Part shown: positions 1 through 64,000 of the stretch, one piece after another
Position numbering within the stretch: the stretch's first letter is position 1
How the letters are laid out: the number at the start of each line of letters is the position of its first letter
Assembly (NCBI GenBank): GCA_963739805.1
Contig: CAVUBJ010000005.1
Coordinates: 21,163-85,162 of the forward strand
Direction: 5' to 3'
Length of the DNA stretch: 64,000 nucleotides
From: an uncultured Trueperaceae bacterium
GTDB lineage: Bacteria; Deinococcota; Deinococci; Deinococcales; Trueperaceae
The notes under the pieces: model-generated
Database searches by the model: none
Told to the model about the DNA's origin: nothing
Seen by the model: only the letters and a program-made list of their open reading frames with translations
Translations under genes and position numbers: made by a program

Positions 1-110
1 GCCCACGGGGTGCGTCGGCGTGGGTCGCGCGGTGATGCACCGCGCCGCGACCGGTGCGGCCCACGACCGCGTCCGGCGTGGCCCGCGCGCGCGCCGCCTA
101 CAATGACGCC

Positions 111-755
111 ATGCCACAGACGTCCGACGAACACCTCGACGTCCTCGACGAGGCGGGGATGCCGACCGGCGAGGTCAAACCCCGCGACCGGGTGCACGCC
201 GACGGCGACTGGCACCGCGCCTTCCACCTGTGGGTGGTGCGCGAGGGTCGCCTGGTGCTGCTGCAGCGACGCGCGCGGGGTAAGGATCTGGAGGCGGGCA
301 AGCTCGACGTGACCGTGGGCGGCCACCTGAGCACGGGGGAGACCGTGCTCGACGCGGTGCGCGAGGCGGAGGAGGAGATCGGGCTGGCGTTGCGGCCGGG
401 CCAGCTCACCTTCCTTGGCACCGCGCGATCCGTGCGCACCTACCCCGACGCCCTCGACCGCGAGCTCCAGGAGGTCTACGTCGTGCGGGACGAGCGCCCG
501 TTGCAGCACTACGTTCTGGCCTGCGCCGAGGTGGAGGTGCTCTACGAGGCGCCCGTCGAGCGGGTGGTGGAGCTGGTGCGGGACGGACGATACCTGGCCG
601 CGGAGGGGTACGACTGCCAGCGGCGCGTGAGCAACGCGCTGCTCATGGGCGACGAGGTCATCGAGCAGGGACGCGAGCTCACCGCCCGCGCGTTGGAGCG
701 CGTGCGGGACTGGCTGGCGGGCGCCGATCCCGAGCGGATGCCGGACTGGCTGTAG
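111..755 (+). CDS. NUDIX hydrolase
   Basis: Nudix box GGHLSTGETVLDAVREAEEEIG (GX5EX7REUXEEXGU). Start taken at MPQTSDEHL; a TACAAT -10-like hexamer ends 6 nt before the ATG, so it is probably leaderless. The track ORF begins at 54. Confidence 0.8.
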   Translation: MPQTSDEHLDVLDEAGMPTGEVKPRDRVHADGDWHRAFHLWVVREGRLVLLQRRARGKDLEAGKLDVTVGGHLSTGETVLDAVREAEEEIGLALRPGQLTFLGTARSVRTYPDALDRELQEVYVVRDERPLQHYVLACAEVEVLYEAPVERVVELVRDGRYLAAEGYDCQRRVSNALLMGDEVIEQGRELTARALERVRDWLAGADPERMPDWL

Positions 756-834
756 CCGGGCCCTCGCGCGTCGCGCGCCGCGCCCGGCCACATGCCCGGA
801 CGCGGGGCGGCGCACGCCGCGCGTCCGGGGCTCG

Positions 835-2490
<1,656 letters not shown>

Positions 2491-2833
2491 TTCGATCCTC
2501 TCGCGCCGGTCCACGGGGAGCGGCACCGGACGTGGTGCTCCACGTCGGATTCGGCACGCCAGGGTGCGTGATGGTGTTGCCCGGGTCCGGCGGCGTGCCG
2601 CGCCGGTCCCGTATTCGCAAGATAGGGGTGGGGGCGTGCCCCCACGGACCGACCGGCGGCTCGCCCCCGCAAGGGGGTGGGGCCGGCTCGGGTGCTTCTT
2701 GCCCGGCGCCTCCGGACCCGTGCGGTGGATCCGGGCGCCGGGCGGGTGCGGTCCGCGCCGCGATACGCGCGCCGTGGCGCGCTCGGGTGCCGGGGTCGGC
2801 GCGGCGCGGACCGCACCGACCCCCCGTGCCGCC

Positions 2834-5035
2834 CTAGCGGTCGCGCGGGGGGCGGCGGCCGCCGCGATCGCGGTCGCGTCCGCCGCCGCCGCCGCCGCGG
2901 CGGCCGCCACTGCTGCGTGGCGCGATCTTCCCCTCGAGCTCGGGGCGCACCAGGTCGATCTTGCCACGGTCGTCGATGCTGTTGACCTTGACCTTGAGGT
3001 GGTCGCCCTCCTTGAGGTGGTCCTCGACCCGATTGACGCGCTCCTCGGCGATCTGGGAGATGTGCAACAGGCCGTCGGTGCCGGGGAAGAGGGTGATGAA
3101 GGCGCCGAAATCCGTGACCTTGGCGACCACGCCGTCGTACTCCTTGCCGATCTCGGCCGAGGCCGTCATGGCCTCGATCCGGTCGCGCACCGTCTCGGCC
3201 ACCGCGCTATCCTCGCTGTAGACCTTCACGAAGCCGTCCTCGGCCACCTCGATGGTGCAACCGAGGGCCTCGAGCTCGCGGATCTGCTTGCCGCCGGGGC
3301 CGATGACCGTGCCGATCTTGTCCACCGGGATGCGCACGCTGACGATGCGTGGAGCCCGTGGGGAGATCTCCGGTCGCGGCGCCTCGAGCACCTCGGCCAT
3401 CTTGCCGAGGATGTGCAGCCGGCCGCGCCGCGCCTGATCGAGCGCCTCGCGCATGATGGCCGGGGTGATGCCCCTGATCTTGATGTCCATCTGCAGCGCC
3501 GTGACGCCATCACGGGTGCCGGTGACCTTGAAGTCCATGTCCCCGAGGGCGTCCTCGGAGCCGAGGATGTCACTCAGGATGCGGTAGCGGTCCTCGGCCT
3601 TCACCAGGCCCATGGCGATGCCCGCGACGGGCTTGCGCATCGGCACGCCCGCGTCCATCAGCGCCAGGGTGCCGGCACATACGGTGGCCATCGAGCTCGA
3701 GCCGTTGGACTCGAGGGTCTCCGCCACCACGCGCAGCACGTAGGGGAAGCTCTCGGCGTCGGGGATCATGCGCACCAGCGAGCGCCTGGCCAGGTTGCCG
3801 TGCCCGAGCTCGCGGCGTGAGGTGCCGCGGAGCCGCTTGACCTCGCCCGTGGAGAAGGGCGGGAAGTTGTAGTGCAGCATGAACTCTTCGGTGTCCTCGA
3901 TGCCGAGGTCGTCCACCAGCCGGTTGCTGCGGCCCGTCCCGAGGGTCGCGGTGGCGAGCACCTGCGTCTCGCCGCGCGTGAACACCGCCGAGCCGTGCGC
4001 CATCGGGAGCACGCCCGCCTCGATCCAGATGGGGCGGATCTCGTCGGGCTTGCGGCCGTCGGTGCGGAGGTCCTCCTCCAGCACCAGGCGGCGCATCTCC
4101 GCGGCCTCGGCCTTGTCGTACGCGGCCTTGAGCTGCGACAGGCGCTCCTTGGCGCCGTCGGCCTCGGGGTCGGGCACGTGCCGCTCGAGGACGGCGTTGC
4201 GCAGGCTCTTCACGGCGTCGGCGCGCTCGTGCTTCCCCTGGGTCAGCAACGCGTCGCGCAGGCCGCGCTCGCGCGCCTCGCCCAGCACCGTGTCGACGTC
4301 GGCCGGGTCGAGCTCGACGGCCGGCTCGAAGCCGCGCTTGGGAAGCCCGACCTCCTCGCGCATGCGCTGGATCGTCTCGATCACGGGGGCGAGCGATGCC
4401 TGGGCGAACTCGATGCCGCCCACCATGACGTCCTCGGGGAGCTCGGCGGCCGCGGCCTCCACCATCAGCACGGCGTCGGCGCTGGCGGCGACCGTCAGCT
4501 CGAGCTCGCTGGCGCCGTTGTGCAGCGTCTCGATGCTGGGGTTGAGCACGTACTGGCCGTCCTGGTAGCCGACCGTGCAGCACGCGATGGGTCCGTCCCA
4601 GGGGATGTCGCTGATCGACAGCGCGGCGGAGGCGCCGATGGCGGCCAGCGGCGCGGGGTCGTTGACCTGGTCGGCCGACAGCACCGTGACGATGACCTGC
4701 GTCTCGTTGCGAAACTGCTTGGGGAACAGGGGGCGGATCTGGCGGTCGGTGATGCGGGCGTTGAGCGTGGCCTGCAGGCCGGGGCGCCCCTCGCGGCGCA
4801 TGAACGAGCCGGGGATCTTGCCGATGGCGTAGTGCCGCTCCTCGTACTCCACGGTCAGGGGCAGGAACGGCAGCGGGGAGGCGCTGTCGTTCATCTGCGC
4901 GGTGACGAGCACGATGGTGTCGCCGTAGCGCACGGTGACGGCGCCGGCGACCTGTTTGGCGTACTTGCCGGTCTCGAGGATGAGGTCGCGGCCACCGAAG
5001 TCGGTGACGTAACGACGAGCGCTAGGTAGGTTCAC
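2834..5035 (-). CDS. pnp: polynucleotide phosphorylase (PNPase) with a C-terminal Arg/Gly-rich tail
   Basis: Two RNase PH domains, KH and S1 domains ([30 protein letters not shown]). Classic pnp-rpsO synteny. Confidence 0.95.
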
Positions 5036-5146
5036 GCGGTCTCCTTCGTGCTACGGCGTCCGGGCGCCGGTGTGGCGTGCCTCGGACGCTCCGGGCGCGG
5101 TGCCCGGACGATGGTCGCCGCCCCCGTCATACGCGCCCGGCGAGGC

Positions 5147-5168
5147 CCCAAGGCCTCGCCGGTTCCGC
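5147..5168 (-). terminator. perfect 9-bp GC stem-loop between rpsO and pnp (rpsO terminator or pnp leader structure)
   Basis: ggcgaggcc-ccaa-ggcctcgcc in the 216-bp rpsO-pnp intergenic region. No U tract. Confidence 0.35.
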
Positions 5169-5251
5169 GGGTCGTGCCCCTTGCGGTCGCGTTCGGGTCG
5201 CGGTGTGTCGGCACTCGACGGCGGGGTGCGGTCGACGTGGGTTCTCGGCCC

Positions 5252-5521
5252 TCACCGCCGCAGCCCGAGGCTGGCGATGAGTTCCTTGTAGCCTTCGTAG
5301 TCAACCTTCTCGAGGTAGCTCAGCAGGCGCTTGCGGTGCCCCACCATCTTGAGCAGGCCGCGACGGCCGTGGTGGTCCTTCTTGTGGCTCTGCAGGTGCT
5401 GGCTGACGTCCTGGATGCGCGCGGTGAGCAGCGCCACCTGTACGGTCGTGGAACCGGTGTCCTTCTCGTCCCTGCCGTAGGTGCGCACGATCTCGCTCTT
5501 CATCTGAGGGGTGATCGCCAT
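5252..5521 (-). CDS. rpsO: 30S ribosomal protein S15
   Basis: 89 aa. Sequence [36 protein letters not shown]...[16 protein letters not shown]. Confidence 0.97.
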
Positions 5522-5715
5522 GGTAGATAACCAACCTTCCTAGGAGTGGGCTCCGGAGCGGATCCGTGGGATAGAGTCGATGCCGCACCAGACCTCCAAC
5601 CTTCACAATCTAGCACACCGTGCGGCGGCGTCCAAGGCGGCGGGTTACGGCGCGCGCCGCCGCCCGGGCGCCCGCGCCGCGGCGCGGCGGCCGTGCCGGG
5701 CGCTATCCTCGCCAC

Positions 5716-6138
5716 ATGTTCGTGCGCCAATGGACCATCACGCTGCGCCCTCGCCCGCGCGGCATCCACCTCGTCACCGACGAGCTCCTGAGCGAGATCG
5801 ACCTCGCCGGTGCCGCCGCCGGGACGCTGCAGCTCTTCGCCCAGCACACCTCGGCGGCGCTGACCCTCAACGAGAACGCCTCCCCGGAGGTGCGCGCCGA
5901 CCTCGAGCGCTGGCTCTCGCGGGCCGTGCCGGACGGGGCTCCGTACTTCCGCCACCGCCTCGAGGGGGACGACGACATGCCCGCGCACGTCAAGGCGAGC
6001 CTGTTCGGGGCGAGCGTGAGCGTGCCGGTGACCCGCGGGCGATTGGCACTGGGGACCTGGCAGGGGGTCTACCTGTGCGAGTTCCGGGAGTCCGGCGGGC
6101 ACCGCAGGGTGGTGGCGACGCTCCTGGCCGAGGGGTAA
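5716..6138 (+). CDS. YjbQ/UPF0047 family protein (secondary thiamine-phosphate synthase-like)
   Basis: MFVRQWTITLRPRPRGIHLVTDE...HVKASLFGASVSVPV matches the YjbQ fold family. A TATCCT -10-like hexamer sits 6 nt upstream of the ATG. The Arg-rich upstream part of the track ORF was rejected. Confidence 0.8.
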   Translation: MFVRQWTITLRPRPRGIHLVTDELLSEIDLAGAAAGTLQLFAQHTSAALTLNENASPEVRADLERWLSRAVPDGAPYFRHRLEGDDDMPAHVKASLFGASVSVPVTRGRLALGTWQGVYLCEFRESGGHRRVVATLLAEG

Positions 6139-6156
6139 GGGCCGCTCACGCGTGCT

Positions 6157-8112
6157 TCAGGCGTGCTCCTCGAACCACGCCACGATGGCGTCGAGCCGCG
6201 CGATGCGGCGGTCCGGGCGGCCCGAGCGCGACAGCTCGTGCCCCTCGCCGGGCACGCGCAGGAAGGCGGTGTCGGCGCGGCCGAGGCTCTTCAGCGCCAC
6301 GTACCACTGCTCGCCCTGTTCGATGGGGCAGCGATGGTCCTCCTCGGCGTGGATCACCAGCGTGGGGGTGGTGACCTCGGCGGCGTACGCCAGCGGGCTC
6401 TGCCGCCACAGGGCCTCGAGGTCTGCCCAGGGCGGGCCGCCGACCTCGCGCTCGGTGAAGCGGGGCCCGATGTCGGACACGCCGTAGAAGCTCGTCCAGT
6501 TGCAGATGCTGCGCTGCGTCACCGCGCTCCTGAAGCGGTCGGTGTGCCCCACCAGCCAGTTGGTCATGAAGCCGCCGTAGCTCCCCCCCGTGAGGTGCAG
6601 GGGGGCGTCCTGGCGCTCGTGGCGCGCCAGGGCGTCGTCCGCGATCGCCAGGACGTCGCGCGCGTCGCCACCGCCGTAGTCCCCCAGCACCGCCTGGAGG
6701 AAGGGCGTGCCATACGAGGAGCCGCCGCGCGGGTTGCCGTAGACCACGGTGTAGCCGCGCGCCGCGAGGAGTTGGAACTCCAGCACGAAGCCGTAGCCGT
6801 AGTTGGCGTGCGGCCCGCCGTGCACCTGAACGACGAGCGCGCGATCGGCGCGCGCGCGCACGGGCGGCATCGTCCAGTACGTCAGCGCGTCGCCCGCGTC
6901 GTTGCGCAGCGTGATGGCCTCGCGCGGGCGCCGCAGGCGCCGGGCCTCCCGCCAGGCGTCGTTGGCGGCGCTGAGTCGGCGCTCGCTGGCGTCGGGCTCG
7001 CGCAGCCACAGCTCACCGGGGGCGTCGGGAGCTTCCGAGATGAACACGGCGCGCCCCGACCCCGCATCGAAGGCGGTGACCGCCCGGGGGCCGCTCATGA
7101 GGGGGGTCACGCCGCCCTCCAGGTCCACGCGCGCCAGGGCGCTCGAGCCCTCCCTGTTGAGGTTGAAGATCAGGGCGTGGTCGTCGTCCCACACGGGGTG
7201 TTGCGGGTAATCGCCGTAACGGCTGTCGCCCGCGATGGATTGCGCCGCGTCGAGGCCCCCGGTCAACAGCCGCGGCGTGCCCCCCTCCGACGGCACCACC
7301 CACACGCCGGTGGGACTCCCCAGGTCGTCGGCCAGCGACGGGGCCAGGAAGGCGAGGTGGCGTCCGTCGGGGGACGGCACCGGCCCCCCGGGGCTCAGCA
7401 ACCCCTCGACCACAGGACGCACGGCGCGGCTTCGCAGGTCGAGGGCGTAGAGCCCGCCGCGCCAGCGGTCGGCCGCGTCGAGATCGTGCGACCCGACGAA
7501 GAAGAGGGTGCGGCCGTCGGGCGAGAAGGCGGGCGCGGACGCGCCGGCCGGCAGGTCGGTCAGCCGCCGGCTGCGCCCCGAGCGCAGGCTGTGCAGGTGG
7601 AGCTGCGCCGGGTGGGCCGGCCGGAGCCCGGCGCCGTCGTCCTTGTAGCGCAGGCGGGTGATGCGCCGCGGATGCCCCGGCGCCGCCCCCTCCTCGCCGG
7701 CGTCGCCGCGGCTGACGAACGCCAGCCGCCGGCCGTCCGGGTGCCAGCAGAAGTCGCTGACGCCGGTTGGCAGGTCGGTCAGGGCCTCGGACTCGCCGCC
7801 GTCGAGGGGCAACAGGCGCAGCTGGGGCTTGCCCTGCTCGGTGGCGCGGCCCAGGTACGCCAGCCGGTCGCCGCGCGGGGAGAAGCGCGGCGACCGGTCG
7901 CCGTAGGGTGACGCCGTGAACGGGCGGGGGTCGGCGCGCCCGTCGGCGTCGAAGAGCACGACCCGGCCGCGGTAGCGCGGCGGCGCGTCGCCCTCGCCGC
8001 GCAGCACCGTCGTGACGACGGCGGCCGCGCGGCCGCCGTCGGCGCTGAGCCGTGGGTCGGAGACGAACGCCAGGTCCATCAGGTCTTCGCTGGTGACGCG
8101 TTTCGCCATCAT
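6157..8112 (-). CDS. S9 family serine peptidase (prolyl oligopeptidase/acylaminoacyl-peptidase-like)
   Basis: N-terminal beta-propeller-like repeats, then a C-terminal alpha/beta hydrolase with GGSYGG nucleophile elbow and HGGPH. Confidence 0.85.
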   Translation of the reverse strand: MMAKRVTSEDLMDLAFVSDPRLSADGGRAAAVVTTVLRGEGDAPPRYRGRVVLFDADGRADPRPFTASPYGDRSPRFSPRGDRLAYLGRATEQGKPQLRLLPLDGGESEALTDLPTGVSDFCWHPDGRRLAFVSRGDAGEEGAAPGHPRRITRLRYKDDGAGLRPAHPAQLHLHSLRSGRSRRLTDLPAGASAPAFSPDGRTLFFVGSHDLDAADRWRGGLYALDLRSRAVRPVVEGLLSPGGPVPSPDGRHLAFLAPSLADDLGSPTGVWVVPSEGGTPRLLTGGLDAAQSIAGDSRYGDYPQHPVWDDDHALIFNLNREGSSALARVDLEGGVTPLMSGPRAVTAFDAGSGRAVFISEAPDAPGELWLREPDASERRLSAANDAWREARRLRRPREAITLRNDAGDALTYWTMPPVRARADRALVVQVHGGPHANYGYGFVLEFQLLAARGYTVVYGNPRGGSSYGTPFLQAVLGDYGGGDARDVLAIADDALARHERQDAPLHLTGGSYGGFMTNWLVGHTDRFRSAVTQRSICNWTSFYGVSDIGPRFTEREVGGPPWADLEALWRQSPLAYAAEVTTPTLVIHAEEDHRCPIEQGEQWYVALKSLGRADTAFLRVPGEGHELSRSGRPDRRIARLDAIVAWFEEHA

Positions 8113-8867
8113 TCCTCCTGGGTCTCGGGGCCCGGCTCGCGGCCGCCCCCACGGCCGCGGACGATGCTGTGGATGAGGATGCCGGCGGCCACGGAGGCAT
8201 TGAGCGACGCCACCTTGCCGCGCATCGGGATGCCGACGGTGTCGTCGCAGCGCTCCCGCACCAGGCGGCGCAGGCCGCCACCCTCCGAGCCGATGACGAG
8301 GGCGGCGTCGCGGTCCCAGTCGACCGCCTCGGGCGATTGGGCGGCGTCGCCGGCGGCCCCGTAGACCCAGACGTTGCGGTCCTTGAGCTCCTGCATGGTG
8401 CGCGGCAGGTTGGTGACGGTGACGATCGGGAGGTGGCTGGTGGCGCCCGCGGCCGTCTTCACCACCACGGGCGACAGCGGGGCGCTGCGGCGCTGTTCCA
8501 TCACCACGCCGTGCGCGCCGAGCACCTCCGCGCTGCGGATGATGGCACCCACGTTGTGGGGGTCGGTGAGCTGGTCGAGCAGGACCAGCAGCAGGCGCTC
8601 GCCGCGCTCGGCGGCAAGGCGGAAGCAGGCCTCCAGCTCGCTGGTCGGCACCTCCGGCAGCTCCGCGGCGACGCCCTGGTGGGACGTGGTGCGCAGCGCC
8701 TGGTCGAGGGCGATGCGCGGCACCTCCTCGAGCGGCACGCCGGCGCTGTCGGCCAGGCTGCGCAGCTCCTCGAGCGTGCCGCTGCGCACCCCGCGCGCCA
8801 CCAGCACGCGTTCGACGTCGCCCCCGCGGAGTGCCTCGAGGACTGCGTTGCGGCCGTAGATCAGCAT
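8109..8867 (-). CDS. rlmB: TrmH/SpoU family 23S rRNA 2'-O-methyltransferase (RlmB-like)
   Basis: MLIYGRNAVLEAL start. SpoU motifs LLVLLDQLTDPHNVGAIIRSAEVLG and LVIGSEGGGLR...SLNASVAAGILI. An alternative GTG start at 8891 would overlap the ribF stop (GTGA). Confidence 0.85.
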   Translation of the reverse strand: MLIYGRNAVLEALRGGDVERVLVARGVRSGTLEELRSLADSAGVPLEEVPRIALDQALRTTSHQGVAAELPEVPTSELEACFRLAAERGERLLLVLLDQLTDPHNVGAIIRSAEVLGAHGVVMEQRRSAPLSPVVVKTAAGATSHLPIVTVTNLPRTMQELKDRNVWVYGAAGDAAQSPEAVDWDRDAALVIGSEGGGLRRLVRERCDDTVGIPMRGKVASLNASVAAGILIHSIVRGRGGGREPGPETQEE

Positions 8868-8887
8868 GCCGTGAGTATACGCGCGCC

Positions 8888-9793
8888 TCACTCGCCCGCG
8901 GCGGGCGCCGCCAACGCGAGGCGCGCGGCGCGGGCGTCCAGGGCGAGCTGGCTGCGCAACGCGTCCACGCCGTCGAAGCGACGTTGCGGCCGCAGGTGGG
9001 CGTGGACGAAGGTGGTGATGTCGTGGCCGTAGAGGTCGCCCTCGAAGCCGAACAGGTGCGCCTCGAGCGACGGCGGTTCGTCCGGGAAACTGGGGCGCGG
9101 CCCCACGTTGGCCATGCCGTCGAAGCGCCCCAGCGGGGTGTCGACGCGTACCGCGAAGACGCCGACCGGTAGTGCCTTGCGGGGGTCGGTGGCCACGTTG
9201 GCGGTGGGAAAGCCGATCGTACGCCCGCGGCGCTGCCCCTCGACGACGGGCCCCTGCACGCGGTACGGGCCGCCCAGCAGGGCGTTGGCTCGAGCCACGT
9301 CGCCGCTCGAGAGGTGCTCGCGGATGTGCGACGACTTCACCACCTCGCCGTGAAGCGTCCTCAGGCCGAAGGCCTCCAGGCGCTCGGGGATGGGGGAGAG
9401 GTCGTTGAGGCCCCCGGCGCGCCCGTGGCCGAAGCGGAAGTCCTCCCCGACGATGATGGTGTGCGGCGCCAGGCGCCGGAGCTGATCGACGAACACCGCC
9501 TTGTCGGTGCGGGCGTAATCGCGGGAGAACGGGATCATCACCACGGCGTCCGGCGCGAAGGGCTCGAGCAGGGCGAGCTTCTCCTCGGCGCTACTGAGGA
9601 ACGTCGCGCGCCCGAACACCACCTTGGCGGGCGGGAAGAAGGTGAGCACCACGGCCGGGCGCGCGCCCTCGTCCGCCACCTCGCGCATGCGCTCGAGCAG
9701 CATGCGGTGGCCGAGGTGGACCCCGTCGAAGTTGCCGATCGACAGCACGCCGCCCTTGAGGTCGAGGTCCTCGGGCCCGTGGACGATCCTCAC
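8888..9793 (-). CDS. ribF: bifunctional riboflavin kinase / FMN adenylyltransferase
   Basis: SIGNFDGVHLGH (FAD synthetase HxGH) plus a C-terminal riboflavin kinase domain (YGHDITTFVHAHLRPQRRF). GTG start at 9793 overlapping the upstream Nudix stop (GTGA) is inferred. Confidence 0.8.
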   Translation of the reverse strand: MRIVHGPEDLDLKGGVLSIGNFDGVHLGHRMLLERMREVADEGARPAVVLTFFPPAKVVFGRATFLSSAEEKLALLEPFAPDAVVMIPFSRDYARTDKAVFVDQLRRLAPHTIIVGEDFRFGHGRAGGLNDLSPIPERLEAFGLRTLHGEVVKSSHIREHLSSGDVARANALLGGPYRVQGPVVEGQRRGRTIGFPTANVATDPRKALPVGVFAVRVDTPLGRFDGMANVGPRPSFPDEPPSLEAHLFGFEGDLYGHDITTFVHAHLRPQRRFDGVDALRSQLALDARAARLALAAPAAGE

Positions 9794-10344
9794 GGTGCCA
9801 CGCCGAGCCGGGCCAGCGCGTGGCGCAGCCCCACCAGCGTGGCGCCGCTGGTGGCCAGGCGGCCGGCGGCGACCTCGTGCCACAGCTCCTCGGCGTCGCG
9901 CCACTCGATCGCCAGCTCCTCCCCCTCGTCCGGCGTGCCCTCGGCCTCGACCACGTCGTGGGCGAGGTAGAGCCAGATCTGCTCGTCGCAGAATCCGGGG
10001 GAGGCGTAGAGGCGGGTGAGGAACTCGAGGCGCCCGCCGAGCTGGACCTCCTCGGCGAGCTCGCGGTGGGCGGCCTGCTCCGGGGTCTCGCCGGGATCGA
10101 TGAGCCCCGCGGGCAGCTCCCAGGTCGCGCCGCCGATGGCGGGGCGGCGCTGGCGTACGCCCAGAACGCTGCGGCCGCGTTGTACCAGCACGGCCACGGC
10201 GTCCGCGTGCTCGACGACCTCCCAGCGCCCGTCCAGCACCGCGAGCGTGAGGATGTGTCCCTGGTAGATCTCGCGCCTGGCGCGAGGGGTGTCGTCCTGC
10301 ACGAGAGTCAGCCTACCAGACGCGGTCGGGCGCGGGGCCCTCAC
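9790..10344 (-). CDS. NUDIX hydrolase (ADP-ribose pyrophosphatase-like)
   Basis: Nudix box GLIDPGETPEQAAHRELAEEVQL (Gly to Gln at the last box position). Confidence 0.75.
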   Translation of the reverse strand: MRAPRPTASGRLTLVQDDTPRARREIYQGHILTLAVLDGRWEVVEHADAVAVLVQRGRSVLGVRQRRPAIGGATWELPAGLIDPGETPEQAAHRELAEEVQLGGRLEFLTRLYASPGFCDEQIWLYLAHDVVEAEGTPDEGEELAIEWRDAEELWHEVAAGRLATSGATLVGLRHALARLGVAP

Positions 10345-10408
10345 GGGGGCGGGGCCGGGACCATTTGGGTCCCGGCCCCGCCCCGGAGCCGATGGCTGGC
10401 GTGCGCCC

Positions 10409-11479
10409 TCAGTTCTCGCCGGCGTCCGGGTTGTAGCGCAGGAAGGCCGGGATGTCGTAGTTGCTGGGGTCGTAGCTGCGACCGCCCGCGGCCGCCCGCA
10501 GGTGCGTCGGGCGCAGCACCTTCATCTGCGGCGACTGATCGAAGCCCGCGGCGATGACCGTCACGCGCACCTCGTCGGCGGCGTCCTCGTCGTAGGTGAC
10601 GCCGAACAGGACGTTGACGTCCTCCACCTCGGTGGCCTCGCTGATCTTCTCGACGATCTCGTGCGCGTCGAACAGCGTGAGGTCCTCGGAGCCGGTGATG
10701 TTGATGAGCAGGTGCCGGGCGCCCTCCACCCCGCGCGCGAGCAGGGGGCTATGGGTGGCGCTGTTGGCCGCCTCGTCGGCGAGCTTCTCGCCGCGCCCCG
10801 CGCCGATGCCCATGAGCACGGTACCCGCGCCCTGAAGCAGCGCCTTGACGTCGGCGAAGTCGACGTTGATCAGCCCCGGCATGTTGATGACGTCGCTGAT
10901 GCCGCGCACCCCGTGGTAGAGCACGCGGTCGGCGACACGGAAGGCGTCGGTCAGCTTCACCTTGCGGTCGAGGGCGGACAGCAGCCGCTGGTTCTCGACC
11001 ACGATCAGGGCGTCGACCTTGTCCTCGAGCTTGCGCAGGCCGTCCTCGGCCTGACGCATGCGCTTGGGGCCCTCGAAGACGAAGGGCGTGGTGACGACCG
11101 CGATGGCGAGCGCGCCGAGCTCGCGGGCGACCTCCGCCACCACCGGCGCGCTGCCGGTGCCGGTGCCGCCACCCATGCCGGCGGTGATGAACACCAGGTC
11201 GCAGCCGCGCATCGCCTCGGCGATGCGGTCGCGGTCCTCGACGGCGGCCCGCTCGCCGATCTCCGGGTCCGCCCCGGCGCCCAGCCCCTTGGTGATATGG
11301 TCCCCCATCTGGATGCGGGTGTCGGCCAGGCTGGTGGCCAGCACCTGTGCGTCGGTGTTGGCGGCGACGAACTCCACGCCCCGCAAGCCCGTCTCGATCA
11401 TGCGGTTCACGGCGTTGTTGCCGCCGCCGCCAAGACCGATAACCCGGATCACGGCGTTCTCGCTATGGTTCATGGTCAC
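10409..11479 (-). CDS. ftsZ: cell division GTPase FtsZ
   Basis: VIGLGGGGNNAVNRM, tubulin signature GGGTGTGSAPVVAE. Confidence 0.97.
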   Translation of the reverse strand: MTMNHSENAVIRVIGLGGGGNNAVNRMIETGLRGVEFVAANTDAQVLATSLADTRIQMGDHITKGLGAGADPEIGERAAVEDRDRIAEAMRGCDLVFITAGMGGGTGTGSAPVVAEVARELGALAIAVVTTPFVFEGPKRMRQAEDGLRKLEDKVDALIVVENQRLLSALDRKVKLTDAFRVADRVLYHGVRGISDVINMPGLINVDFADVKALLQGAGTVLMGIGAGRGEKLADEAANSATHSPLLARGVEGARHLLINITGSEDLTLFDAHEIVEKISEATEVEDVNVLFGVTYDEDAADEVRVTVIAAGFDQSPQMKVLRPTHLRAAAGGRSYDPSNYDIPAFLRYNPDAGEN

Positions 11480-11500
11480 GTCCTCACGCTCCCCATCGGC

Positions 11501-12742
11501 TCAGAAGAAGTCCTTCAGAATGTTGCGGATGCTACCCAGGATCCCGCCCAGACTGCCGGCCTCCTCCTTCTTCTGACGTGGCAGGGCGGCGGCCTGCGTC
11601 ACGCTCTGCGTCATCCCGAAGCGGACCAGCCCGACCGCCGTGGCGTGGGCGGGGCTGGCGACGACATCGGCCAGCCCCGAGACCCCCTCCGGCTTGCCGA
11701 TGCGGACCGGCAGCCGGAATCGGTCGGTGGCGACCTGCTCGATGCCCGGCATGAGCGACGCCCCGCCGGTGATGACCACATTGCCGGCGAGCAGCTCGAG
11801 GGCGCCCATGCGTTGTTCGATGTTGCGCTTGACCAGGTCCAGGATCTCGACGGCGCGCGGCTTGATCACCTGGGCGAGCTCGAAGGTACTGATCGAGGCG
11901 GTGTAGCTGGGGTTGGCGACCTCGAGCTCGACGTCGCGGTCGGCCAGCTCCGGTAGCGCCACGCCGTAGCGGCGCTTGACGCGCTCGGCCTCGTCCGGCG
12001 GGATGCGCAGCAGTTGGCTGATGTCCTGCGTGATGTGGTCGCCTCCCAGGGGGATGACGGCCGAGTGCGCCAGCGTGCCGCGCCGGAACACGCCGACGTC
12101 GGTGGTGCCGCCGCCGATGTCGATGAGCAGGGTCGTCAGCTCCTGCTCGCTGTCGTTGAGCACCGACATGCCCGAGGCGAGGGCCTGCACCACGAGGCCG
12201 TCGACCGAGACCGACGCGTCCCCGGCGCAGCGCTTGAGGTTCTGCAGCGGCCCCTGGGCACCGGCCACGATGTGGACGTCGACCTCGAGGCGGACACCGG
12301 ACATCCCGACCGGGTCCTTGATGCCGTCGTTGCCGTCCACCACGTATTCCTGAGGGATGACGTGGATGATGTCCATGTTCGCCTCGAGCGGCACCGCCCG
12401 GGCGTTCTCGATGCAGCGCTCGATGTCCGAGCGGGTGATCTGCTGGCCGCGCCGGATGGCGGCCATCCCGTGGCTGGTCAACGCCTTGAGGTGGCTCCCC
12501 GCCACCCCCACCCAGGCGGACTCGACGGTGACGCCCGCCACGCGCTGCGCGGCGGCGATGGACTGGCGCACGGAGGCGATGGTGCGCTCGAGGTTGACGA
12601 CGACGCCCTTGCGCAGGCCGTCGCTCGGGACCGTACCCTCGCCGATGATGTCGAGCACGCCGTCGGAGGCGACCTCGCCGATCACGGTGCAGATCTTGGT
12701 GGTCCCGATATCGAGGCCCACGATGATGCGTTCGTCACTCAT
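11501..12742 (-). CDS. ftsA: cell division protein FtsA
   Basis: Actin-like ATPase, IVGLDIGTTKICTVIGE, DIGGGTTDVGVF. Confidence 0.95.
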   Translation of the reverse strand: MSDERIIVGLDIGTTKICTVIGEVASDGVLDIIGEGTVPSDGLRKGVVVNLERTIASVRQSIAAAQRVAGVTVESAWVGVAGSHLKALTSHGMAAIRRGQQITRSDIERCIENARAVPLEANMDIIHVIPQEYVVDGNDGIKDPVGMSGVRLEVDVHIVAGAQGPLQNLKRCAGDASVSVDGLVVQALASGMSVLNDSEQELTTLLIDIGGGTTDVGVFRRGTLAHSAVIPLGGDHITQDISQLLRIPPDEAERVKRRYGVALPELADRDVELEVANPSYTASISTFELAQVIKPRAVEILDLVKRNIEQRMGALELLAGNVVITGGASLMPGIEQVATDRFRLPVRIGKPEGVSGLADVVASPAHATAVGLVRFGMTQSVTQAAALPRQKKEEAGSLGGILGSIRNILKDFF

Positions 12743-13334
12743 GCGCCTTGCTCACTCCCCAGGGGTACACCGCGACCCGACCCCCACGGTGGCTCTCGAA
12801 GGCGGCCCACTGTTGCTTCAAAGCCTCCGCACTTGGTGTGAAAAGCGACGTCCCCGTCAATTGAATCTCGAATCCTTCTGGCGTGTAGCTTATCACCTCG
12901 GGCCCGTAGGGGGTCAGGAGCCGGAGCAGCACCAGCGCCTCCGCCAGACGGGGCTCGCCCCACCCCGTCAGATGTGGCAACGCGGCCCGCGCGTCGGGGC
13001 CCACATCGGGTAAGACTGTACCATCGAGAGCCCAGGTGGTGGCCCCGTCGGTCAGGGCCGGCTGCCGCTCCCACAGCGCGATGGAGATGGTGTCTGGCCA
13101 GTGGCGCAGCACCCGCAGGCGCAGCACCCAGGGGTCGTGGATCAGGCGCCGCATGCGGAAGCTGGTCACCCACAGGAAAGGGTCGCCCGGCGCCACATCG
13201 GCCAGGCGAAGGACCTGCTCGCGCGCCAGGTGCGCGTTGCCGCTCACCGCGACGCGCTCCACGCGCGGCACGAAACGGCTGGTGATCAACGCGGCGCCGG
13301 ACAGCAGCAGCAACACCACCAGCCACGCCCTCAT
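12735..13334 (-). CDS. ftsQ: cell division protein FtsQ/DivIB (POTRA domain)
   Basis: 199-aa product with an N-terminal TM helix (MRAWLVVLLLLSGAALI), then a POTRA-like region. Sits between murB and ftsA. Its ATG overlaps the murB TGA (ATGA). The upstream 250 aa of the track ORF was rejected. Confidence 0.75.
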   Translation of the reverse strand: MRAWLVVLLLLSGAALITSRFVPRVERVAVSGNAHLAREQVLRLADVAPGDPFLWVTSFRMRRLIHDPWVLRLRVLRHWPDTISIALWERQPALTDGATTWALDGTVLPDVGPDARAALPHLTGWGEPRLAEALVLLRLLTPYGPEVISYTPEGFEIQLTGTSLFTPSAEALKQQWAAFESHRGGRVAVYPWGVSKAHE

Positions 13335-14167
13335 CGCTCGAACCCCCACAACCGCCACTCCAGCGCCAGGGGTACCTCCAGGCGCTCGCGGATGCGGTCC
13401 AGCAGGGCGCACACGTCGCGGGCCGTGGCGCGACCGAGGTTGACGATGAAGTTGCCGTGCTCCAGCGATACCATGGCGTCCCCCACGCGTAGGCCCTTGA
13501 GGCCCGCGGCGTCGATGAGGCGCCCGGCGCTGTCGCCCGGCGGATTGGCGAAGGCGCAACCCGCCGACTTCACCTTGGGCTGCCCCTCGCGTGCTTCGTC
13601 GACCGCGCGCATGCGCCGGGCCACGGCCTCGGGCGAGGACGGCGTGAGGCGTAGGCGGGCGCGGGTGACCACGGCGCCCTCGGGCAGCTCGGTGTGCCGG
13701 TAGCCCAGGTGCAGCGCCGCCGCCGGCACGCGCGTGAGCTCCCCGCCGACCACCAGCTCGACCTCCTGCAGGGTGTCGGCCAGCTCGCCGAAGCGCGTGC
13801 CCGCGTTCATGGCGACCGCGCCGCCCAGCACCGCCGGGATGCCCAGCAGCCCCTCGAGGCCGGAGAGCCCGAGGCGCTGGGCCCGACGCACCAGCCCCGG
13901 CAGCGGCGTGGCCGCGCCGAGCCACACGTCGGCGCTCCCGTCCATGGCATCGAGGTCGCGGAAGCCCGTGCCGAGCCGCAGTACGCGCTCGGGCACGCCC
14001 GCGTCCGCGACCAGCAGGTTGGAGCCGGCGCCGAGCACCCGGAACGGGGCGCGCGTCGCCTCCATCACGCCCTCGAGGTCGTGGGCCAGCCACAGCTCGG
14101 CCGGCCCGCCGACCTTCAGGGTGGTGAGCGTGCTCAGCCGTGTGGGGCGCACCTCAACGTGTGGCAT
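13331..14167 (-). CDS. murB: UDP-N-acetylenolpyruvoylglucosamine reductase
   Basis: TTLKVGGPAELW...GAGSNLL FAD-binding domain; C-terminal MurB domain. Start MPHVEVRP. Confidence 0.9.
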   Translation of the reverse strand: MPHVEVRPTRLSTLTTLKVGGPAELWLAHDLEGVMEATRAPFRVLGAGSNLLVADAGVPERVLRLGTGFRDLDAMDGSADVWLGAATPLPGLVRRAQRLGLSGLEGLLGIPAVLGGAVAMNAGTRFGELADTLQEVELVVGGELTRVPAAALHLGYRHTELPEGAVVTRARLRLTPSSPEAVARRMRAVDEAREGQPKVKSAGCAFANPPGDSAGRLIDAAGLKGLRVGDAMVSLEHGNFIVNLGRATARDVCALLDRIRERLEVPLALEWRLWGFER

Positions 14168-15578
14168 GTGCCTCCCCGCGGCCGGAGAGAGCCGCGGCCA
14201 CCGTCCACACGTCGCCGGCGCCCAGGGTGATGATGAGATCGTTGGGCTGCAGCGTTTCGGCCAGGTAGCGTGCGGCGCTCGAGAGGTCGTGGCGCTCCGC
14301 GCGCACGCCGAGCTCGCGCAGGCGCTCCACGATGCGCTCCGGGGAGATGCCCGGGATGGGGGTCTCGCCCGCGCTGTACACGTCGAGCACCAGCACCTCG
14401 TCGGCTCGCGCGGCGGCCTCGGCCAGCGCACGCCAGTGGCGCGCCGTGCGCACCCAGCGGTGGGGCTGCAACACGGCGCGCACGCGCCGGCCGGTGGCGC
14501 GCGCGGTTTCGAGGGTGGCGGCCACCTCGGTGGGGTGGTGGGCGTAGTCGTCGATGATGAGAGCGCCGCCGATGTCCGCCCAGCGCTCCCAGCGCCGGCC
14601 CACGCCGCCGAACGCGGCCAGGGCGTCGAGCGCGCCGGCGGTGTCGAGGCCGGCGAGCTCGACCGCCGCGAGCGCGGCCGCGGCGTTGAGGGCGTTGTGC
14701 CGTCCGGGCACCGCGAGCCGGACCTCCAGCGCGGGTCGCTCGGGGCGCGAGAGGCGGAAGCGGCTGCCCTCGGGCTCGAGCACGAGCCGGGTGAGCCGGT
14801 AGGCGGCATCCGGGTGCTCACCGTAGGACAGGGCGTGCGGGTGGTCGCCCAGCAGCGCGCCCAGGCCGGGCCAGTCGGCGCAGTACAGCAGCACCTCGGC
14901 GTTGGCGGCGTAGCGCCGCGCCGCGGCCTCCAGGTCGGCGAGGCTGGCGTGGTAGTTGCGGCGCTCGTCGAACTCGCCGGCGATGTGATCGTCCTCGAGG
15001 TTGGTGAGCACGGCCACGGCCGGTCGGAGCTCGGCGAAGCCGGGATCGGACTCGTCGACCTCGGCCACCATCCAGGGACCGTCGCCGAAGCGGACGTTGC
15101 CGCGGATGGACGTGAGACGGGCGCCGATCTGGATCGACGGGTCGGTGTGGAGTGCCAGCAGCACGGTGGCGGCCATGCCGGTGGTGGTGCTCTTGCCGTG
15201 GGTGCCGGTGATGCCGATGGTTCGGCGCGCGCCGAACAACGCGCCGAGGAGCTCGATGCGCTTGAGCACCTTGGCGCCCCTGGCGTGGGCGTGGGCCAGC
15301 TCGGGGTGGTCGGGCGGGACCGCCATGCTGTGCACCACCACGTCCGCGTCCTCCACGTGCGACGGGTCGTGCCCGAGGTGCACGTCGATGCCGCGACGCC
15401 GCAGCACCTCGAGCACCTCGCCGTCGTGGGTGTCGCAACCGCTCACGCGGTACCCCTCCTGCGCCGACCACAGCGCCAGGCCGTGCATGCTGACGCCGCC
15501 GATGCCGAGGAAGTGCAGGTGTGTCGGGCGGTCGGAGGGAGCGTCGAGGAGGTGGGGTCGGTCGGGCATGGTGCTCAT
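14154..15578 (-). CDS. murC: UDP-N-acetylmuramate--L-alanine ligase
   Basis: HLHFLGIGGVSMHGLA, GITGTHGKSTTTGM P-loop. Confidence 0.95.
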   Translation of the reverse strand: MSTMPDRPHLLDAPSDRPTHLHFLGIGGVSMHGLALWSAQEGYRVSGCDTHDGEVLEVLRRRGIDVHLGHDPSHVEDADVVVHSMAVPPDHPELAHAHARGAKVLKRIELLGALFGARRTIGITGTHGKSTTTGMAATVLLALHTDPSIQIGARLTSIRGNVRFGDGPWMVAEVDESDPGFAELRPAVAVLTNLEDDHIAGEFDERRNYHASLADLEAAARRYAANAEVLLYCADWPGLGALLGDHPHALSYGEHPDAAYRLTRLVLEPEGSRFRLSRPERPALEVRLAVPGRHNALNAAAALAAVELAGLDTAGALDALAAFGGVGRRWERWADIGGALIIDDYAHHPTEVAATLETARATGRRVRAVLQPHRWVRTARHWRALAEAAARADEVLVLDVYSAGETPIPGISPERIVERLRELGVRAERHDLSSAARYLAETLQPNDLIITLGAGDVWTVAAALSGRGEAHATR

Positions 15579-16714
15579 TCCAGGCTCCCGCGGGCGGCCG
15601 CGACGGGGCGCGTGGGGCGTAGGTGGGGCAGCAGCAGGTCGACGATGCGCTCGGCGGCTCCGGCCGGGGTCCGGGCGGCCGCCGCGGCCGCGGCGCGGGA
15701 CCGGCGGGCGGGGTCGAGCAGCTCCGACCAGGCCCGAGGCAGGGCGGCGAGGTCGCTCTCGTCGACGAGCAGGCCGGCGCCGGCGGCCTCGACGGCGCGC
15801 GCGTTGTGGGTCTGGTGGTCCTCCGCGGCGGTGGGCAGCGGCACCATGATGAGCGGGACGCCATGGAAGGCGGCCTCGCTGAGCGTGCCGACGCCGGCGC
15901 GGGTGATCGCGAGGTCGGCGGCCGCGAAGGCCCCGGCCGCGTCGAGGTAGGGGTGCGGATGGTAGGTCGGATGGTCGGCCACGCGCGCGACCAGGGAGTC
16001 GAACCCGCGAGGGCCGCTGGAGTGGAGCACGTGCAGGCCCGCCGCCGCCGGGCCGAGCGCCTCGAAGGCTTCGGGGACGGCCCGGTTGAGCGCCGCGGAG
16101 CCCTGCGAGCCGCCCATCACGAGGGTGAGCGTAGCGTCGGCCGGGATGCCGAGGGCGGCGCGCGCGTCGGCGCGCGCCACGCGCCGCTCGCGTACCGGGA
16201 AGGGCTGCAGCGCCAGCGGTGCGCGGGCCGGGAGATGGGCGCCCGCCTCGCCCTGGGCCAGCACCACGACCCGGGCGCGGCCCGCGAACCAGCGCGTGAC
16301 GCGGCTCGGGAAGGCGTTACCCTCGTGCAGCGCCAGCGGCGTGCGCGTCACGGTGGCGGCCAGGCAACCGGGGAAGGAGGCGAAGCCACCGAACCCCACC
16401 ACCAGCCGCGGGCGCGCCCGCCGCACCGCGGCGACGGCGCCGGCGAGCCCGGCGAGGGCGGCCAGCGCCTGGCGCGGGTCGGGCCGTTGCCGGTCCCACT
16501 TGCCGGCCGCGACGCCGCAGAACGGCAGGCCGGCCTCGGCGACCAGGCTGGCCTCCATCCCCGAACGCTGGCCCAGGACGGCCACCTTCAGGCCGCGCCG
16601 GCCGGCGGCGCGGGCCACCGCCAGCGCCGGGTAGATGTGCCCGCCGGTGCCGCCCGTGGCGAGCAGCAGGTCGAGATCGCGCGGCAGGGGCGCGGCGCGC
16701 TCGGCGGCGCTCAT
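15575..16714 (-). CDS. murG: UDP-GlcNAc:undecaprenyl-PP-MurNAc-pentapeptide GlcNAc transferase
   Basis: LLLATGGTGGHIYPALAVA, a GT28 family signature. True start MSAAERAAP (ATG 16712-16714). The 150-aa Arg/His-rich upstream part of the track ORF was rejected. Confidence 0.9.
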   Translation of the reverse strand: MSAAERAAPLPRDLDLLLATGGTGGHIYPALAVARAAGRRGLKVAVLGQRSGMEASLVAEAGLPFCGVAAGKWDRQRPDPRQALAALAGLAGAVAAVRRARPRLVVGFGGFASFPGCLAATVTRTPLALHEGNAFPSRVTRWFAGRARVVVLAQGEAGAHLPARAPLALQPFPVRERRVARADARAALGIPADATLTLVMGGSQGSAALNRAVPEAFEALGPAAAGLHVLHSSGPRGFDSLVARVADHPTYHPHPYLDAAGAFAAADLAITRAGVGTLSEAAFHGVPLIMVPLPTAAEDHQTHNARAVEAAGAGLLVDESDLAALPRAWSELLDPARRSRAAAAAAARTPAGAAERIVDLLLPHLRPTRPVAAARGSLE

Positions 16715-17763
16715 GGAGCCACCCCCTCGCCACGCGCCTGACGGTGGGCGGAGTGGATGAAGCCCATGGCGATGGAGACCGACAGCAGGCTGTTGAGGCC
16801 GTAGCTGACGAACGGCAGAGGGATGCCCGTGATGGGGAAGAGGCCGGAGGCGACCAGCAGGTTCACGGCCGCCTGCCCGCCGATGTAGGCGCTTGCACCG
16901 GCCGCCAGCAGGCTGCCGGGCCCGCGGATGCTGGCGGCGATGCGCAGGCCCCGGCCTGCGAGCAGCACGAACAGCACCACCAGCGTGAGCACGCCGATGA
17001 AGCCCAGCGACTGCCCCACGGCGATGGCGACCATGTCGGTGTCGGCCTCCGGCACGCGCACCGGGCGCCCGGGTCCGATGCCGGTGACGCCGGCCTGCGC
17101 CAGCGCGCGGCGCGCGGCATAGGCCTGGTAGCTCGCCCCGGAGGTCTGCTGCTGGCCGCCCCACAGATCGGCGAATCCCGTGATGCGCTGCTGCAGGTAG
17201 TGGAACTGGCTGAGGTAGGGGCCGGCGACCAGCAGCGCGATCAGCGCCGCCGCGGTGCTGATCGACAGCAGCCGCGTCAGCGTGGTGCCGGCGGCGAGCA
17301 TGATGGCGAAGGCCAGGGCGAAGAGGAACAGCGCCGTGCTGACGTCGGGCTCGGCCACGATGAGTCCCGCCGCCAGGCCGATGACCACCATCGGGCGCCA
17401 GATCTGCCAGTTCCCCAGGTGGTTGTGGAAGAAGGCGGTGAGGTACGCGATGACGGTGACCTTCATGAACTCCGAGGGCTGGAGCGAGACCGGTCCGATC
17501 AGGATCCAGCGTTTGCTCTCGCTCCCGGCCGGGGAGACGCCGACGACCAGGACCGCGAGCAGCATCAGCAGCAGCGTGGCGTAGGCCCAGGGGCTGGCGC
17601 GCACGATGCGGCGGGGCGACACCCGGGCCACCAGCACGGTGAGTGCGAAGCCGGCCAGGAAACGCAGGCCGTGGGCCACCGCCGTGTCGGGGGAGGCGGC
17701 GGTGACGCCCACCACGCCGAGGGCGCCGAGAAGGAGTTGCAGGGTGATCAGGAAGGGGTCCAC
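16711..17763 (-). CDS. ftsW: peptidoglycan glycosyltransferase FtsW (SEDS family)
   Basis: Ten predicted TM segments; the SEDS family C-terminal part is conserved. GTG start (VDPFLITLQLL) is inferred. The track ORF runs 384 aa further upstream in junk. Confidence 0.8.
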   Translation of the reverse strand: MDPFLITLQLLLGALGVVGVTAASPDTAVAHGLRFLAGFALTVLVARVSPRRIVRASPWAYATLLLMLLAVLVVGVSPAGSESKRWILIGPVSLQPSEFMKVTVIAYLTAFFHNHLGNWQIWRPMVVIGLAAGLIVAEPDVSTALFLFALAFAIMLAAGTTLTRLLSISTAAALIALLVAGPYLSQFHYLQQRITGFADLWGGQQQTSGASYQAYAARRALAQAGVTGIGPGRPVRVPEADTDMVAIAVGQSLGFIGVLTLVVLFVLLAGRGLRIAASIRGPGSLLAAGASAYIGGQAAVNLLVASGLFPITGIPLPFVSYGLNSLLSVSIAMGFIHSAHRQARGEGVAP

Positions 17764-19091
17764 GGCGCCCCCTCGAGCTCGCGCACGGCGGCGCGGAAGA
17801 TCTCGGCGCGCTCGCGGTAGTCGCGGAACTGGTCGAACGAGGCCGCCAGCGGAGCCAACAGCACCCAGCCGCTGCCGTGGTGGTGGTCCCGGAGGTGCTG
17901 CAGTGCCTCGCGGGCCGCCCAGCGCATGGCCGCGGCGCCGTCGGTATCGGGGCAGACGCGCGCCCGCGCGTCGCTCGCGAAGGCCCGCGCGAAGTACGGG
18001 CCGGCCTCGCCCACGCCCAGCAGCAGCGACACGCGCTCGCGCACGAGCGGGCGCAGCTCCTCCAGCGAGGCGCGCTTGTCCTGGCCGCCGGCGATCCACA
18101 CCAGCGGCGTGGGGGTCGAGCGCAGGGCGGCCGCGACGGCCAGCGGGCGGGTGGCGATGGAGTCCTCGATGAAGCGTACGTCGCCGATGCGGCCCGCCGG
18201 CGCGTAGCGTCCCGGCAGCCCGCGGAACACCCGCAGCCCCGCCGCGATGGCGTCGCGCTCGAGCCCCACGGCGCGGCACGCCAGGGCCACCGCCAGCGCG
18301 TTGGCGACCTGGTGACGTCCGGTCACGGCCAGCTCCGCCGCGCCCAGCAGCGGGGCGCCGTCGAGGTGCAGCGCCTGCGTGGTGGGCTCGAGCCAGGCGT
18401 CGCTGGGCGAGCGCAGCGAGAAGCCGCGCGCGCGCGCCGGCCCCTCTTCCGCCCAGGCGGCCAGGCGGGGATCGTCGGCGTTGAACACGAAGCTGTCGCG
18501 CGCCTCGAGGTTGTCCAGCAGCCGTCGCTTGGCCGCGTGGTAGGCCTCGACGCTGCCGTGGCGGTCGATGTGATCCTCGCCGAGGTTGAGCACCACGGCG
18601 ACCTCCGGATGGAAGTCGGCGCAGCGCTCGAGTTGGAACGAGGACATCTCCACGACGTGCGTGCGCCCGGGCGCGGCGACGGCCGCCAGGGCCGGATCGA
18701 TGTTGCCGCCGGCGACGGCGTCTACGCCGGCGGCCTCCAGCGTGTCGGCGATCCAGCGGGTGGTGGTGCCCTTGCCGGCCGTGCCGGTCACGCCCAGGTA
18801 GCGCCCGGGCACCGTGCGTGCGACCCACTCCACCTCCCCGATGACCGGCGTGCCGCCCGCCCGCAGGCGCGCGAGGTCCGGGTGGTCGATGGGCACGCCG
18901 GGCGCGGCGATGCACAGATCCGCGCCGGCCTCGGCGGCGTCGAGCACGCGACGCGCGCCCGCCTCGGCCGCCGCGTCGAGATCGGGGCCGGCCTCGCGGG
19001 CGTCGAAGTACACCACGGCATGCCCCTGGCGGCGGGCCAGGCGCAACACCGCCAGGCCGCTGCGGCCCAGGCCGTAGATCAACAGCCTCAC
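17748..19091 (-). CDS. murD: UDP-N-acetylmuramoylalanine--D-glutamate ligase
   Basis: LIYGLGRSG, GVTGTAGKGTTT P-loop. GTG start overlaps the mraY stop (GTGA). Confidence 0.9.
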   Translation of the reverse strand: MRLLIYGLGRSGLAVLRLARRQGHAVVYFDAREAGPDLDAAAEAGARRVLDAAEAGADLCIAAPGVPIDHPDLARLRAGGTPVIGEVEWVARTVPGRYLGVTGTAGKGTTTRWIADTLEAAGVDAVAGGNIDPALAAVAAPGRTHVVEMSSFQLERCADFHPEVAVVLNLGEDHIDRHGSVEAYHAAKRRLLDNLEARDSFVFNADDPRLAAWAEEGPARARGFSLRSPSDAWLEPTTQALHLDGAPLLGAAELAVTGRHQVANALAVALACRAVGLERDAIAAGLRVFRGLPGRYAPAGRIGDVRFIEDSIATRPLAVAAALRSTPTPLVWIAGGQDKRASLEELRPLVRERVSLLLGVGEAGPYFARAFASDARARVCPDTDGAAAMRWAAREALQHLRDHHHGSGWVLLAPLAASFDQFRDYRERAEIFRAAVRELEGAPWTPS

Positions 19092-19999
19092 GGCCACCCC
19101 ACCCACAGGTAGTACGTCAGTGCCACCGCGACGGCGGTCACCGACAAGAAGCGCCACACCACGCGTGTCTCGCTCCAGCCGGAGAGCTCGAAGTGGTGGT
19201 GGAGCGGGCTCATGCGCAGCAGCCGGCGCCCGCCGGTGGCGCGGAAGTACGCCACCTGCGCCACCACGGAGAGCACCTCGAGTACCGGCACGATGGCGAT
19301 GAGCGGCAGGTACCACACGACCCCCTGCTGGATCGCCAGCCCGGCCAACGCGGCGCCGAGCGCCTCCGAGCCGACGCCACCGAGGAACACGCGGGCGGGG
19401 TGGGCGTTGTACCAGAGGAAGCCGAGCAGCGCGCCGAGCAGCGCGGCCGCCAGCGGGGAGCCGAGGAACAACAGCAGCATGATGGCCATCATCCCGCCGG
19501 CCAGGCCGTCGAGCCCGTCCGAGAAGTTCAGGGCGTTGACGGCGCCGACCACGATGAAGGCCAGACCGAACAGGTCGAGCCATGGCACCCCGAACAGCGC
19601 CGCGCCGGCCCGCACCGCCCAGGCGGCGTAGGCCAGCGCCAGGGCACCCTGGCCGAGCAGGCGGTAGCGCGCCAGCAGGCCGGTGGCGGCGTCCGCGCCC
19701 CGCGCCGCGCGGCGCTTGCGGGCCAGCGACGTCAGGTCGTCGTAGAGCCCGAGGACCCCGCTTCCCAGGATCAGCAGCACGGTGGGCAGCTCCTGAGCGG
19801 GCGCCGGGGAGCGCAGCCACCACACCGCCACCGCGGCGACCAGCACGGCGGTGCCGCCCATGGTCGGGGTGCCCGCCTTGGCCAGATGACTGCCGGGACC
19901 GTCGCTGCGCACCACCTTGCCCCAGCCCAGGCGCCTGGCCAGCTGGATGAAGGTGCCGCTCAGCAGCAGGCCGAGCAGGGCCGCGACCAGGATGGTCAT
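19088..19999 (-). CDS. mraY: phospho-N-acetylmuramoyl-pentapeptide transferase
   Basis: NALNFSDGLDGLAGG, HHHFE motif, multiple TM helices. ATG overlaps the murF stop. Confidence 0.95.
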   Translation of the reverse strand: MTILVAALLGLLLSGTFIQLARRLGWGKVVRSDGPGSHLAKAGTPTMGGTAVLVAAVAVWWLRSPAPAQELPTVLLILGSGVLGLYDDLTSLARKRRAARGADAATGLLARYRLLGQGALALAYAAWAVRAGAALFGVPWLDLFGLAFIVVGAVNALNFSDGLDGLAGGMMAIMLLLFLGSPLAAALLGALLGFLWYNAHPARVFLGGVGSEALGAALAGLAIQQGVVWYLPLIAIVPVLEVLSVVAQVAYFRATGGRRLLRMSPLHHHFELSGWSETRVVWRFLSVTAVAVALTYYLWVGWP

Positions 20000-21351
20000 G
20001 GCGCCTCCCCGCCGTGCGCCGGTGCGGCGGCGGGCTCCAGGCGCCGTACGAAGGCCTCGACCAGGCGCTCGAGTCGGGCCCCGCGCGAGGCCTTGAACAG
20101 CACCGTGCCACGGCGCGGCAGCCGGTCGAGCAGGGCCTCGGCGGCCGCCGGGTCCGCGGCGTGCAGCGCCTCGGGGTTGCCCTCCTGGATCCGGGCCGCC
20201 TCGGGGCCCACGGCCAGCACCAGGTCGAGGCCGCGCGTGGCCTCGCCCAGCGCGCGGTGGTAGGCGGCGCTCTTCGGGCCCAGCTCGAGCATGTCCCCCA
20301 GCACCGCCGCGCGCGGCGCCGGCGCGCCCCGCAGTACCTCGAGGGCCGCGGCGGCGGAGGCGGGGTTGCTGTTGTAGCTGTCGTCCAGGACGGTCAGGGC
20401 GCCGTAGCGGCGGGGTTGCAGGCGGCCCGGCTCGAGGCGGACCGCGCGCAGGCGCCCCGCGGCCTGCCCGAGGTCCAGGCCGAGCCGTTGCGCCAGCGCC
20501 AGCGCGGCGAGGGCGTTGTGAGCCATGGCCCGGCCCGGCCACGGCAATTCGACTTCCAGCGCCCCGAAGGCGAGGCGCTGGGAGAAGCCCGCGCCCGGGT
20601 GGCGGGTGGCGAGCAGCGGCACGTCGCGGGGCTCGCGTTCGCCGGGCTCGAGCACGCGGTACGCCTCCACCCCGGCGCGCAGCTCACGTGGCAGGTGGGG
20701 CCGCGCGTCCCAGGCCGCCAGCCGCACGCCGGGTGCGGCCGCCAGCAGCGCGCCCTTCTCGCGCGCCACGGTGGCGACGTCGCCCAGCGCGTCGAGGTGG
20801 CTGGCCGCCACGGAGGTGAGCACGGCGTGGTCCGGTGCCGTGAGCTCGATCAGGCGGGCCATCTCGCCGACGTGGTCGATGCCGAGCTCCAGCACCAGCG
20901 GGCGCGCCTCGTCGGCGCGCATCGCGGCGTCGAGCAGCGTGACGGCGAGGGCCAGCGGCGTGTTGAGGTTTCCCGGCGTGGCGAGGGCCGCCAGGGTCCC
21001 GGCCATCATGGCCTTGGTGCTCGTCTTTCCCGCGGAGCCGGTGACCGCCACCACGGGGGTCGCCAGGTCGGCGCGCGCCGCCCGCCCGAGGGCGAGCAGC
21101 AGGCCGGCCGGGTCCTCGGTCACCGCCCCGCGCTCGTGCGGGAGGTCCGAGACCACGAAGGCGGCGCCGCGCGCGAGCGCCTCCTCCGCGAACGCCATGC
21201 CGTGTCCGTGGGCGCCGGGGAGGGCGAAGAACACGTCGCCCGGGCGCACCGAGGCGCTGTGGAAGGAGGCGCCCCTGCCGGCCGGCAGCGGCGCCTCCGG
21301 GGCGCTCAGCTTCGCCAGGCTGCGCAGCAAGGCCAGGTCAAGCTGCCTCAT
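19996..21351 (-). CDS. murF: UDP-MurNAc-tripeptide--D-Ala-D-Ala ligase
   Basis: VVAVTGSAGKTSTK P-loop, Mur ligase middle and C-terminal domains. GGAGGGGA RBS upstream. Confidence 0.92.
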   Translation of the reverse strand: MRQLDLALLRSLAKLSAPEAPLPAGRGASFHSASVRPGDVFFALPGAHGHGMAFAEEALARGAAFVVSDLPHERGAVTEDPAGLLLALGRAARADLATPVVAVTGSAGKTSTKAMMAGTLAALATPGNLNTPLALAVTLLDAAMRADEARPLVLELGIDHVGEMARLIELTAPDHAVLTSVAASHLDALGDVATVAREKGALLAAAPGVRLAAWDARPHLPRELRAGVEAYRVLEPGEREPRDVPLLATRHPGAGFSQRLAFGALEVELPWPGRAMAHNALAALALAQRLGLDLGQAAGRLRAVRLEPGRLQPRRYGALTVLDDSYNSNPASAAAALEVLRGAPAPRAAVLGDMLELGPKSAAYHRALGEATRGLDLVLAVGPEAARIQEGNPEALHAADPAAAEALLDRLPRRGTVLFKASRGARLERLVEAFVRRLEPAAAPAHGGEAP

Positions 21352-21420
21352 GGGGCCATCCCCTCCATATCATGCCCACTGTACACAACATGCACATGGT
21401 GTGCGCGGTGTGCGTCGCCC

Positions 21421-22812
21421 TCACTGGCTGTCGGCGTACGCCACGTTCCCGGGAGCCACACCCCAGTGCGCCACCACCTCGCTGCCGATGGCCCGGAACA
21501 GGGGCGCCGCCACATAGGTGCTGGTCTTGTTGACCTGCGGCTTCTGGAGGGTCACGACCATCACGACGCGGGGGCGCTCGGCCGGGAACATGCCGGCGAA
21601 GGTCAGGGAGTACTCGCCGTCGGGGTAGGTGCCGAGCGCGGGGTCGTAGATGTCCGCGGTGCCCGACTTGCCGGCGACGGAGACGCCGGGGATCTTCGAG
21701 CGCCTCAGGCCGCTGGCCTCCACCACGTGGATCAGCATGCTCCGCACCCCCTGCGCCACCTCGGGCGACAGCACCCGGTGGGGCGCGGGAACGCTCTCCC
21801 CGTCGACCAGGCTGGGTGGCACGTAGACGCCGTCGTAGGCGAGGATGCTGTAGGCCGCGGCGAGCTGCAGCGGGGTGGTGGCCACCGACTGCCCGATGGT
21901 GTTGGAGGCCTGGTCCTGCGGCACCCACCCCTGCCACGGGTTCAGCAGCCCGGCCCGGGTGTAGGTACTCTCCAGGTCGAGATCCTGGCCGAAGCCGTAG
22001 CGCGCCAGCCAGTCGTGGAGCTCCTGGGGCGTGAAGCGCCAGGTAAGGTTGATCATCCCCGAGTTGCTCGAGTAGCGCAGGACGTCGGGCACGGCGAGCT
22101 GCGGATCGTGCCAGGCGACGTCGTGGAAGGTCTTGTCCCCCACCCGGATGCTGTGCGGGGCGTCGATCACCTCGTCGGGCGCGAGGCGCCCGGTCTGCAG
22201 CAGCGCGGCGACCACGAACGGTTTCATGACCGAGCCCGGTTCGTACTCCTGCAGGAAGGCGCGATTGACCATCTCCGCGCGGCCGGCGTCGCGCCAGCGG
22301 TTGGGGTCGAAGCTGGGGTAGCTGGCGGCCGCCAGGATGCGGCCGGTGCCGACCTCGAGGATCACGGCGGCGCCGTCCGCCGCCCGGTTCTCCGTGACCA
22401 CCCGCGCGAGGTTGGTCTCCGCCGCGGCCTGCAGCGTCGGATCGAGCGTGAGTCGTACGTCCTGCCCCGCCTGCAGGCGCGCGTCGAGGGTGTACTCCAG
22501 CCCCTCGAGCCCGAAGCGCCCGTCGGGTTGCAGCGAGCCCGTGAATCCCAACATGTTCGCGGCCAGTCTGCCCTGTGGGTAGCGCCGCTGGCCCACCGCC
22601 CCGTCGGCCAGGATGGTCCCGTCCGCGGCGACGATGCGACCTCGAAGGGGCGCCTCGACCGGCGGGGCCGGGAACTCGGGGACGCCGTGCTGCTGGCTGG
22701 CGAAGCCGAACAGGGCGGCGACGAGGGGCAGCGTGATGAGCACGACCATGAGGCCGCGGCGGGTCAGGTGGAGCTCCTCGGGGTCGCGTTGGGTGTGGGT
22801 GGTCAGCGCCAT
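21421..22812 (-). CDS. ftsI: penicillin-binding protein 2/3 family transpeptidase (FtsI-like)
   Basis: N-terminal TM helix; SVMKP (SxxK), SSN (SxN) and KSGT (KTG) motifs. Confidence 0.92.
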   Translation of the reverse strand: MALTTHTQRDPEELHLTRRGLMVVLITLPLVAALFGFASQQHGVPEFPAPPVEAPLRGRIVAADGTILADGAVGQRRYPQGRLAANMLGFTGSLQPDGRFGLEGLEYTLDARLQAGQDVRLTLDPTLQAAAETNLARVVTENRAADGAAVILEVGTGRILAAASYPSFDPNRWRDAGRAEMVNRAFLQEYEPGSVMKPFVVAALLQTGRLAPDEVIDAPHSIRVGDKTFHDVAWHDPQLAVPDVLRYSSNSGMINLTWRFTPQELHDWLARYGFGQDLDLESTYTRAGLLNPWQGWVPQDQASNTIGQSVATTPLQLAAAYSILAYDGVYVPPSLVDGESVPAPHRVLSPEVAQGVRSMLIHVVEASGLRRSKIPGVSVAGKSGTADIYDPALGTYPDGEYSLTFAGMFPAERPRVVMVVTLQKPQVNKTSTYVAAPLFRAIGSEVVAHWGVAPGNVAYADSQ

Positions 22813-23123
22813 AGCGTGCGGATCTCCAGGCCGGTCTGGGGCAGGGCAGGGGAGGGGGCCGGGGCGGGGGCCACGGGGATCAGCGTCTGTGCCTCCGGGG
22901 CGGGGACCATGCCGTGGGCCCCGGCCCAGGCGGCCACCGCCAGCGGGCCGCGAACGGCCTCGGCGCGGCTGCGCAACTCGGCGAGCTGGGTCTGCAGGCT
23001 GGCCTTGCGGTCCATCAGCCGGAGCTGCTGACGGTACAGCGCCTGGTTGACGCCGCCGACGGCGGCGAGGCCCAGCAGCAGCGCGAGGTACGCGGGGATG
23101 ACGGCGCGCCAGCGGCGACTCAT
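22803..23123 (-). CDS. ftsL: cell division protein FtsL-like (septum formation initiator)
   Basis: 106 aa with a TM helix, then a coiled-coil (LRLMDRKASLQTQLAELRS). Position between rsmH and ftsI. ATG overlaps the rsmH TGA. Confidence 0.7.
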   Translation of the reverse strand: MSRRWRAVIPAYLALLLGLAAVGGVNQALYRQQLRLMDRKASLQTQLAELRSRAEAVRGPLAVAAWAGAHGMVPAPEAQTLIPVAPAPAPSPALPQTGLEIRTLWR

Positions 23124-23989
23124 GGCTCCACCCGCTCGCCGGCCCGCAGCTTGGCGCTGCGCGCCCGCGGATTGGCCGCGACCTCGGCCTCGTCGGCCTC
23201 CACCGGGCGCTTGGTCAGGGGCTGCATGCGCGGCGAGTCCTTGAGGAAGCGCTTGACGATGCGGTCCTCGAGTGAGTGGTAGCTCAGCACCACCAGGCGG
23301 CCGCCCGGCTCGAGCAAGCGGCCGGCGGCCTCGAGCCCCTCCTGCAGGGCACCGAGCTCGTCGTTGACGTGGATCCGCAGGGCCTGGAAGGTGCGTCGGG
23401 CGGGGTGCGCCCGGCGCGGTCCGGGCGGGTAGGCCGACGCCACCACCTCGGCCAGGCGCGCCGTGGTGGTGATGGGCGCCTGTTCGCGGGCCTCCACGAT
23501 GCGGCGGGCGATGCGGCGGCTGTGCCGCTCCTCGCCGTAGCGCCACAGCAGGGCCGCCAGGGCCTCCATGGTGGCCCCGTTGATCACGTCGGCGGCGCTC
23601 TCCCCGAGCGGGTTCATGCGCATGTCCAGGGGCCCGTCCTGCCGGAAGGCGAAGCCCCGCTCTCCCTCGTCGAGCTGCATCGATGAGACCCCCAGGTCGA
23701 GCAGCACCCCGGCGAACGGCCCGCGTTGGTGGTCACGGGCGAGGCGTTCCATGTCCCGGAAGTTGCCCGGGGCGAAGGCGAAACAGGCACCCTCCGGGAT
23801 GCCGTGGGCGTGTTCGAGGGCCCGGGGGTCCTGATCGATGCCGAGTACGCAGGCGCCCGCCTGGAGCAGGGCGCGGCTGTGGCCGCCGGCTCCGAAGGTG
23901 CCGTCGACGTACCAGGCGCCCTCGCGGGGCGCCAGGTGGTGCAGGCAGAGCTCGAGCATGACGGGCAGGTGCGGGGTCGCGGTGGTCAT
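23120..23989 (-). CDS. rsmH: 16S rRNA (cytosine1402-N4)-methyltransferase
   Basis: HLPVMLELCLHHL, SAM-binding VDGTFGAGGHS, DLGVSSMQLD. Start MTTATPHLPV is an ATG overlapping the mraZ stop. Confidence 0.92.
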   Translation of the reverse strand: MTTATPHLPVMLELCLHHLAPREGAWYVDGTFGAGGHSRALLQAGACVLGIDQDPRALEHAHGIPEGACFAFAPGNFRDMERLARDHQRGPFAGVLLDLGVSSMQLDEGERGFAFRQDGPLDMRMNPLGESAADVINGATMEALAALLWRYGEERHSRRIARRIVEAREQAPITTTARLAEVVASAYPPGPRRAHPARRTFQALRIHVNDELGALQEGLEAAGRLLEPGGRLVVLSYHSLEDRIVKRFLKDSPRMQPLTKRPVEADEAEVAANPRARSAKLRAGERVEP

Positions 23990-24414
23990 CCGACGAGCTC
24001 CCGGAGGAGGTCCGGCGCGGGCGGTTGCGACTGCACCGCGGCCAGGTTGTCGAGCCAGCGCGACGCGTTCCACACCTCGAGGCGGTTGGGCGCGCCGGCC
24101 ACCACCACGTTGCCCTCCACCTGGGCGAAACCGCGCAGCGTTCCGGGGATGGTGATGCGGCCGGCCGCATCGAGGCGGGCCTTGGAGGCGCCCGAGTAGA
24201 AGAAGCGAACGAAGTTGCGCGCCTCCGGATCGGTCAACGGCAGCTCGGTGAGGCGCGTCTCGATGCGCTGCCAGGCGCCCATTGGGAAGACGTAGAGGCA
24301 GCCCTCCATGCCCCGCGTGATCACCATGCCGTCCTCCACGAACTCACGGAACGCCGGGGGCACGATCATGCGCCCCTTGTCGTCCACTGAGTACTGGAAT
24401 TCCCCGAACGGCAT
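23986..24414 (-). CDS. mraZ: division/cell wall cluster transcriptional regulator MraZ
   Basis: MPFGEFQYSVDDKGRMIVP, two MraZ/SpoVT repeats. GAGGGAG RBS. Confidence 0.95.
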   Translation of the reverse strand: MPFGEFQYSVDDKGRMIVPPAFREFVEDGMVITRGMEGCLYVFPMGAWQRIETRLTELPLTDPEARNFVRFFYSGASKARLDAAGRITIPGTLRGFAQVEGNVVVAGAPNRLEVWNASRWLDNLAAVQSQPPAPDLLRELVG

Positions 24415-24483
24415 CGCCTCGTGCGCTCCCTCGTCGGCCCTGGGGCCACGACCCCCAACGGCATGGGTGGGTCAGGAAAAGTC

Positions 24484-24516
24484 TACCACAATTTCCCACA
24501 ATCCCCCACCCCTGTG
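24484..24516 (-). promoter_or_regulatory. candidate MraZ operator: three direct TGTGG(G) repeats at 10-bp spacing, overlapping an extended -10 (TGGTAGACT)
   Basis: Minus-strand sequence GGTGGGGGAT/TGTGGGAAAT/TGTGGTAGAC located 60-95 nt upstream of the mraZ ATG. Confidence 0.55.
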
Positions 24517-24865
24517 GTCGATGTCTCCACCGCCTGCCGGGCGCCGGCCCACAGTGCCCGTGTTGCGATAGGAACGCCGTCCAGGACAGATCTCTCGTCG
24601 CGGGAACGGGCACCGGCCCGGGCGCTCGGGAGCCGCTCGGTCCGACCGGTGTGCGGCCTCGGCCGGGGCGCGCCGGCGCGCGGCGAATCGACCGGCGTGC
24701 CCTCTTGCGCGTGCAGGACGGCGGCGCGGCCGATGGGCCGCCGCGCGCCGGGGGTGGGAGCGCGGTGGGGGCTCGTGGGGAGAGGGACACGAGGCGCGCG
24801 GAGGGGGCGGGGGTCCCCGCGGGGGTCCGGGCGCAAAGGGGAAGGGCGGCCCCGAAGGGCCGCCC

Positions 24866-25258
<393 letters not shown>

Positions 25259-25369
25259 CGTTGATGCTAGCACGCCGGGCGGGGCGAGCGCCGAGGCGCG
25301 GCGGGGGGCGGGGCCACGACACGGGGCGGCCCGTGAGGACCGCCCCGATGGCGTCGGTGTCGCGGGGAG

Positions 25370-26485
25370 CTACTGCTGGCGGTAGTCCGTAACGCTGATG
25401 TCGCCGTCGACGATCTGCTGCTTGATGGCGTCGACCTCGTCGAGGACGGCCTGCGGGATGAGTGCGCGGTTGTAGTCGTCGAGCGCATAGTCGACGCCCT
25501 GCTCGGCCAGGCCGAGGTTCAGCGTGCCGCCGGTGAACGTGCCGTTGACGACGTCCATGGCGGCGTCGTAGGCGGCCACGTCGACGCGCTTGAGCATGCT
25601 GGTGAGGCCGTGGTTGAGCGTGGTGGGGTCGTTGTCGGTGTCGCCACGGAAGTCCTGGTTGCTATCCACGCCGATGAAGAACAGCGGCTGGTCACCGGCG
25701 GCGCACTTCGACTGGTCGTTGGCGCCGAGGGGCACGTTCTTGAGCTGGTCCGCCATCGGCGAGGGCCGCAGGGGACCGCTCGGGGTGTAGCAGGCCTTCT
25801 CGTTGACGAAGTCGATGACACCGTTACCCGAGGCACCGGCGGCGGCGAAGATGATGTCCGCGCCCTGCGCCTGCTGGGCGGTGGCGAGCTCCTTGGCGCG
25901 CGCCGGGTCGTTCCATGCTGCCGGTGTGACGCCCACGTAGTTGCTGATGACGGTGCACTCCGGGCAGGCCCTGGCCACGCCTTCCTGGTAGCCCAGATCG
26001 AACGCGTGGATGAGCGGGATGTCCATGCCGCCCACGAAGCCGACCGTGCCGGTCTGGGTGAGCTTGCCGGCGATGAAGCCGACCAGGTAGCTGCCCTCGT
26101 GTTCCTTGAAGAGCACGCTGCGCACGTTGGGACCGTCGGCCACGGCGTCGATGATGACGAAGTCGGTGTCCGGGAACTCCTTGGACGCGGCGGTGATGGA
26201 ATCCGCCTGGGAGAAGCCCGGGGCGACGATCAGCTCGGCGCCCTGCTGGGCGATCTGGCGCTGGCCTTGAGCGGCGGTGTCGGGCGAGCCCTCGAACTCC
26301 AGCAGGTCGATCTCGTACCCCTGCCCCTTGAGATCGTCGACGGCGCGCTGCACGCCTTCGAAGGTGCCCTGGTTGAACGAGCCGTCGAACTTGCCGCCTG
26401 CATCGTAGACGATGCCGAAGACGAAGTCCTGGGCGACGGCGCCCGTGACGAGTAGCGCGGCGAGTAGTACAAGAAGCTTTCGCAT
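25370..26485 (-). CDS. BMP family (Med/PnrA-like) ABC transporter substrate-binding lipoprotein
   Basis: Signal peptide MRKLLVLLAALLVTGAVA; BMP family fold (purine nucleoside/basic membrane protein). GGGAGG RBS. The 39 aa upstream in the track ORF was rejected. Confidence 0.85.
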   Translation of the reverse strand: MRKLLVLLAALLVTGAVAQDFVFGIVYDAGGKFDGSFNQGTFEGVQRAVDDLKGQGYEIDLLEFEGSPDTAAQGQRQIAQQGAELIVAPGFSQADSITAASKEFPDTDFVIIDAVADGPNVRSVLFKEHEGSYLVGFIAGKLTQTGTVGFVGGMDIPLIHAFDLGYQEGVARACPECTVISNYVGVTPAAWNDPARAKELATAQQAQGADIIFAAAGASGNGVIDFVNEKACYTPSGPLRPSPMADQLKNVPLGANDQSKCAAGDQPLFFIGVDSNQDFRGDTDNDPTTLNHGLTSMLKRVDVAAYDAAMDVVNGTFTGGTLNLGLAEQGVDYALDDYNRALIPQAVLDEVDAIKQQIVDGDISVTDYRQQ

Positions 26486-26724
26486 GCGACGTGATGCCTC
26501 CCTAAAGGTGTGGCCGGGGCTCTCGCCCCCCGGACCCTGTCGGAGTGAGTGTACCACGCGTTCCCACGGCCCTTCCCGGCACCTTGCGCGGGCTTCCTTC
26601 ACCGGCCCCTCATCGGCGAGGGGGCGGCCACCGGGCGGTGCGGCGAGCCGCGCGAGGGCGAGGGTCGGTCGGTATACTCCGGCATGAACCGATCGCCACC
26701 CCGCTGCGCTGCGGCGGGCCCCGG

Positions 26725-27873
26725 ATGAGCGCGCTGTGGGCGTTCCTCGCGACCGTATGGGACGAGTTGCGCCGCAGTGTGGGGGAGGCGCTCGGGCTGT
26801 TCGGCGAGCGTGGATTCGCGGGGGGCGGCGCCCTCACGACGCTGGTGACGCGCCTGCTGGTGTCGCTGCTGCTGCTGGCCTCCTTCGGCGTGGCCCTGTG
26901 GCTGGCGCGCCGCGCCGTGCGCGTGGTGGGGCGCCGCTTGCACTTGCCCGAGGACCTGCTGCGGACGCTGCGGCGCGCGCTCGGGTACGCCGTGGGCCTG
27001 CTCGCCGCCCTGGCGGTGCTGGCGCAGTTCGGTGCCGATCGCGCGATGCTCGGGCGGGTGGCCGCCGCGGCGCTGTTCGCGCTGCTGTACTACGCCGTGT
27101 GGATCATGGGGATGCGCATCCTGGCCAACGCCACCCAGCGTCGGGGCATCGATCGTTCGCTCGAGCAGCTGTTGCGCAACGTGCTCGGGGTGCTCGTCGG
27201 GGCCTTCGGCGTCATCACGGTGCTCGATCAGTTCGGCGTGGACGTCCTGGGCGTGGTGACCGCGCTCGGTGTGGTGGGCATCGCGGTCGGCTTCGCGGCG
27301 CAGGACACCTTGTCGAACTTCATCTCCGGCATCACGCTGCTGATCGAGCGCCCCTTCCGCATCGGCGACTGGGTGGAGCTCGCGGGCAAGGTCGGGCGCG
27401 TCGAGCGCATCTCGTTGCGGACCACCCGGCTGGTCACGCGCGACAATGTCCACACCTCGATCCCGAATGCCAGTGTGGCCTCCGCGGAGATCGTCAACCT
27501 GTCCGCTGGCGGACCGCTGCGCCTGCACATCCCCGTCGGCATCGCCTACAAGGAGTCGGCGCGGGCGGCGCGTGAGGCGTTGATGCCCGTGCTTCGGGAG
27601 CATCCGCTGGTCCTGCAGGAGCCGGCGCGCAGCCCCCGCGTGCTCGTCGACGAGCTCGGCGACTCCTCGGTCAACCTGGTGTTGCACGCCTGGATCGGTA
27701 CCGAGACCATCGCCACGCAGCCCGCGGTCAGCGCGGAGCTGCTCGAGAGCGCCAAGGAGGCGCTCGACGCCGCGGGCATCGAGATCCCGTTCCCGCATCT
27801 GCAGCTCTTCCTGGAGCAGACCGAGGCGCTCGCGCCCCTGGTGCGGCTGGCGGGCGGCGGCGCCGCGGACTGA
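26725..27873 (+). CDS. small-conductance mechanosensitive channel (MscS family)
   Basis: Three N-terminal TM helices. Conserved MscS pore/beta-domain region AVGFAAQDTLSNFISGITLLIERPFRIGDWVEL. Confidence 0.88.
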   Translation: MSALWAFLATVWDELRRSVGEALGLFGERGFAGGGALTTLVTRLLVSLLLLASFGVALWLARRAVRVVGRRLHLPEDLLRTLRRALGYAVGLLAALAVLAQFGADRAMLGRVAAAALFALLYYAVWIMGMRILANATQRRGIDRSLEQLLRNVLGVLVGAFGVITVLDQFGVDVLGVVTALGVVGIAVGFAAQDTLSNFISGITLLIERPFRIGDWVELAGKVGRVERISLRTTRLVTRDNVHTSIPNASVASAEIVNLSAGGPLRLHIPVGIAYKESARAAREALMPVLREHPLVLQEPARSPRVLVDELGDSSVNLVLHAWIGTETIATQPAVSAELLESAKEALDAAGIEIPFPHLQLFLEQTEALAPLVRLAGGGAAD

Positions 27874-27959
27874 GCCGTCGGGCCGCCCCATGCCCGCCCG
27901 GTGCCCGCCGGGGGGAGCGCCGCGGGCGCGCCCAGGACGCTCACGACATTGCGGAACGC

Positions 27960-28481
27960 TCAGAACAGGATGCGGGACCAGTCCAGCTCGTCGAGCGGCT
28001 GGAAGATGTCGACGTACTCCAGCAGGATGCCGGCGGACTGGTTCTTGAACATGGCGCACTCGACGTGCTTGCCGGTACGTTTGATGGACTCCACCAGCTC
28101 CACGTAGTCGCCGTCGCCGGACACCAGCAACGCCGCATCGTAGGCGTCCTGGTAGGCCAGCGACAGGGCCTCGACCGCCAGCGCCACGTCGATCCCCTTC
28201 TCGACCAGCGAGCCGTCGCTGCGCCGGTGCAGCCTCCCCAGCCGCACCGTCACGTAGGGGATGCGCCGCAGGGACTCGAAGAATCGGTGCTGGCCGTCGC
28301 GGAGCTCCTCGTCGTAGTCGTCCGTGAGTGAGGCGTTGTAGTAGTAGGTGCGGAACAGCGGCCGATCCCGGCGCAGCTGCTGGATGAGCTCGGCCAGGTT
28401 GACGCGGGTGTTCTGCAGGTTCTCCCGCATGCCGTTGTAGAGATTGCTTCCGTCGATGAAGATGGCTACGCGTTCGCTCAC
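27960..28481 (-). CDS. NYN domain (LabA-like) protein
   Basis: VAIFIDGSNLY...LLVSGDGDYVELVE, typical of NYN/PIN-like RNase domain proteins. GTG start is inferred. The track ORF extends 204 aa upstream in junk. Confidence 0.75.
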   Translation of the reverse strand: MSERVAIFIDGSNLYNGMRENLQNTRVNLAELIQQLRRDRPLFRTYYYNASLTDDYDEELRDGQHRFFESLRRIPYVTVRLGRLHRRSDGSLVEKGIDVALAVEALSLAYQDAYDAALLVSGDGDYVELVESIKRTGKHVECAMFKNQSAGILLEYVDIFQPLDELDWSRILF

Positions 28482-28697
28482 GGGGTACCCCCGGGGACGC
28501 GTCGGCGGGCGGCGCCCGGTGTCGTCAGAACCGCGCCCTCCCTTGGATTGTCCCCTCGGAAATCGTGCACTCATAGGATCTCGGCCGATGGTGTCGCTTG
28601 GCGGGCCGTCCACTAGTGTACCCGGGACCCGCCCGCTTGCAAAGGGTGCGCGCGGGGACGCCGGCCGCGTCCAGGGCGCGGCGCGTATACTCACGCC

Positions 28698-29183
28698 ATG
28701 CCTGCCAAGACCCGCGTCGCCAGCTTCGACCTCGACCACAGTCGCGTCCGTGCGCCCTACGTGCGCCTGGCCGGCCGCTACGCCGGCCGGAGCGGCGACG
28801 TCGTCAGCAAGTACGACCTGCGCCTGGTGCAGCCCAACCGGGCCGAGATCCCGACCGCCGCGCTGCACACCATGGAGCACCTGCTGGCCGGCTACCTGCG
28901 CGACCGGCTCGAGGCCGTCATCGTCGACGCGAGCCCGATGGGGTGCCGCACCGGCTTCTACCTGACGGTGCTGGGTGAGCCGCGCGAGGAAGCCGTGCGT
29001 GCCGCCCTCGAGGGCGCCTTGGGCGACGTCGCGCGGCACGAGGGGGAGATCCCCGGCTGCAGCCCGCTGCGCTGCGGCAACTGGCGCGATCACTCGCTGC
29101 CCGGCGCCCGCGCCTGGGCGAGCGCGGTCCTCGAGCAGCCCATCGTCGTGCAGGACACCATCGCGCTACCCGAAGGCGCCTGA
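28698..29183 (+). CDS. luxS: S-ribosylhomocysteine lyase
   Basis: HTMEHLLAG metal-binding motif and conserved C-terminal Cys. Size 161 aa. A TATACT -10 lies 6 nt upstream of the ATG (leaderless). Confidence 0.9.
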
Positions 29184-29280
29184 GTCGGGTCGGCGGCGCG
29201 GGCCCTCAGGAGCCCCCCGTGAGCGGGATCGTCATGGGCTCATCAAGACTCTCATGAGAGCACGCGGCATAATGCCGCTC

Positions 29281-29958
29281 ATGGAGCGCAAACCCCTCAT
29301 CCTGATCGTGGAAGACGAGAAGGAGATCGCCAAGTTCATCGACCTGGAGCTCCAGGCCGAGAGCTACGACACGGTGGTCACCTTCGACGGCGTCACGGGC
29401 CTCTCGAAGTTCCGGGAGCTCAACCCCGACCTGGTCGTCCTGGACCTGATGCTACCTGTGCTGGACGGATTGGAGGTCGCGCGGCGCATCCGCAAGACCA
29501 GCAATACGCCCATCATCATCCTGACCGCCAAGGACTCGGTGGACGACAAGGTGACCGGACTCGATTCGGGCGCCGACGACTACCTGGTCAAGCCCTTCAG
29601 CATCGAGGAGCTGCTGGCCCGCGTGCGCGCCCATCTGCGCCGCGTCAACCCTGCCGTGACCGGCGAGGTCCGTGTGGCCGACCTGGTGATGAACCTCGAC
29701 GGCCGCGAGGTGTTCCGCGACGGCCGCCGCATCGAGCTGTCGGCGAAGGAGTTCGAGCTGCTCGAACTCTTCGCGCGCAACCCCGGCAAGGTGTTCAACC
29801 GCTTCGAGATCGAGGAGAAGGTGTGGCCCGAGTACACCGGCGGGAGCAACGTGGTGGACGTCTACGTCGGCTACCTTCGGCGCAAGCTCGAGCAGGACGG
29901 CGAGCGCCGGCTGATCCATACCGTGCGCGGCGTGGGGTACGTCCTGCGCGAGGAGTAA
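29281..29958 (+). CDS. OmpR-family response regulator
   Basis: LILIVEDE...D receiver domain; C-terminal winged helix [12 protein letters not shown]...[12 protein letters not shown]. An alternative start lies at 29272. Confidence 0.9.
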
Positions 29959-29968
29959 GCGGCGTCGG

Positions 29969-31465
29969 ATGTCCCTGCGCCTGAGGCTCACGCTCTTCTT
30001 CAGCGCCTTCATCGCCGTCATCCTCTCGGCGGTGGCCGTATCGGTCTACATCCTGACCGAGACCTCGCTCAACAGCACGCTGGAGGAGCGGGCCACGCAG
30101 GCTCTGTCCGACCTGACGCGCGGCGTCGTGCCCGTCCCCGAGGGGCTGCAGAAGCTGCCCGGGGATGCGTATTATCAAATCATGGTGTTGGGCGTCGCCG
30201 GGCGCGTGCCCGACACGCCGGCCGACGTGCGCAACGCGATCCCCTATACCTCGTCGGTCAATCCGCGCACCAACCCGACGGGGGACTCGATGGTCTCGCT
30301 GCTGCCCGACAGCGCCCTGCTGCAGCTGCTCGAATCCGGCTCGGTGTCCTCGTCGGTGACGCTCTCCAACGGCGAGAAGCTACGCGTGCTGGGAGAGCTC
30401 GGCAAGCTCGACCGCCCGGCGCTGCAGCAGAGCTTCGAGGTCGCCATGTTCATCGGCATCCCGGCGAGCACGGTGGCCCGCACCCTGGACCAGCTCGCGC
30501 GCGACCTGGCGCTGACCGTGATCTTGGCCTTCCTGGCGTTCGCCCTGGGCGTGTGGGTCTTGTCGTTGCGGGTCCTGGCGCCGCTGCAGCGCGTGACCGA
30601 GGCCGCCGGCCGCGTGTCTGGGCGTGAACTGTCCATGCGCGTGCCGACGCCGCCGAGCCGCGACGAGATCCGCGAGCTGGCCGTCACCATCAACCACATG
30701 CTCGACAGGTTGCAGGAGTCGTTCGAGACGCAGCGGCGCTTCACGGCCGACGCCAGCCACGAGCTGCGCACGCCGGTCACCGCCATCGTGGGGCACGCCA
30801 ACTACCTGTTGCGGCGCACCCAGCCCACCCCGGAGCAGGTGGACTCGCTCACCGTCATCCGTCGCGAGGCGGAGCGCATGGCCAAGCTGGTCAACGACCT
30901 GCTGGAGCTCGCCCGGGCCGACGCCGGGTTCTCCATCCAGCTCGAGCCCATGAACCTGCTGGAGGTGGTGGAGGCGGTGCACATGGAGATCGCGCCGGTC
31001 GCCGGCGAGACGGTCATCGAGGTGAGCGCGGGCGCGCCCGTGGTGGAGGTGTCGGGGGACGCCGCGCGCCTCAAGCAGGTGGTGTTGAACCTGGTACAGA
31101 ACGCTCTCAACGCGGGCGCGCGTCACGTGTTGGTGAGCGTCAGCGCAGAGCGCCAGAACGTGCGCCTGGAGATCCTCGACGACGGTCCCGGCGTGCCGCC
31201 CGAGGCCATCCCGCACCTCTTCGATCGCTTCTACCGCGTGGACGGCGCGCGCTCCGGGCGCGGCAACGGCTCGGGGCTGGGCCTGGCCATCGTGCGCTGG
31301 ATCGTTCAGCAACACGGCGGCAGCGTGTCGGTCGAGTCGCGCCTCGGGGAGGGGTCGGTGTTCACGGTGCTGCTGCCGGCGCTCGACCCCAAGCTCAGCG
31401 AGACGGGGGCGGCGAGGGCCGCGCCGGCCGACGGCCGCGGTCGGCTCGCCAGGAGGGGCGGCTAG
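29969..31465 (+). CDS. sensor histidine kinase (2 TM helices, HAMP, HisKA, HATPase_c)
   Basis: H-box [14 protein letters not shown]; N, G1 and G2 boxes ([26 protein letters not shown]). Confidence 0.9.
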
Positions 31466-31523
31466 CGCCCCGCACGACCTCCGCCTCCCGGGCCGCTACA
31501 CTGGCCTCGGAGGTAGACGTGTC

Positions 31524-32477
31524 ATGACATTGTTGATCGTTGGCCTGGTCGTCGTCGTCGTCGGCCTGGCCGTGCTCGTTCAGGGGATCCAGGGGCAGCA
31601 GGGGAGCCTGCGCTCCCTCGGTGGTTTCGTCCTCGTGGCCGGGGTGCTGGTGGCGTTCGCGTCGCAGGCGTTCGTGGTGGTGCCGGCCGGCAACGTCGGG
31701 GTGGTGTTCAACACCTTCGGCGGCGTGCAGGATCGCGAGCTGGGGGAGGGGTTCCACGTCGTGCTCCCCTTCCTGCAGCAGGTCACGCTCTACGACGTCC
31801 GCCAGCAGGAGATCACGCTGGCGCGCGAGACCGGTGACCAGGTCACGGCGCGCTCCAGCGAGGGGCTGGAGATCACGGTCGACGTCACCATCCTCTACCA
31901 GGTCCGGCCGGAGGAGGCGGCCACCCTCCACCAGGACATCGGGCCGTCCTACGTCGAGGTGCGGCTCCGTCCGCAGGTCCGCAGCCAGGTGCGCGACGTC
32001 ATCTCCGGCTTCGCGGCGGCCGACCTCATCGCGACCCAGCGCGCCGAGGTGGCGGCGCAGATCGAGCAGCGGCTGTCGAGCGCGCTCACCAGCGACAACA
32101 TCAACGTCCTCACCGTGTTGCTGCGCGACGTCCGCATCCCCGAGGCGATCACCCAGGCGATCGAGGAGAAGCAGGCCGCCGAGCAGCAGGTACAGGTCGA
32201 GGAGAACCGCCGGCGTCAGGCCGAGATCGCCGCCCAGCGCAAGGTGATCGAGGCCGAGGGAGACCGCGACGCCGCCATCGCCCGCGCGGAGGGGGAATCG
32301 CAGGCGCTGAAGCTGCGCGGCGAGGCCCTGCGCGACAACCCCGCGGTCATCCAGCTCGAGGTGGCCCAGAAGCTCGCGCCCGGCGTGCAGACCGTGCTGC
32401 TGCCGAGCGACGGGAACTTCCTCATCGATATGCGCGGCTTCATGGGCGCTCCGGGCACGTCCGGCCCCACGCCCTGA
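31524..32477 (+). CDS. SPFH/Band 7 (prohibitin/HflC-like) membrane protein
   Basis: N-terminal TM helix, then SPFH domain (VVPAGNVGVVFNTFGGV...) and a C-terminal coiled coil. GGAGGT RBS. Confidence 0.85.
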   Translation: MTLLIVGLVVVVVGLAVLVQGIQGQQGSLRSLGGFVLVAGVLVAFASQAFVVVPAGNVGVVFNTFGGVQDRELGEGFHVVLPFLQQVTLYDVRQQEITLARETGDQVTARSSEGLEITVDVTILYQVRPEEAATLHQDIGPSYVEVRLRPQVRSQVRDVISGFAAADLIATQRAEVAAQIEQRLSSALTSDNINVLTVLLRDVRIPEAITQAIEEKQAAEQQVQVEENRRRQAEIAAQRKVIEAEGDRDAAIARAEGESQALKLRGEALRDNPAVIQLEVAQKLAPGVQTVLLPSDGNFLIDMRGFMGAPGTSGPTP

Positions 32478-32541
32478 GTGCGCCGCCCGTCCCCGGGTCG
32501 CGCGCCGGCGCGCGACCCGGGGACGGGCGGCCTCGCGGCTC

Positions 32542-33549
32542 TCACTCGAAACGCACGCCGCCGCCCGCCACCACCTCGCCGATCCGGTAGAGGGGCTCCC
32601 GCACCGCTCGGTGCGCGCGCTCCACGGCCCCGGGCGGGACCATCACCACGAAGCCGACGCCGAGGTTGAACACCCTGCGCATCTCCTCGGCCGCGATGCC
32701 GCCCGCCTCGGCCAGCAGGTCGAAGATGGGGGGCACCGGCCAGCTGCCGCCGTCCACCCGCACGCCCAGGCCCTCGGGCATCACGCGCGGGACGTTGCCC
32801 GGCAGGCCACCGCCCGTGACGTGCGCCATGCCGTGCACCACGCCCAGCTCCAGCAGCGCCCGCACGGGGTCCTGGAAGCTTCGGTGGGGCGCCAGGAGCG
32901 CCTCGCCGATGGTGGTGTCGCCGAACGGCTCGTGGTAGCGGCCGCCCAGGACCCGGCGCGCGAGGCTGAACCCGTTGGTCTGCAGCCCCCCCGAGGCGAG
33001 GGCCAGCACGGCGTCACCCTCGCGCACGGCGGAGCCGTCGATGATGTCCGCCTTGTCCACCAGCCCGACGACGCTCCCCACCACGTCGAGCTCGCCCGCC
33101 TGGTACACGCCGGGCATCTCGGCGGTCTCTCCGCCCAGTAGGGCCGTGCCGTTGGCGCGGCACGCCTCCGCGACGCCGGCGACCACCTCCGCGACGGCGC
33201 CTGGGTCGAGGCGGGCGCTGGCCACGTAGTCGAGGAAGAACAGCGGGCGGGCGCCCTGGACGAGGATGTCGTTGACGCAGTGGTTGACGAGATCGCGGCC
33301 GATGCCCTGCAGCCGACCCAGCGCCGTCGCCACCATGGTCTTGGTGCCGACGCCGTCGGTGGACGCCACCAGGACCGGCTCGCCCGGACCGCGCGGCAGC
33401 TCGAACAGGCCGCCGAAGGCACCCATGCCGCGCAGCACGCCCGGGGTGTAGGTGCTCGACACCAGCTCGCCGATGCGCCGCATGGTGTCGTCGGCGGCCC
33501 GCAGGTCGACACCCGCGCGCTCGTAGCCGTTGGAACGGTCGTCGCTCAT
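32542..33549 (-). CDS. purM: phosphoribosylformylglycinamidine cyclo-ligase (AIR synthetase)
   Basis: YERAGVDL, GGLFEL, VASTDGVGTK, LVNHCVNDILVQGARPLFFLDY. Confidence 0.95.
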   Translation of the reverse strand: MSDDRSNGYERAGVDLRAADDTMRRIGELVSSTYTPGVLRGMGAFGGLFELPRGPGEPVLVASTDGVGTKTMVATALGRLQGIGRDLVNHCVNDILVQGARPLFFLDYVASARLDPGAVAEVVAGVAEACRANGTALLGGETAEMPGVYQAGELDVVGSVVGLVDKADIIDGSAVREGDAVLALASGGLQTNGFSLARRVLGGRYHEPFGDTTIGEALLAPHRSFQDPVRALLELGVVHGMAHVTGGGLPGNVPRVMPEGLGVRVDGGSWPVPPIFDLLAEAGGIAAEEMRRVFNLGVGFVVMVPPGAVERAHRAVREPLYRIGEVVAGGGVRFE

Positions 33550-33613
33550 GGGGGCGATTCTACCGGCCCGGACCGATGCCGTCCGGGAGCCGGGCCGCCG
33601 ACCCCTCCGGTCG

Positions 33614-34411
33614 TCAGCCCGAGCCGCCGGCGCGCGTGCCGGCCGCCGCCGGAGCGCGACCCAGGGCGAGGGTCGCGTTCGCCACCAGGCCCGTGCCGGC
33701 GTCGAGCCGGGGCGCCGGCGCCCCGATACCGAAGCCCTGGACGTGACTGATGCCCAGCGTGGCGAGTGCGTCCAGGGCCACCGGATCCTCGATGCCCTCG
33801 GCGACGATCACGCCGAAGCGCTCCCGCGCGCGCTCGAGCAGCGCGAGGGCCGCGTCGTGTCGCTCCCTGCCGAGCAGCGCAGGGAGCAGATCGCGGTCGA
33901 GCTTCACGCCGTCGACGGGGGCTCCCGGGCGATACCGACTCGCCATGTCGTCGAAGGAAACGTCGTCCAGCACGATCATGCCGCACACCTCGCGGATCGC
34001 TTCGAGGGCGCGCCAGTAGCCACGGATGTCCGCGATGCGCTGCTCGGTGAGCTCGATCACCAGCCGCTCGCGCACCTGGGGCCGCAGGGCCGCGAGGGCC
34101 TGGACGGTGCCCGGGTGCACCAGCTGATCCGGACTGAGGTTGATGCTCAGGCGCGCGTTGGCGTGCCGCGACAGCGTCAGCGCGGCTTGCTGCACGGTGA
34201 AGGTGGTGAAGGCATGGCGCCTCGTGGGCCCCAACCAGTACGGCAGCACGGCCAGCGGGCCCAGGATGGTGCCGTCCGTAAGGTTCCAGCGCACCAACGC
34301 CTCGAACCACGTCCCCCCGGGCGCCGTCTCGTCGAGGGCCACGACGGGCTGGTATTGGAACCGCAGCTCCTGGAGCCGCGGCGCGCGCTTGTGGGGGGCA
34401 TCGATGGGCAT
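33614..34411 (-). CDS. stand-alone EAL domain protein (putative c-di-GMP phosphodiesterase)
   Basis: Sequence EALVRW (EAL), SINLSP (N), ELTE, LDDVSFDD, VKLD, AEGIED, HVQGFG. Catalytic residues appear intact. Start MPIDAPHKR. The 81-aa Pro-rich N-terminal extension of the track ORF was rejected. Confidence 0.75.
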   Translation of the reverse strand: MPIDAPHKRAPRLQELRFQYQPVVALDETAPGGTWFEALVRWNLTDGTILGPLAVLPYWLGPTRRHAFTTFTVQQAALTLSRHANARLSINLSPDQLVHPGTVQALAALRPQVRERLVIELTEQRIADIRGYWRALEAIREVCGMIVLDDVSFDDMASRYRPGAPVDGVKLDRDLLPALLGRERHDAALALLERARERFGVIVAEGIEDPVALDALATLGISHVQGFGIGAPAPRLDAGTGLVANATLALGRAPAAAGTRAGGSG

Positions 34412-34526
34412 GGGGACCGGGTGGAGGAGAGATCGAGAGTGATGCGCGGCCCCGACCGGTTGTGGCCGGGGCCCGCACGGTCCTAGGAGGGAGGCCGCGG
34501 CAACGCGGCGGAAGGATCGGTGCGGT

Positions 34527-34673
34527 TCAGCCGGGGTCGATGGTGTCGCCGGAGTGGGAGCCGCCGGCCAGGGCGGGTCCGGGCTGGGCGCTGAGGGCCA
34601 GCGGGGCGGCAACGGCACCGAACAGGGCGAGGGTGACGAGGGCGGTGCGGGCAATTCTCTTGAGCGTAGACAT
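34527..34673 (-). CDS. small secreted peptide precursor (48 aa; Sec signal peptide plus ~19-aa Gly/Pro-rich mature part)
   Basis: Not in the track (<60 aa). Sequence MSTLKRIARTALVTLALFGAVAAPLALSA|QPGPALAGGSHSGDTIDPG. A GAGGAGG RBS lies 6 nt upstream of the ATG. GC3-rich codons. It is immediately upstream of and co-directional with the EAL gene. Confidence 0.5.
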   Translation of the reverse strand: MSTLKRIARTALVTLALFGAVAAPLALSAQPGPALAGGSHSGDTIDPG

Positions 34674-34747
34674 GGTCAACCTCCTCGAGATGTCCGGAGC
34701 CTACCGGGGGGTATCTGCAATGGCTCTGTAACCGGTGGCGTCCGGCC

Positions 34748-34765
34748 GTTGCAGGCCGGTTGCAG
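34748..34765 (+). promoter_or_regulatory. two GTTGCAG heptamer direct repeats at 11-bp spacing, 11 nt upstream of a TAGGAT -10 box
   Basis: Sequence ccGTTGCAGgccgGTTGCAGcc in the divergent intergenic region; the architecture is typical of SARP/OmpR-type winged-helix binding sites. Confidence 0.45.
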
Positions 34766-34799
34766 CCCGCCTGCCCTAGGATTTGCCGGTAGGAGGACG

Positions 34800-34994
34800 A
34801 TGCCCATGACCAGACACGAAGCGCTCCGGCGCCTGGAGGGGACGTGGGCGTTCGAGGCGGTGCCGGGTGGCGTGCGCGTGGCAGACCCCGAACTGCTCGC
34901 GCTCATCGAGGACATCGAACGCGAACGTCACACTGCGACGCTGGTCGCGAGCCTCTCGGGCCGGCCCCTCGCGAGGGATCGCGCGAGCCCCTGA
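34800..34994 (+). CDS. small hypothetical protein (64 aa) upstream of the SARP-like regulator
   Basis: A GGAGGA RBS lies 4-5 nt upstream of the ATG. Sequence MPMTRHEALRRLEGTWAFEAVPGGVRVADPELLALIEDIERERHT... No family recognised. Confidence 0.45.
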   Translation: MPMTRHEALRRLEGTWAFEAVPGGVRVADPELLALIEDIERERHTATLVASLSGRPLARDRASP

Positions 34995-35078
34995 GCCCCA
35001 CCACCCACGGCCTGGCCGACGCCGGCGCCGAGCCGCTCGACGCCGGCGTTCAGGTGTGGCTCGTGGCGACGCCGGCAC

Positions 35079-37640
35079 GTGCCTTCGCGGCATCGGTCCG
35101 CCGCGCACCGCCTCGCCCGAGCGCCGTCGCCGGTATGCTGTGCCGTGTGGCTTGACCGGGTCGTCGACGCCGTCACCACGGACCCGGGGGCCGTGGCGCT
35201 GGTGGGCGGGGAGGCGTACGGAGCCCCCTTCGTCATCGATGCGTTGCGCCGGGGCCGCAGGGTCGCCTGGATGCACCTTCCCGAGCGCGTGCGCGACGAC
35301 CCGGTCGGTCAGGGAAACCTGCTCGCCGAGGCCGTCAACCGCGTCGCCACGGCGCCCCTGCTGAGTGAGGCGCTGCCCTACCGCTCCCATATCCAAACGC
35401 TGCGCCACTACCGGCACGAGCTCCAGCCCCTGTGGCTGGTGGTCTCCGGAGCGGCCCGCGCGCCGGCGCTGGCGCGTGACCTGCTCCCCCTGGCGGAGAT
35501 CGGCTACTCGGTGCTGCTCGACGTCGACGCGGACGACGGCCAGCTACCGCAGGCGCACGGCCGCCTCCGCGTGCTCGGCCCCGCGGTGCTGCGGCTGACC
35601 GCGGCGGAGGCCGGCGCCCTGGCGCCCGCCGGGCTCGACGCGGCGGCGCGCGACGCCCTCTACGCCGCCACCGGCGCGCGCTTCACCGACTTCGTGCGTG
35701 GCGCGCATCGTCGCCTGGGGCTCCCCGCCGTCTACCTGCCGTCGCCGGACGGCCCCCGCCTGGCGCGCGCCGATCAGGCCGTGGCCGACCCGCGATCCAC
35801 CGTCGAGGCGTTGCGGCGCCAGCAGCGCTGGGTCGAGGCGCTCGACCTGGCCGTGATGGAGGCGGCCGACCTCGTCGAGGGGCTGCTGCCGCGCGCCGGC
35901 CCGGCCCACCAGGAGGCGGGCATGCTGCCGCGGCTGCACCTACTGTTGAGCAGCCTGCCCGCCGCCTTCCTGTCGCAGGAGGCAACGCTGGAGTGGCGCC
36001 TGATGGCGGCCATCTCGGCCGACGACCTGGGGAGCGTCGCGCGCGACGTCGACGCCTACCTGGCGACCTATCGGGCGCCGGGCCTGCGGGCGCGCCGCGC
36101 CGGCACCCTCACGCAGCAGCAGGGCTTCCCGCTGGCGTGCGAGGCGGTCGAGGAGCAGCGCAGCCCGCTGACCCTATGGCAGTACGGGCGCCTGCATCCG
36201 GATCCCGATCGAGGCATCGCCCTGCTGCGCGAGAGCGTCGCGCTGGCCGAGGAGATGGGCTCGCGCTACGAGCTGGCCCGCAACGCCGGGGCGCTGGCCG
36301 CGCGGCTGCTGTACGTGGGCGATTTCAAGCAGGCCCGGGCCTGGGCGGAATGGGCGCTCCAGGTGTTCGACGCCGAGGGGCTGCGCGACGGTCGGCGGCG
36401 CCTCACCTTGTTCAACGATCTGGCCGCCAGCCGGATCCTCACGGGAGACCTCGCCGGTCTGCGCACGGCCCTCGAGGCCGCCGAGGCGTCGGTGGAGGGC
36501 GTCCTGCCGCCCATCGCCGGCTTCTTTCGCGCGACCCTGTCATGGCTCGAGCTCGTCAGCGGCCGGGCGGAGGCGGCCGAGCGCCTCGCGCGCTCGGCGT
36601 ACGAGGTGGCCCCGAGGGCGAGCAAGGCCTGGTTCGCCGTCGCCATGGTCCGTGCGCTGAACGAGCGCGGCCGTTCGGAGGAGGCGCTCCGGGTCGCGGA
36701 GGGCGCGGCCGCGCTCAGCGGCGAGGACCTGAGCTACCGCCGTCTGCCGGGCCTCCTCGCGCGCGGCATGGCGCGGGCGGTCGCCGGCCTCGATGGCGCC
36801 GAGGACGACCTGCTGGAGGTGATGACGGAACGCCGCGCGGCGGCGGCGGAGCAGCGCCTGGCGGCGGCGCTGCACTACCTGCTCGCCAGCGGCGGGGCCG
36901 CGCATCGCGTGCCGGAGGACCTGGCCGACATGATGGCCGACCTGCATCCGGCGGCCCTGAGGGTCCTGAGCGGCCCCGAGCGCGCATTCGCGGGGGTGTG
37001 GGCGACGCTCGGTGGAGCCCAGGCGCCCGTGCGCCTGCGCTTTCTCGGCGGTGCGCAGGCGTGGCTGCGTGGCGAGTCGGTGCCCCTGCCCCGTCGCCTG
37101 GCGGAGATCACGCTGGCCCTGGTACTCCACCCCGACGGCATCACGATGGAGGCGCTCCACGCCTTCCTGGTCGGTGACCTCGACGACGGACCCGTGGTGG
37201 CGACCCTCTACGCCCACATCAGGCGCCTGCGTGCCCTGCTACCGGTGAGCGGCCCACCGTATCGCTTGAGCGAGGCGTTCGACGCGGACCTGTTGCGCCT
37301 CTGGAGCCATCTCGAACGCAGCCAGGTGCGCGATGCCGTGGCGCTGTACCAGGGCGCGCTCCTGCCCGGCAGTGGCGCGCCCGGTGTACGCGAGCACGGG
37401 GCGCTGCTCGAGGAGCAACTGCGACAGGCCGCCATGGCGGCGGGCGACCCCGACGCGCTGTTCCAGCTCGCGGACGGCGCGGCCGACGACCTCGAGCTGT
37501 GGGAGGCCACCGAGGCCGCGCTGGCGCCCGGTGACCCGCGCCTGGCGCTGGCGCGAGCGCGCATCCGTCGGCTGGGCGAGGAGTACGGCGCCACGACCCC
37601 GGCCCGCGATAGTGGACCCGGCACGTGGTCTCCCCGGTAG
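35079..37640 (+). CDS. large transcriptional regulator with reversed SARP architecture: degenerate NTPase-like N-domain, helical-repeat middle, C-terminal OmpR-type winged helix plus BTAD
   Basis: C-terminus VRLRFLGGAQAWLRGESVPLPRRLAEITLALVLHPDG-ITMEALHAFLVGD...YAHIRRLRALL...PYRLSEAFDADLLRLW...ALYQGALLPG matches the SARP (AfsR/DnrI) DNA-binding plus BTAD pattern. The N-terminal VALVGGEAYGAP resembles a P-loop without the Lys. Start is uncertain (ATG 35079 or GTG 35145). Confidence 0.6.
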   Translation: MPSRHRSAAHRLARAPSPVCCAVWLDRVVDAVTTDPGAVALVGGEAYGAPFVIDALRRGRRVAWMHLPERVRDDPVGQGNLLAEAVNRVATAPLLSEALPYRSHIQTLRHYRHELQPLWLVVSGAARAPALARDLLPLAEIGYSVLLDVDADDGQLPQAHGRLRVLGPAVLRLTAAEAGALAPAGLDAAARDALYAATGARFTDFVRGAHRRLGLPAVYLPSPDGPRLARADQAVADPRSTVEALRRQQRWVEALDLAVMEAADLVEGLLPRAGPAHQEAGMLPRLHLLLSSLPAAFLSQEATLEWRLMAAISADDLGSVARDVDAYLATYRAPGLRARRAGTLTQQQGFPLACEAVEEQRSPLTLWQYGRLHPDPDRGIALLRESVALAEEMGSRYELARNAGALAARLLYVGDFKQARAWAEWALQVFDAEGLRDGRRRLTLFNDLAASRILTGDLAGLRTALEAAEASVEGVLPPIAGFFRATLSWLELVSGRAEAAERLARSAYEVAPRASKAWFAVAMVRALNERGRSEEALRVAEGAAALSGEDLSYRRLPGLLARGMARAVAGLDGAEDDLLEVMTERRAAAAEQRLAAALHYLLASGGAAHRVPEDLADMMADLHPAALRVLSGPERAFAGVWATLGGAQAPVRLRFLGGAQAWLRGESVPLPRRLAEITLALVLHPDGITMEALHAFLVGDLDDGPVVATLYAHIRRLRALLPVSGPPYRLSEAFDADLLRLWSHLERSQVRDAVALYQGALLPGSGAPGVREHGALLEEQLRQAAMAAGDPDALFQLADGAADDLELWEATEAALAPGDPRLALARARIRRLGEEYGATTPARDSGPGTWSPR

Positions 37641-37723
37641 CGCGCGGGCGCCGTCCCTCGTCCCGGCAGCGGGGCGCGCGCCACCCGACCCGCCCGGTTC
37701 GGGGGCCGCCTGTAGACTGACGT

Positions 37724-39979
37724 GTGCCCGTCGCGCTCGAGGTGCTCGTTCCCCTCCCGATCGAACCGCTGAGCTACCTGCCGCCGCTCGATCGTCCGCG
37801 GGGTCCGGTCGGCGCCCGGGTGGTGGTGCCTTGGCAGGGCGGCGTCCGCGTCGGCCTGGTGGTCGGCACGCGAGATGTTCCGGCGGGGCGTGGCCTCGAG
37901 CTGAAGGAGGCCGTCGACTGGCTCGATGCCGTTCCCTTCCTGACCCCCGACGCGGTCGCGGCCCTCAGGGGCATCGCGCGCCAGGCGGCCGCCCCGGCCG
38001 GCGTCGTTCTGGCGGGATTCGTGCCCGCCGGCTTCCAGCTGGAACTCCGCCACGAGATCCGTGCGCTGGACGCGGCCGGCGCGCTGGCGGCCGGCATCGC
38101 CGCCGACGCCTGGGTCGATGCGTCCGAGGTGGCCCTCGAGCGGCTCGAATGGCTGCGCACTCAGGGGTTGATCCACGAGCGCGTGGTGCGGCCGGTGCGC
38201 ACCGTCCGCGTGTTGGTGCCGCTGGCCCACGCCGACGGAGCGCTCGCGGGAGCGCGGCGGGCCAACCAACGCGATGCCCTGGAGCTGTTGTGGCGTGACG
38301 AGCGGGCCGACAGCGCGGCCGCGCTGTCGCGCGATGCCGACGTGCCCGACAGCGCCGTGCGGGCGCTGGTCGCCAAGGGCTACGCCGGCTACGCCGAGGT
38401 CGAGGCCCCGCCGCCGCCACTGCCGCGGCTGGCGGTGGCCGCGGAGCCCCCGCCCGCCGGCCTCCCGGCCGAGCCGCCCCCGGAGGGATCGGGCGCCGTG
38501 GTGGGGGGGTTGCGCCGCGATCGGCTGCGGAGCCTGCGCCCCCGCCTCGAGGCGGACCTGGAGGCCGGCCACGGCGTGCTCGTGCTGGTCCCCGAGCAGG
38601 GGTTGTTGGAGGAGACCTGCGCGGCCCTGGCGGGTCTGCCCCTCCAGCTGCTCTCGGGCGACAGCACCGACGAGCAGCGCGTGCGCCTGTACGAGGAGTT
38701 GCGCGATGGCGGGCCCGTGATCCTGGTGGGTTCCTACCTGGCGCTGCTGGCCCCGGTCCCGGCGCTGGGGCGCGTGGTGGTGCTGGAGGCAGGGAGCGGC
38801 AGCTACAAGCTCCTATCCGGAAGCCGTGCCTTCGTGCCCAACGCCGCCGCTATCCGAGCTCAGACGGCCGGCGCGGCGCTGACCCTGGCCGACGTCGTCG
38901 CGGGCCCCGAGCTGCTCGCGCGCGTGCCCGCGGACAGCCGCCTGTCGCTGCCCCTGCCGCGTCTGCGGCTCCACGTGGCCGACATGAACGGCAGCGCCAA
39001 TTGGCCGCTGCACCCGGACCTGGTGCGGGTGCTGCGGCAGGTGGAGGAGCGCGGGCGCCAGGCCGTGGTGCTCGCCCCGCGCCGCGGCTTCTCGGCGGCG
39101 CTGGGATGCCTCGACTGCGGCTGGCTGGCGCAGTGCCCCAACTGCGACCTGACGCTGCGCTACCACCAACAGGACGGCCGGTTGCGCTGCCACCAGTGCG
39201 GCTACGAGCAGGTCCCGCCCCAGGCCTGCCCGGCCTGCGGCGGGACCGACGTGGCCCCGTTGCGCGGCGCGGGCACGCAGTGGGTGGCGTCGCAGCTCGC
39301 GGGCATGGTGCCCGCGTTGCCGGTGCTGCGCGTCGACCGCGACCGCCGCGACGATCTGTCGGCGCTGATGGACGGCGCACCGGGGGTGGTCGTCGGGACC
39401 ACCGCCGCGTTGCGCCTGCCGCCGCTGCCGAACGTGTCGCTGCTCGCGCTCACCCTGTTCGACACCCACCTCGGCCTGGCGGACTTCCGTGCCGAGGAGG
39501 AGGCCCTGCGGTTGCTGCTCCAGCTCGCCGAGCTCGCGCCCGAGCGGCGGCCGCTCGTGGTGGTGCAGACCTACCAGGCGAGGCACAGCGTGCTGGAGGC
39601 GTTGCGTTCCGCCGACCCCGAGGTGGCCGTGGAGCTGTTGATCGGTCGCTGGTTGGAGCGCCGCCGCCGCTTCGCCTACCCGCCGTTCGCCGCGCTCGCC
39701 AAGCTCCAGCTCACCGCCAAGGATCGGGCCACCGCCTCGGCGGCCGCGGACGCCCTCGCAGGCGAGCTCCGGCGCCGCGGCGCGGCCGCGGAGGACGTGC
39801 TGGGGCCGGCGCCCGCACCGGTGGCGCGGGTGCGCGGCCGCTACGCCTATCAGGTGTTGCTGCGCGCCGAGGCCCTGGACGCCCTCGAGGAGCAGCTCGG
39901 TGGGCTCCCCACGCGCCTCGGCGGCGCGCGCCTGCGCGTCGACGTCGACCCGCGCGACGTGGGCGAGTTGCTGGAGTGA
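37724..39979 (+). CDS. priA: primosomal protein N' (PriA) lacking Walker A/B helicase motifs
   Basis: N-terminal 3' DNA-binding domain. Cys-rich zinc region CLDCGWLAQCPNCDLTLRYH...CHQCGYEQ...CPACGG. C-terminal domain ARVRGRYAYQVLLRAE. Where E. coli has GVTGSGKT and DEEH, this protein has RRDRLRSLRP and LEAG. GTG start 5 nt after a TGTAGACT extended -10. Confidence 0.85.
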   Translation: MPVALEVLVPLPIEPLSYLPPLDRPRGPVGARVVVPWQGGVRVGLVVGTRDVPAGRGLELKEAVDWLDAVPFLTPDAVAALRGIARQAAAPAGVVLAGFVPAGFQLELRHEIRALDAAGALAAGIAADAWVDASEVALERLEWLRTQGLIHERVVRPVRTVRVLVPLAHADGALAGARRANQRDALELLWRDERADSAAALSRDADVPDSAVRALVAKGYAGYAEVEAPPPPLPRLAVAAEPPPAGLPAEPPPEGSGAVVGGLRRDRLRSLRPRLEADLEAGHGVLVLVPEQGLLEETCAALAGLPLQLLSGDSTDEQRVRLYEELRDGGPVILVGSYLALLAPVPALGRVVVLEAGSGSYKLLSGSRAFVPNAAAIRAQTAGAALTLADVVAGPELLARVPADSRLSLPLPRLRLHVADMNGSANWPLHPDLVRVLRQVEERGRQAVVLAPRRGFSAALGCLDCGWLAQCPNCDLTLRYHQQDGRLRCHQCGYEQVPPQACPACGGTDVAPLRGAGTQWVASQLAGMVPALPVLRVDRDRRDDLSALMDGAPGVVVGTTAALRLPPLPNVSLLALTLFDTHLGLADFRAEEEALRLLLQLAELAPERRPLVVVQTYQARHSVLEALRSADPEVAVELLIGRWLERRRRFAYPPFAALAKLQLTAKDRATASAAADALAGELRRRGAAAEDVLGPAPAPVARVRGRYAYQVLLRAEALDALEEQLGGLPTRLGGARLRVDVDPRDVGELLE

Positions 39980-40126
39980 GGGGGCGCTCGCGCGCTCGAT
40001 CGCGCACGCCCGCCACGTGAGCGAGGGGGCCGCGGGGCATGCCGACGGAGGCGCCCCGCCGGGCCCGCGGCCGGCCGGCGGTTTTGCCTTTCTCACGGCC
40101 CGTGGCTATCATGGTGCGCGGACCCC

Positions 40127-40576
40127 ATGGCGACTCTCAGGAATCGACGCGCAACTTTCGACTACGAACTGCTCGAACGCTTCGAGGCGGGCCTCCAGCT
40201 CCGGGGCAGCGAGGTGAAGTCGCTGCGGCAGGGGGGCGGCTCGTTGGCCGAGGCGTACGCCCGCGTCGAGGGCGGTGAGGTGTACCTCGAGGGGATGACC
40301 ATCCCCGCCTACACCGAGGCGAGCTACAACAATCACGAGCCCCTGCGCCGCCGCAAGCTGCTCCTCAACCGCCGCGAGATCGAGACCATCCAACGCGGCC
40401 TCGAGCGCAAGGGGCTGACGCTGGTGCCGCTGGCGCTGTACTTCAAGGGGGGCTGGGCCAAGGTGGAGATCGCCCTCGCGCGCGGCAAGAAGCTGCACGA
40501 CAAGCGCCGGGACGAGGCCAAGAAGGACGCCCGGCGCGAGATCGAACGCGCGCTCTCCCGGCGCGGCGACGCGTGA
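40127..40576 (+). CDS. smpB: SsrA-binding protein
   Basis: NRRATFDYELLERFEAG...GSEVKSLR...KLLLNRREI. A TTGCCT-N17-TATCAT promoter lies 14 nt upstream of the ATG; no SD. Confidence 0.95.
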   Translation: MATLRNRRATFDYELLERFEAGLQLRGSEVKSLRQGGGSLAEAYARVEGGEVYLEGMTIPAYTEASYNNHEPLRRRKLLLNRREIETIQRGLERKGLTLVPLALYFKGGWAKVEIALARGKKLHDKRRDEAKKDARREIERALSRRGDA

Positions 40577-41961
40577 GCGCGCGCCTGCGCCTCGCCCTCG
40601 TGCCGGCGCTGCTGGCGTGCCTGGCCGCCGTGGCGCCGGCTGCCGCGCAGCCCGCGCTGGTCGTCAACGGCGTGCCGGTCCCGGGCAACACCACCGAGCT
40701 CGTCGCGGGTACCAGCTACGCGCCCGCCGCCGCCCTCGCGCACGCCCTCGGGGCGGAGTCGTTCGCCGACGCTCAGCGCACGGTGCTCACGCTCAAGCTG
40801 GGCGGTCATGTGCTGCAGGCCACCATCCGCGGGGACGCCGGAGCGGCGTCCCAGGGCGGCCTGCAACTCGACGGCCGCCCGTTGTCCGGACCGGGCGCGC
40901 TCCAGAACGGCCCGGAGATCTTCCTGCCGGTGAAGCCCGTGGCGGAGGCCTTGGGCGGGCGGGTGGCGTACCTCGCCGAGCGCCAGACCGTGGTGGTGGT
41001 GCAGCCGCGGGCACGGCTGACGGGCATGCAGTACCAGCGGGCGCCGGGGGAGGAGCGGCTGGTGCTCCGCCTGAGCGCCCCGGTGCGCACCTCCACCTAC
41101 CTCAACGAGCCCGTCAACACGTTGGAGATCCACCTCGAGCGCAGCGACCTGTCCGCCGCCGTGTTGCCCGTGGAGGGCACGGACTTCGTCCGCGCCTCCG
41201 CCGCCGGCGTCGGAGGGGCCGTCAACGTCAAGGTGCAGCTCCAGCCCGGCGTCGGCTACCGCAGCTACGCCCTGCCCGATGGCACGGGCTTCGAGCTGGT
41301 GGTGAGCTTCTCGCGCACGCCTAGCGACGCGACCTCGAACGCCTCGGGGACGATCGTGCTCGACCCCGGGCACGGCGGTGAGGATCCGGGCCTGCGCTTC
41401 CCCGGCTACGCCAGCGAGGCGTCGCTCACGCTGGCGTTCAGCCAACAGCTCCAGGCGGCGCTCCAGGCGCGCGGCTTCGACGTGCGGCTCACGCGGGACG
41501 CCGACGTGAACGTGCCGCCCGAGCGCCGCTCGGCCGACGGCATCGGCGCCGACCTGTACCTCTCCATCCACGGCGCCGCCCTCCCGCCCGGCCAGTACCA
41601 TGCCTACTACCTGGCGGACGCCGACGGCCTCGACTCCCTGCAGATGGCCATCCGGGCGAACGCCCAGGGCGCCGTGCAGAGACAGACCACCGACAGCCTG
41701 CGGCGCCGGATCCTGCTCGATCTGGTGCCGGATCTCGACGTCGGACGCCGCTTCGCCGACGCCCTGGGTGCCCAGCTCTTCCAGGCCGCGGGCTTCCGCA
41801 CCAGCGACACGGCGGGCGCCCCCCTCTACGTCCTGGGTGGGGCCGCCGGTCGCGGCGTCCTGCTGGAGTTCAGTCCGGAGGATCTCGCCTCCCGGGACCT
41901 TCCCGCTACGCTGGCCGCCGCCCTCGCCGCCGTGCTCAGCGCCGGTGGCGCGGCACCGTGA
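40573..41961 (+). CDS. N-acetylmuramoyl-L-alanine amidase (AMIN/N-terminal domain plus Amidase_3)
   Basis: Signal peptide; IVLDPGHGGEDPG and LYLSIHGAA Amidase_3 motifs. GTG start overlaps the smpB stop. Confidence 0.85.
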   Translation: MSARLRLALVPALLACLAAVAPAAAQPALVVNGVPVPGNTTELVAGTSYAPAAALAHALGAESFADAQRTVLTLKLGGHVLQATIRGDAGAASQGGLQLDGRPLSGPGALQNGPEIFLPVKPVAEALGGRVAYLAERQTVVVVQPRARLTGMQYQRAPGEERLVLRLSAPVRTSTYLNEPVNTLEIHLERSDLSAAVLPVEGTDFVRASAAGVGGAVNVKVQLQPGVGYRSYALPDGTGFELVVSFSRTPSDATSNASGTIVLDPGHGGEDPGLRFPGYASEASLTLAFSQQLQAALQARGFDVRLTRDADVNVPPERRSADGIGADLYLSIHGAALPPGQYHAYYLADADGLDSLQMAIRANAQGAVQRQTTDSLRRRILLDLVPDLDVGRRFADALGAQLFQAAGFRTSDTAGAPLYVLGGAAGRGVLLEFSPEDLASRDLPATLAAALAAVLSAGGAAP

Positions 41962-42521
41962 GCCGTCCCGGTCCCGAAGGCGAGCGTCGCTGGCTGCGCC
42001 TGTTGGCCGCCCCACAGGTGCTCATCGCCGGCCTGCTCGCGCTGGCCGGCATCGCCTTCCTCGTGGCGGGCGGCGCGGCGCGCGTGGCGCCGGCGGCCCG
42101 CGTCAGCATCGCCCCGCCGGACGATAGCGCCAAGCGCACCGACGAGGTGCGGCTGATCCTGGTCGACGCCGACGGCCTCGAACGCCCGCGTTTCGTGAGC
42201 GTCTCCCTACCCGGGGCGCGCGACGCGCGCCTGCACGCCATCCTCGACGCGCTGCGCTCGGCCATGATCGGGGACGGCGGCTGGCCGCAGAATCTGCCTA
42301 CGCCCGGCGTGTTCGTCGAGGACGTCAACCGGCGGGCCGTGGCGGTGCTGGACATCCGCAGCGATGCGCCGGTGGCGGTCAGCGTGGGGCAGGAGCTTCA
42401 GCTCCTGCGGTCGCTGCGCGAGACCGTCCTCGCCAACGACGTCGACGAGGTCCGGTTCCTGCGAGACGGGCGCCCCGCTCGGACGCTGCTCGGCCACGTG
42501 GCGGTGGACTCCGGCCTGTGA
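41958..42521 (+). CDS. GerMN domain protein
   Basis: TM anchor, then a GerMN-like domain (VRLILVDADGLERPRFVSVSLPG...). Position immediately after the amidase, as in Deinococcus-Thermus genomes. GTGA overlap. Confidence 0.65.
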   Translation: MSRPGPEGERRWLRLLAAPQVLIAGLLALAGIAFLVAGGAARVAPAARVSIAPPDDSAKRTDEVRLILVDADGLERPRFVSVSLPGARDARLHAILDALRSAMIGDGGWPQNLPTPGVFVEDVNRRAVAVLDIRSDAPVAVSVGQELQLLRSLRETVLANDVDEVRFLRDGRPARTLLGHVAVDSGL

Positions 42522-42557
42522 CCGTCCACCGAGCCGACGGCGCGGCCGGGGCTCGTC

Positions 42558-43856
42558 TCAGGGATAGAGGCGCGTGAGCATGCGCGGGAAGGGCACGACC
42601 TCGCGGAGGTGGCGCGCCCCCGTGATCCACGCCAGGGTCCGTTCGAGGCCGATCCCGAAGCCGGAGTGCGGCACGCTGCCGTAGCGGCGGAGGTCCAGGT
42701 ACCAGGCGAAGGCCTCCTCGGGCAACCCGTGCTCGCGGATGCGGCTGCGCAGCAGCGCCTCGTCGTGGATGCGCTGGGAGCCCCCGATGAGCTCGCCGTA
42801 GCCCTCCGGGGCGAGCATGTCGTCGCACAGCACGCGGGTCGGGTCCCCAGCCAGCGGCTGCATGTAGAACGCCTTGGTCTTGGTGGGCCACTTCTCCACC
42901 AGCACGGGGCGGTCGAAGCGCTCACCCAGGATGGTCTCGTGAGGCGCGCCGAAGTCCTCGCCCCAGGCGAGCGGCTCCCCGTGCTCGGCCAGGATCTCGA
43001 GGGCGCGGTCGTAGCTCAGCCGGGGGAAGTCACCGTTGGCCGTCGGCTCGAGCCTCGCCACATCGCGCTCGAGCATGTCGAGCTCGGGCCGCCGCCGCTC
43101 GAGCACGCGTTCGACGAGGTACTGCAGCAAAGCCTCCTGCAGCGCCATGTTGCCCTCGTGCTCGAGGAAGGCGACCTCCGGCTCCACCATCCAGAACTCC
43201 AGCAGGTGGCGGCGGGTCTTGCTCTTTTCGGCGCGGAAGGCGGGCCCGAAGGTGTAGACCTTGCCGAAGGCGAGCGCGCCCGCCTCGGCGTAGAGCTGGC
43301 CCGACTGCGACAGGTAGGCGTTGTCCTGCTCGAAGAGGTTGATCTCGAACAGATTGGTGGTGCCCTCGACCGCCGTGGACATGAAGAACGGAGCGTCGAA
43401 GCGCACGAAGCCGCGCTCCCCGAAGAAGTCGTGGATGGCCCGCTCGAGCTCGTCCCGGATGCGCAGGATCGCCCACGGTGTGCGGTGCCGCAGGTACAGG
43501 TGGCGGTGCTCGAAGAGGAAGTCGACGCCGTGCTCCTTGGGCGTGATGGGGTAGTCGACCGTGGCGGACACCACGCGCACGTCCCGGAGCCCGAGTTCGA
43601 CGCCGCTGGGCGCCCGGGCATCGGCGCGCACCTCCCCCGTCACGACCACGCTGGTCTCCTGGGTGAGCCCCTTGGCGAGCTCGAAGCGCTCGTCGCCCAC
43701 CTCGCTGCGTACGACGACGCCCTGCACGAACCCGCTCCCGTCGCGGAGCTGGAGGAAGGCGATCTTGCCGCTCGAGCGGACGTTGGTGACCCAGCCGGCC
43801 ACCTCCACGGTGTCGCCTTGGTGGCGCGGCAGCAGGTCGATCGGGATCGGAGCCAT
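42558..43856 (-). CDS. asnS: asparagine--tRNA ligase
   Basis: Class II aaRS motifs [21 protein letters not shown] and [13 protein letters not shown]-terminal OB fold. Start [10 protein letters not shown]; the 43 aa upstream in the track ORF was rejected. Confidence 0.9.
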
Positions 43857-43923
43857 GGCGCCGAGTCTACCAGGGGCGCTGGGGCTGCCCGGCGCGGCGC
43901 GCGGAGGCGCCGAGGGGCGCGGT

Positions 43924-44739
43924 TCAGGCGGCGTGGGGCTGCAGCTGCAGGGCACGCTCGAGCGCCTCGACGACGCCGCACTCATCGACGTCCCCCACCA
44001 CCTCCGAGAAGCGTTCGATGAGCTCGGGCGCGCTGTTGGCCATGATGACCGGGTGCCCGACGACGTCGAGCATGGCCACGTCCCCGAGGCTGTCGCCCAC
44101 CGCCATCACGTCGCGTAGGTCGACCTTGAGGACCTCGACCAGGGCGCGCACCGCGCTGGCCTTGGAAACGCCCTCGCGCGTGACGCTCACGAAGGCCGTG
44201 TCCCCGAGCGCGGGGCTGGTGGCGGTGGACACCTGCACGCCCGGGACGGGGATGTCGGCCACCTCGCTCGCGAGCGCGATCGGCACCACCCACTGGGCGC
44301 GCACCACCGGCTCGTTCTCCGCCACGTCCTCGAGGTCGCGCTTGATGGCCGTGACGCCGATCATCCTGGCGTGGGCCTCGCTCATCGAGGTCTTGCGCTC
44401 CACGAACAGGTTGCTGGGGGTGTACAGCTCCAGCACGTAGCCGCGCTTGCGGGCGTGCTCGATGAGCGTGCGGGCCGCCGCCTCCTTGAGGGCCGATGCC
44501 TTGAGCGTGTCGCCGGCAGGGTAGGCGACGTGCGCGCCGCTCTGGAAGATGTGCGGCGAGTTCGGCCCGAGGCGCTGCGCCACGCGCATGGCGACCCCGA
44601 AGCCGGGTCGGCCGGTGCACACCACCAGCTTCACGCCCGCCTCGCGGGCTCGTTCGGCGGCGTCCCACACGCAGGTACGTACCTGCCCGTCGGACCCGAT
44701 GATGGTGCCGTCGAGGTCGAGGATGATCAAGGGGATCAT
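43924..44739 (-). CDS. HAD-IIB (Cof-like) family hydrolase
   Basis: [10 protein letters not shown] (DxDGT), VCTGRP, a C-terminal GDSLGD motif. ATG overlaps the aspS stop. The 570-aa upstream part of the track ORF is junk. Confidence 0.8.
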
Positions 44740-46517
44740 GCCGGCTCCGCCTCCCGCAGGCGCAGCCCGAGCTCCTCGAGCTGTGCGTCGTCGAGCGGTG
44801 AGGGCGCCCCCGTCAGGGGATCGGCGCCGCGTTGGTTCTTCGGGAAGGCGATCACGTCGCGCAGGCTCGAGCTCTTGCTGAGCAGCATCACCAGCCGGTC
44901 GAGGCCCCAGGCGATGCCCCCGTGTGGCGGTGCCCCGTGCGCCAACGCCTCCAGGAAGAAGCCGAAGCGTTGCTGCGCCTCGGCCTCGCTGAAGCCGAGC
45001 GCACGGAACATCCGCCGCTGCACGTCCAGGCGGTGGATACGCAGGCTGCCGCCGCCGATCTCGTTGCCGTTGAGCACCAGGTCGTAGGCGTGCGCTCGGA
45101 CGCTTCCCGGGTCGCGCTCGAGGGCGTCGAGGTCCTCGTCGCGCGGAAGCGTGAAGGGGTGGTGCATGTAGGTCCACCCTCCGCCCTCGGCCTCCTGCTC
45201 GAGCAGCGGGAAGTCCACCACCCAGAGGAAGGCGAGGGCATCGGGGTCCAGCGCCAACCCGAGGATCTCGGGGAGACGGGTGCGCACGGCACCGAGCGCG
45301 GTGCAGGCGAGCGCCCAGGCGTCGGCCACGAGCAACAGCACGTCGCCGGGCTGCTGCGCCACGGCGGCGAGGCCCGCGCGCTCGCCGTCCCCCAGGAACT
45401 TCGCCACCGGGCCCGAGAAGCCGGCCTCGGTACGCCGCAACCACGCCAGCCCCCGGGCGCCGTAGCGCTTGGCGTGGGCCTCGAGCTCCGCGAGCACCTT
45501 GCGGCTGAGCGCCTCGGCCTGCTCCGCGGGCACCCGCAGCGCCTTGACCACCCCGCCGGCGTCGAGCGCCCCCGCGAACCCGCGGAACTCCGTGCCGTGC
45601 AGGGCGGCGGAGACGTCGGCGAGCTCGAGGCCGAAGCGTATGTCGGGCTTGTCGCTGCCGAAGCGGTCCATCGCCTCGCGGTACCCCAGCCGGGGGAACG
45701 GCGTGGCGATGTCGCGCCCCACCGCGGCCTCGACCACCGCCCGCATCAACCCCTCGTTGAGCTCGAGCACGTCGCCCTCCTCGACGAACGCCATCTCGAT
45801 GTCGAGCTGGGTGAAGTCGGGCTGACGGTCGGCGCGCAGGTCCTCGTCCCGGAAGCAGCGCGCCACCTGGAAGTAGCGGTCGACGCCCGCCATCATCAGC
45901 ATCTGCTTGAACAGCTGCGGCGACTGGGGCAAGGCGTAGAAGGCACCGGGTGCGCTGCGGGCCGGCACCACGAAATCGCGCGCCCCCTCCGGGGTCGATC
46001 GCGTGAGCAGCGGGGTCTCCACCTGCACGAAGCCACGCGCGTCGAGGTAGTCCCAGATCGCCTTGGTGACGCGGTGCCGGAGCAGCAACGGCTGCAACGC
46101 CGATGGGCGACGCAGGTCGAGGTATCGGTGCCGGAGGCGGAGCTCCTCGCTCACTTCGCGGGCGTCGATGCTGCCGTCGACCAGGAACGGGGGCGTGGCG
46201 GCGGGGGAGAGCACCTCGAGCCGGCCGGCGACGACCTCGATCTCGCCCGTCGGGCTGCGGTCGCTCCGCTGCCCCTGCGGGCGCACGCGCACCTCGCCCG
46301 CTACCTCCACCACGAACTCGGCCCGCAGCCCCTCGGCGGCGCGGAAGGCGTCTTCGTTGTCGGGCTCGACGACGATCTGGGTGAGTCCCTCGCGGTCGCG
46401 CAGGTCGAAGAAGATCAGGCCGCCGAGATCGCGACGCCGATTCACCCACCCCTGGAGCAGCACCGTGCGGGAGGCATGCGAGGCGCGGAGCGCCCCGCAG
46501 GTATGGGTCCGTCTCAT
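44736..46517 (-). CDS. aspS: aspartate--tRNA ligase
   Basis: RTHTCGALR, class II motifs FRDEDLRADRQPDFTQLD and GLDRLVMLL; GAD insertion domain. Confidence 0.95.
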   Translation of the reverse strand: MRRTHTCGALRASHASRTVLLQGWVNRRRDLGGLIFFDLRDREGLTQIVVEPDNEDAFRAAEGLRAEFVVEVAGEVRVRPQGQRSDRSPTGEIEVVAGRLEVLSPAATPPFLVDGSIDAREVSEELRLRHRYLDLRRPSALQPLLLRHRVTKAIWDYLDARGFVQVETPLLTRSTPEGARDFVVPARSAPGAFYALPQSPQLFKQMLMMAGVDRYFQVARCFRDEDLRADRQPDFTQLDIEMAFVEEGDVLELNEGLMRAVVEAAVGRDIATPFPRLGYREAMDRFGSDKPDIRFGLELADVSAALHGTEFRGFAGALDAGGVVKALRVPAEQAEALSRKVLAELEAHAKRYGARGLAWLRRTEAGFSGPVAKFLGDGERAGLAAVAQQPGDVLLLVADAWALACTALGAVRTRLPEILGLALDPDALAFLWVVDFPLLEQEAEGGGWTYMHHPFTLPRDEDLDALERDPGSVRAHAYDLVLNGNEIGGGSLRIHRLDVQRRMFRALGFSEAEAQQRFGFFLEALAHGAPPHGGIAWGLDRLVMLLSKSSSLRDVIAFPKNQRGADPLTGAPSPLDDAQLEELGLRLREAEPA

Positions 46518-46574
46518 GCGGTCGAGCTTATCAGACCCCCGAGGACCCGCGGGCCGCCGCGCGGACGGCGGGCG

Positions 46575-47837
46575 TCAGCCGAGCGCCGCGCGCAGGGTGG
46601 ACTCCAGCTCGCCCTCGGGCACCTCGCGCTGATCGCCGCTGTCGAGCTGCTTGAGCTGGATGGTGCCGTGCGCACGCTCCCGCTCCCCGCGCAGGCCGGC
46701 GAAACGGGCGCCGCTGCGGTCGGCGTCGCGCAACCCCTTGCCGGGATTGCGGCGCACGTAGGCGTACTCGACGTGCCACCGGCGGCGCAGGCGCGCGGCC
46801 AGGGCGGCCACCTCCGGCACCGCCGCGTCGTCCATCGGAACCAGGAACACCGCCGGACGCGGCGCCTCGTCGGCCCTCACGCCCTCCTCCGCCATGGCGT
46901 CGAGGACCCGCTCGATGCCCAGGGCCCAGCCCACGCCGGGAAGGGCGGGACCGCCGAGGCTCTCGATGAGCCCGTCGTAGCGGCCCCCGCCGCCCAGGGC
47001 CGACTGGGCGCCGATCCCGCCGTAGTGGGACTCGAAGGCCGTCCTGCGGTAGTAGTCGAGCCCCCGCACGATGGCGGGGTCGATCTCGTAGGGGATCCCC
47101 CAGTCGTCCAGGTAGACCTGGACCTGCTCGAGGTGGGCGCGCGCCGCGGCGCCCACCATGTCCAACGGCCGCTTGAGGCCGTCCAGGAGCGCCTGGTCGC
47201 CGGCGTCCTTGCTGTCCAACACCCGCATCGGGTTGAGGCGCAGGCGTTCCTGGCTCGTGGGCGTGAGCTCCGCGCTCCGCGGCGCCAGCGCCTGCCGCAG
47301 GTAGGCGTTGTAGGCCGCGCGGTCCTCGGGATCCCCGACCGAACCGAGCCGCACGTGGTGAGACTTCAGCCCGCAGGCCTCCAGCACGCCGTACAGCAGC
47401 GCGATGGACTCGGCGTCGGCCAGCGCCTGGGGCAGCCCGATGATCTCCAGGTTCACCTGGTGGAACTGGCGGAACCGGCCGCGCTGCACGTTCTCCGCGC
47501 GGAACAGTGGGCCGGAGCTCCACAGCTTGACCGGGCTCGGCAGCGTGTGCATGCCGTGCTCGATGAAGGCGCGCAGCACGCCGGCGGTGAACTCCGGCCG
47601 CAGCGTGAGACTGCGCCCGCCGCGGTCCTCGAAGGTGTACATCTCCTTCTGGACCACCAGGTCGGCGCTCTCGCCGACGGTCTTGGCGAAGACCTCGCTG
47701 TACTCGAACACTGGCGTGCTCAGCCTGCGGGCGCCGCCGCGGCCGAGGACCGACGCCACGGCGCGCTCGAGGTGCGCCCAGGCGGCTTGCTGGTCCGGCA
47801 GGATGTCGTGGGTGCCCTTGACGGCCTGAAGCTTCAT
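46575..47837 (-). CDS. hisS: histidine--tRNA ligase
   Basis: KGTHDILPD, RPEFTAGVLRAF, GGGGRYDGL. Start MKLQAVKG. Confidence 0.93.
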   Translation of the reverse strand: MKLQAVKGTHDILPDQQAAWAHLERAVASVLGRGGARRLSTPVFEYSEVFAKTVGESADLVVQKEMYTFEDRGGRSLTLRPEFTAGVLRAFIEHGMHTLPSPVKLWSSGPLFRAENVQRGRFRQFHQVNLEIIGLPQALADAESIALLYGVLEACGLKSHHVRLGSVGDPEDRAAYNAYLRQALAPRSAELTPTSQERLRLNPMRVLDSKDAGDQALLDGLKRPLDMVGAAARAHLEQVQVYLDDWGIPYEIDPAIVRGLDYYRRTAFESHYGGIGAQSALGGGGRYDGLIESLGGPALPGVGWALGIERVLDAMAEEGVRADEAPRPAVFLVPMDDAAVPEVAALAARLRRRWHVEYAYVRRNPGKGLRDADRSGARFAGLRGERERAHGTIQLKQLDSGDQREVPEGELESTLRAALG

Positions 47838-47914
47838 GGTGGGTGAGTCTACCGCGTGGTGGCCGCGCCGCCGCGCTGGTCCGGGGCCCGGCGGGCGCCG
47901 CGGCGGCACATGGC

Positions 47915-47942
47915 AACGGGGCCGCCCGCCGGCGGCCCCGTT
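47915..47942. terminator. perfect 12-bp GC stem-loop between the convergent-side lipoprotein gene end and the hisS start
   Basis: Sequence aacggggccgcc-cgcc-ggcggccccgtt; no U tract (GC-rich genome). Confidence 0.4.
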
Positions 47943-47962
47943 GCGCCATCTTCAGGAGGCCC

Positions 47963-48325
47963 TCAGGGGAGGTTGGCGGGGACCCCGTTGCTCTTGATAC
48001 CCGCCACGACCACGAAGATGAAGCCCGAGCCGGCCCCCTCCGGGACCGAGAACTCGATGCGCGTGGGCGTCCAGGCGTTGGGGGTGATCTTCATGCCGCC
48101 GTCACCGTTCATGTTGGCGCCGGCGATGACGTAGCTGTCGCTGGCGTTGCCGTTCTGGCCGTCACCGAAGTAGCGGCCCTGCAACACCACCGAGCCGTTG
48201 CCCGCCTGCGGAACCGTCACGGAGACGAGGGTGGGGACCACATTGGTCTCCACCGAAGGGGTGGGGGCGCAGGCGGCCAGCACGACGGCCAGCAACCCGA
48301 GTGGAATCCAGGCAAGACGCTTCAC
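47963..48325 (-). CDS. small lipoprotein (120 aa)
   Basis: GTG start with a GAGGAGG RBS. Lipobox LAAC. Beta-rich IPT/TIG-like body. Confidence 0.6.
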   Translation of the reverse strand: MKRLAWIPLGLLAVVLAACAPTPSVETNVVPTLVSVTVPQAGNGSVVLQGRYFGDGQNGNASDSYVIAGANMNGDGGMKITPNAWTPTRIEFSVPEGAGSGFIFVVVAGIKSNGVPANLP

Positions 48326-48465
48326 GGTGTCCTCCTCGCTGTCCAGAGCGTACGGGCCGTCGCCCTGCGGCGTCAATGGGACTTTTCATAACGATCCGGG
48401 CGCTCCGGCACGGCCCTCCCGCGGCGCCCCGCGGCCCACGCGCGGCCCACGGTACGATACCTCCC

Positions 48466-49047
48466 GTGACCAGCCACTACTTCGCCTACCTCGCCCGCAT
48501 GAAGTTCATCATGCGCTGGGGCCTGATGCGCAACACCCGTGCCGAGAACACCCAGGAGCACAGCATGCAGGTGGCCGTCGTCGCCCACGCGCTGGCGATC
48601 ATCGCCAACCGTCTCTACGGCGGCGACGTCGATCCCGAGAGGACCGCGCTGCTCGCCGTCTACCACGACGCGGAGGAGGTCATCACCGGCGACGTGCCGA
48701 CCCCCATCAAGTACTTCAACCCCCAGATCGCCGAGGCCATGGACGGTATCGAGATGGTCGCCAGGCGGCGCCTGCTGGCGATGCTGCCCGAGGCCCTGCG
48801 CGAGGATTTCGAGGCCCTGTACTTCCACCAGGAAGAGGACGCCGCCGCCTGGCGCCTGGTGAAGGCTGCCGACAAGCTCACGGCGTACCTGAAGTGCGTC
48901 GAGGAGGCCAAGGCGGGCAACGAGGAGTTCAGCCGCGCCGAGCAGGCCATCGCCGCGGATCTGCAGGCCTCCGAGGAGCCGGCCGTGCGCTACTTCCTGG
49001 AGACCTTCGTGCCCAGCTTCCGGCTGACATTGGACGAGCTGAACTGA
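48466..49047 (+). CDS. yfbR: HD-domain 5'-deoxynucleotidase (YfbR-like)
   Basis: VTSHYFAYLARMKFIMRWGLMRN...EHSMQVAVVAHALA...YHDAEEVITGDVPTP, collinear with E. coli YfbR. GTG start 7 nt after a TACGAT -10-like hexamer. Confidence 0.85.
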   Translation: MTSHYFAYLARMKFIMRWGLMRNTRAENTQEHSMQVAVVAHALAIIANRLYGGDVDPERTALLAVYHDAEEVITGDVPTPIKYFNPQIAEAMDGIEMVARRRLLAMLPEALREDFEALYFHQEEDAAAWRLVKAADKLTAYLKCVEEAKAGNEEFSRAEQAIAADLQASEEPAVRYFLETFVPSFRLTLDELN

Positions 49048-49347
49048 GGCGTGCGTCCGCACGAGGGCATGAGCGACGGCCTCGAGGGTCCCGCGCATCG
49101 CGGGTGCCCGCCGGAGCCCCTGGAGACGGTCACGCTGCGCTAGCATGGGCGCGTGCCCGACGGTCGCGCGCGACGAGCTTGCGGCCCCGCGTCCGGTGCC
49201 GGCGCCGCGGTACGCGCCGCGCACGCGCTCGATGTTCGGCCCGGCGCCGACGCCGTGCCTGAGCCCGCCGCGTCGAGCGCGTCCGTCACTGCTTCGCGCG
49301 CAGCGCGGCCGACGCGGGCGGGCCGCGGCCGCCATCCGCAGGCGGAT

Positions 49348-49980
49348 ATGGACGCCGAGCGCCTGCTCGCGCTGCTCGCGCTGCTCGGTGGCCGGGGCAT
49401 CCCAACCTGGATCGACGGTGGATGGTGCGTCGACGCCTTGCTCGGGCGCCAGACGCGCGCCCACGACGACCTCGACCTGGCCGTGGCGCGCGAGGACGTG
49501 GAGCGCCTGTGCGCGGCCCTGGCGGAGGCGGGCTACGCGCCGTGGGATGACGGCACGGCCGGTTCGCGCTGCCCAGACGGCCTGGAGTACCTGGTGGACG
49601 AGCGTGGGCACCAGGTCGACGTGCACCGGGTCAGGTTCACGCCGGACGGGGACGGCGTGCACCGCATGGCGAACGGGGAGGACTGGATCTACCCCGCGCG
49701 CGCGTTCGCCGGCCGCGGCCGCGTACTGGGCCGCGAGGTCGCGTGCCTCGCGGCCGACGTCATGCTGGTGTGCCACACCACCGGCTACGCGCTGGACGCG
49801 GCCCACCGGGCGGACGCGGCGGCGCTGGCCGATGCCTTCGCGCTGCCGCTACCGTCCTTCCGTTGGGCCGAGGACGAGCCTGGCGAGCGCGCGGGGCCCG
49901 GGAACCAGCCGTCCGAGGGCGAGGCAATTGGCGGCGAAGCTGCCGGGGACGGGTCGCCCGGCCGAACAGACGAGGGCTGA
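49348..49980 (+). CDS. ANT(2'')-Ia family nucleotidyltransferase (PF10706-like; possible aminoglycoside nucleotidyltransferase)
   Basis: IPTWIDGGWCVDALLGRQTRAHDDLDL aligns almost residue for residue with ANT(2'')-Ia LPLWIGGGWAIDARLGRVTRKHDDIDL. Acidic Gly-rich C-terminal tail. Start could be as early as GTG 49153. Confidence 0.75.
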   Translation: MDAERLLALLALLGGRGIPTWIDGGWCVDALLGRQTRAHDDLDLAVAREDVERLCAALAEAGYAPWDDGTAGSRCPDGLEYLVDERGHQVDVHRVRFTPDGDGVHRMANGEDWIYPARAFAGRGRVLGREVACLAADVMLVCHTTGYALDAAHRADAAALADAFALPLPSFRWAEDEPGERAGPGNQPSEGEAIGGEAAGDGSPGRTDEG

Positions 49981-50126
49981 GCACCAAGGCCGCCTCGGTC
50001 TGTCACGCGGGCCCCCACGGCCAACATATGAGGCCGCGGCGGCCGGGGGAACCGCGGCCCTCCGGAGTCGCGGCGGCGGCCCCGCTGCGACGCGCGCGCT
50101 CTGATGTGCGCCCACGGGCCGGGGCC

Positions 50127-50372
50127 TTGCGCGGGGAGTACGATGCCCTGTTGTTCCACGGCGAGGACGACGGTCCGGCGTGGCGTTCGGTGAATGCCGC
50201 GGACGCGATCGCCGCCAACCTTACGTGCGCGGAGGAAACCAATGCGGGCAACGAGGAGCTCAGCCCCGCCGAGCAGGCCTTCGCGGCTGATCTCACCGCC
50301 TCCGAGGAGCCGGCCCCCCGCTGCTTCCTGGAGTCCTTCGTGCTCCGCTTCGGGTCGAGGTTGGACGAGTTC
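50127..50372 (+). pseudogene. decayed duplicate of the yfbR 3' end (about 82 codons, no start, stop lost)
   Basis: LRGEYDALLFHGEDDGPAWRSVNAADAIAANLTCAEETNAGNEELSPAEQAFAADLTASEEPAPRCFLESFVLRFGSRLDEF aligns with the yfbR C-terminus (about 60% identity). Embedded in a junk track ORF. Confidence 0.6.
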
Positions 50373-50385
50373 AAGGGACGACGTG

Positions 50386-50420
50386 CACATGTTCACGAGC
50401 GTTGTGCTCGTGAACATGTG
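50386..50420. repeat. perfect palindrome A (15-bp arms, 5-nt spacer)
   Basis: CACATGTTCACGAGC-gttgt-GCTCGTGAACATGTG, immediately after the yfbR remnant and 210 bp upstream of mgtE. Confidence 0.8.
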
Positions 50421-50477
50421 AAAGTTGGCGCCCGGCGGGCCGCATGGGCCTGCGCGTGGCGCGCCCGCCCGCCGGCG

Positions 50478-50507
50478 CTTGACGGCGCGCAGCATCGCGG
50501 CCTAGTG
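50478..50507 (+). promoter_or_regulatory. candidate sigma70-type promoter of mgtE (TTGACG-N18-TAGTGT), about 115-nt leader
   Basis: Hexamer match only; no M-box-like riboswitch recognised in the leader. Confidence 0.3.
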
Positions 50508-50629
50508 TCGCTGGGGTCGTGCCCGGGGCGGGGGAGACCGGCGACGCGCACGACCGGCCGGGTGGGGCACGCCGCGCCCCGCCGGCGAACACTCGCAAGC
50601 GATTCACGCCCTCGGGCGGAGGTGACACG

Positions 50630-52021
50630 ATGGTCCAGGCCCCGGATCTGGAGACGCTGCGCGAGGAGCTCCAGGCGCTGGTGGCGCAGCGCCGCTTCGA
50701 CGTCCTGCGCGAGACGCTGGCGGACATGGAGCCGCCGGACCTTGGCGACGTCATGGACGGCCTGCCGCACGAGGCCGAGGCCGTCGTGTTCCGGGTCCTG
50801 CCCAAGGACCTCGCCGCCCAGACCTTCGAGTACCTGCCGTTCGACGCCCAGGAGCGCCTGCTGAAGGCGATGGGTGACCGCGAGGTGGGGGCGATCCTCA
50901 ACGACATGTCGCCGGACGACCGCACGGCGTTGCTCGAGGAGCTCCCGGGTAAAGTCACCAAGCGCCTGCTCAACCTGCTCACGCCCGAGGAGCGCCACGT
51001 CGCCACGCGCCTGCTGGGCTACCCCGAGGACTCCATCGGCCGTTTGATGACGCCCGATTACGTCGCCATCAAGCCCCACTGGACCGTGGCGGAGGCGCTG
51101 GCGCACGTGCGCGAGTTCGGCCGCGACTCCGAGACGCTCAACGTCGTCTACGTCACCGCCAAGGGGGGCCGACTCGTCGACGACATCCGCATGCGGGAGC
51201 TGCTGCTGGTGGAACCCGAGACGCGGGTCGAGGCCCTGATGGACGAGCAGTTCGTCGCCCTGCTGGCCACCGACGACCAGGAGGAGGCGGTGGCCGTATT
51301 CCGGAGGCTGGACCGTACCGCCCTGCCGGTGACCGACACGGGCGGCATCCTGGTGGGAATCGTGACGGTCGACGACGTCCTGGACGTCGCCGAGGAGGAA
51401 GCCACCGAGGACTTCCAGATGCTCGGCGGCACCGAGGCGCTCGAGGAGCCCTACCTCGACATCGGCATCCCCATGATGGTGCGCAAGCGTGCGGTGTGGC
51501 TCGTGGTCCTGCTGATCGGCGAGATGCTGACCGCCACCGCCCTCGGCTTCTTCGAGCACGAGATCGCCAGCGCCGTTGTGCTGGCGCTGTTCATCCCCCT
51601 GATCATCTCCAGCGGCGGCAACACCGGCTCCCAGGCGGCCACGCTGGTCACACGGGCCATGGCGCTGGGCGAGGTGGGCTTGCGCGACTGGTGGCGGGTG
51701 ATGCGGCGCGAGTTGGTGGCCGGCCTATCCCTGGGCGTGATCCTCGGCACCGTGGGCTACCTGCGCATCGCCGTGTGGGCGCTCGTGTTCGACAGCTACG
51801 GTCCGCACTGGTCGCTCATCGGCCTGACGGTGGCGGTGTCGTTGGTGGGCGTGGTGCTGTGGGGTTCGCTCACGGGGTCGCTGCTCCCCATCCTCCTCAA
51901 GCGACTCGGCGCGGACCCCGCGGCCTCCTCCGCGCCTTTCGTGGCCACCATCGTGGACGTCACCGGCATCGTGATCTTCTTCTCCGTGGCGGCCACGCTG
52001 CTGCGCGGCACCCTCCTGTAG
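50630..52021 (+). CDS. mgtE: magnesium transporter MgtE
   Basis: N-domain, tandem CBS and C-terminal 5-TM domain. GGAGGTG RBS. The 37 aa upstream in the track ORF was rejected. Confidence 0.92.
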   Translation: MVQAPDLETLREELQALVAQRRFDVLRETLADMEPPDLGDVMDGLPHEAEAVVFRVLPKDLAAQTFEYLPFDAQERLLKAMGDREVGAILNDMSPDDRTALLEELPGKVTKRLLNLLTPEERHVATRLLGYPEDSIGRLMTPDYVAIKPHWTVAEALAHVREFGRDSETLNVVYVTAKGGRLVDDIRMRELLLVEPETRVEALMDEQFVALLATDDQEEAVAVFRRLDRTALPVTDTGGILVGIVTVDDVLDVAEEEATEDFQMLGGTEALEEPYLDIGIPMMVRKRAVWLVVLLIGEMLTATALGFFEHEIASAVVLALFIPLIISSGGNTGSQAATLVTRAMALGEVGLRDWWRVMRRELVAGLSLGVILGTVGYLRIAVWALVFDSYGPHWSLIGLTVAVSLVGVVLWGSLTGSLLPILLKRLGADPAASSAPFVATIVDVTGIVIFFSVAATLLRGTLL

Positions 52022-52490
52022 CGCGGCCGCCCACGTAGGGGCGCCCGTGCCGTGGCGCGGCCGTGGTGTGTGCCGGCGTGTCGGTCGGCCGCGCTGTGGC
52101 TGCGCCGCGTGGCGGCGGCTCGCGGCGGCGCGTCGTGTCGGCGCGCGCGTCTGGGTCGATGCGGGTGTCGCCCCGCGCACCCCGGGCCGGGTCCCCCCGG
52201 CAGGCGTCGGCGGTGCTAGACGGAGTGTTATCAAATCTCGCTCGCGCCCCGCAGGTGTCGTCGGGCCGAATACTGCCCGCACCGCCCCCAGCCAGGACGG
52301 GGGAGACGCCCCCTCGCCGGTCGGCGGTGGCGTGCCGCTTCTTGCTCTGGCATGACGCCATGGATCGCGCTGGGGGCGGCGATCCTGCCCATAGCTCGAC
52401 CGTTCGGTATCGTCGGGGTGAACGTTGGCCGGAGCCGTCTGTACGGACGCGCCGTGCGCCCCAGTGCGCCCGAGCGCGCCCGAGCGCGGC

Positions 52491-53474
52491 TCAGTCCGCC
52501 AGGGCGCCGCGCAGGGCGCGCCAGGAGACCTCGGCGTCGGCAGAACGTGCCTCCGCCCGGCGCAGCGTCGCCACCGCGGTCGCGACGTCGGTGAGGCGCC
52601 AGCGGGTGCGGTAGAGGTCCAGCGCGGCGCGCTCCATCGTCGCCGCGGCGCCGGCGGTCCGTCGGTAGGCCCGCCAAGCGGCGAGCCGCCTGCCGAGCAG
52701 CAGGTGCAGGTCGCGCTCCGCCGGTGCCAGGGCCACGGTGTCCCAATCCACCAACGCGAGGCGTGCATTCGGGCCAGCGATCACGTTTCCCGGGTGGGGC
52801 TCGCCGTGGGTCACGACCCAGGGGGAGCCTCGCCGCCGCAACCGGGCGACGCCGGCGTCGTACGCCTGCAGCTCGCGGACCAGGTGACGCGCGCGGGCCT
52901 CGAGGCGGCGGCGGGTGGGCTCGGCGTACGGGCCGGTGGTCCACGGCCTCGCGAGGTCTTCGAGGGCGCGCTCGAGCACGTCGCGCGCCTGCAGCGCGAA
53001 GTCCTCGCGCGGCGCCAGATCGGTCGGGAGGCGTGTGGTGGCCGCGTGCAGGCGTCCGATCGCCGAGGCCAAGCGGCGGCGCTCCCGGGCCGTGCGCGCG
53101 GCACCGAAGCCGCGCGTCGTACCGTACACGAAGGGCGCCAGATGGACGGCGTAGTGGTGACAGAGGCGGCGCAAGGGGACGCCACGGCCGTCGGGTAGCG
53201 GTGCGATCACGAAGCCCAGGTCGGCGCTCTCCCGCAGGGCCATGGCCGTGCGGAGCGCGCGCATCAAGTGGTCGAAGGCGGTGTCGGGGCCGGCGGCGTG
53301 CTTGATCTCGGCAACGCTCACGAAGCCGACCCGACCCGCTGCGTCCATCGCCCGCCAGTGGTACCCACCGAAGCCGACCGGCAGGTGGCGCAGGGTCACC
53401 GGCCGCAGGCCCCACCCCGCGACGAGCTCCTCGGCGAGCCGGGCGGGGTCCAGGTCCGGCGGTGGATCGTGCAC
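52491..53474 (-). CDS. APH/phosphotransferase enzyme family protein (aminoglycoside phosphotransferase-like kinase)
   Basis: Catalytic loop THGEPHPGNVI (HGDxxxxN-like) and LVDWDTVALAPAERD (DWD is the DFG equivalent). Size 327 aa. Substrate unknown. Confidence 0.7.
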   Translation of the reverse strand: MHDPPPDLDPARLAEELVAGWGLRPVTLRHLPVGFGGYHWRAMDAAGRVGFVSVAEIKHAAGPDTAFDHLMRALRTAMALRESADLGFVIAPLPDGRGVPLRRLCHHYAVHLAPFVYGTTRGFGAARTARERRRLASAIGRLHAATTRLPTDLAPREDFALQARDVLERALEDLARPWTTGPYAEPTRRRLEARARHLVRELQAYDAGVARLRRRGSPWVVTHGEPHPGNVIAGPNARLALVDWDTVALAPAERDLHLLLGRRLAAWRAYRRTAGAAATMERAALDLYRTRWRLTDVATAVATLRRAEARSADAEVSWRALRGALAD

Positions 53475-53526
53475 GATCCAGCGTAGCGGACGCGGCGCGA
53501 GCCCGCCGGCGGTGCGGCCGAGCCCC

Positions 53527-53574
53527 TATGTCACGAGCGCACGAGCCGTTCTCTCGTGCGCTCGTGAAACATGT
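53527..53574. repeat. palindrome B, related to palindrome A with a nested inner palindrome
   Basis: ATGTCACGAGCGCACGAG-ccgttctc-TCGTGCGCTCGTGAAACATGTG, about 50 bp upstream of the APH start. Confidence 0.75.
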
Positions 53575-53861
53575 GTTCCGTGGCTCCCCGAGCACGGCTC
53601 CGCGCGCCATCAGGGCCGCCGCTGCGGCCAGGGCCCGTCGCGCTGCGCGGGCGTGTTGCATGCCGCAGCCGGCGCCGAGGGGTCCGCCGGCCGTGGGAGC
53701 GCCCGTGTCGCTGTGCGCCGGAGCCGCCCCGACGGTGCTCATGGGGCCGGTGAGGGTGCGCGGTACGCGGCGCCCCGGCGGCGCCCCGACCCGCGGCGCC
53801 GATCCGGGCGCGCGTGCGGTGCGGGCGTTGCGACGTCGGCCTGGGGCGCTCGGGGTGCGGG

Positions 53862-53903
53862 CGTCGACGACGACCGCCGTCGACGACCGCCGTCGACGCG
53901 ACG
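53862..53903. repeat. 13-bp tandem repeat (cgaccgccgtcga, about 2.5 copies)
   Basis: Direct reading of the non-coding GC-rich stretch. Confidence 0.6.
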
Positions 53904-54075
53904 CTGTGCGGGCCCGTGCACGGGAGCGCGCGGCCGCCGGTGGCGCGCCCGGACGGGCGACCGCCGCCCCGGCACGAGGATCCGCCCGCGATCCGGGGCC
54001 CGGGACCGCGGGGCCCGCGACCCGACCGGCGTACGCGGGGCCGGTGGCAACCCGGCCGGCCACGGCGCGATGCGG

Positions 54076-54120
54076 GGCCGAAGGGTCGGCGAAGGGTCGG
54101 CGAAGGGTCGGCGACGGGTG
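54076..54120. repeat. 11-bp tandem repeat (ggcgaagggtc, about 4 copies, outer copies degenerate)
   Basis: Sequence ggccgaagggtc ggcgaagggtc ggcgaagggtc ggcgacgggtg. Confidence 0.65.
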
Positions 54121-54229
54121 CACTCGAGCGGAGGCACGGCGCCGGGATTCGGAAGCTCGGCGGCGGCGGTCGGCCCGGTAGCGACCCGCGCCGTCCGGAC
54201 GCGCGCGGGTCGAGCCCGAAGGGGTGAAA

Positions 54230-54255
54230 AACCTGATAACTCGTCTTATCAGGTT
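54230..54255. promoter_or_regulatory. AT-rich dif-like recombination site candidate: 10-bp perfect inverted arms around a 6-bp spacer
   Basis: AACCTGATAA-ctcgtc-TTATCAGGTT. The inner ATAA-N6-TTAT geometry matches dif. Lies 170 bp upstream of the Xer-family recombinase in about 75% GC DNA. Confidence 0.4.
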
Positions 54256-54271
54256 CCGCTATCCTGAACGC

Positions 54272-54427
54272 ATGAAGCGCTCCGACGACTCCCCACGCCG
54301 CCGCGGCCGGTCCTCGCGGCCGGCCCGTGCCCACACCGCGGAGTGCCCGCTCCGTCGCTCGGTGCCGCCCTCGCGCCGCCCCATGCCCCGATGCTACGAC
54401 GGCCGGGCCGACGGAGGCGACGCGTGA
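54272..54427 (+). CDS. small Arg-rich hypothetical ORF whose TGA overlaps the recombinase GTG
   Basis: 51 aa from ATG 54272 (67 aa if GTG 54224, which would include the inverted repeat). GC3-rich; no SD; no homology recognised. Confidence 0.2.
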   Translation: MKRSDDSPRRRGRSSRPARAHTAECPLRRSVPPSRRPMPRCYDGRADGGDA

Positions 54428-55413
54428 GCACGCTCGAGCGCTACCAGGGGGACGCACTGAACCGTGCCGAGGCGTGGGCCAACCTCTCGCCGGAGGCGCT
54501 GCGGCGCCGCGCCATGGTCGCCGCCAATCAGCGCGATCCCGAGGCGCTGTGGGGGCTCACCGAGGCGTACCTGTTCCTGCACGGCTCGAAGGGTGCGCGC
54601 GTGAGCCGGCACACGCTGCGCACCTACCGGCGCGGCCTGCTGGATCTGCTCCGGGGCTGGCCGCACGAGAACCTGTTGCGTCCCAGCCGTGACGCGGGCG
54701 TGCTCTACATCCGCCGCTTGGAGACGACACCGGTCGACTCGGACGGTGCCCTGCCGCAGCCCGCCACGCTCCAGGTCAAGCTGGCCGCTGCACGGACCGT
54801 GTACCACGCGCTGCGCTGGGCCGGGGCCACCGAGGCGCGCCCCTTCGAGGACGTGCGCGTCGCCAAGGACGCCACGCCTCCCTGGGAGAAGCGCCGCCCC
54901 TACGGCGACGGCGAGGTCGACGCGCTGCTCGAGCTGGCCAGCGTGGCCGAACGCGTGGTCGTGCTGCTCGGCGCCCACGCCGGCCTGCGCGTGAGCGAGA
55001 TGACGGCGCTGCGCTGGGAGGACGTGGACCTGCGCGGCACAAGCCTCCACGTGCGCTCGGGCAAGGGCGGCAAGAGCGCCCACGTGCGCATGACCCGCCG
55101 CCTGCGCCAGTCGCTGGGCGCGCTCCGCGCCGAGGGCAGCACGCCGGGCCGTCAACGCGAGGCCGCCCTGGTGCTGCCCTGGGGCACCGATCACACCCGC
55201 AAGCGCTTCCGCAGGTTGTGTGCCCGCGCCGGCGTCGAGTACGCCTCGGCCGGCGTGCACGGCCTTCGACACGGCGCTGGCACCCGCTACTACCGGCAGA
55301 CGCACGACCTCGGCCGGGTCGCGGCGCACCTGCGCCACGCCGACATCCAGACCACGCGCATCTACGCGAAGATCGACCGGGCCACTATCCAGGACGACAT
55401 CGAGGACTGGTGA
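54424..55413 (+). CDS. XerC/XerD-family tyrosine recombinase
   Basis: Box I GLRVSEMTALRWEDVDL. Box II HGLRHGAGTRYY...HLRHADIQTTRIYAKI with catalytic R..HxxR..Y. GTG start with a GGAGG RBS 9 nt upstream. Confidence 0.85.
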   Translation: MSTLERYQGDALNRAEAWANLSPEALRRRAMVAANQRDPEALWGLTEAYLFLHGSKGARVSRHTLRTYRRGLLDLLRGWPHENLLRPSRDAGVLYIRRLETTPVDSDGALPQPATLQVKLAAARTVYHALRWAGATEARPFEDVRVAKDATPPWEKRRPYGDGEVDALLELASVAERVVVLLGAHAGLRVSEMTALRWEDVDLRGTSLHVRSGKGGKSAHVRMTRRLRQSLGALRAEGSTPGRQREAALVLPWGTDHTRKRFRRLCARAGVEYASAGVHGLRHGAGTRYYRQTHDLGRVAAHLRHADIQTTRIYAKIDRATIQDDIEDW

Positions 55414-55438
55414 GGTGCCCCGGGTGGCCGCCCCGGGA

Positions 55439-55960
55439 TCAGTCGGTCGGCTCCAGCTGCCCCCGCAACGCCCCGCCCATGCGGCCCACGGTGTGGATCT
55501 GTAGGTAGAGCTCCCCGGCCTCTAGCGCCTCGATCTGTGCGTCGTCGAGGATGAGGCGGGCGTCCACCAAACCGGAGGTCGAAGCCGGCGCGGCGATATC
55601 CGCCAGGATGGGTCCGTTCTCGCCCGCGGGTCCGCGGTGCAGGTGCATGCCGCCGCGCATGTCGCTGGCCACGGGGCTCTCCAAGCCGCTGAAGCTCACG
55701 GTGATGTCGAGCAGGTACCCCTGCAGGACGGCCACGACAAAACCCGTGCCGGTCCCGTCGGCCGCCGGCACCACGGCGCCAGCCGAGAGGTCGGCGCTGA
55801 AGGTGCGGCTGGGGACCTGTGCCCACGCCGCCGGGGCGGCGAGGAGCGCGAACGCCAGGAACAGGCGCAATGCCCCCGGTCGGAGACGACCTGGACCCGC
55901 TCCCTGGTGCGATGGTTCCCGGCGTGCGGCTGGCCACATGGTGGCACCTCCTGGCGTCAT
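55439..55960 (-). CDS. secreted CHRD domain protein
   Basis: Signal peptide LRLFLAFALLAAPAAWA, then a CHRD-like domain. An alternative start lies at 55939. Confidence 0.6.
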   Translation of the reverse strand: MTPGGATMWPAARREPSHQGAGPGRLRPGALRLFLAFALLAAPAAWAQVPSRTFSADLSAGAVVPAADGTGTGFVVAVLQGYLLDITVSFSGLESPVASDMRGGMHLHRGPAGENGPILADIAAPASTSGLVDARLILDDAQIEALEAGELYLQIHTVGRMGGALRGQLEPTD

Positions 55961-56137
55961 GCTAGGCCGTACCCGGGCCCTTGCCTAGGGGGCCCGACGG
56001 CCAGCACCGTGCCGCGGCACACCGGGGTGGCGCGCCGGCCGATGCGCCGGCGCGCGGCCCGCACCCCCGGTGGGCTTCGTGGCTCCGCGGCGCATGCGCT
56101 CCCGCGCCATCGCGCTCTTCAGAGCCGCGGGGCGTGA

Positions 56138-56848
56138 TCAGGAACTGGGCGGTGCCGGCATGCGGCGAACGCTGCCCGAACAGACGCTCACCCGACCTTC
56201 CGCCGTGGCGAGCAGCAGGCAACCGCGCGGGTCGACGCCAAGCGCTTCCCCCGTCACGACGGTTTGGCCTGACTCCACGCTCACGGTGCGGCCAAGCAGC
56301 GCATCGTAGCGGGCGAATCGTTCGGGCAGGCCGGATTCGTCGTCGCCCCAGGCATCGAGGCCACGCTGTATGCCCGCCAGCACCGCGCCGTGAACCCCCT
56401 CGGGATCCCAGCCGCGCAGGGCGACGGCGCCAGGCGGAGGCTCGTTGCCGACGTTGATGCCGACCCCGACCAGTAGGTGCCCCCGAAGGTACTCCGTGAG
56501 GACGCCGCCGAGCTTGCGCTCCCGGTAGTAGAGGTCGTTCGGCCACTTGACGGCGGCACGCACGCCGTAACCGGCGAATGTCTCCGCCAGCCCGACCGCT
56601 ACGGCGACGGCGGCGCCGCCGCGGCCCAGGCTTGGCGGCGCCGGGTCTCGCACCACCAGCGTCTGGTAGCTTCCGCCGGGTGCGCTCTCCCAGCGTCGAT
56701 CGCGGCGTCCTCTCCCCTGCGTCTGGCGCGCGGCGCGCACCACCAGGCCGGCGACGTCCTCGCCGCGCTCCAGCCGCGAGCGCGCCTCGCTCTGGGTGGA
56801 CGGCAGCGTCTCGAAGGTCTCGATGCGGAATGCGATCGCGAGTGGCAT
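56138..56848 (-). CDS. birA: biotin--[acetyl-CoA-carboxylase] ligase
   Basis: QTQGRGRRDRRWESAPG and KWPNDLYY motifs. Size 236 aa. Starts 5 nt after the smc stop; the 371-aa upstream part of the track ORF is junk. Confidence 0.85.
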   Translation of the reverse strand: MPLAIAFRIETFETLPSTQSEARSRLERGEDVAGLVVRAARQTQGRGRRDRRWESAPGGSYQTLVVRDPAPPSLGRGGAAVAVAVGLAETFAGYGVRAAVKWPNDLYYRERKLGGVLTEYLRGHLLVGVGINVGNEPPPGAVALRGWDPEGVHGAVLAGIQRGLDAWGDDESGLPERFARYDALLGRTVSVESGQTVVTGEALGVDPRGCLLLATAEGRVSVCSGSVRRMPAPPSS

Positions 56849-56853
56849 GCGCT

Positions 56854-59800
56854 TCAGCCGGCGGCGGCCGCGTCCTCGCGTCGGATGCTGAACACGCGGC
56901 TCACCCCCGCCTCGGTCGTCACACCCCACAGCACGTCGGCGACCTCGAAGGTGGCCTTCTGGTGGGTGATCAGCACGAACTGGGTGCCGGACTCGGCCAG
57001 CCGCGTCAGGAAGCCGCAGTAGCGCCGGATGTTGGCCTCGTCGAGGGGCGCGTCGACCTCGTCCAGTACGGCGATGGGGAGGCCGCCGCCGGTGCTGGGG
57101 TCCGCCATCAGCGCGAACAGGAAGGCCAGGGCGCCCATCGTCCGCTCGCCCACCGACAGCAGGTGCAGCGACTGTGTCTGTTTGCCCGGCGGTTGCAGCT
57201 TGATGCGCACCCCCACGGGTCGGCCGTCCTCCTCGTCCACCTCGATGTCCCCGCGGCCGTCGCCGCCGAAGAGCTGCCGGACGTGCGCCGCGAAGCTGTC
57301 GCGCAGGCGCCCGAGCGCCTCGCCCAGGCGGGCCGTTGTCTCGCGATCGATGCGCTGCAGCGTCCCCTCCAGCTCGGTCACCGCCAGGGCCGCCTGCACC
57401 GCCTCGACCTCCAGCCCCTCCTTGCGCGCGCGCGTCTCCCGCAGGTCCCGCCCAGCGCGATGGTTCACGGGACCCAGCGCCTCCAGCGCCTCGCCCACCT
57501 CCCGCAGGCGGGCCCGCGCGGCCCGCTCGCTGATCGCCAGGAGCTCCACGCCCTCGGGGAACTGCGCCAGCTCCTCGCCGGCGAGCTCCAGGGCGGTCTC
57601 GCGTCGGGCGAGCTGGACCTTGCACTCCTCCAGGCCCTGGGAGCGCTCGGCCTGACGCTCGGTCTCGGCCGTCAGCCGGTCCTCGAGCTCGTCGCTGGCC
57701 CGGCGCGCGCTGCGGAGCGCCTCGGCCTGCGCCTCGAGGCCCGTCGGCAAGGCGGCACGCGCCGCCTCGAGCTCCCGGCGAGCGGTCGCCTCCTCCCCGG
57801 CCAGGGCCTCCTGCGCGTGCTCCAGCCGGCCCGCCTCGGTCCGCAGCTCGGCCGCCCGCGCCCGTTCCTGCTCGAAGCGCTCGCGCGCGGCCGCATACGA
57901 GCGCCAGCGCTCCTCGAGCACCAATCGCTGCTGCCGGGCATCCGCCAGGGCGCGTTCCCATGCGCCCTCTCGCGTGCGCAGGTCCTCGAGCTCCTCGGTG
58001 GCCGCCCGCCGCTCCTCCTCCGCCCGCTGTGGGCCATGCTCGTCGATCGGCGCCGCGGGAGGGTGAAGCTCCGCGCCCTCCCGCTCGGCACCCTCGAGGC
58101 GCTGCCGCAGGTCCGCGAGGAGCTGCCGCCTGCCGGAGGCCTGCTCGCGCTCCTGCGCCAGCCCGCGGTCGGCGTCGGCGCGTTCGGCCGCCGCGGTGGC
58201 CTGCCGCTCCTGGGCCTGTCGCAGGGCCGCCTGGGCCTCCTGCAGCGACCCCAGTGCGGCGGCCGCCTCGCCCCGCGCTTCCTCCGCGGCCGCTTCGGCC
58301 TCCTCGAGTTCGGCCGCCGCGCCCAGCACGCCGGCCTGGTGTGAGCGTCGCCCTCCGCTCATCGCCCCCGAGGCCTCCAGGATGTCCCCCTCCAGCGTCA
58401 CCATCCGCGGGCGGAAGCCGGAGGCGCGCGCCATCGCGGTGGCGTCCTCCATCGCCTCCATCAGGACCGTGCCGCCCAGGAGCTGCTCCACCATGGTCGC
58501 GAAGGTCTCCTCCGCCTCGACCAGGTCCGTCACGCGGCCGATCACGCCGCGGCGCCCCAGGACCTCGTGGGGCACCGTGCCCCGCCCGCCCTGGAGCAGA
58601 TCGAGCGGCAGCACCGTCACGAAGCCGCCCTCGCGCCGCACGTGCTGCAGGACCCGCTGGCCGGTCTCAGCCGTGTCCACCACCACGTACTCCGCGCGGC
58701 GCCCCAGCGCAGCGGAGACCGCCGTCTGGTAGCGCTGGGGTACGCGCAGCAAGTCCGCCACCGAGCCGATCACGCCGTCGATGCCGGAGCCCAGCGCGTT
58801 GCGGGGGCCCTGCGCGTAGCCGCGTCGGGCCTCGAAGGCGGCGCGCTGGCGGACCGCCGCGCGCTCCCGCGCCATGGCCTCGGCCTCCGCGCGGGCGTGG
58901 CGCCGGTGAAGTTCGGCCACCGCGTCGCGCGCCCGCTCCAGCGCCGCCTCAGCGGCCGCGGCCGCCGCCGAGGCGCGTTCCGCGCCCTCTTCCAGCGCCT
59001 CGAGGTCGGCGGCGGGCTCCGCCCCAAGCTCCTCGAGGCGCGAGGCCGCGTCGGCCCGCTGCCGCTCCAGCTCACCGCTGCGCGCCTCGAAGCGCGCCCA
59101 CTCCTGCTCCTGCGCCGCGCGGCGCCGTTGCTGCTCCGCCAGGGCGTCGGTGGCCGCGGCCAGGCGGTCTCGGGCGGCGGCGAGCTCCCCCGCCAGCGTC
59201 TCCAGGGCCGCGCTCGCCTCGGCCTCCTCCCGCCGGTGCGGCTCCGCGTCGCCTTCGGGAGCGCCGGGCGGCTCCGCCGCCTCGAGGCGCCGAGCCTCGC
59301 TACGCGCGGACTCCAGGCTGCGCGCCACGCCCTCGCGTCGCTCGGCGGCCGTTGCGGCGCGCTCCTCCGCCACCCGCAGGTCTCCGCGGCGGGCTTCCGC
59401 CTCGGCCGTGGCGCTGCGATAGCGTTCCTCGCAGGCGTCGCGCTCGCGGCGAGCCGCATCGAGGGCGCTGCGCAGCTCGGCGAGCGCCGCGCGCCCCTCC
59501 AGGATCCCCGCCTCGAGGCCCCCCTGGCGCGACCGCAACCCGCCGATATCGGCCTCGAGCCCGTCGACGCGCGCGCGCGCCACCGTCGTGCGCAGCCGCA
59601 GGGACTCGGCCGAAAGGGCGGCGTGGCGTTCGGCGTCCGCCGCCTCGGCGGCAAGGGCGTCGCAGCGCGCTCCGAGCTCGGCCAGCACGTCCTCGAGCCG
59701 ATCGAGGTGGCCGCGGGCGGTGTCCAGCCGGTCCTGCGTCTGCTCCCGCCGCGCGCTCATGCGGGCGACGCCCGCGGCCTCCGCGACATAGGCCAGCAGC

Positions 59801-60246
59801 TTGGGTGGGTCCGCCATCAGCACCTGGCTGACCTCCCCTTGCCCGATGATGGCGAGCCCGGAGCGGCCCAGTCCACTGCCCGCGAGCGCCTCCTCCAGGT
59901 CGAGGAAGCGCGCGTTCTTGCCGTTGAGCCGCAGCCTAGTGGTGCCTTCGCGGTCCAGGCTGCGGTACAGCTTGAGCGTCCGCGGGCCCTGACTGAGCTC
60001 CACCTCCACCTCCGCCAGCCCGAGACTGCGCTTCCCCGCGGCTCCGTGGAAGATGAGGTCGGTCTTGTCCGACGCCCGGAACTCACGCGCCCGGCCGCCC
60101 CCCGAGGTCCACTTGAGGGCGTCGATGAGGTTGGACTTGCCCGAGCCGTTGGGCCCGATGATGGCGGTGACGCCGGCAGCGAACTCGACGGTGGTGCGGT
60201 TGCCGAAGCTCTTGAAGCCCTGTAGCGTCAGCGAGGCGAGCCGCAC
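56854..60246 (-). CDS. smc: chromosome segregation protein SMC
   Basis: N-terminal Walker A GPNGSGKSN; long coiled coils; hinge; C-terminal signature and Walker B LDEVDAPLD. Confidence 0.95.
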   Translation of the reverse strand: MRLASLTLQGFKSFGNRTTVEFAAGVTAIIGPNGSGKSNLIDALKWTSGGGRAREFRASDKTDLIFHGAAGKRSLGLAEVEVELSQGPRTLKLYRSLDREGTTRLRLNGKNARFLDLEEALAGSGLGRSGLAIIGQGEVSQVLMADPPKLLAYVAEAAGVARMSARREQTQDRLDTARGHLDRLEDVLAELGARCDALAAEAADAERHAALSAESLRLRTTVARARVDGLEADIGGLRSRQGGLEAGILEGRAALAELRSALDAARRERDACEERYRSATAEAEARRGDLRVAEERAATAAERREGVARSLESARSEARRLEAAEPPGAPEGDAEPHRREEAEASAALETLAGELAAARDRLAAATDALAEQQRRRAAQEQEWARFEARSGELERQRADAASRLEELGAEPAADLEALEEGAERASAAAAAAEAALERARDAVAELHRRHARAEAEAMARERAAVRQRAAFEARRGYAQGPRNALGSGIDGVIGSVADLLRVPQRYQTAVSAALGRRAEYVVVDTAETGQRVLQHVRREGGFVTVLPLDLLQGGRGTVPHEVLGRRGVIGRVTDLVEAEETFATMVEQLLGGTVLMEAMEDATAMARASGFRPRMVTLEGDILEASGAMSGGRRSHQAGVLGAAAELEEAEAAAEEARGEAAAALGSLQEAQAALRQAQERQATAAAERADADRGLAQEREQASGRRQLLADLRQRLEGAEREGAELHPPAAPIDEHGPQRAEEERRAATEELEDLRTREGAWERALADARQQRLVLEERWRSYAAARERFEQERARAAELRTEAGRLEHAQEALAGEEATARRELEAARAALPTGLEAQAEALRSARRASDELEDRLTAETERQAERSQGLEECKVQLARRETALELAGEELAQFPEGVELLAISERAARARLREVGEALEALGPVNHRAGRDLRETRARKEGLEVEAVQAALAVTELEGTLQRIDRETTARLGEALGRLRDSFAAHVRQLFGGDGRGDIEVDEEDGRPVGVRIKLQPPGKQTQSLHLLSVGERTMGALAFLFALMADPSTGGGLPIAVLDEVDAPLDEANIRRYCGFLTRLAESGTQFVLITHQKATFEVADVLWGVTTEAGVSRVFSIRREDAAAAG

Positions 60247-60270
60247 CTCACGACCGCCCGGACCGCGGCC

Positions 60271-61632
60271 TCACGCGCCTCCCAGCGCCCGCAACAGGTG
60301 GGCGCTGGTGCGGATGCCGCGCAGGTAGTTCGCAACGCCGAAGCGCTCGTTGGGTGCGTGCGCCAGGTCGCTCTCGAGCCCCATGCCGACCAGCACCACG
60401 TCCGCGCCGAGGAGCTCCTGGAAGTCCGAGACCACCGGGATGGTGCCGCCCGTGCGGGCGTACACGGGTTCGCGGCCGTAGGCGGCGGCGAGGGCTTTCG
60501 CCGCGGCCCGCACGGCGGCCCCGTCGATGGGCGTGGCCGCGGGCCGCCCGCCGTGGAGCGCTACCACCTCCACCTCGGCGCCCTCGGGCGCGAGCGCCGC
60601 CAGGTGCGCGGCGAGGCGCTCGCTGATGACGTCGGGATCCTGACGGGGAACCAGCCGACACGACAGCTTGGCGCCCGCCACGGCCGGGATGACGGTCTTG
60701 GCGCCCTCGCCCTGGAAGCCGCCCCAGATGCCGTTGACGTCCAGCGTCGGGCGCGCCCACAGGCGTTCGAGCAGGCTGTATCCGTGCTCGCCGGGGGTGG
60801 CGGTCACGCCGGCCTCGGCCCGGAAGGCGGCCTCCTCGAAGGGCGCCCGCGACATGCGCCGACGCTCGTCGTCCGAGAGGGCCTCGACCTCGTCGTAGAA
60901 GCCGGGCACCGTCACGCGGCCGTCGCCGTCCTTGAGGGCGTCGAGCATGCCCGCCAGAACCTGGATGGGGTTGGGCACGCCGCCGCCGTAGGCGCCCGAG
61001 TGCAGGTCGTGGGCGGCGGTGCGGACGCGCACCTCGAGGTAGCTCAGCCCCCTGAGACCGTAGGTGATGGTGGGGGTGTCCGGCGCCACCATGGCGCCGT
61101 CCGAGATGACCACCACGTCGGCCGCGAGCGCCTCATTATGGGCCTCCAGGAAGGCGCGTAGGTTGGGGCTGCCGATCTCCTCCTCGCCCTCCGCCACCAC
61201 GATCAGGTTCACGGGGAGGGCGCCGTCCACCGCCCTCAGCGCCGCCGCCCCGGCGATGTGGGCGTAGAGCTGCCCCTTGTCGTCGGTTGCGCCGCGGGCG
61301 CGGATCTCGCCGTCGATCACGGTGGGCTCGAAGGGGGGCGTGTCCCACAGGTCCAGGGGGTCCGCCGGCTGCACGTCGTAGTGGCCGTAGACCAACACGG
61401 TCGGGGCGCCCTCCCGCCGCGGGGAGCGGGCCACGACCACCGGGTGGCGCGCGGTGTCGTGGACCGTGGGCTCGAGCCCCGCCCGCCGCAGGGCGTCCGC
61501 CACGAACGAGGCCGCCCTGCGAACGTCCCCCGCGCGTTCGGGGTCCGTGGACACCGAAGGGATGCGCAGGAACGCGAAGAGCTCGTTCAGGTGGGCGTCA
61601 CGGTGGTCGTCTAGGTAGGCGTCGAGCGACAT
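60271..61632 (-). CDS. M20 family dipeptidase (Sapep/PepV-like)
   Basis: [21 protein letters not shown] metal-binding motifs. Confidence 0.85.
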
Positions 61633-62168
61633 GCCAGGGAGTATACCGCCGCGCCCGGGCCGGGCCGGGGGCCGGCCTCAGCCGCGCTCGTCGCCGGCGT
61701 CGGAGTCGTCCTCCTCGCCCCCCGCTCCCCCCCGCCGTCGCCCCGCGACGGCGGCAGGGCCTGGTGCCGCATGAGTTTCATGTGGTCCGCGAGTCGCACC
61801 TGGAGCGTCGAGATACGTTCCTCCATGTTCGATTGCAGGTGGTCGAGCCGCCGGCGCAGTCGGATGATCTCCTCCACTCCCGCCAGATTCACGCCGAGCT
61901 CCTGCGTCAGGCGCCGGATGTCGCGCAACTGCTCGATGTTGCGCTGGGAGTACAGCCGCGTCTTCCCCGCGCTGCGGCTGGGCTCGATGAGCCCCTTGCG
62001 CTCGTACAGCCGCAGCGTCTGCGGGTGCATGTCGACGAGCTCCGCGGCCACGCTGATGACGTATAGCGGCTTGTCCTTGTCGATGCCGTCGCGCTCGTCG
62101 CCGTCCTCGGCGCGGTCCTCGACCCCAGCGTGGCGGCGCGCCGCGTCCGTCTCGTCGTCGAAGCTCAT
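61611..62168 (-). CDS. hspR: MerR-family heat-shock regulator HspR
   Basis: [34 protein letters not shown]. Located downstream of the J-domain gene, with its ATG overlapping that gene's TGA. Confidence 0.8.
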
Positions 62169-63127
62169 GAGTCCGTCCTTCCCTCCGTGAGGCGCCGGAA
62201 CCAGTCGCCCGCGCCGCGTAGGAGCCCTCTCCAGACGTCGTGATGCAGGGTCACCACCAGGTCGCCGCGGCCCAGTCCTCCGCCGGCCACGCGCACGGTG
62301 CGCCCCTCGGGGAGGCCGCCCGGCACACGCACGTCGACCCCCTCGAAGAGCGTCTCGAGGCCGCGCGCGGCCTCGAGCGGCGTGAGGTAGAGATCGGCGT
62401 GCACCTCGTCGCCGACCATGCGCGCCGAGTCCGGGAGCTGCACCTCCAGCCGAACGAACAGGTCACCGGGGGGGTTGCCGGGGCCGCCCATGCCGCGCAG
62501 GCGCAGGCGCGTGCCGTTTCGGACCCCGGTCGGGACGCGCACGTCCACCTCGGCGCGGCCGCCCCGGATGCCGCTGCCGCCGCAGTCCGGGCAGCGCTCG
62601 CCGTCGACGATGCGCTGCCCACGGCAGCGCGGGCACACGCTGGGGCCGGGAACGCGCACGCGTCGGCTGCCGCCCTCCCGAGCGAGGGCGAGCGGCACGC
62701 GCACCGTGACCTCCCGGGTCTCCCCCGGGAGCAGGCCGGCATTGCGGAACATGCCGGTCATGGCGCCGAACAGCGCGTCGAAAACGGCGTTCCCGGTGCG
62801 AGGGGCCGCGCCGTGGGCGTCCCAGTTCATGGGGATGTCGGCCTCGCGGAAGATCGTCTGCCAGTCCATGGTGCTGAAGTCCGGGGCGTACCCGCCGCGC
62901 GCCTCGTCCGGCCCGTAACGGTCGAAGCGCGCGCGAGCGTCCGGGTCGCGCAGGGTGGCGTAGGCCTCGGAGATGCGTTTGAACTGCTCCTCGGCCTGCG
63001 TGTCCCCCGGGTTGCGGTCCGGGTGGTAGCGCAGCGCCAGCTTGCGGTACGCCGCCTTGATATCGTCGCCACTGGCGTCCTGGGGGACGCCCAGCACGTC
63101 GTAGGGGTTGGCCGGTGCGCGAGTCAC
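62165..63127 (-). CDS. J-domain co-chaperone (DnaJ/CbpA-like)
   Basis: N-terminal J domain [31 protein letters not shown] with HPD. Only two CxxC pairs. C-terminal DnaJ_C-like domains. Confidence 0.85.
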
Positions 63128-63254
63128 TACAGCAGATAATACAAAATCTGAGTCTGGGATTGTTAACCCGGGCCCGCCGGGGCGGCGCGTCCCACGCGCC
63201 CGGTGCTATCCTGGGTGCGACCCCGCCCACCGGTGGGGCGCGGAGGTAACGAGC

Positions 63255-63605
63255 GTGAAGAGGAACGTGCTTCTGGTGCTGGCGCTGCTCCTGTTGATCG
63301 GGGGGCTGGCCGGGTGCCGCAACGAGACGCAGAACCGCATCCGCCGCAGCATCCAGGATTTCACCAACCAGCGCATGTACATCACGATCTACTCGTACGA
63401 CGGCAAGGTCGTTTTCGACGGCGTGGTGGACGGCAAGGTCACGCGCTCCAGCGCGACCTCCGAGGGCACGGGGGACGTCTCGCAGGGCCAGTACATCTAC
63501 TGGTACGACGATCGTGGGCGCTACCACCAGAGCGACCTCCCCTACATGCTCACCACATACGACCGCAACAAGGACGGGGCTACGCCGTCCAGCACGGCCC
63601 CCTGA
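63255..63605 (+). CDS. small lipoprotein
   Basis: GTG start with a GGAGGT RBS. Lipobox LAGC. Size 116 aa. Confidence 0.6.
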   Translation: MKRNVLLVLALLLLIGGLAGCRNETQNRIRRSIQDFTNQRMYITIYSYDGKVVFDGVVDGKVTRSSATSEGTGDVSQGQYIYWYDDRGRYHQSDLPYMLTTYDRNKDGATPSSTAP

Positions 63606-63709
63606 CGGAGGAGCACGGGGCCGCGTTGCTGACGTTTTGATGAATGCCCCGCTCGCCGGGCGCGCGCGCGTCGCTGCTAGCCTGAGAGCTGCAAGGGAGA
63701 CATGTGCCT

Positions 63710-64000
63710 ATGCCCAAGATCACCATCCGCCCACCCCTCCTCGTCGTCTCGCTGCTCCTGACCCTGGCGCTTTCGGCCTGCACGATCTACATCCGCCCGG
63801 GCGGGCCGGTGGACGTTGGTGTCAGCCTCAACGACGTCATCGCCGAATTCCAGCCCACGCGCGGTGACGGCGCCACCTACTACGTCGGAGACGAGATCGA
63901 GTTCCGCGTGCGCACGCGAGAGAGCGGCTACCTGACGCTGTCGGCCATCGACCCGGACGGACGCGTGTACGTCTTCGCCCGGAACATCCGCGTGAGCGCG
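63710..64000 (+). CDS. lipoprotein (partial, runs off the window)
   Basis: ATG with an AAGGGAGA RBS. Lipobox LSAC. Confidence 0.5.
   Translation, partial: MPKITIRPPLLVVSLLLTLALSACTIYIRPGGPVDVGVSLNDVIAEFQPTRGDGATYYVGDEIEFRVRTRESGYLTLSAIDPDGRVYVFARNIRVSA

Follow-up and report, generated by a model that had tools for sequence, protein, structure and literature searches.

Cytoplasmic TPR receptors for peptide signals are seen as a speciality of Firmicutes and their phages, and SARP activators as one of actinomycetes, where they go with antibiotic clusters. The locus described here lies in a stretch of 64,000 nucleotides (the window) from an uncultured Trueperaceae bacterium and shares features with both. 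In RRNPP systems (Rap/Phr, NprR/NprX, PlcR/PapR, Rgg/SHP, and AimR/AimP), a cytoplasmic TPR receptor is encoded beside an ORF for an exported pro-peptide. Our cassette, in which the gene of the putative receptor is divergent from the peptide ORF, resembles them in this pairing, in the C-terminal position of the conserved part of the pro-peptide, and probably in the activation of the peptide gene by the receptor. It differs in that neither an N-terminal XRE-type HTH nor a Rap 3-helix bundle is fused to the TPR domain, the regulator being predicted to bind DNA via a C-terminal SARP module. Further differences are an extra NOD-like domain, tandem multi-copy cores in some precursors, the occurrence in Deinococcota, and a c-di-GMP phosphodiesterase as the output gene; that the peptide serves as a ligand is suggested by analogy.

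The predicted structure of the regulator also recalls AfsR-AfsS of Streptomyces and EmbR, combining an OmpR-type wHTH and BTAD with a STAND NOD and a TPR sensor. As with AfsR and EmbR, binding is predicted to occur at tandem direct repeats with an 11-bp period, over the −35 position, and as with AfsS, the small gene beside the regulator, with a product of about 60 aa, is a candidate direct target (63 aa for afsS, 62 aa for orf62). In contrast to AfsR, which has the order SARP-NOD-TPR and belongs to actinomycetes and antibiotic clusters, the cassette regulator has the order NOD-TPR-SARP, carries a Walker A motif without lysine, and is found in Deinococcota beside a secreted peptide and c-di-GMP phosphodiesterases. 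Unlike AfsR and EmbR, it falls below the Pfam thresholds for Trans_reg_C and BTAD. The order of an NOD, a superhelical TPR-like sensor, and a C-terminal DNA-binding domain is that of MalT and the LAL regulators, from which the cassette protein departs by its SARP-type, rather than LuxR-type, DNA-binding domain and by its degenerate P-loop.

RESULTS

In the window, a 48-aa peptide ORF, an EAL gene, orf62, and the regulator gene are arranged around a single divergent promoter region. This neighborhood, which the initial annotation had described from a single genome, is syntenic in about 32 of the 35 Trueperaceae loci with enough flank to be counted; the flanking genes vary among these loci, and purM and priA are not conserved neighbors. 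The arrangement is not a product of chance alone: each small ORF belongs to a conserved family of about 40 clusters, a conservation that the initial annotation had made a condition of its reading, and both lie at the same position in 31 to 37 loci, each with a Shine-Dalgarno sequence and an activator-type promoter. All ORFs named in that annotation are present in the ORF list of the window and the divergent arrangement stands, but the 125-bp spacer is one value within a range of 120 to 132 bp set by the choice of start codons, and the coordinates given, 34462 to 37640, left out most of the EAL gene. The host genome has 74% G+C, and chance ORFs of great length are plentiful in the list. Among the four proteins, only EAL gave a significant match in Pfam and NCBIfam, both small ORFs being without any family, and a PADLOC scan for anti-phage defense yielded no match. 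The claim that such a system had not been described agrees with the literature on YTH3, on c-di-GMP in Truepera, on RRNPP in Deinococcus, and on peptide pheromones combined with TPR and c-di-GMP, in which we found no account of such a cassette.

The pre-peptide gene (34527..34673, minus strand) is called by public gene callers and has orthologues in at least 31 loci. Its ORF spans 34527-34679 from a TTG start, and translation from ATG 34673, which has GAGGAGG 6 nt upstream, gives the 48-aa product MSTLKRIARTALVTLALFGAVAAPLALSAQPGPALAGGSHSGDTIDPG. The n-h-c layout of the N-terminus is that of a signal peptide, as initially noted, and the ORF, placed divergently from orf62 and the regulator gene in at least 31 loci, encodes a putative exported pro-peptide. 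The signal-peptide-like segment is followed by a hydrophilic, acidic core, with DPG directly before the stop codon; the D-x-G that ends the conserved core is invariant among the orthologues from these loci. Tandem cores, in 2 to 4 copies, occur in at least four loci (L023, L025, L033, and L039). Between pairs of close relatives, pN/pS ranges from 0 to 0.37, with an excess of synonymous substitutions, a substitution pattern by which the peptide is under purifying selection. This selection, together with the conserved D-x-G core and the 2 to 4 tandem cores, argues for a released peptide product.

The adjoining gene encodes a stand-alone EAL c-di-GMP phosphodiesterase (33614..34411, minus strand; Pfam EAL, E = 2.2e-28). 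The long ORF extends over 33614-34654, and ATG 34411 is the likely start, giving 265 aa. The catalytic set is complete (E..L..R, N, E-x-x-E, DD, K, E, and Q), and the residues E, N, E..E, DD, K, E, and Q are all invariant in 31 orthologues, which bears out the intact active site first read from the window protein. In about 32 loci, it is found upstream of the regulator gene and in divergent orientation to it. In a distant clade (L030-L032), orf62, the operator, and a signal-peptide ORF with an I/F-D-x-G motif, here not at the C-terminus, are followed by an HD-GYP gene instead of EAL, the layout being otherwise the same. This replacement points to c-di-GMP hydrolysis as the conserved output. 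At one distant locus, a GGDEF gene is located directly upstream of the regulator.

On the other side of the promoter region, orf62 (34806..34994, plus strand; alternative start 34800) encodes a small cytoplasmic protein preceded by AGGAGG at 34791-34796. An ORF of 64 aa had been proposed; its existence is confirmed, but family alignment and public gene calls favor a product of 62 aa, starting with MTRHEAL. The family HMM has matches in 37 of 40 loci, each time adjoining the regulator, and no other gene of the cassette, the peptide included, is linked to the regulator as closely as orf62. The AF2 model (pLDDT 72) comprises a helix, a beta-hairpin, and a long helix; it has no significant match in the PDB (best E = 3.6), and the protein has no match in Pfam.

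The longest ORF of the regulator (35079-37640) corresponds to the 853 aa given initially, yet homologue alignment, the public gene call, and the disorder of residues 1 to 20 in the model place the real start at GTG 35145, for 831 aa. The AlphaFold model (pLDDT 90, pTM 0.88) begins with a NOD-like pseudo-NTPase domain (35145..35825, plus strand, as are the following domains) of STAND/MalT-like fold. Its Walker A, GGEAYGAP in the window and GxxxxG[AVT]P in the family, lacks the lysine of a functional GxxxxGK[ST] motif, and no functional pair of Walker A and Walker B was found; no ATP switch is therefore expected. The second domain (35826..37013) is modeled as a superhelical TPR sensor; its nearest structural neighbors are MalT domain III and the peptide-bound receptors Rap, NprR, AimR, and PlcR, in a comparison in which TPR folds are generically alike. 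Both the degenerate NTPase-like domain and the long helical-repeat region of the initial annotation are thereby recovered. An OmpR-type winged-helix DNA-binding domain (37020..37286; predicted recognition helix VVATLYAHIRRLRALL) and a BTAD-like helical domain (37287..37586) complete the protein and, in the predicted structure, match EmbR and AfsR. This SARP-like module occupies residues 648-836 of 853, C-terminal to the NOD and TPR domains, and no SARP domain is found at the N-terminus.

The C-terminal SARP/BTAD assignment made at first thus stands at the level of predicted fold but not of Pfam HMMs: the window regulator has no match at E ≤ 1 to Trans_reg_C (PF00486) and none to BTAD, SARP, or AAA. 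Sub-threshold matches to Trans_reg_C occur in 11 of 40 homologues (best E = 0.0036, under the gathering score), and some homologues have sub-threshold BTAD matches. Against PDB sequences, the full family profile gave only E values of 0.2 to 1, to PhoB, ToxR, and CadC, and the C-terminal profile gave no match, so that SARP membership could not be shown at the sequence level. In a representative library, the C-terminal profile retrieved 1360 clusters; the best 150 of these are all proteins of about 820 aa with the same architecture, and no bridge to canonical SARPs is found among them. Cluster look-ups returned only the labels "hypothetical" and Trueperaceae, and the precomputed Pfam label in a public collection is PF27103 (YTH3_C). 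No GerE/LuxR match was found, so a C-terminal HTH of LuxR type is absent. By its modeled architecture, the regulator looks like a previously undescribed type of transcription activator.

The intergenic region contains two inverted pairs of heptamers, each with an 11-bp period. The right pair, GTTGCAG-gccg-GTTGCAG (34748..34765, plus strand), is an exact match and unique in the window; the left pair, GTTACAG-agcc-ATTGCAG (34715..34732, minus strand), read toward the peptide gene, has 2 mismatches relative to it and no comparable match elsewhere in the 64 kb. Candidate −10 boxes lie 11 nt from the proximal heptamers: TAGGAT (34777..34782, plus strand) downstream of the right pair, for orf62, and TAGGCT (34698..34703, minus strand) for the peptide and EAL genes. 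The transcription starts predicted for these promoters are near 34789 (plus strand) and 34691 (minus strand). The layout of both pairs is family-wide, being present, with one operator per locus, in 24 of 24 loci examined, and a TAnnnT lies 9 to 11 nt from the heptamer in all 24 of them on the rightward side and in 22 on the leftward side; the operator of L029 was not parsed with confidence. In SARP boxes, repeats are spaced by 11 or 22 bp and the 3′ repeat is about 8 bp from the −10 box (PMC10936776), and the sequence geometry of the 24 loci agrees with this rule. The intergenic region is a predicted operator of the SARP type, common to both divergent promoters. The heptamer sequence changes between clades jointly with the predicted recognition helix, in only about three clade-level events; there are three operator/recognition-helix classes. 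A reading of the inverted heptamers as RNA stems was rejected because the 4-nt spacers are non-complementary while the heptamers are conserved.

A further −10 box, TATGCT (35134..35139, plus strand), lies 5 nt before the regulator start codon, and in nearly all loci a TAnnnT is found 5 to 7 nt before an [AG]TGTGG start, with no Shine-Dalgarno sequence before the regulator start across loci. In Deinococcus, mRNAs without a leader are frequent (PMC4007540). A leaderless-type promoter of its own, with a predicted transcription start at 35145 (plus strand), probably serves the regulator gene, so that the proposed operon of the small ORF and the regulator is right only in part. A scan for consensus sigma-70 promoters and terminators found nothing; the absence of −35 boxes is expected if the promoters are activator-dependent or leaderless. 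Rfam searches of the intergenic regions returned only a sub-threshold match to chrB-a (E = 0.29).

DISCUSSION

The idea of a peptide/c-di-GMP module, advanced in the initial annotation, has strong comparative support in the synteny, the multi-copy cores, the common operator, and the exchange of EAL for HD-GYP. Its first interpretation is partly upheld, the anatomy being confirmed and the SARP part resting on fold without HMM support. Our preferred explanation, which we give nearly an even chance of being right, is a self-contained, positively regulated signaling cassette with the peptide as the ligand of the TPR domain and the phosphodiesterase as output. The regulator, a nucleotide-independent MalT-like NOD and TPR sensor with a C-terminal SARP-type DNA-binding/activation module, would be made constitutively from its own leaderless promoter. 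With its TPR sensor occupied, it would bind the two heptamer pairs as side-by-side protomers at the −35 position of the two back-to-back promoters, switching on the pre-peptide and EAL transcript as well as orf62. The pre-peptide would leave the cytoplasm through Sec, lose its N-terminal segment to signal peptidase, and be shortened to an acidic peptide of about 12 residues (approximately GGSHSGDTIDPG); candidate core peptides for the regulator are GGSHSGDTIDPG and QPGPALAGGSHSGDTIDPG. What the TPR sensor would most probably bind is the processed peptide after its re-uptake, the outcome being autoinduction as in RRNPP or Rgg/SHP systems, and the coexpressed phosphodiesterase would lower c-di-GMP as the physiological output.

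We infer binding and activation by the regulator at the heptamer repeats, as well as export and processing of the peptide. Its role as the ligand is suggested by gene association and fold resemblance, by analogy with RRNPP receptors, and is the weakest step. The Deinococcota cell envelope includes an outer membrane, a complication for a peptide of about 1.2 kDa that is to diffuse freely. The cassette contains no oligopeptide importer or dedicated protease, and the preferred explanation gives no role to orf62, despite its presence in 37 of 40 loci.

A serious competitor, though we think it somewhat improbable, keeps the same wiring and makes the peptide an output. The regulator would then respond to a different ligand: the degenerate NOD pocket might bind c-di-GMP or a nucleotide akin to it, the TPR groove might bind a metabolite, or orf62 might be what is sensed. 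The peptide would act outside the cell, for instance by binding metal or by affecting the envelope, the matrix, or other cells. The link to c-di-GMP kept twice over, by EAL or HD-GYP, and the GGDEF gene at one distant locus fit such a scheme, as do the tighter linkage of orf62 than of the peptide to the regulator and the missing importer. However, autoinducer systems classically have this layout, with a regulator activating an adjoining gene for a small, secreted, multi-copy peptide. No effector domain is recognizable in the peptide, which is short, acidic, and hydrophilic, and the NOD, deprived of its Walker A lysine, shows no sign of nucleotide binding.

It is quite unlikely that the cassette is a small RiPP- or bacteriocin-like locus in which a SARP-type pathway activator drives a multi-core precursor. 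Such precursors are typical of some RiPP classes, and SARPs are classically cluster-situated activators, as in actinomycete antibiotic clusters (PMC10936776), but the N-terminus here has the form of a Sec signal peptide rather than of a RiPP leader, the acidic core is not antimicrobial-like, and only the phosphodiesterase and orf62, rather than a modifying enzyme, dedicated transporter, or immunity gene, are conserved beside the peptide. Least credible of all is that both small ORFs are artifacts of the 74% G+C content and that EAL and the regulator are real but unrelated neighbors, for although chance ORFs abound and neither small ORF has a Pfam or NCBIfam family, both are conserved families at the same position in 31 to 37 loci, with a synonymous excess in the peptide and Shine-Dalgarno sequences and activator-type promoters for both.

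Returning to the signaling cassette, it looks like an unreported peptide-based switch outside Gram-positive bacteria. It joins the ideas of TPR-receptor peptide signaling and of SARPs in a third phylum, with the SARP order reversed, the ATP switch dropped, and c-di-GMP breakdown as output. We consider it somewhat improbable that this is a peptide autoinducer system with three unusual features, which would be the first in Deinococcota and would have very few counterparts outside Gram-positives. If true, these would be a Sec-exported pheromone precursor with up to four tandem signal copies in some lineages, a new receptor class in which a STAND/TPR protein works independently of nucleotide and carries a SARP module at its C-terminus, and a direct coupling of cell-cell signaling to c-di-GMP hydrolysis, with EAL and HD-GYP interchangeable. 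The cassette is compact, being made up of four genes plus some 130 bp of control DNA, and is conserved in at least 30 genomes. It has natural variants (three operator/recognition-helix classes, peptides in single or multiple copies, and EAL or HD-GYP) through which the hypotheses can be tested directly, and a probable role can be assigned to three "hypothetical" families and to the Pfam domain PF27103.

Lastly, a GC-rich stem-loop without a U tract (34443..34477, minus strand) lies after the stop codon of the peptide ORF and before the start of EAL, accompanied by a smaller hairpin at 34494-34509; the RNA of 34405-34535 (minus strand) folds at −52.8 kcal/mol (z = −2.4). The stem-loop is a candidate attenuator or 3′ stabilizer, and a strong hairpin is found at the equivalent position in nearly all loci, though the sequences differ.

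Conservation of the four-gene cassette

The initial annotation had proposed a peptide/c-di-GMP signalling module at 34462-37640, describing its genes accurately, as judged from the ORF list and the sequence of the window, and leaving out most of the EAL gene. On the minus strand of this region (G+C about 74%), the 48-aa peptide ORF (34527-34673; ATG start, GAGGAGG 6 nt upstream) is followed after 115 nt by the EAL gene (33614-34411). On the plus strand, orf62, a small ORF of 62 or 64 aa (34806 or 34800 to 34994; AGGAGG at 34791-34796), is followed after 150 nt by the regulator gene (longest ORF 35079-37640). The cassette is bordered by purM on the EAL side and by priA and smpB on the regulator side; the flanks (31524-33549 and 37724-40576, including a gene for a band-7/SPFH-like protein) are ordinary housekeeping genes that are not kept beside the cassette in other genomes. 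A minus-strand match to the Rfam chrB-a RNA over the 3' end of orf62 (34913-34996) was taken as chance, being below threshold (23 bits, gathering score 44, E 0.29).

Scanning one genome per species yielded 40 loci, all in Trueperaceae-like MAGs, and the observation of the initial annotation is confirmed by the families and synteny that the ORFs form across them. Among the 35 loci with enough flank for tblastn, the EAL gene lies divergently upstream of the regulator in about 32, and purM and priA are never conserved neighbours. Inspection of the 600-830-bp gap revealed, in nearly every locus, a small signal-peptide-like ORF closely preceding the EAL gene and an orf62 homolog closely preceding the regulator; HMMs built from the family alignments found the peptide in 31 loci and orf62 in 37. 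Both small ORFs are called by gene callers on public contigs and form families of about 40 database clusters each, all unnamed and none with a Pfam domain. The cassette matched no PADLOC defence model and no Rfam family, and our literature searches turned up no account of it, as the initial annotation had anticipated.

The most tightly linked partner of the regulator is orf62, modelled as a helix, a beta-hairpin, and a long helix (pLDDT 72) with no significant structural neighbor found. It could be a downstream effector, by analogy with AfsS for AfsR, or a modulator of the regulator. In locus L038, orf62 and the regulator are separated by an inserted Peptidase_S58 (DmpA-type aminopeptidase) gene (4876-5931, minus strand; E 3e-108), which may be there by coincidence or may provide a processing enzyme.

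Domain architecture of the regulator

The homolog search returned 111 full-length relatives of the regulator, with a best identity of 55% and all annotated as hypothetical; those with named hosts belong to Trueperaceae or Deinococcales. A C-terminal profile retrieves 1360 clusters at 50% identity, 229 of them at E<=1e-30, which makes the family far larger than the 40 genome loci would indicate. Most members bear a precomputed label in a public collection, PF27103 (YTH3_C), which is absent from our local Pfam copy; neither the meaning nor the origin of this name was found in the literature searched.

Against Pfam and NCBIfam, the regulator gave weak TPR matches only, with no Trans_reg_C, BTAD, or ATPase family at E<=1, so that the proposed C-terminal SARP domain fails at the HMM level, which was the criterion set in the initial annotation; some homologs show sub-threshold Trans_reg_C and BTAD matches where these domains would be expected. 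The domain is nevertheless supported by the modelled fold. The AlphaFold2 model, derived from 40 sequences, is confident (pLDDT 90.1, pTM 0.88) and disordered only in residues 1-20 and the last 13, and its best PDB match in Foldseek is a STAND and TPR protein (6mfv; E 1.8e-6 over 662 columns). AfsR SARP chains align to the last ~230 residues (TM 0.54-0.58, 20-22% identity), and the C-terminal module scores 14.2 against EmbR and 12.7-12.9 against the AfsR SARP (24% identity). The long helical-repeat region noted initially is modelled as a TPR sensor, with the highest score against MalT domain III (23.7), followed by phage Rap bound to its peptide (21.6), RapI (17.5), NprR-NprX (17.0), AimR (16.9), and PlcR-PapR (14.4). 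The N-terminal domain scores 13.8 against the MalT NOD. Its P-loop position reads G-x4-G-[A/V/T]-P in all aligned members, none of which has the Walker A lysine or Ser/Thr or an acidic Walker B motif after the third strand, in keeping with the degenerate NTPase-like domain originally proposed. In the model, the regulator thus resembles MalT in its layout of NOD, sensor, and C-terminal DNA-binding domain, but it has a dead P-loop and carries a SARP module where MalT has a LuxR domain; compared with AfsR, the predicted domain order is reversed.

Predicted operator and divergent promoters

The divergent spacer (130-180 bp) has the same layout in 24 of the 24 loci examined: a heptamer pair at 11-bp spacing, a gap, and an inverted heptamer pair at 11-bp spacing, with an outward-facing TAnnnT hexamer 9-11 nt from each pair. 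The gap measures 15-19 or 27-28 nt, two classes differing by one helical turn, and no -35 box was found in these promoters. The geometry agrees with the published rule for SARP boxes, in which direct repeats are set 11 or 22 bp apart and the 3' repeat stands about 8 bp from the -10 box (PMC10936776). CGCTTCA/TGAAGCG is the heptamer of most loci, and the exact pair is confined to the divergent spacer within each locus. The operator of the window (34698-34782) reads AGCCTA-11-CTGCAAT ggct CTGTAAC-15-GTTGCAG gccg GTTGCAG-11-TAGGAT and is unmatched in the rest of the 64 kb. Because the 4-nt spacers of the two sides are not complementary, an RNA stem is ruled out, and we regard the repeats as predicted protein sites. 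The predicted recognition helix and the heptamer change together from clade to clade: G-[MLV]-R-x-x-x-T-R-L-R accompanies CGCTTCA in the main clade, T-L-Y-A-H-I-[RK]-R-L-R accompanies TTGCAG or TTTCAG in the window and the related locus L001, and A-L-R-S-A-V-S-R-L-R accompanies GTTGCAA in the distant loci L030-L032. This covariation is supportive, not conclusive, given the few independent events.

In almost all loci, a TAnnnT box also stands 5-7 nt ahead of the regulator start codon. In the window, the -10-type box TATGCT (35134-35139, plus strand) precedes a GTG by 5 nt and no Shine-Dalgarno sequence is present, which sets the start 22 codons downstream of that of the longest ORF. The family start, M/V-W-L in the homolog alignment, corresponds to this GTG (35145), and the public gene call of an identical locus gives 831 aa, correcting the 853 aa initially reported. 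The signature suggests a leaderless mRNA, a class very common in Deinococcus (PMC4007540), so that the regulator is probably expressed on its own, with orf62 as an activator-dependent gene.

The peptide and the phosphodiesterase

The stand-alone EAL protein first described has Pfam EAL (E 2.2e-28) as its sole domain. In 31 aligned orthologs from related loci, the catalytic positions (E and L of the EAL motif, R, N, E-x-x-E, DD, K, E, and Q) are all invariant, and the protein is expected to be a functional c-di-GMP phosphodiesterase. A strong, GC-rich hairpin lacking a U tract lies between the stop codon of the peptide gene and the start of the EAL gene in nearly all loci (34443-34477, minus strand, in the window). 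Its presence, not its sequence, is conserved across most loci; it is possibly an attenuator favoring peptide over EAL transcripts, or a 3'-end stabilizer.

The 48-aa pre-peptide is a real ORF. All members of its family have a basic N terminus and a hydrophobic stretch of 15-20 residues, often with an A-x-A-like end, followed by a hydrophilic, acidic tail with the consensus [LIV]-A-[DG]-[ST]-S-G-Q-x-G-E-[WY]-D-[AVP]-G directly before the stop codon. The D and the terminal G do not vary, and the tail in the window is ...ALAGGSHSGDTIDPG. Synonymous changes far exceed non-synonymous ones between close loci (pN/pS 0-0.37 over six pairs; five against none between L005 and L024). Some precursors carry tandem cores of ~12-13 aa, with or without short spacers: four copies of QTSNQPGEYDVG back to back in L025 (2325-2579), four of ADTSGQPNEYDVG with 7-residue spacers in L039 (5276-5599), three in L023 (5349-5636), and two in L033 (5325-5534). 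Multiple cores are expected of a precursor cut into a released peptide of ~12 residues. Masked N runs in L019 and L034 are grouped with these precursors.

We consider it quite probable that these genes form a conserved regulatory cassette, in which a SARP-like activator would act on two back-to-back promoters, driving orf62 in one direction and the peptide and phosphodiesterase genes in the opposite one. The full chain, in which the processed peptide would bind the TPR sensor and cause autoinduction of the RRNPP (peptide quorum-sensing receptor) or Rgg/SHP kind, is put forward tentatively, with chances a little short of even. With the same wiring, the peptide could instead be an output and the regulator could sense c-di-GMP, a metabolite, or orf62, a reading to which we give roughly one chance in three. 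A RiPP cluster is an improbable reading, since no genes for modification, export, or immunity are conserved. The initial interpretation is supported in part, with the SARP module backed by predicted fold and not by HMM matches. The cassette brings together two known kinds of system, AfsR/MalT-type STAND activators and RRNPP-like peptide cassettes, neither of which is known to have been described from this phylum.

A rearranged cassette in a distant clade

The regulators of L030-L032, the most divergent clade, are only 37-41% identical to the window protein and lack upstream EAL, peptide, and orf62 genes beside them. The orf62 HMM located a homolog downstream of, and convergent with, each regulator, in rearranged cassettes (L030, 8576-10045; L031, 8576-10081; L032, 8516-9837). 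An operator of the type described above lies upstream of this orf62; in L030 it reads AGTTTA-10-GTTGCAA acac GTTGCAA, followed by a second pair and TATACT. Divergent from orf62 is a 38-43-aa signal-peptide-like ORF with a related motif (FA|EIGDGGHIDFG..., FA|EVGDGDIDPG..., FA|RPRTFDPG...), followed by a gene for an HD-GYP protein (Pfam HD_5, 5e-30 and 2e-27; HD...GYP motifs present), a non-homologous c-di-GMP phosphodiesterase that takes the place of the EAL enzyme. That the cassette persists with this substitute points to c-di-GMP hydrolysis as its output, and to the peptide and orf62 as integral components.

A gene for a membrane GGDEF diguanylate cyclase (4660-5736, plus strand; E 1e-47) directly precedes the regulator gene of L032, with both on the same strand, and L015 has a GGDEF-like match ~2.3 kb upstream.

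Follow-up and report, generated by a model that had tools for sequence, protein, structure and literature searches.

A Lnu(A)/ANT(2'')-Ia-family nucleotidyltransferase gene and a probable recombination scar in the yfbR-mgtE spacer of Trueperaceae

Organization of the yfbR-mgtE locus

The locus lies in a 64-kb stretch of DNA (the window, abbreviated WIN in comparisons) from the metagenome-assembled genome of an uncultured Trueperaceae bacterium, and was compared with ~45 related Trueperaceae loci (L-numbered) of ~12 kb each. As described in the first-pass annotation, an intact yfbR is followed by a nucleotidyltransferase gene, a partial copy of the yfbR 3' end (the remnant) and a perfect palindrome (pal), with the magnesium transporter gene mgtE beyond (Table 1). 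The PF10706 nucleotidyltransferase gene (E=1.8e-26) indeed lies between the intact yfbR and the remnant, and a survey of ORFs and Pfam domains detects this single gene between the repeats. The GC content of the region is 72-75%, at which long open frames are common.

The intact yfbR most likely starts at GTG 48466, which gives a product of 193 aa, the commonest length among its homologues, rather than at ATG 48499; the yfbR searches were run with the 182-aa version that starts at ATG 48499. The protein passes the NCBIfam equivalog cut-off of NF003009 (254.5 versus 122), and its dN/dS relative to other family members is 0.02-0.24. [quoted passage not shown] Compared with Rfam at E up to 1, the interval 47800-51200 gives 0 matches, thus neither an M-box (the Mg riboswitch 5' of mgtE) nor any other known RNA is indicated in this interval.

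Two segments of the window are missing from the close relative L039, one of 184 nt upstream of the transferase gene and one of 47 nt directly downstream of it, and a search for their source found none. The CGCTAGCAT motif of the former resembles TGCTAGCTT / TGCTATCTT upstream of the transferase gene in L052 and L053, a likeness noted by eye with no shuffle test; if it reflects real homology, it is L039 that carries a deletion. No significant similarity links the spacer that separates the transferase gene from the remnant with yfbR or with mgtE promoter/leader regions. The idea that 49860-50118 (the C-terminal tail of the transferase together with this spacer) is a decayed copy of the mgtE promoter/leader was rejected as not significant, as was a paralogous relationship within the window between the yfbR-transferase and remnant-mgtE spacers.

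Table 1. Positions of genes and sequence elements in the window.
Feature	Coordinates	Strand	Remarks
Intact yfbR, 5'-deoxynucleotidase, HD domain	48466..49047	+	193 aa from GTG 48466; PF12917 E=2.8e-70
Repeat copy 1 (3' 256 nt of intact yfbR)	48788..49043	+	~codons 98-182 (182-aa numbering)
pal', decayed pal relic just 3' of the intact yfbR stop	49056..49084	+	Positionally orthologous to L039 CACGAGTTCATGAGCA
Spacer segment missing in close relative L039	49085..49268	+	Indel versus L039; GC hairpin and CGCTAGCAT motif
PF10706 nucleotidyltransferase, Lnu(A)/ANT(2'')-Ia type	49348..49980	+	210 aa; Pfam 93.5 bits versus cut-off 21
Spacer, transferase gene to remnant	49981..50118	+	First 47 nt window-specific; last 89 nt common to L039
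'yfbR remnant, repeat copy 2, 5'-truncated pseudogene fragment	50119..50375	+	Stop lost, GGA at 50373-50375
pal, perfect palindrome, resident hairpin of the yfbR-mgtE spacer	50386..50420	.	15-nt arms, 5-nt loop
Promoter-like TTGACG-18 nt-TAGTGT 5' of mgtE	50479..50508	+	Recognized by conservation alone
mgtE, magnesium transporter	50630..52021	+	Preceded by RBS GGAGGTGA; PF01769, PF03448, CBS domains

Fold and affiliation of the nucleotidyltransferase

The PF10706 match extends over positions 2-149 of the 149-position profile and over residues 71-225 of the long ORF, and the protein is composed of a catalytic domain (residues 1-170) and a disordered, low-complexity tail (residues 171-210). The AF2 model has a mean pLDDT of 86, with values <50 in the tail, and a Foldseek search with this model gives the structure of LnuA (4fo1) as the best match, with a target-normalised TM of 0.84 at 23% identity, whereas ANT(2'')-Ia (aadB; PDB 4WQK, 4XJE, 5CFS), of the same Pfam family and fold, reaches ~0.70. 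Across 40 homologues there is no variation at R37, H39, D41, D43, D91 or H93, the first four of which align with R40/H42/D44/D46 of ANT(2'')-Ia. In the latter enzyme R40/H42/D44/D46/D86, corresponding to R37/H39/D41/D43/D91 of the window protein, are catalytic as judged by mutagenesis or structure (PMC4313920). The modelled protein displays the hallmarks of a Pol-beta-type nucleotidyltransferase fold, i.e. two aspartates for Mg binding and a further acidic residue, with an R-x-H motif preceding them. The enzyme is predicted most likely to hold two Mg2+ ions on D41, D43 and D91 and to catalyse nucleotidyl transfer from an NTP onto a small-molecule hydroxyl.

The catalytic segment had been described as nearly identical to that of ANT(2'')-Ia over the core, which overstates the similarity: identity is 69% over a 26-residue N-terminal core (18/26, P19 to L44) and 22/43 over the whole aligned stretch, and nothing is detectable past residue 56. 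In the NCBIfam model of ANT(2'')-Ia (NF000064) only residues 9-56 align, at 37.8 bits against a cut-off of 350. The assignment to the ANT(2'') family holds only at the level of the Pfam family, Lnu(A) and Lnu(D) being closer to the protein. These lincosamide nucleotidyltransferases, Lnu(A)/LinA and Lnu(D) (PDB 4FO1, 4WH5), are likewise PF10706 proteins, and here the similarity extends over the full domain, with Lnu(A) aligning to residues 6-154 (E=7e-12). Lnu(D) is the best NCBIfam match (63.6 versus a cut-off of 325), followed by Lnu(C) (49.8 versus 300) and Lnu(A) (47.1 versus 300), so that at ~23% identity and 47-64 bits against curated cut-offs of 300-350 the window protein remains far below every curated resistance-gene threshold. 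It further differs from them in its additional 40-residue disordered C-terminal tail and in its chromosomal location in Deinococcota, the Lnu genes being plasmid-borne in Firmicutes; unlike the gene for ANT(2'')-Ia, its gene appears not to lie on an integron. Lincosamide-like substrates appear somewhat more likely than aminoglycosides.

The dN/dS of the transferase gene is 0.34-0.48 in three comparisons, indicating weak purifying selection. Recent plasmid spread was rejected, the best plasmid matches having at most ~40% identity, and a defence-system or toxin function was rejected on AbiEii matches that are marginal only (E=5e-4). A metagenome scan with the transferase protein recovered L039 again and one homologue of 51% identity, and nothing else.

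The yfbR remnant and the pal hairpin

The recurrence of the yfbR 3' end downstream of the transferase gene, as first proposed, takes the form of a gapless direct repeat in which 48788-49043 aligns with 50119-50374 over 256 nt at 76% nt identity and a start-to-start spacing of 1331 nt. At the protein level, where ~60% identity had been estimated for the last ~82 codons, 51/83 residues (61%) are identical and BLASTP gives E=1e-31 for the pair. The 64-kb window contains no yfbR-like sequence beyond the intact gene and the remnant; 5' of 50119 the homology between the repeats is no better than that of shuffles, and the boundary at 50118/50119 is sharp. The remnant alone matches PF12917 (YfbR-like) at positions 108-180 of 182 (E=4.8e-11), a range that does not include the HD metal-binding motif, and its stop is lost as stated (TGA to GGA). 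It has no genuine start, as was also stated, but an in-frame ATG at 50028 does open a 279-codon ORF through the remnant; this ORF is considered spurious because its ATG lies in the 47-nt segment missing from L039 and because the remnant evolves neutrally.

Remnant-specific substitutions number 16/14/14 by codon position versus 4/4/19 in functional copies (Fisher p=0.003), and the lineage-specific changes of repeat copy 1 (2/0/9) are mostly at third positions. The equal distribution over the three codon positions identifies the remnant as a pseudogene, and by this pattern it is without function and decaying neutrally; its partial HD domain, lost stop and even substitutions set it apart from YfbR genes. 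No relative has a second yfbR copy, and none has a full-length second HD-domain gene in place of the remnant, which supports the earlier view that the remnant is a scar and not a second paralogue. Over 246 sites the remnant branch has accumulated 44 changes (JC ~0.20), about one half of dS(WIN-L046)=0.39 and well above the divergence between WIN and L039 (dS 0.14), so that by sequence divergence its age is close to the split of the window lineage from L046. The remnant falls inside the WIN+L039+L046 clade in 182/200 bootstraps (91%; neighbour-joining, short sequences), with basal placement in 45%, with WIN/L039 in 26% and with L046 in 26%. One assembly only spans the remnant: the L039 contig stops exactly at the remnant's left edge, and the matching mgtE contig from the same sample (L051) begins inside mgtE.

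The perfect 35-bp palindrome reported after the remnant is located 11 nt past the former stop codon (arms 50386-50400 and 50406-50420; 15+5+15). Its arm sequence is unique within the 64-kb window, and a folding energy of -31.8 kcal/mol is computed for the hairpin region 50376-50430. The core CACRAGC-N5-GCTYGTG occurs in 9 related loci, once per locus and in the yfbR-mgtE spacer only, with looser versions in more; CAC/GTG is invariant, the middle pair is G-U in 7, G-C in 5 and A-U in 1, and some relatives have three tandem hairpins. As a family-wide element specific to this spacer, pal is ancestral at its position, as the first-pass annotation had supposed. Its further proposal of a terminator is unproven: there is no U-tract, the stem being followed by GAAAGTTGG with no T-run in the window and likewise none in relatives, a consensus terminator scan of 48300-50700 yields 0 terminator-like sites, and it is the copy after the intact yfbR that has decayed, whereas the well-kept copy adjoins the mgtE promoter. 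The L039 counterpart of this decayed copy matches the L046 element at 15/16 positions, a score reached by 4/1000 shuffles; the window copy (pal') by itself is not significant. A clear duplication of the pal core is observed in L053 only, where pal stands on both sides of the transferase gene (21/24 nt; 2/500 shuffles reach the score). Identification of pal as dif or the terminus was rejected on the absence of a GC-skew switch, and as a REP-like dispersed repeat on the uniqueness of the motif in the window and in each 12-kb locus; by inspection, no GTTRRRY/RYYYAAC integron core sites are visible in pal.

History of the spacer

In 23 related Trueperaceae loci mgtE comes directly after yfbR and the transferase gene is absent, and the genes on either side are conserved housekeeping genes in every relative. 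Comparison of these loci gives the ancestral order as yfbR-palindromic hairpin-mgtE, the transferase gene being an insert restricted to certain lineages, as originally suggested; synteny of the transferase gene with yfbR holds in some lineages only and so is not ancestral. L046, the nearest relative whose junction can be read, has yfbR-pal-promoter-mgtE and no transferase gene, and is sister to the window in 199/200 bootstraps with full-length yfbR; the trees are neighbour-joining trees on short sequences, and support for clade C is 76%. The transferase gene occupies the same spacer in L039, L047, L001/L040, L052 and L053/L054, the encoded proteins cluster together in a tree of 40 homologues, and ~45 nt 5' of the ATG are common to these lineages; homologues at 55-59% identity occur in unrelated contexts. 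Synonymous divergence between WIN and L039 is 0.147 for the transferase gene and 0.14 for yfbR, as expected under co-inheritance, whereas between WIN and L001 it is 0.83 for the transferase gene versus 0.51-0.56 for the flanks, so that strict vertical descent is not certain.

The remnant had been interpreted as the footprint of an old insertion or recombination that brought in or displaced a gene. The scar is real, but it is probably not the trace of the gene's arrival, since the remnant groups inside the young WIN/L039/L046 clade. L001/L040, L047, L052 and L053 carry a gene of the same clade in the spacer with no yfbR remnant, which suggests that arrival of the gene and formation of the remnant were separate events. 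If gene conversion has taken place between the copies, the duplication could be older than it looks, and arrival and duplication could then still be one event.

We regard the locus as probably representing a recombination scar around an accessory gene. In the ancestral state of the Trueperaceae, aspS-hisS-lipoprotein (minus strand) is followed by yfbR, pal, the mgtE promoter and mgtE, and one Lnu(A)/ANT(2'')-Ia-family nucleotidyltransferase gene would have entered the spacer in part of the family, its patchy persistence reflecting vertical descent with losses and/or allele exchange by homologous recombination in the conserved flanks. In a later event, at about the time of the L046 split, a second copy of yfbR from codon ~98 through pal would have been placed 3' of the transferase gene. 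The pal copy by the mgtE promoter has stayed perfect, and the one behind the intact yfbR has decayed. The most likely route would be a one-sided homologous and illegitimate join of a gene-bearing allele with a gene-less allele. Homology-facilitated illegitimate recombination of this type was reportedly described by de Vries and Wackernagel in 2002 in natural transformation of Acinetobacter; competence of the Trueperaceae is assumed from Deinococcus and Thermus. The concept has been employed elsewhere (PMC3410848, PMC8116780). Anchoring of one end by homology with illegitimate joining of the other gives a sharp non-homologous junction, as at 50118/50119. Equally possible is the single-crossover integration of a circle bearing the repeat and the gene, which would yield the same product.

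The direct repeats would also provide a route to precise loss of the gene, restoring the L046-like ancestral arrangement. A parallel is icd-e14-icdC of E. coli K-12 (PMC13626634). There, too, the 3' end of an intact gene is duplicated, with cargo between the copies and a 5'-truncated C-terminal pseudogene on the distal side, and recombination of one copy with the other excises the cargo and restores a working gene. The two differ in that e14, a prophage of 15 kb, brings its own site-specific recombination system, whereas the cargo of the window is a single 0.63-kb gene with no recombinase, and in that the window's copies are 24% diverged and the one on the intact yfbR is native, not imported. 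It is this architecture, together with the sharp repeat boundary and the duplicated target-gene 3' end flanking the cargo, that would fit a site-specific integrative element which entered at the yfbR 3' end, supplied a replacement 3' end and decayed to the transferase gene, the remnant being the displaced native 3' end at the far side as with e14 in icd. Such an origin is unlikely: the intact yfbR is not mosaic, its 5' part being 87.9% and its 3' part 87.0% identical to L046, so that its 3' end is not foreign; none of the 6 gene-bearing lineages has an integrase or another element gene in its yfbR-mgtE interval; the other gene-bearing loci are without the remnant; and the cargo is merely 1.07 kb.

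The two pal copies that flank the gene in L053, the relic and intact copy in the window, and the occurrence of a different gene (Flavodoxin_5, opposite strand) in the same spacer of L025/L026 raise the question of pal as a recombination site. ANT(2'')-Ia is a classical integron cassette. If pal were Xer/dif-like or attC-like, the transferase gene would be a mobile cassette and the yfbR-mgtE spacer a hotspot, which we consider very unlikely; that pal serves in Trueperaceae as a dedicated site for insertion, duplication and pop-out of single-gene cassettes, with no linked recombinase, is put as similarly unlikely. The duplication in the window runs 256 nt past pal into yfbR, which site-specific recombination does not give, and L052 has a single pal, L001/L040 have none, and the first 400 nt of the L025/L026 spacer contain no pal-like element. 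Further, there is no recombinase gene nearby, pal shows no integron core sites by inspection, a GC-skew switch is absent, and the three tandem hairpins of some relatives are unlike dif. Were pal such a site after all, it would be a chromosomal cassette site driven by a host recombinase, analogous to pdif modules or integron attC sites, with the Lnu/ANT-like transferase as cassette here and the flavodoxin-like gene in L025/L026, and the window remnant and palindrome would be a preserved attachment junction.

That the remnant is part of a live gene (ORF ATG 50028-50864) whose protein reuses the YfbR C-terminal helices is scarcely credible, for although the frame is open over 82 codons with no stops or indels and has an in-frame ATG upstream, substitutions are even over codon positions, the ATG is in the segment missing from L039, the ORF would have to cross both the palindrome and the conserved promoter of mgtE, and then the mgtE start in a different frame, such frames are common at this GC content, and the fragment is without the HD metal-binding motif. 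An assembly or binning artefact might be suspected in a metagenome-assembled genome from an uncultured source in which one assembly alone spans the remnant, but is almost certainly not the explanation, as 76%-identical copies do not collapse or chimerise in assembly, yfbR, the transferase gene and the spacer recur in the independent L039 assembly (91-96% nt identity) as far as the last base ahead of the remnant, and the remnant is joined to conserved pal-promoter-mgtE sequence.

Taken as a recombination scar around an accessory gene, the locus is a well-documented yet ordinary case of insertion and recombination, not a new kind of system, and does not change the current understanding of recombination or resistance. 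With it, the Lnu(A)/ANT(2'')-Ia family gains an uncharacterised branch from the Deinococcota. This is relevant to resistome annotation, since from the Pfam name by itself one would wrongly infer a gene for gentamicin resistance. For the conserved, locus-specific hairpin upstream of mgtE, roles as terminator, insulator or operator are conceivable. Finally, the locus offers a clean, datable natural case of an accessory gene of an antibiotic-modifying family that is held in, and would be precisely losable from, a conserved chromosomal spacer, with the neutrally decaying pseudogene fragment as an internal clock.

The repeated yfbR end and the ancestral gene order

The yfbR gene of this uncultured Trueperaceae (Deinococcota) window, of ~72% GC, is intact (PF12917, E=2.8e-70; NF003009, 254.5 bits versus a cut-off of 122), and its start is most likely the GTG at 48466, predicting a product of 193 aa, the commonest homologue length. 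The 3′ end of the gene recurs downstream as a 5′-truncated remnant in which 51 of 83 residues are identical at the protein level (E=1e-31), the stop codon is changed to GGA, and positions 108–180 of the YfbR profile are matched by the remnant alone (E=4.8e-11). Upstream of 50119 no homology between the two copies was found, and there is no third yfbR-like sequence in the 64-kb window. The structural observation of the first-pass annotation, namely a recurring yfbR 3′ end that has lost its stop, a nucleotidyltransferase gene lying between the two copies and a perfect palindrome behind the second, is confirmed. The predicted transferase product is present in a public protein collection with an identical start (P0001).

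Positions of the features in and around the yfbR-mgtE spacer of the window
Feature	Position	Description
Aspartyl/asparaginyl-tRNA synthetase-like gene	42582-43823 (-)	class II; 28% identical to aspS
Repeat copy 1 (last 256 nt of yfbR)	48788-49043	gapless match to copy 2, 76% nt identity
184-nt segment	49085-49268	absent from L039
Transferase gene (PF10706)	49348-49980	210 aa; between the two yfbR copies
Transferase tail	49858-49980	residues 171-210
47-nt segment	49982-50028	absent from L039; TGAG microhomology at flanks
Repeat copy 2 (remnant)	50119-50374	gapless match to yfbR 3′ end
Perfect palindrome	50386-50420	15-nt arms, 5-nt loop; eleven bases past former yfbR stop
mgtE promoter-like arrangement	50479-50508	TTGACG-18 nt-TAG(A/T)(T/G)T
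327-aa ORF	52494-53474 (-)	just downstream of mgtE

A tblastn comparison of the window proteins with related loci recovered a conserved block of aspS, hisS and a small lipoprotein-like gene, all three on the minus strand, then yfbR and mgtE. A second, distant synthetase-like gene lies upstream of a HAD hydrolase gene and aspS, and occupies the same place in most relatives. Among species representatives the window yfbR matches 28 Trueperaceae loci at 63–82% aa identity and none more closely; two further relatives, the short contigs L046 and L039, were found through protein look-ups. In 23 loci mgtE lies directly 3′ of yfbR across a spacer of 38–257 nt without the transferase gene. L046, the nearest relative whose junction can be read (yfbR 87% aa identical; sister to the window in 199/200 bootstraps), likewise lacks the gene and has the order yfbR, palindromic element, TTGACG-18-TAGATT, mgtE. 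The ancestral arrangement is shown to be yfbR-mgtE without the transferase gene. L039 is much closer to the window (yfbR 96% and transferase gene 91% identical at the nt level) and carries yfbR, the transferase gene and the spacer behind it, the contig ending one base before the expected start of the remnant. No relative has a full-length second paralogue, and yfbR and the transferase gene do not keep synteny throughout the family; thus, neither of the arrangements that the first-pass annotation had named as counter-evidence to its own reading was found.

The transferase and its distribution

The best match of the transferase among solved structures is Lnu(A) (4fo1, E=7e-12, residues 6–154), the match to ANT(2′′)-Ia being limited to residues 8–56 (E=1e-8). 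Its core had been described as nearly identical to that of ANT(2′′)-Ia; at 22 identities in 43 aligned residues, and 18 in the 26 residues from P19 to L44, it is similar only. All NCBIfam scores are below their cut-offs (Lnu(D) 63.6 of 325, Lnu(A) 47.1 of 300, ANT(2′′)-Ia 37.8 of 350). Modelled with AlphaFold from 40 homologues, residues 1–170 are predicted with confidence (mean pLDDT 86), and in Foldseek the top match is Lnu(A) (TM 0.84), followed by ANT(2′′)-Ia (~0.70). Throughout the subfamily R37, H39, D41, D43 and D91 do not vary; the first four align with R40, H42, D44 and D46 of ANT(2′′)-Ia, and D91, judged by its invariance and by the Lnu(A) alignment, is taken to correspond to D86. 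The counterpart residues of ANT(2′′)-Ia serve as Mg2+ ligands, catalytic base and triphosphate contacts (PMC4313920). Fold and catalytic residues are established, and the protein, rather than a close copy of ANT(2′′)-Ia, is an uncharacterised Lnu(A)-like PF10706 member. Its disordered, low-complexity tail of ~40 Gly/Glu/Pro-rich residues (pLDDT <50) is found in the window and L039 and is absent from typical 168-aa homologues, the related locus L053 having a different extension. The dN/dS of the gene is 0.34–0.48 in three comparisons (0.47 in the tail, the same as in the domain) versus 0.02–0.24 for yfbR, and its window–L039 dS equals that of yfbR, a pattern indicative of an intact gene under weak constraint that has been inherited together with its flanks.

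Several related contigs carry the gene in the same spacer in differing arrangements. In L001 and L040 (yfbR 82% and transferase 63–64% aa identical to the window) neither palindrome nor remnant is found in the spacer, and the transferase stop codon lies inside the TTGACG -35 hexamer of the mgtE promoter-like site (L001 7170-7215); this promoter-like arrangement is common to the window, L046 and L001. In L047 yfbR is followed by the palindromic element, ~100 nt and the transferase start, where the contig ends; L052 has the order yfbR, transferase gene, palindromic element, mgtE, and in L053 and L054 the gene stands between two palindromic elements, whose cores agree in 21 of 24 positions (a score reached by 2 of 500 shuffles). 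The ~45 nt upstream of the transferase ATG are common to all same-spacer loci. Same-spacer transferases form one cluster among 40 homologues, homologues at 55–59% identity lie in unrelated genomic contexts, and plasmid matches reach at most ~40% identity; the gene is therefore a patchily present accessory insert of the yfbR-mgtE spacer.

In L025 (6550-7300) and at the same position in L026 the spacer holds a second, different insertion, a Flavodoxin_5 gene on the opposite strand (PF12724, E=5e-21). The 327-aa ORF of the window has a kinase-type HGEPHPGN...DWD motif and, as its best solved relative, the spectinomycin phosphotransferase APH(9) (3i0o, E=7.5e-7); it has no Pfam match at E up to 10. 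It was not found downstream of mgtE in related loci, synteny with L040 stopping at mgtE. It is possibly a second accessory gene of antibiotic-modifying type, 2.5 kb from the transferase. A short, frame-broken match to this ORF (52–57% identity over 57 residues), flanked by genes for an FAD oxidoreductase and an Asp dehydrogenase, is present on the minus strand of both L001 (10839-11010) and L040 (10196-10367), and may be a pseudogene relic.

The palindromic element

The hairpin region (50376-50430) has a folding energy of -31.8 kcal/mol. The 64-kb window holds a single copy of the core CACRAGC-N5-GCTYGTG, and nine related loci have one each, only in the yfbR-mgtE spacer. Looser versions are present in further loci, with three tandem copies (stems GCACAAGC/GCTTGTGC) in the spacers of L009, L012, L013 and L015; none is found in seven loci with very short spacers in which yfbR nearly abuts mgtE (L014, L016, L020-L023, L033). 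Copy number is thus variable and the element dispensable. Across 14 aligned copies CAC/GTG is invariant and the fourth pair is G-U in seven, G-C in five, A-U in one and A-C in one, which speaks slightly for a plus-strand RNA hairpin, the sequences being non-independent.

A decayed copy of the element persists behind the intact yfbR in the window and L039 (L039 relic CACGAGTTCATGAGCA versus L046 CACGAGTTCACGAGCA, a score reached by 4 of 1000 shuffles), so the duplicated unit comprised the yfbR 3′ end and the palindrome. The copy adjoining the mgtE promoter is perfectly symmetric beside a remnant changed at 18% of sites, which argues that this copy is under constraint and that behind intact yfbR is not; at the drift rate of the remnant, 30 arm positions would all have stayed unchanged with a probability of ~0.003, provided that the palindrome was perfect to begin with. 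The pattern would fit an insulator or terminator ending a yfbR-transferase transcription unit, or an mgtE operator, and does not fit a role that depends on the yfbR stop codon itself. The palindrome had been said to look like the ancestral terminator; its ancestry holds. No T run follows it in any locus, and a terminator scan around it gave nothing. An Rfam search of the region likewise returned nothing. We regard it as an ancestral, constrained, locus-specific element, a terminator role being that of an unproven candidate.

Age and origin of the remnant

In a three-sequence site comparison of the remnant, window yfbR and L046 yfbR, remnant-only differences at codon positions 1/2/3 number 16/14/14, versus 2/0/9 specific to the window and 2/4/10 specific to L046 (third position versus the other two, Fisher's exact test, p=0.003). 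The even spread shows the remnant to be evolving neutrally, as a dead copy. Of 246 sites, 44 have changed on its branch (Jukes-Cantor ~0.20), a distance about half of the window–L046 dS of 0.39 and far above the L039 distance (dS 0.14), which gives its relative age as read from substitutions. Neighbour-joining of the 246-nt segment places it inside the window, L039 and L046 clade in 182 of 200 bootstraps, the tree leaving its placement within the clade unsettled. Intact yfbR is without mosaicism, with nearly equal identity to L046 in its 5′ (87.9%) and 3′ (87.0%) parts, so the 3′ end that it now bears is native. As the transferase gene occurs in remnant-less lineages outside this young clade, it probably arrived in an event separate from the one that formed the remnant; a caveat is that gene conversion between the two copies may give an older duplication a young appearance. 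Of the old insertion or recombination footprint proposed initially, the scar at a conserved spacer stands; it is probably not a record of transferase arrival but of a later recombination.

Of the two window segments absent from 91–96% identical L039, that of 47 nt is the source of the sole in-frame ATG upstream of the remnant. A CGCTAGCAT motif in the 184-nt segment resembles, by eye, TGCTAGCTT upstream of the L052 transferase gene; if this is homology, the segment was deleted in L039.

The comparisons demonstrate the anatomy of the locus, the patchy distribution of its cargo and the conservation of the palindrome; the remnant itself we infer to stem from recombination between a transferase-bearing allele and one without it. 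Two routes fit equally, namely one crossover in a homologous flank with one illegitimate join at 50118/50119, or single-crossover integration of a circle bearing the repeat and the transferase gene. Either would yield intact yfbR, the cargo and a 5′-truncated copy joined to native downstream sequence, and the direct repeats would permit precise loss of the cargo, regenerating exactly the L046 arrangement. The nearest documented parallel for both architecture and loss route is the icd-e14-icdC locus of E. coli (PMC13626634), which differs in that no recombinase is present here and the cargo is a single gene. A decayed integrative element is improbable. That the palindrome is a recombination site, flanking the transferase gene in L053 and L054 and missing from the spacer of L001 and L040, is slightly less probable still. 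A live ORF through the remnant, given that its ATG lies in a segment absent from L039 and that substitutions are spread evenly over codon positions, and an assembly artefact, given the L039 contig that runs to the remnant's edge, are both highly implausible. The evolutionary reading is right in outline, the locus bearing the scar of an insertion or recombination in a conserved spacer; the enzyme family and the type of scar are both of already known kinds, of which this Trueperaceae locus is a new instance.

Follow-up and report, generated by a model that had tools for sequence, protein, structure and literature searches.

A 35-bp dyad-symmetric element is an orthologous, conserved component of the ancestral spacer between yfbR and mgtE in a subclade of Trueperaceae, and an expanded copy of it precedes an acquired APH(9)-like phosphotransferase gene in the genome of an uncultured member of this family. 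Our preferred but tentative reading, to which we assign slightly less than an even chance, is that the element may be the binding site of a putative multimeric DNA-binding protein acting on mgtE and the APH-like gene. Were this so, the element would mark out a small regulon, not described before, in a radiation-resistant lineage with almost no cultured members. This regulon would tie an acquired aminoglycoside-kinase-like gene to the uptake of Mg2+, and its regulator could be sought with the 35-mer as a concrete bait. A literature search found no description of this element.

Sequence data and search patterns

The analyzed DNA, here called the window, is a 64,000-nt stretch with a G+C content of 73%, and the features relevant to the element are collected in Table 1. 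For scoring, copies were reduced to the skeleton CAC-N5-CAC-N10-GTG-N5-GTG, which was defined post hoc, from the data. Strict patterns were used in the scans of the genome and metagenome collections, and the source genome was covered within the 64-kb window only. Loci and contigs from other genomes are designated by L numbers.

Table 1. Coordinates of the element copies and neighboring features in the window
Feature	Position	Strand	Description
yfbR-like 5'-deoxynucleotidase gene, intact	48466..49047	+	193 aa
Third, degenerate copy E'	49060..49094	+	CACGAG gg CATGAG cgacggc CTCGAG gg TCCCGC
Lnu/ANT(2'')-like nucleotidyltransferase gene, inserted	49348..49980	+	210 aa as called
yfbR' pseudogene fragment	50124..50375	+	last 84 codons
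Palindrome A	50386..50420	.	CACATG tt CACGAG cgttgtg CTCGTG aa CATGTG; orthologous mgtE-upstream element
Candidate mgtE promoter	50479..50508	+	TTGACG-N18-TAGTGT; read by eye, below promoter-scan threshold
mgtE	50630..52021	+	463 aa; MgtE_N, CBS and MgtE domains; ancestral at this position
APH(9)-Ib-like phosphotransferase gene	52491..53474	-	327 aa as publicly called; distant APH(9)-Ib resemblance
18-bp perfect palindrome TGGATCGTGCACGATCCA	53463..53480	.	two abutting related hexamers ATCGTG/CACGAT; overlaps APH start codon
Palindrome B	53527..53575	.	TATGT-CACGAGCGCACGAG-ccgttct-CTCGTGCGCTCGTGAAACATGTG
ORF-poor stretch	53576..54423	.	about 850 nt, 80-83% G+C, between B and recombinase gene
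Tyrosine recombinase gene	54424..55413	+	329 aa as called; distantly Xer-like

Two related palindromes upstream of mgtE and of an APH-like gene

The initial annotation of this region had reported two related long palindromes, A and B, around mgtE and an APH-family kinase gene. Both exist as claimed and exceed chance expectation; the gene details needed mending, with the mgtE ATG at 50630, in exact agreement with the called gene, and the APH gene at 52491-53474 on the minus strand. Palindrome A is CACATGTTCACGAGC-gttgt-GCTCGTGAACATGTG, with perfect 15-bp arms, and ends 209 nt upstream of the mgtE ATG. Palindrome B contains a perfect 15-bp inner stem (53531-53567), from which an outer ATGT/ACAT is set off by a 2-nt bulge. 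Its 35-bp core (53532-53566) reads CACGAG cg CACGAG ccgttct CTCGTG cg CTCGTG, flanked by outer ATGT and ACATGTG, and ends 57 nt upstream of the GTG of the APH-like gene. Compared with A, each arm of B holds one extra 8-bp hexamer unit, for six units against four. Together with E', these are the three copies in the window; all copies of the element, here and elsewhere, are intergenic and 35-49 bp in size.

Perfect stems of at least 15 bp with a 3-11 nt loop appeared in 0 of 20 Markov shuffles of the window (shuffle maximum 14). Longer, unrelated G+C-rich hairpins with stems of 17 and 23 bp occur in the window as well, so that A and B stand out through their shared sequence and not through stem length alone. 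Within the 64 kb, ATGTTCACGAGC is confined to A, and TTCACGAG is found twice in A, once in B and nowhere else. Predicted RNA folding energies for the two palindromes lie between -26 and -37 kcal/mol, with z scores between -5.8 and -6.8. Hairpins are plentiful in high-GC genomes, and about 20 other distinct sites in the window have stems of at least 9 bp, as would be expected if A and B were independent, chance or purely local structures (gene-specific terminators, for instance) with no shared origin. We give this explanation almost no credence: it is refuted by shared 8-12-mers that occur nowhere else in the window, by identical arms in three other genomes or contigs, and by the same architecture at the orthologous site in two more.

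Conservation of the element upstream of mgtE

The gene order yfbR (5'-deoxynucleotidase) followed by mgtE recurs in L092, L093/94/95, L117, L118, L122 and L132, and the synteny of the two genes extends to each of the seven related loci. Five related Trueperaceae contigs have mgtE beside yfbR as in the window, and in four of the five the 35-bp architecture lies upstream of mgtE. Copies at this position are found in the window, L132, L117 and L093 and, in weaker form, in L092. Such conservation upstream of orthologous genes in relatives is what an operator or regulon would display. Counting against an operator, mgtE persists in the closest relative, L091, after loss of the element, and in L118 and L122 yfbR and mgtE are translationally coupled, with neither spacer nor element. 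Synteny stops directly after mgtE, and the region downstream differs in every relative. Accessory genes have also entered between yfbR and mgtE (the nucleotidyltransferase gene in the window, a UvrA2-like gene in L132), each time leaving the element on the mgtE side; in L132 the insertion lies exactly at the left edge of the element and has left GTGCACATGT behind.

A single -10-like hexamer (TAnnnT) is present in each of three spacers (window, L132, L117), 86-100 bp downstream of the element center; this distance is large for a repressor operator and counts against the operator reading. The shared operator proposed in the initial annotation is partly supported: it gains from the orthologous position in four related genomes and from the second copy before the APH-like gene; it loses from this distance to the only -10-like hexamer, from the absence in L091 and from one copy located between convergent genes.

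Occurrence elsewhere

About 100 kb of relatives' DNA contained no copies besides that at the orthologous site. Scanning the representative genomes of 185,579 species with the strict pattern yielded 79 matches, one of them a true copy (L060), the rest looking like chance or coding matches; the equivalent scan of 241 million metagenome records yielded 10, of which only L088 is real. A scan of viral contigs returned 21 matches; their G+C content is low or unrelated, and in none does the similarity continue past the pattern. On these sequence searches the element is rare and confined to some Trueperaceae (Deinococcota) genomes. One true extra copy per scan fits a small regulon and, for the collections scanned with strict patterns, makes a REP family of high copy number unlikely; many dispersed copies at gene ends, named in the initial annotation as the mark of an ordinary terminator family, were not seen, each strict-pattern collection scan adding a single true copy.

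The gene contexts of the L060 and L088 copies are unrelated to mgtE. The L060 copy takes up the 47 nt that separate a convergent gene pair, a terminator-like rather than promoter-like location that speaks against an operator, and the L088 copy sits between divergent genes; with the tandem arrangement, all three gene orientations are represented among the copies. The 27-aa N-terminus encoded downstream of the L088 copy had no Pfam match, and its 'UvrD-like' label is a motif reading only.

Architecture of the element and its reading as an operator

The element has the architecture CACNNG-N2-CACGAG-N7-CTCGTG-N2-CNNGTG, that is, four CAC-hexamers arranged as -> -> N7 <- <- with an 8-bp period. Across 167 kb of Trueperaceae DNA, the skeleton is matched without mismatch only in A, B, L060, L088 and the yfbR-mgtE spacers of L093 and L117; the L132 copy has one skeleton mismatch (outer-left hexamer CGCACG) and a perfect CACGAG-N7-CTCGTG core. 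The window, L132, L060 and L088 have identical arms TTCACGAGC/GCTCGTGAA around unrelated 5-nt loops (GTTGT, GAATC, TTCCC and AGATT), and the N7 and 8-bp spacings are invariant in nine of nine copies. A protein site shows just this pattern, in which half-sites and spacing are under constraint and the sequence of the spacer is not, and such a dyad-symmetric site is expected of an operator motif.

Under the operator reading, a sequence-specific protein would bind as a multimer, for example as a dimer of dimers reading the CAC/GTG triplets. Its binding would modulate transcription of mgtE and of the APH-like gene; the element might serve for activation or DNA looping from upstream, or it might block transcripts that read through from the preceding genes. 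That the perfect copies can form hairpins would be a by-product of dyad symmetry, and the hairpin may also help to keep both arms identical via template-directed correction. Hexamers of the form CAC[GA]A[GA] are enriched outside the 35-mer in mgtE-upstream spacers (six in L092, with 0.5 expected), and the acquired APH(9)-like gene is preceded by both the expanded copy B and the related hexamer pair over its start codon. The 8-bp hexamer period, unusual for helix-turn-helix regulators, weighs against this reading.

Folding potential and the hairpin alternative

As the main rival to the operator reading, the element could instead be a low-copy REP-like palindrome or hairpin acting as single-stranded DNA or RNA, which would be an ordinary finding and which we regard as somewhat less likely than an operator. 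It might work as a terminator or insulator without a U tract that stops read-through from yfbR, the nucleotidyltransferase gene or UvrA2 before the mgtE promoter, and as a bidirectional terminator in L060; its stem might be kept uniform by a hairpin-recognizing protein (a RAYT-like enzyme or an RNA-binding protein) or by template-directed correction. The hairpins are real: A, B, L060 and L088 are all very stable (z -3.4 to -6.8). The position of several copies also suits a terminator, since the element starts on the same strand 2-32 nt past a stop codon in L060, L117 and L093 and 7 nt past the former yfbR' stop, and the L060 copy lies between convergent genes; this placement does not hold for B or for L088, whose divergent neighbors need no terminator. 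Despite their stability, the hairpins have no T run on either strand, and a terminator scan called no site at A or B. Other gene-end hairpins of the window are likewise without T tracts, so that the missing U tract is not disqualifying and the U-tract criterion may fail to hold in this lineage.

The covariation score is 0.207, against 0.145 in shuffles (7 of 500 reach it), with symmetric double changes of TT/AA versus CG/CG; given a score above 493 of the 500 shuffles, pairing may matter. The symmetric 8-bp additions on both arms of B are, furthermore, what hairpin-templated mutation would be expected to produce. Against the hairpin, folding potential is gone from the orthologous copies of L117, L093 and L092, which retain the hexamers and their exact spacing: in L117 and L093 all four CAC/GTG triplets are kept, and folding is no better than in shuffled sequences (z -0.75 and +0.2). 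The mismatches of these degenerate orthologs show no G.U-over-A.C bias on the sense strand (9 versus 7) and hence no sign of RNA-level selection, and the loop is fixed at 5 nt in all copies, which a hairpin does not need.

As an imperfect extragenic palindrome of 35-49 bp, the element agrees with REPs, which measure 20-40 bp and lie outside genes. REPs are present in tens to hundreds of copies per genome, and the associated RAYT gene is typically flanked by them. The element shares with the REP and BIME sequences of Enterobacteria and Pseudomonas an imperfect palindrome of about 35 bp, a strictly extragenic location in any gene orientation (convergent, divergent or tandem), a conserved stem with a variable loop, and copies that persist and decay at orthologous sites. 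It differs from them in its very low copy number where measured (three copies in 64 kb, one extra true match per collection scan), in its fixed loop length and hexamer spacing, and in that degenerate copies keep the periodic CAC triplets and not the pairing. Nor was a Y1 transposase (RAYT) gene found: Y1_Tnp matched none of the genes annotated in the window, between roughly 38 and 64 kb, or in the related loci. The suggestion of a REP-like hairpin family in the initial annotation is therefore right about the hairpins, and it sits poorly with one true extra copy per strict-pattern scan.

Comparison with known regulatory elements

CIRCE, the operator of HrcA (TTAGCACTC-N9-GAGTGCTAA), has 9-bp perfect inverted arms around a spacer of constant length and variable sequence. 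Strong conservation between species and a handful of loci per genome are typical of it, and it can function in DNA as an operator and in mRNA as a hairpin. The element resembles CIRCE in its 9-bp inverted arms and its length-fixed free spacer, and it differs in sequence and spacer (N5 between the 9-mers, N7 between the hexamers), in its extra outer hexamers and in the lack of adjoining chaperone genes. Operators built from hexamer or octamer arrays include the Fur box, seen as GATAAT arrays, the 8-bp met-box arrays of MetJ and the heptads of the omega repressor. Like these, the element is composed of short units, some direct and some inverted, that recur every 6-8 bp and vary in number by site; unlike them, it has an unrelated sequence, and no ribbon-helix-helix or Fur-family gene is linked to it. 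The M-box (ykoK) Mg2+ riboswitch is also a cis element upstream of mgtE; the element differs in lying upstream of the likely promoter and in having a copy that precedes a non-Mg gene, and no Rfam family, the M-box (RF00380) included, matched near A or B, whether at the gathering threshold or with E-values relaxed to 5.

Several further candidates were rejected. The contiguous 16-bp parS site TGTTNCACGTGAAACA has no match with up to three mismatches in the window, and the arms of the element resemble parS half-sites set 13 bp apart. The RDRM is a palindrome of 17 bp (PMC8533742). It is the DdrO operator of Deinococcus and occurs in the promoters of radiation-induced genes; the element, at 35 bp, has different arms. 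LexA boxes, HAIR/HspR, PadR (ATGT-N8-ACAT), ArsR/SmtB, NrdR and PhoP boxes do not match in half-site sequence or orientation.

Gene insertions and history of the locus

The two copies of the element in the yfbR-mgtE interval are products of a duplication. E' begins 12 nt past the stop of the intact yfbR and aligns column for column with A, and A in turn begins 10 nt after the yfbR' fragment, 7 nt after its former stop, which has changed from TGA to GGA. The fragment is 61% identical in amino acids to the intact yfbR, with a 105-nt core of 86% nucleotide identity. The unit made up of the yfbR 3' end and the element is thus duplicated around the inserted Lnu/ANT-like nucleotidyltransferase gene, with the yfbR' relic abutting A; after the duplication, the copy adjacent to mgtE (A) is perfect and the one behind the intact yfbR (E') is degenerate, which favors the operator reading. 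A test for donor DNA, as phylogenetic discordance between the 3' and 5' parts of the intact yfbR, gave no clear signal. The nucleotidyltransferase scores below all resistance-family cut-offs, and its gene is present in L091 and absent from more distant relatives. The best database homologs of the APH-like protein are at most 52% identical, which marks the gene beside B as a lineage-specific acquisition.

These insertions raise the possibility that the element is a recombination or gene-capture site, with 11-bp arms around a 7-bp center, for the neighboring Xer-like tyrosine recombinase or a similar enzyme, and that the yfbR-mgtE junction is an accessory-gene insertion platform analogous to attC, dif and pdif modules. 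The geometry ATGTTCACGAG-N7-CTCGTGAACAT fits an 11-7-11 core, the recombinase gene lies 850 bp from B, three resistance-like genes adjoin copies (Lnu/ANT-like at E'/A, UvrA2-like in L132, APH(9)-like at B), and the mgtE-downstream region is variable among relatives. We nevertheless judge this origin improbable. The central 7 nt, which partner sites would share, differ from copy to copy (A CGTTGTG, B CCGTTCT, E' CGACGGC), which makes A and B incompatible as partners for a tyrosine recombinase, and mgtE is not mobile, the DNA between the sites not being absent from relatives. The 250-bp duplication of the yfbR 3' end on either side of the inserted nucleotidyltransferase gene is better explained by homologous (Campbell-type) integration. 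The recombinase itself is below all family cut-offs, and no recombinase was present among the genes called in L132 and L091 or the ORFs scanned in L060 and L088.

The window does resemble pdif and attC modules in having resistance-like genes flanked by related palindromic sites with a tyrosine recombinase gene nearby. It departs from them in its unshared centers, in the lack of an R''/R' or XerC/XerD arm consensus, in that the bracketed mgtE is ancestral and in that the one datable insertion carries a homologous duplication. For the integron attC (R'' RYYYAAC ... R' GTTRRRY), CGTGAAC and GTTCACG of A and B do not fit, and the R''/R' consensus is absent. We know of no integron- or pdif-like platform described in Deinococcota. 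The palindrome would be such a platform if it were a chromosomal gene-capture hot spot in Trueperaceae, beside whose copies resistance-like genes are inserted by a hairpin- or recombinase-dependent mechanism, a proposal to which we concede only a slim chance. The related idea of the initial annotation, that A and B are cassette boundaries of the mgtE-APH block, is contradicted by the ancestral, yfbR-syntenic position of mgtE, by the place of A in the ancestral spacer and by the differing centers; the bracketing of the 3.1-kb block looks incidental.

The history of the locus is that of a tightly coupled yfbR-mgtE pair that gave way to an element-bearing spacer and then received two different resistance-like genes in independent insertions, with a pseudogene relic left behind, providing a clean natural record of accessory-gene entry into a conserved operon junction. 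Beyond B, the ORF-poor stretch has no credible ORF and no Pfam match; it contains a further palindrome at 54230-54255. The product of the adjoining recombinase gene, below every NCBIfam cut-off, resembles integrases on Deinococcus plasmids, and a plasmid BLAST search returned similarity at the gene level only, for mgtE and these integrases.

Methods

Gene order was established by GC3 frame analysis combined with Pfam and NCBIfam searches, and contigs with close YfbR homologues, whose source names include 'Trueperaceae' and 'Deinococcales' MAGs, were used as loci for comparison. The window belongs to an NCBI/ENA contig of 228,471 bp. Further copies of palindrome A (before mgtE) and palindrome B (before an APH(9)-like gene) were sought with a strict pattern covering both in one genome per species (185,579 species), and with a second strict pattern in 241 million metagenome records.

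Results

The two related palindromes of the initial annotation are borne out by the measured stems (see table), a perfect 15-bp stem occurring in 0 of 20 shuffles of the window. Within the window, TTCACGAG is present at A and B only, and A is the sole occurrence of the 12-mer ATGTTCACGAGC. Because the window (73% G+C) also holds longer, G+C-rich hairpins at gene ends, what distinguishes A and B is their shared, relatively A+T-rich sequence. Perfect G+C-rich hairpins without T tracts, with stems of 17 and 23 bp, lie at gene ends at 10346-10384 and 32482-32531, and probably represent the kind of terminator that is usual in the source genome.

Features of the window around the palindromes
Feature	Position	Strand	Remarks
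RNase P class A RNA gene, bacterial	24867-25253	-	258 bits
yfbR-like 5'-deoxynucleotidase gene	48466-49047	+	intact
Third element copy	49060-49094		degenerate; 3' of intact yfbR
Lnu/ANT(2'')-like nucleotidyltransferase gene	49348-49980	+	
yfbR fragment	50124-50375	+	decayed duplicate of last 84 codons; in frame, stop codon lost
Palindrome A	50386-50420		perfect 15-bp arms, 5-nt loop
mgtE	50630-52021	+	
Gene-free gap	52022-52490		about 470 nt, between convergent mgtE and APH-like gene
APH(9)-Ib-like gene, distant	52491-53474	-	
Palindrome B	53527-53575		perfect 15-bp inner stem, 7-nt loop; outer ATGT/ACAT arms offset by 2-nt bulge
No credible ORF or Pfam hit	53576-54423		about 850 nt, B to recombinase gene; 80-83% G+C; may be a decayed gene or island remnant
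Xer-like tyrosine recombinase gene, distant	54424-55413	+	
CHRD-domain gene, SMC gene	beyond recombinase gene		

The mgtE-upstream spacers of related contigs share the 35-bp architecture of A, four hexamers with an 8-bp period arranged -> -> N7 <- <- (CACNNG-N2-CACGAG-N7-CTCGTG-N2-CNNGTG, hereafter the element). In 167 kb of Trueperaceae DNA the skeleton CAC-N5-CAC-N10-GTG-N5-GTG was matched without mismatch only by A, B, the yfbR-mgtE contigs L093/94/95 and L117, and the contigs L060 and L088, which emerged from the pattern scans. L132, scanned afterwards, has one skeleton mismatch, in its outer-left hexamer CGCACG, and a perfect CACGAG-N7-CTCGTG core. Since the relatives' spacers carry the same architecture and skeleton, A is orthologous to the element that they have upstream of mgtE.

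Architecture of the element in the window and upstream of mgtE in related contigs
Copy	Sequence
A	CACATG tt CACGAG cgttgtg CTCGTG aa CATGTG
B core (53532-53566)	CACGAG cg CACGAG ccgttct CTCGTG cg CTCGTG
L132	CGCACG tt CACGAG cgaatcg CTCGTG aa CTCGTG
L117	CACAAG cg CACGAG cagatac CTTGTG ac TTCGTG
L093	CACGAA cg CACGAG ctaaggc CATGTG cc AATGTG
L092	weaker version of the element

The arms are found again in other genomes, where both contexts and loops are unrelated, and nowhere at high copy number in the collections or the window under the strict patterns. The genome scan returned 79 single matches, about the chance expectation, of which one proved a true relative when the matched sequences were read: the L060 copy (CACTCGTTCACGAGC-ttccc-GCTCGTGAACATGTG), from a Trueperaceae MAG, where it lies between two convergent genes 47 nt apart. 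The metagenome scan likewise gave one true relative in 10 matches, the L088 copy (CACATGTTCACGAGC-agatt-GCTCGTGAAAGTGTG; 72% G+C), located between divergent genes, and the viral scan gave chance matches only. With a single true extra copy each from the genome and metagenome collections under these strict patterns, a high-copy REP family is not supported.

The contig L091 (83% amino acid identity) is collinear with window 38747-52028 and has yfbR, the nucleotidyltransferase gene and mgtE; the yfbR fragment and the palindrome are both absent from this locus, and similarity ends right after mgtE. In L092, L093/94/95 and L117, mgtE follows yfbR directly across a spacer of 170-210 nt. In L118 (2196-2202) and L122 (3580-3586) there is no spacer, the yfbR stop and mgtE start overlapping or abutting (TGATG, TGACATG); the 5'-deoxynucleotidase and Mg2+ channel genes are there translationally coupled, a putative functional pairing. 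In L132 a UvrA2-like gene (4170-6944) is inserted between yfbR and the element, and its yfbR-proximal side keeps GTGCACATGT, the element's left edge. The recurrence of the yfbR-mgtE order indicates that mgtE is ancestral at its position. Each relative examined has a different region 3' of mgtE, and the best homologues of the APH-like gene are at most 52% identical; this gene and the nucleotidyltransferase gene are accessory. The 3.1-kb block bracketed by A and B is thus not a unit, and their suggested origin as relics of cassette boundaries is wrong, mgtE being ancestral next to yfbR and not mobile.

After mgtE, L091 shows a similarly sized gap that has no sequence similarity to window 52022-52490. 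A sequence within its priA-smpB spacer (1241-1275) is one mismatch from the skeleton (AACGCC at CACGAG gttctga TTTGTG aa CTCGTG). It could be a degenerate copy or have arisen by chance; in the DNA scanned, chance alone would give about 0.6 such one-mismatch matches.

Palindrome A starts 10 nt past the yfbR fragment, which has 61% amino acid identity to intact yfbR and a 105-nt core at 86% nucleotide identity. The degenerate third copy aligns with A column for column, and the duplicated unit is therefore 'yfbR 3' end + element'. This direct duplication of ~300 bp flanks the nucleotidyltransferase gene (window 48790-50420), an arrangement that, we infer, Campbell-type integration, or duplication followed by insertion, would give. 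L091 retains the nucleotidyltransferase gene and has lost the yfbR fragment.

Discussion

The element is a lineage-specific palindromic cis element of putative function, for which our literature search found no description. A protein-binding role is our tentative reading, with a probability we would place a little short of even. Four genomes have the same 9-bp arms around loops with nothing in common, and loop and period lengths are invariant. In L117 and L093 all CAC/GTG triplets are kept and folding is no better than in shuffles, and mismatches show no G.U excess (9 against 7 A.C). Spacers preceding mgtE are enriched in CAC[GA]A[GA] hexamers additional to those of the 35-mer, and the APH start codon falls within a related ATCGTG|CACGAT palindrome. 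The copy by mgtE is perfect where that after intact yfbR has decayed. All of these observations favor a DNA site recognized by a protein. Among the three readings initially offered, a shared operator fares best, given the orthologous element upstream of mgtE. It is nonetheless unproven, and a classical operator is disfavored by the 86-100 bp that separate the element's centre from the only -10-like hexamer, downstream of it, and by L091, which does without the element.

The other leading reading, a low-copy REP-like or terminator hairpin, is less likely. In its favor are the very stable folds of A, B, L060 and L088, the start of several copies 2-32 nt past a stop codon, and the location of L060 between convergent genes. 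Also in its favor, B carries symmetric 8-bp additions in both arms relative to A, the covariation score is modest yet above most shuffles (0.207 versus 0.145; 7/500), and T tracts are missing from the window's other gene-end hairpins too. The protein-binding and hairpin readings are not mutually exclusive; CIRCE acts both as a protein-bound DNA site and as a hairpin. A recombination or capture site is improbable, because central regions differ between copies and mgtE is not mobile, which also rules out an attC/dif-like site.

The M-box (no match), parS (window search), the 17-bp RDRM and a canonical intrinsic terminator were likewise ruled out. In size and location the element is like REPs, but it is far less abundant in the collections scanned with the strict patterns. 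Its pattern of constraint is like that of CIRCE-type or hexamer-array operators, its own regulator being putative.

Accessory resistance-like genes have landed repeatedly at the yfbR-mgtE junction: L132 carries a UvrA2-like ATPase there, both the window and L091 carry the nucleotidyltransferase, and in the window a third such gene, the APH(9)-like one, is found just past mgtE. Gene capture at this junction, driven by a recombinase or by hairpins, would give the element greater significance if proved. About 170 nt upstream of the recombinase start, an A+T-rich perfect palindrome (AACCTGATAA-ctcgtc-TTATCAGGTT, 54230-54255) may serve that gene as its regulatory or attachment site. The GTG start of the APH(9)-like gene falls within a perfect palindrome of 18 bp, TGGATCGTGCACGATCCA (53463-53480), and a TACGCT hexamer precedes this GTG by 5 nt, a position that suggests a leaderless transcript.
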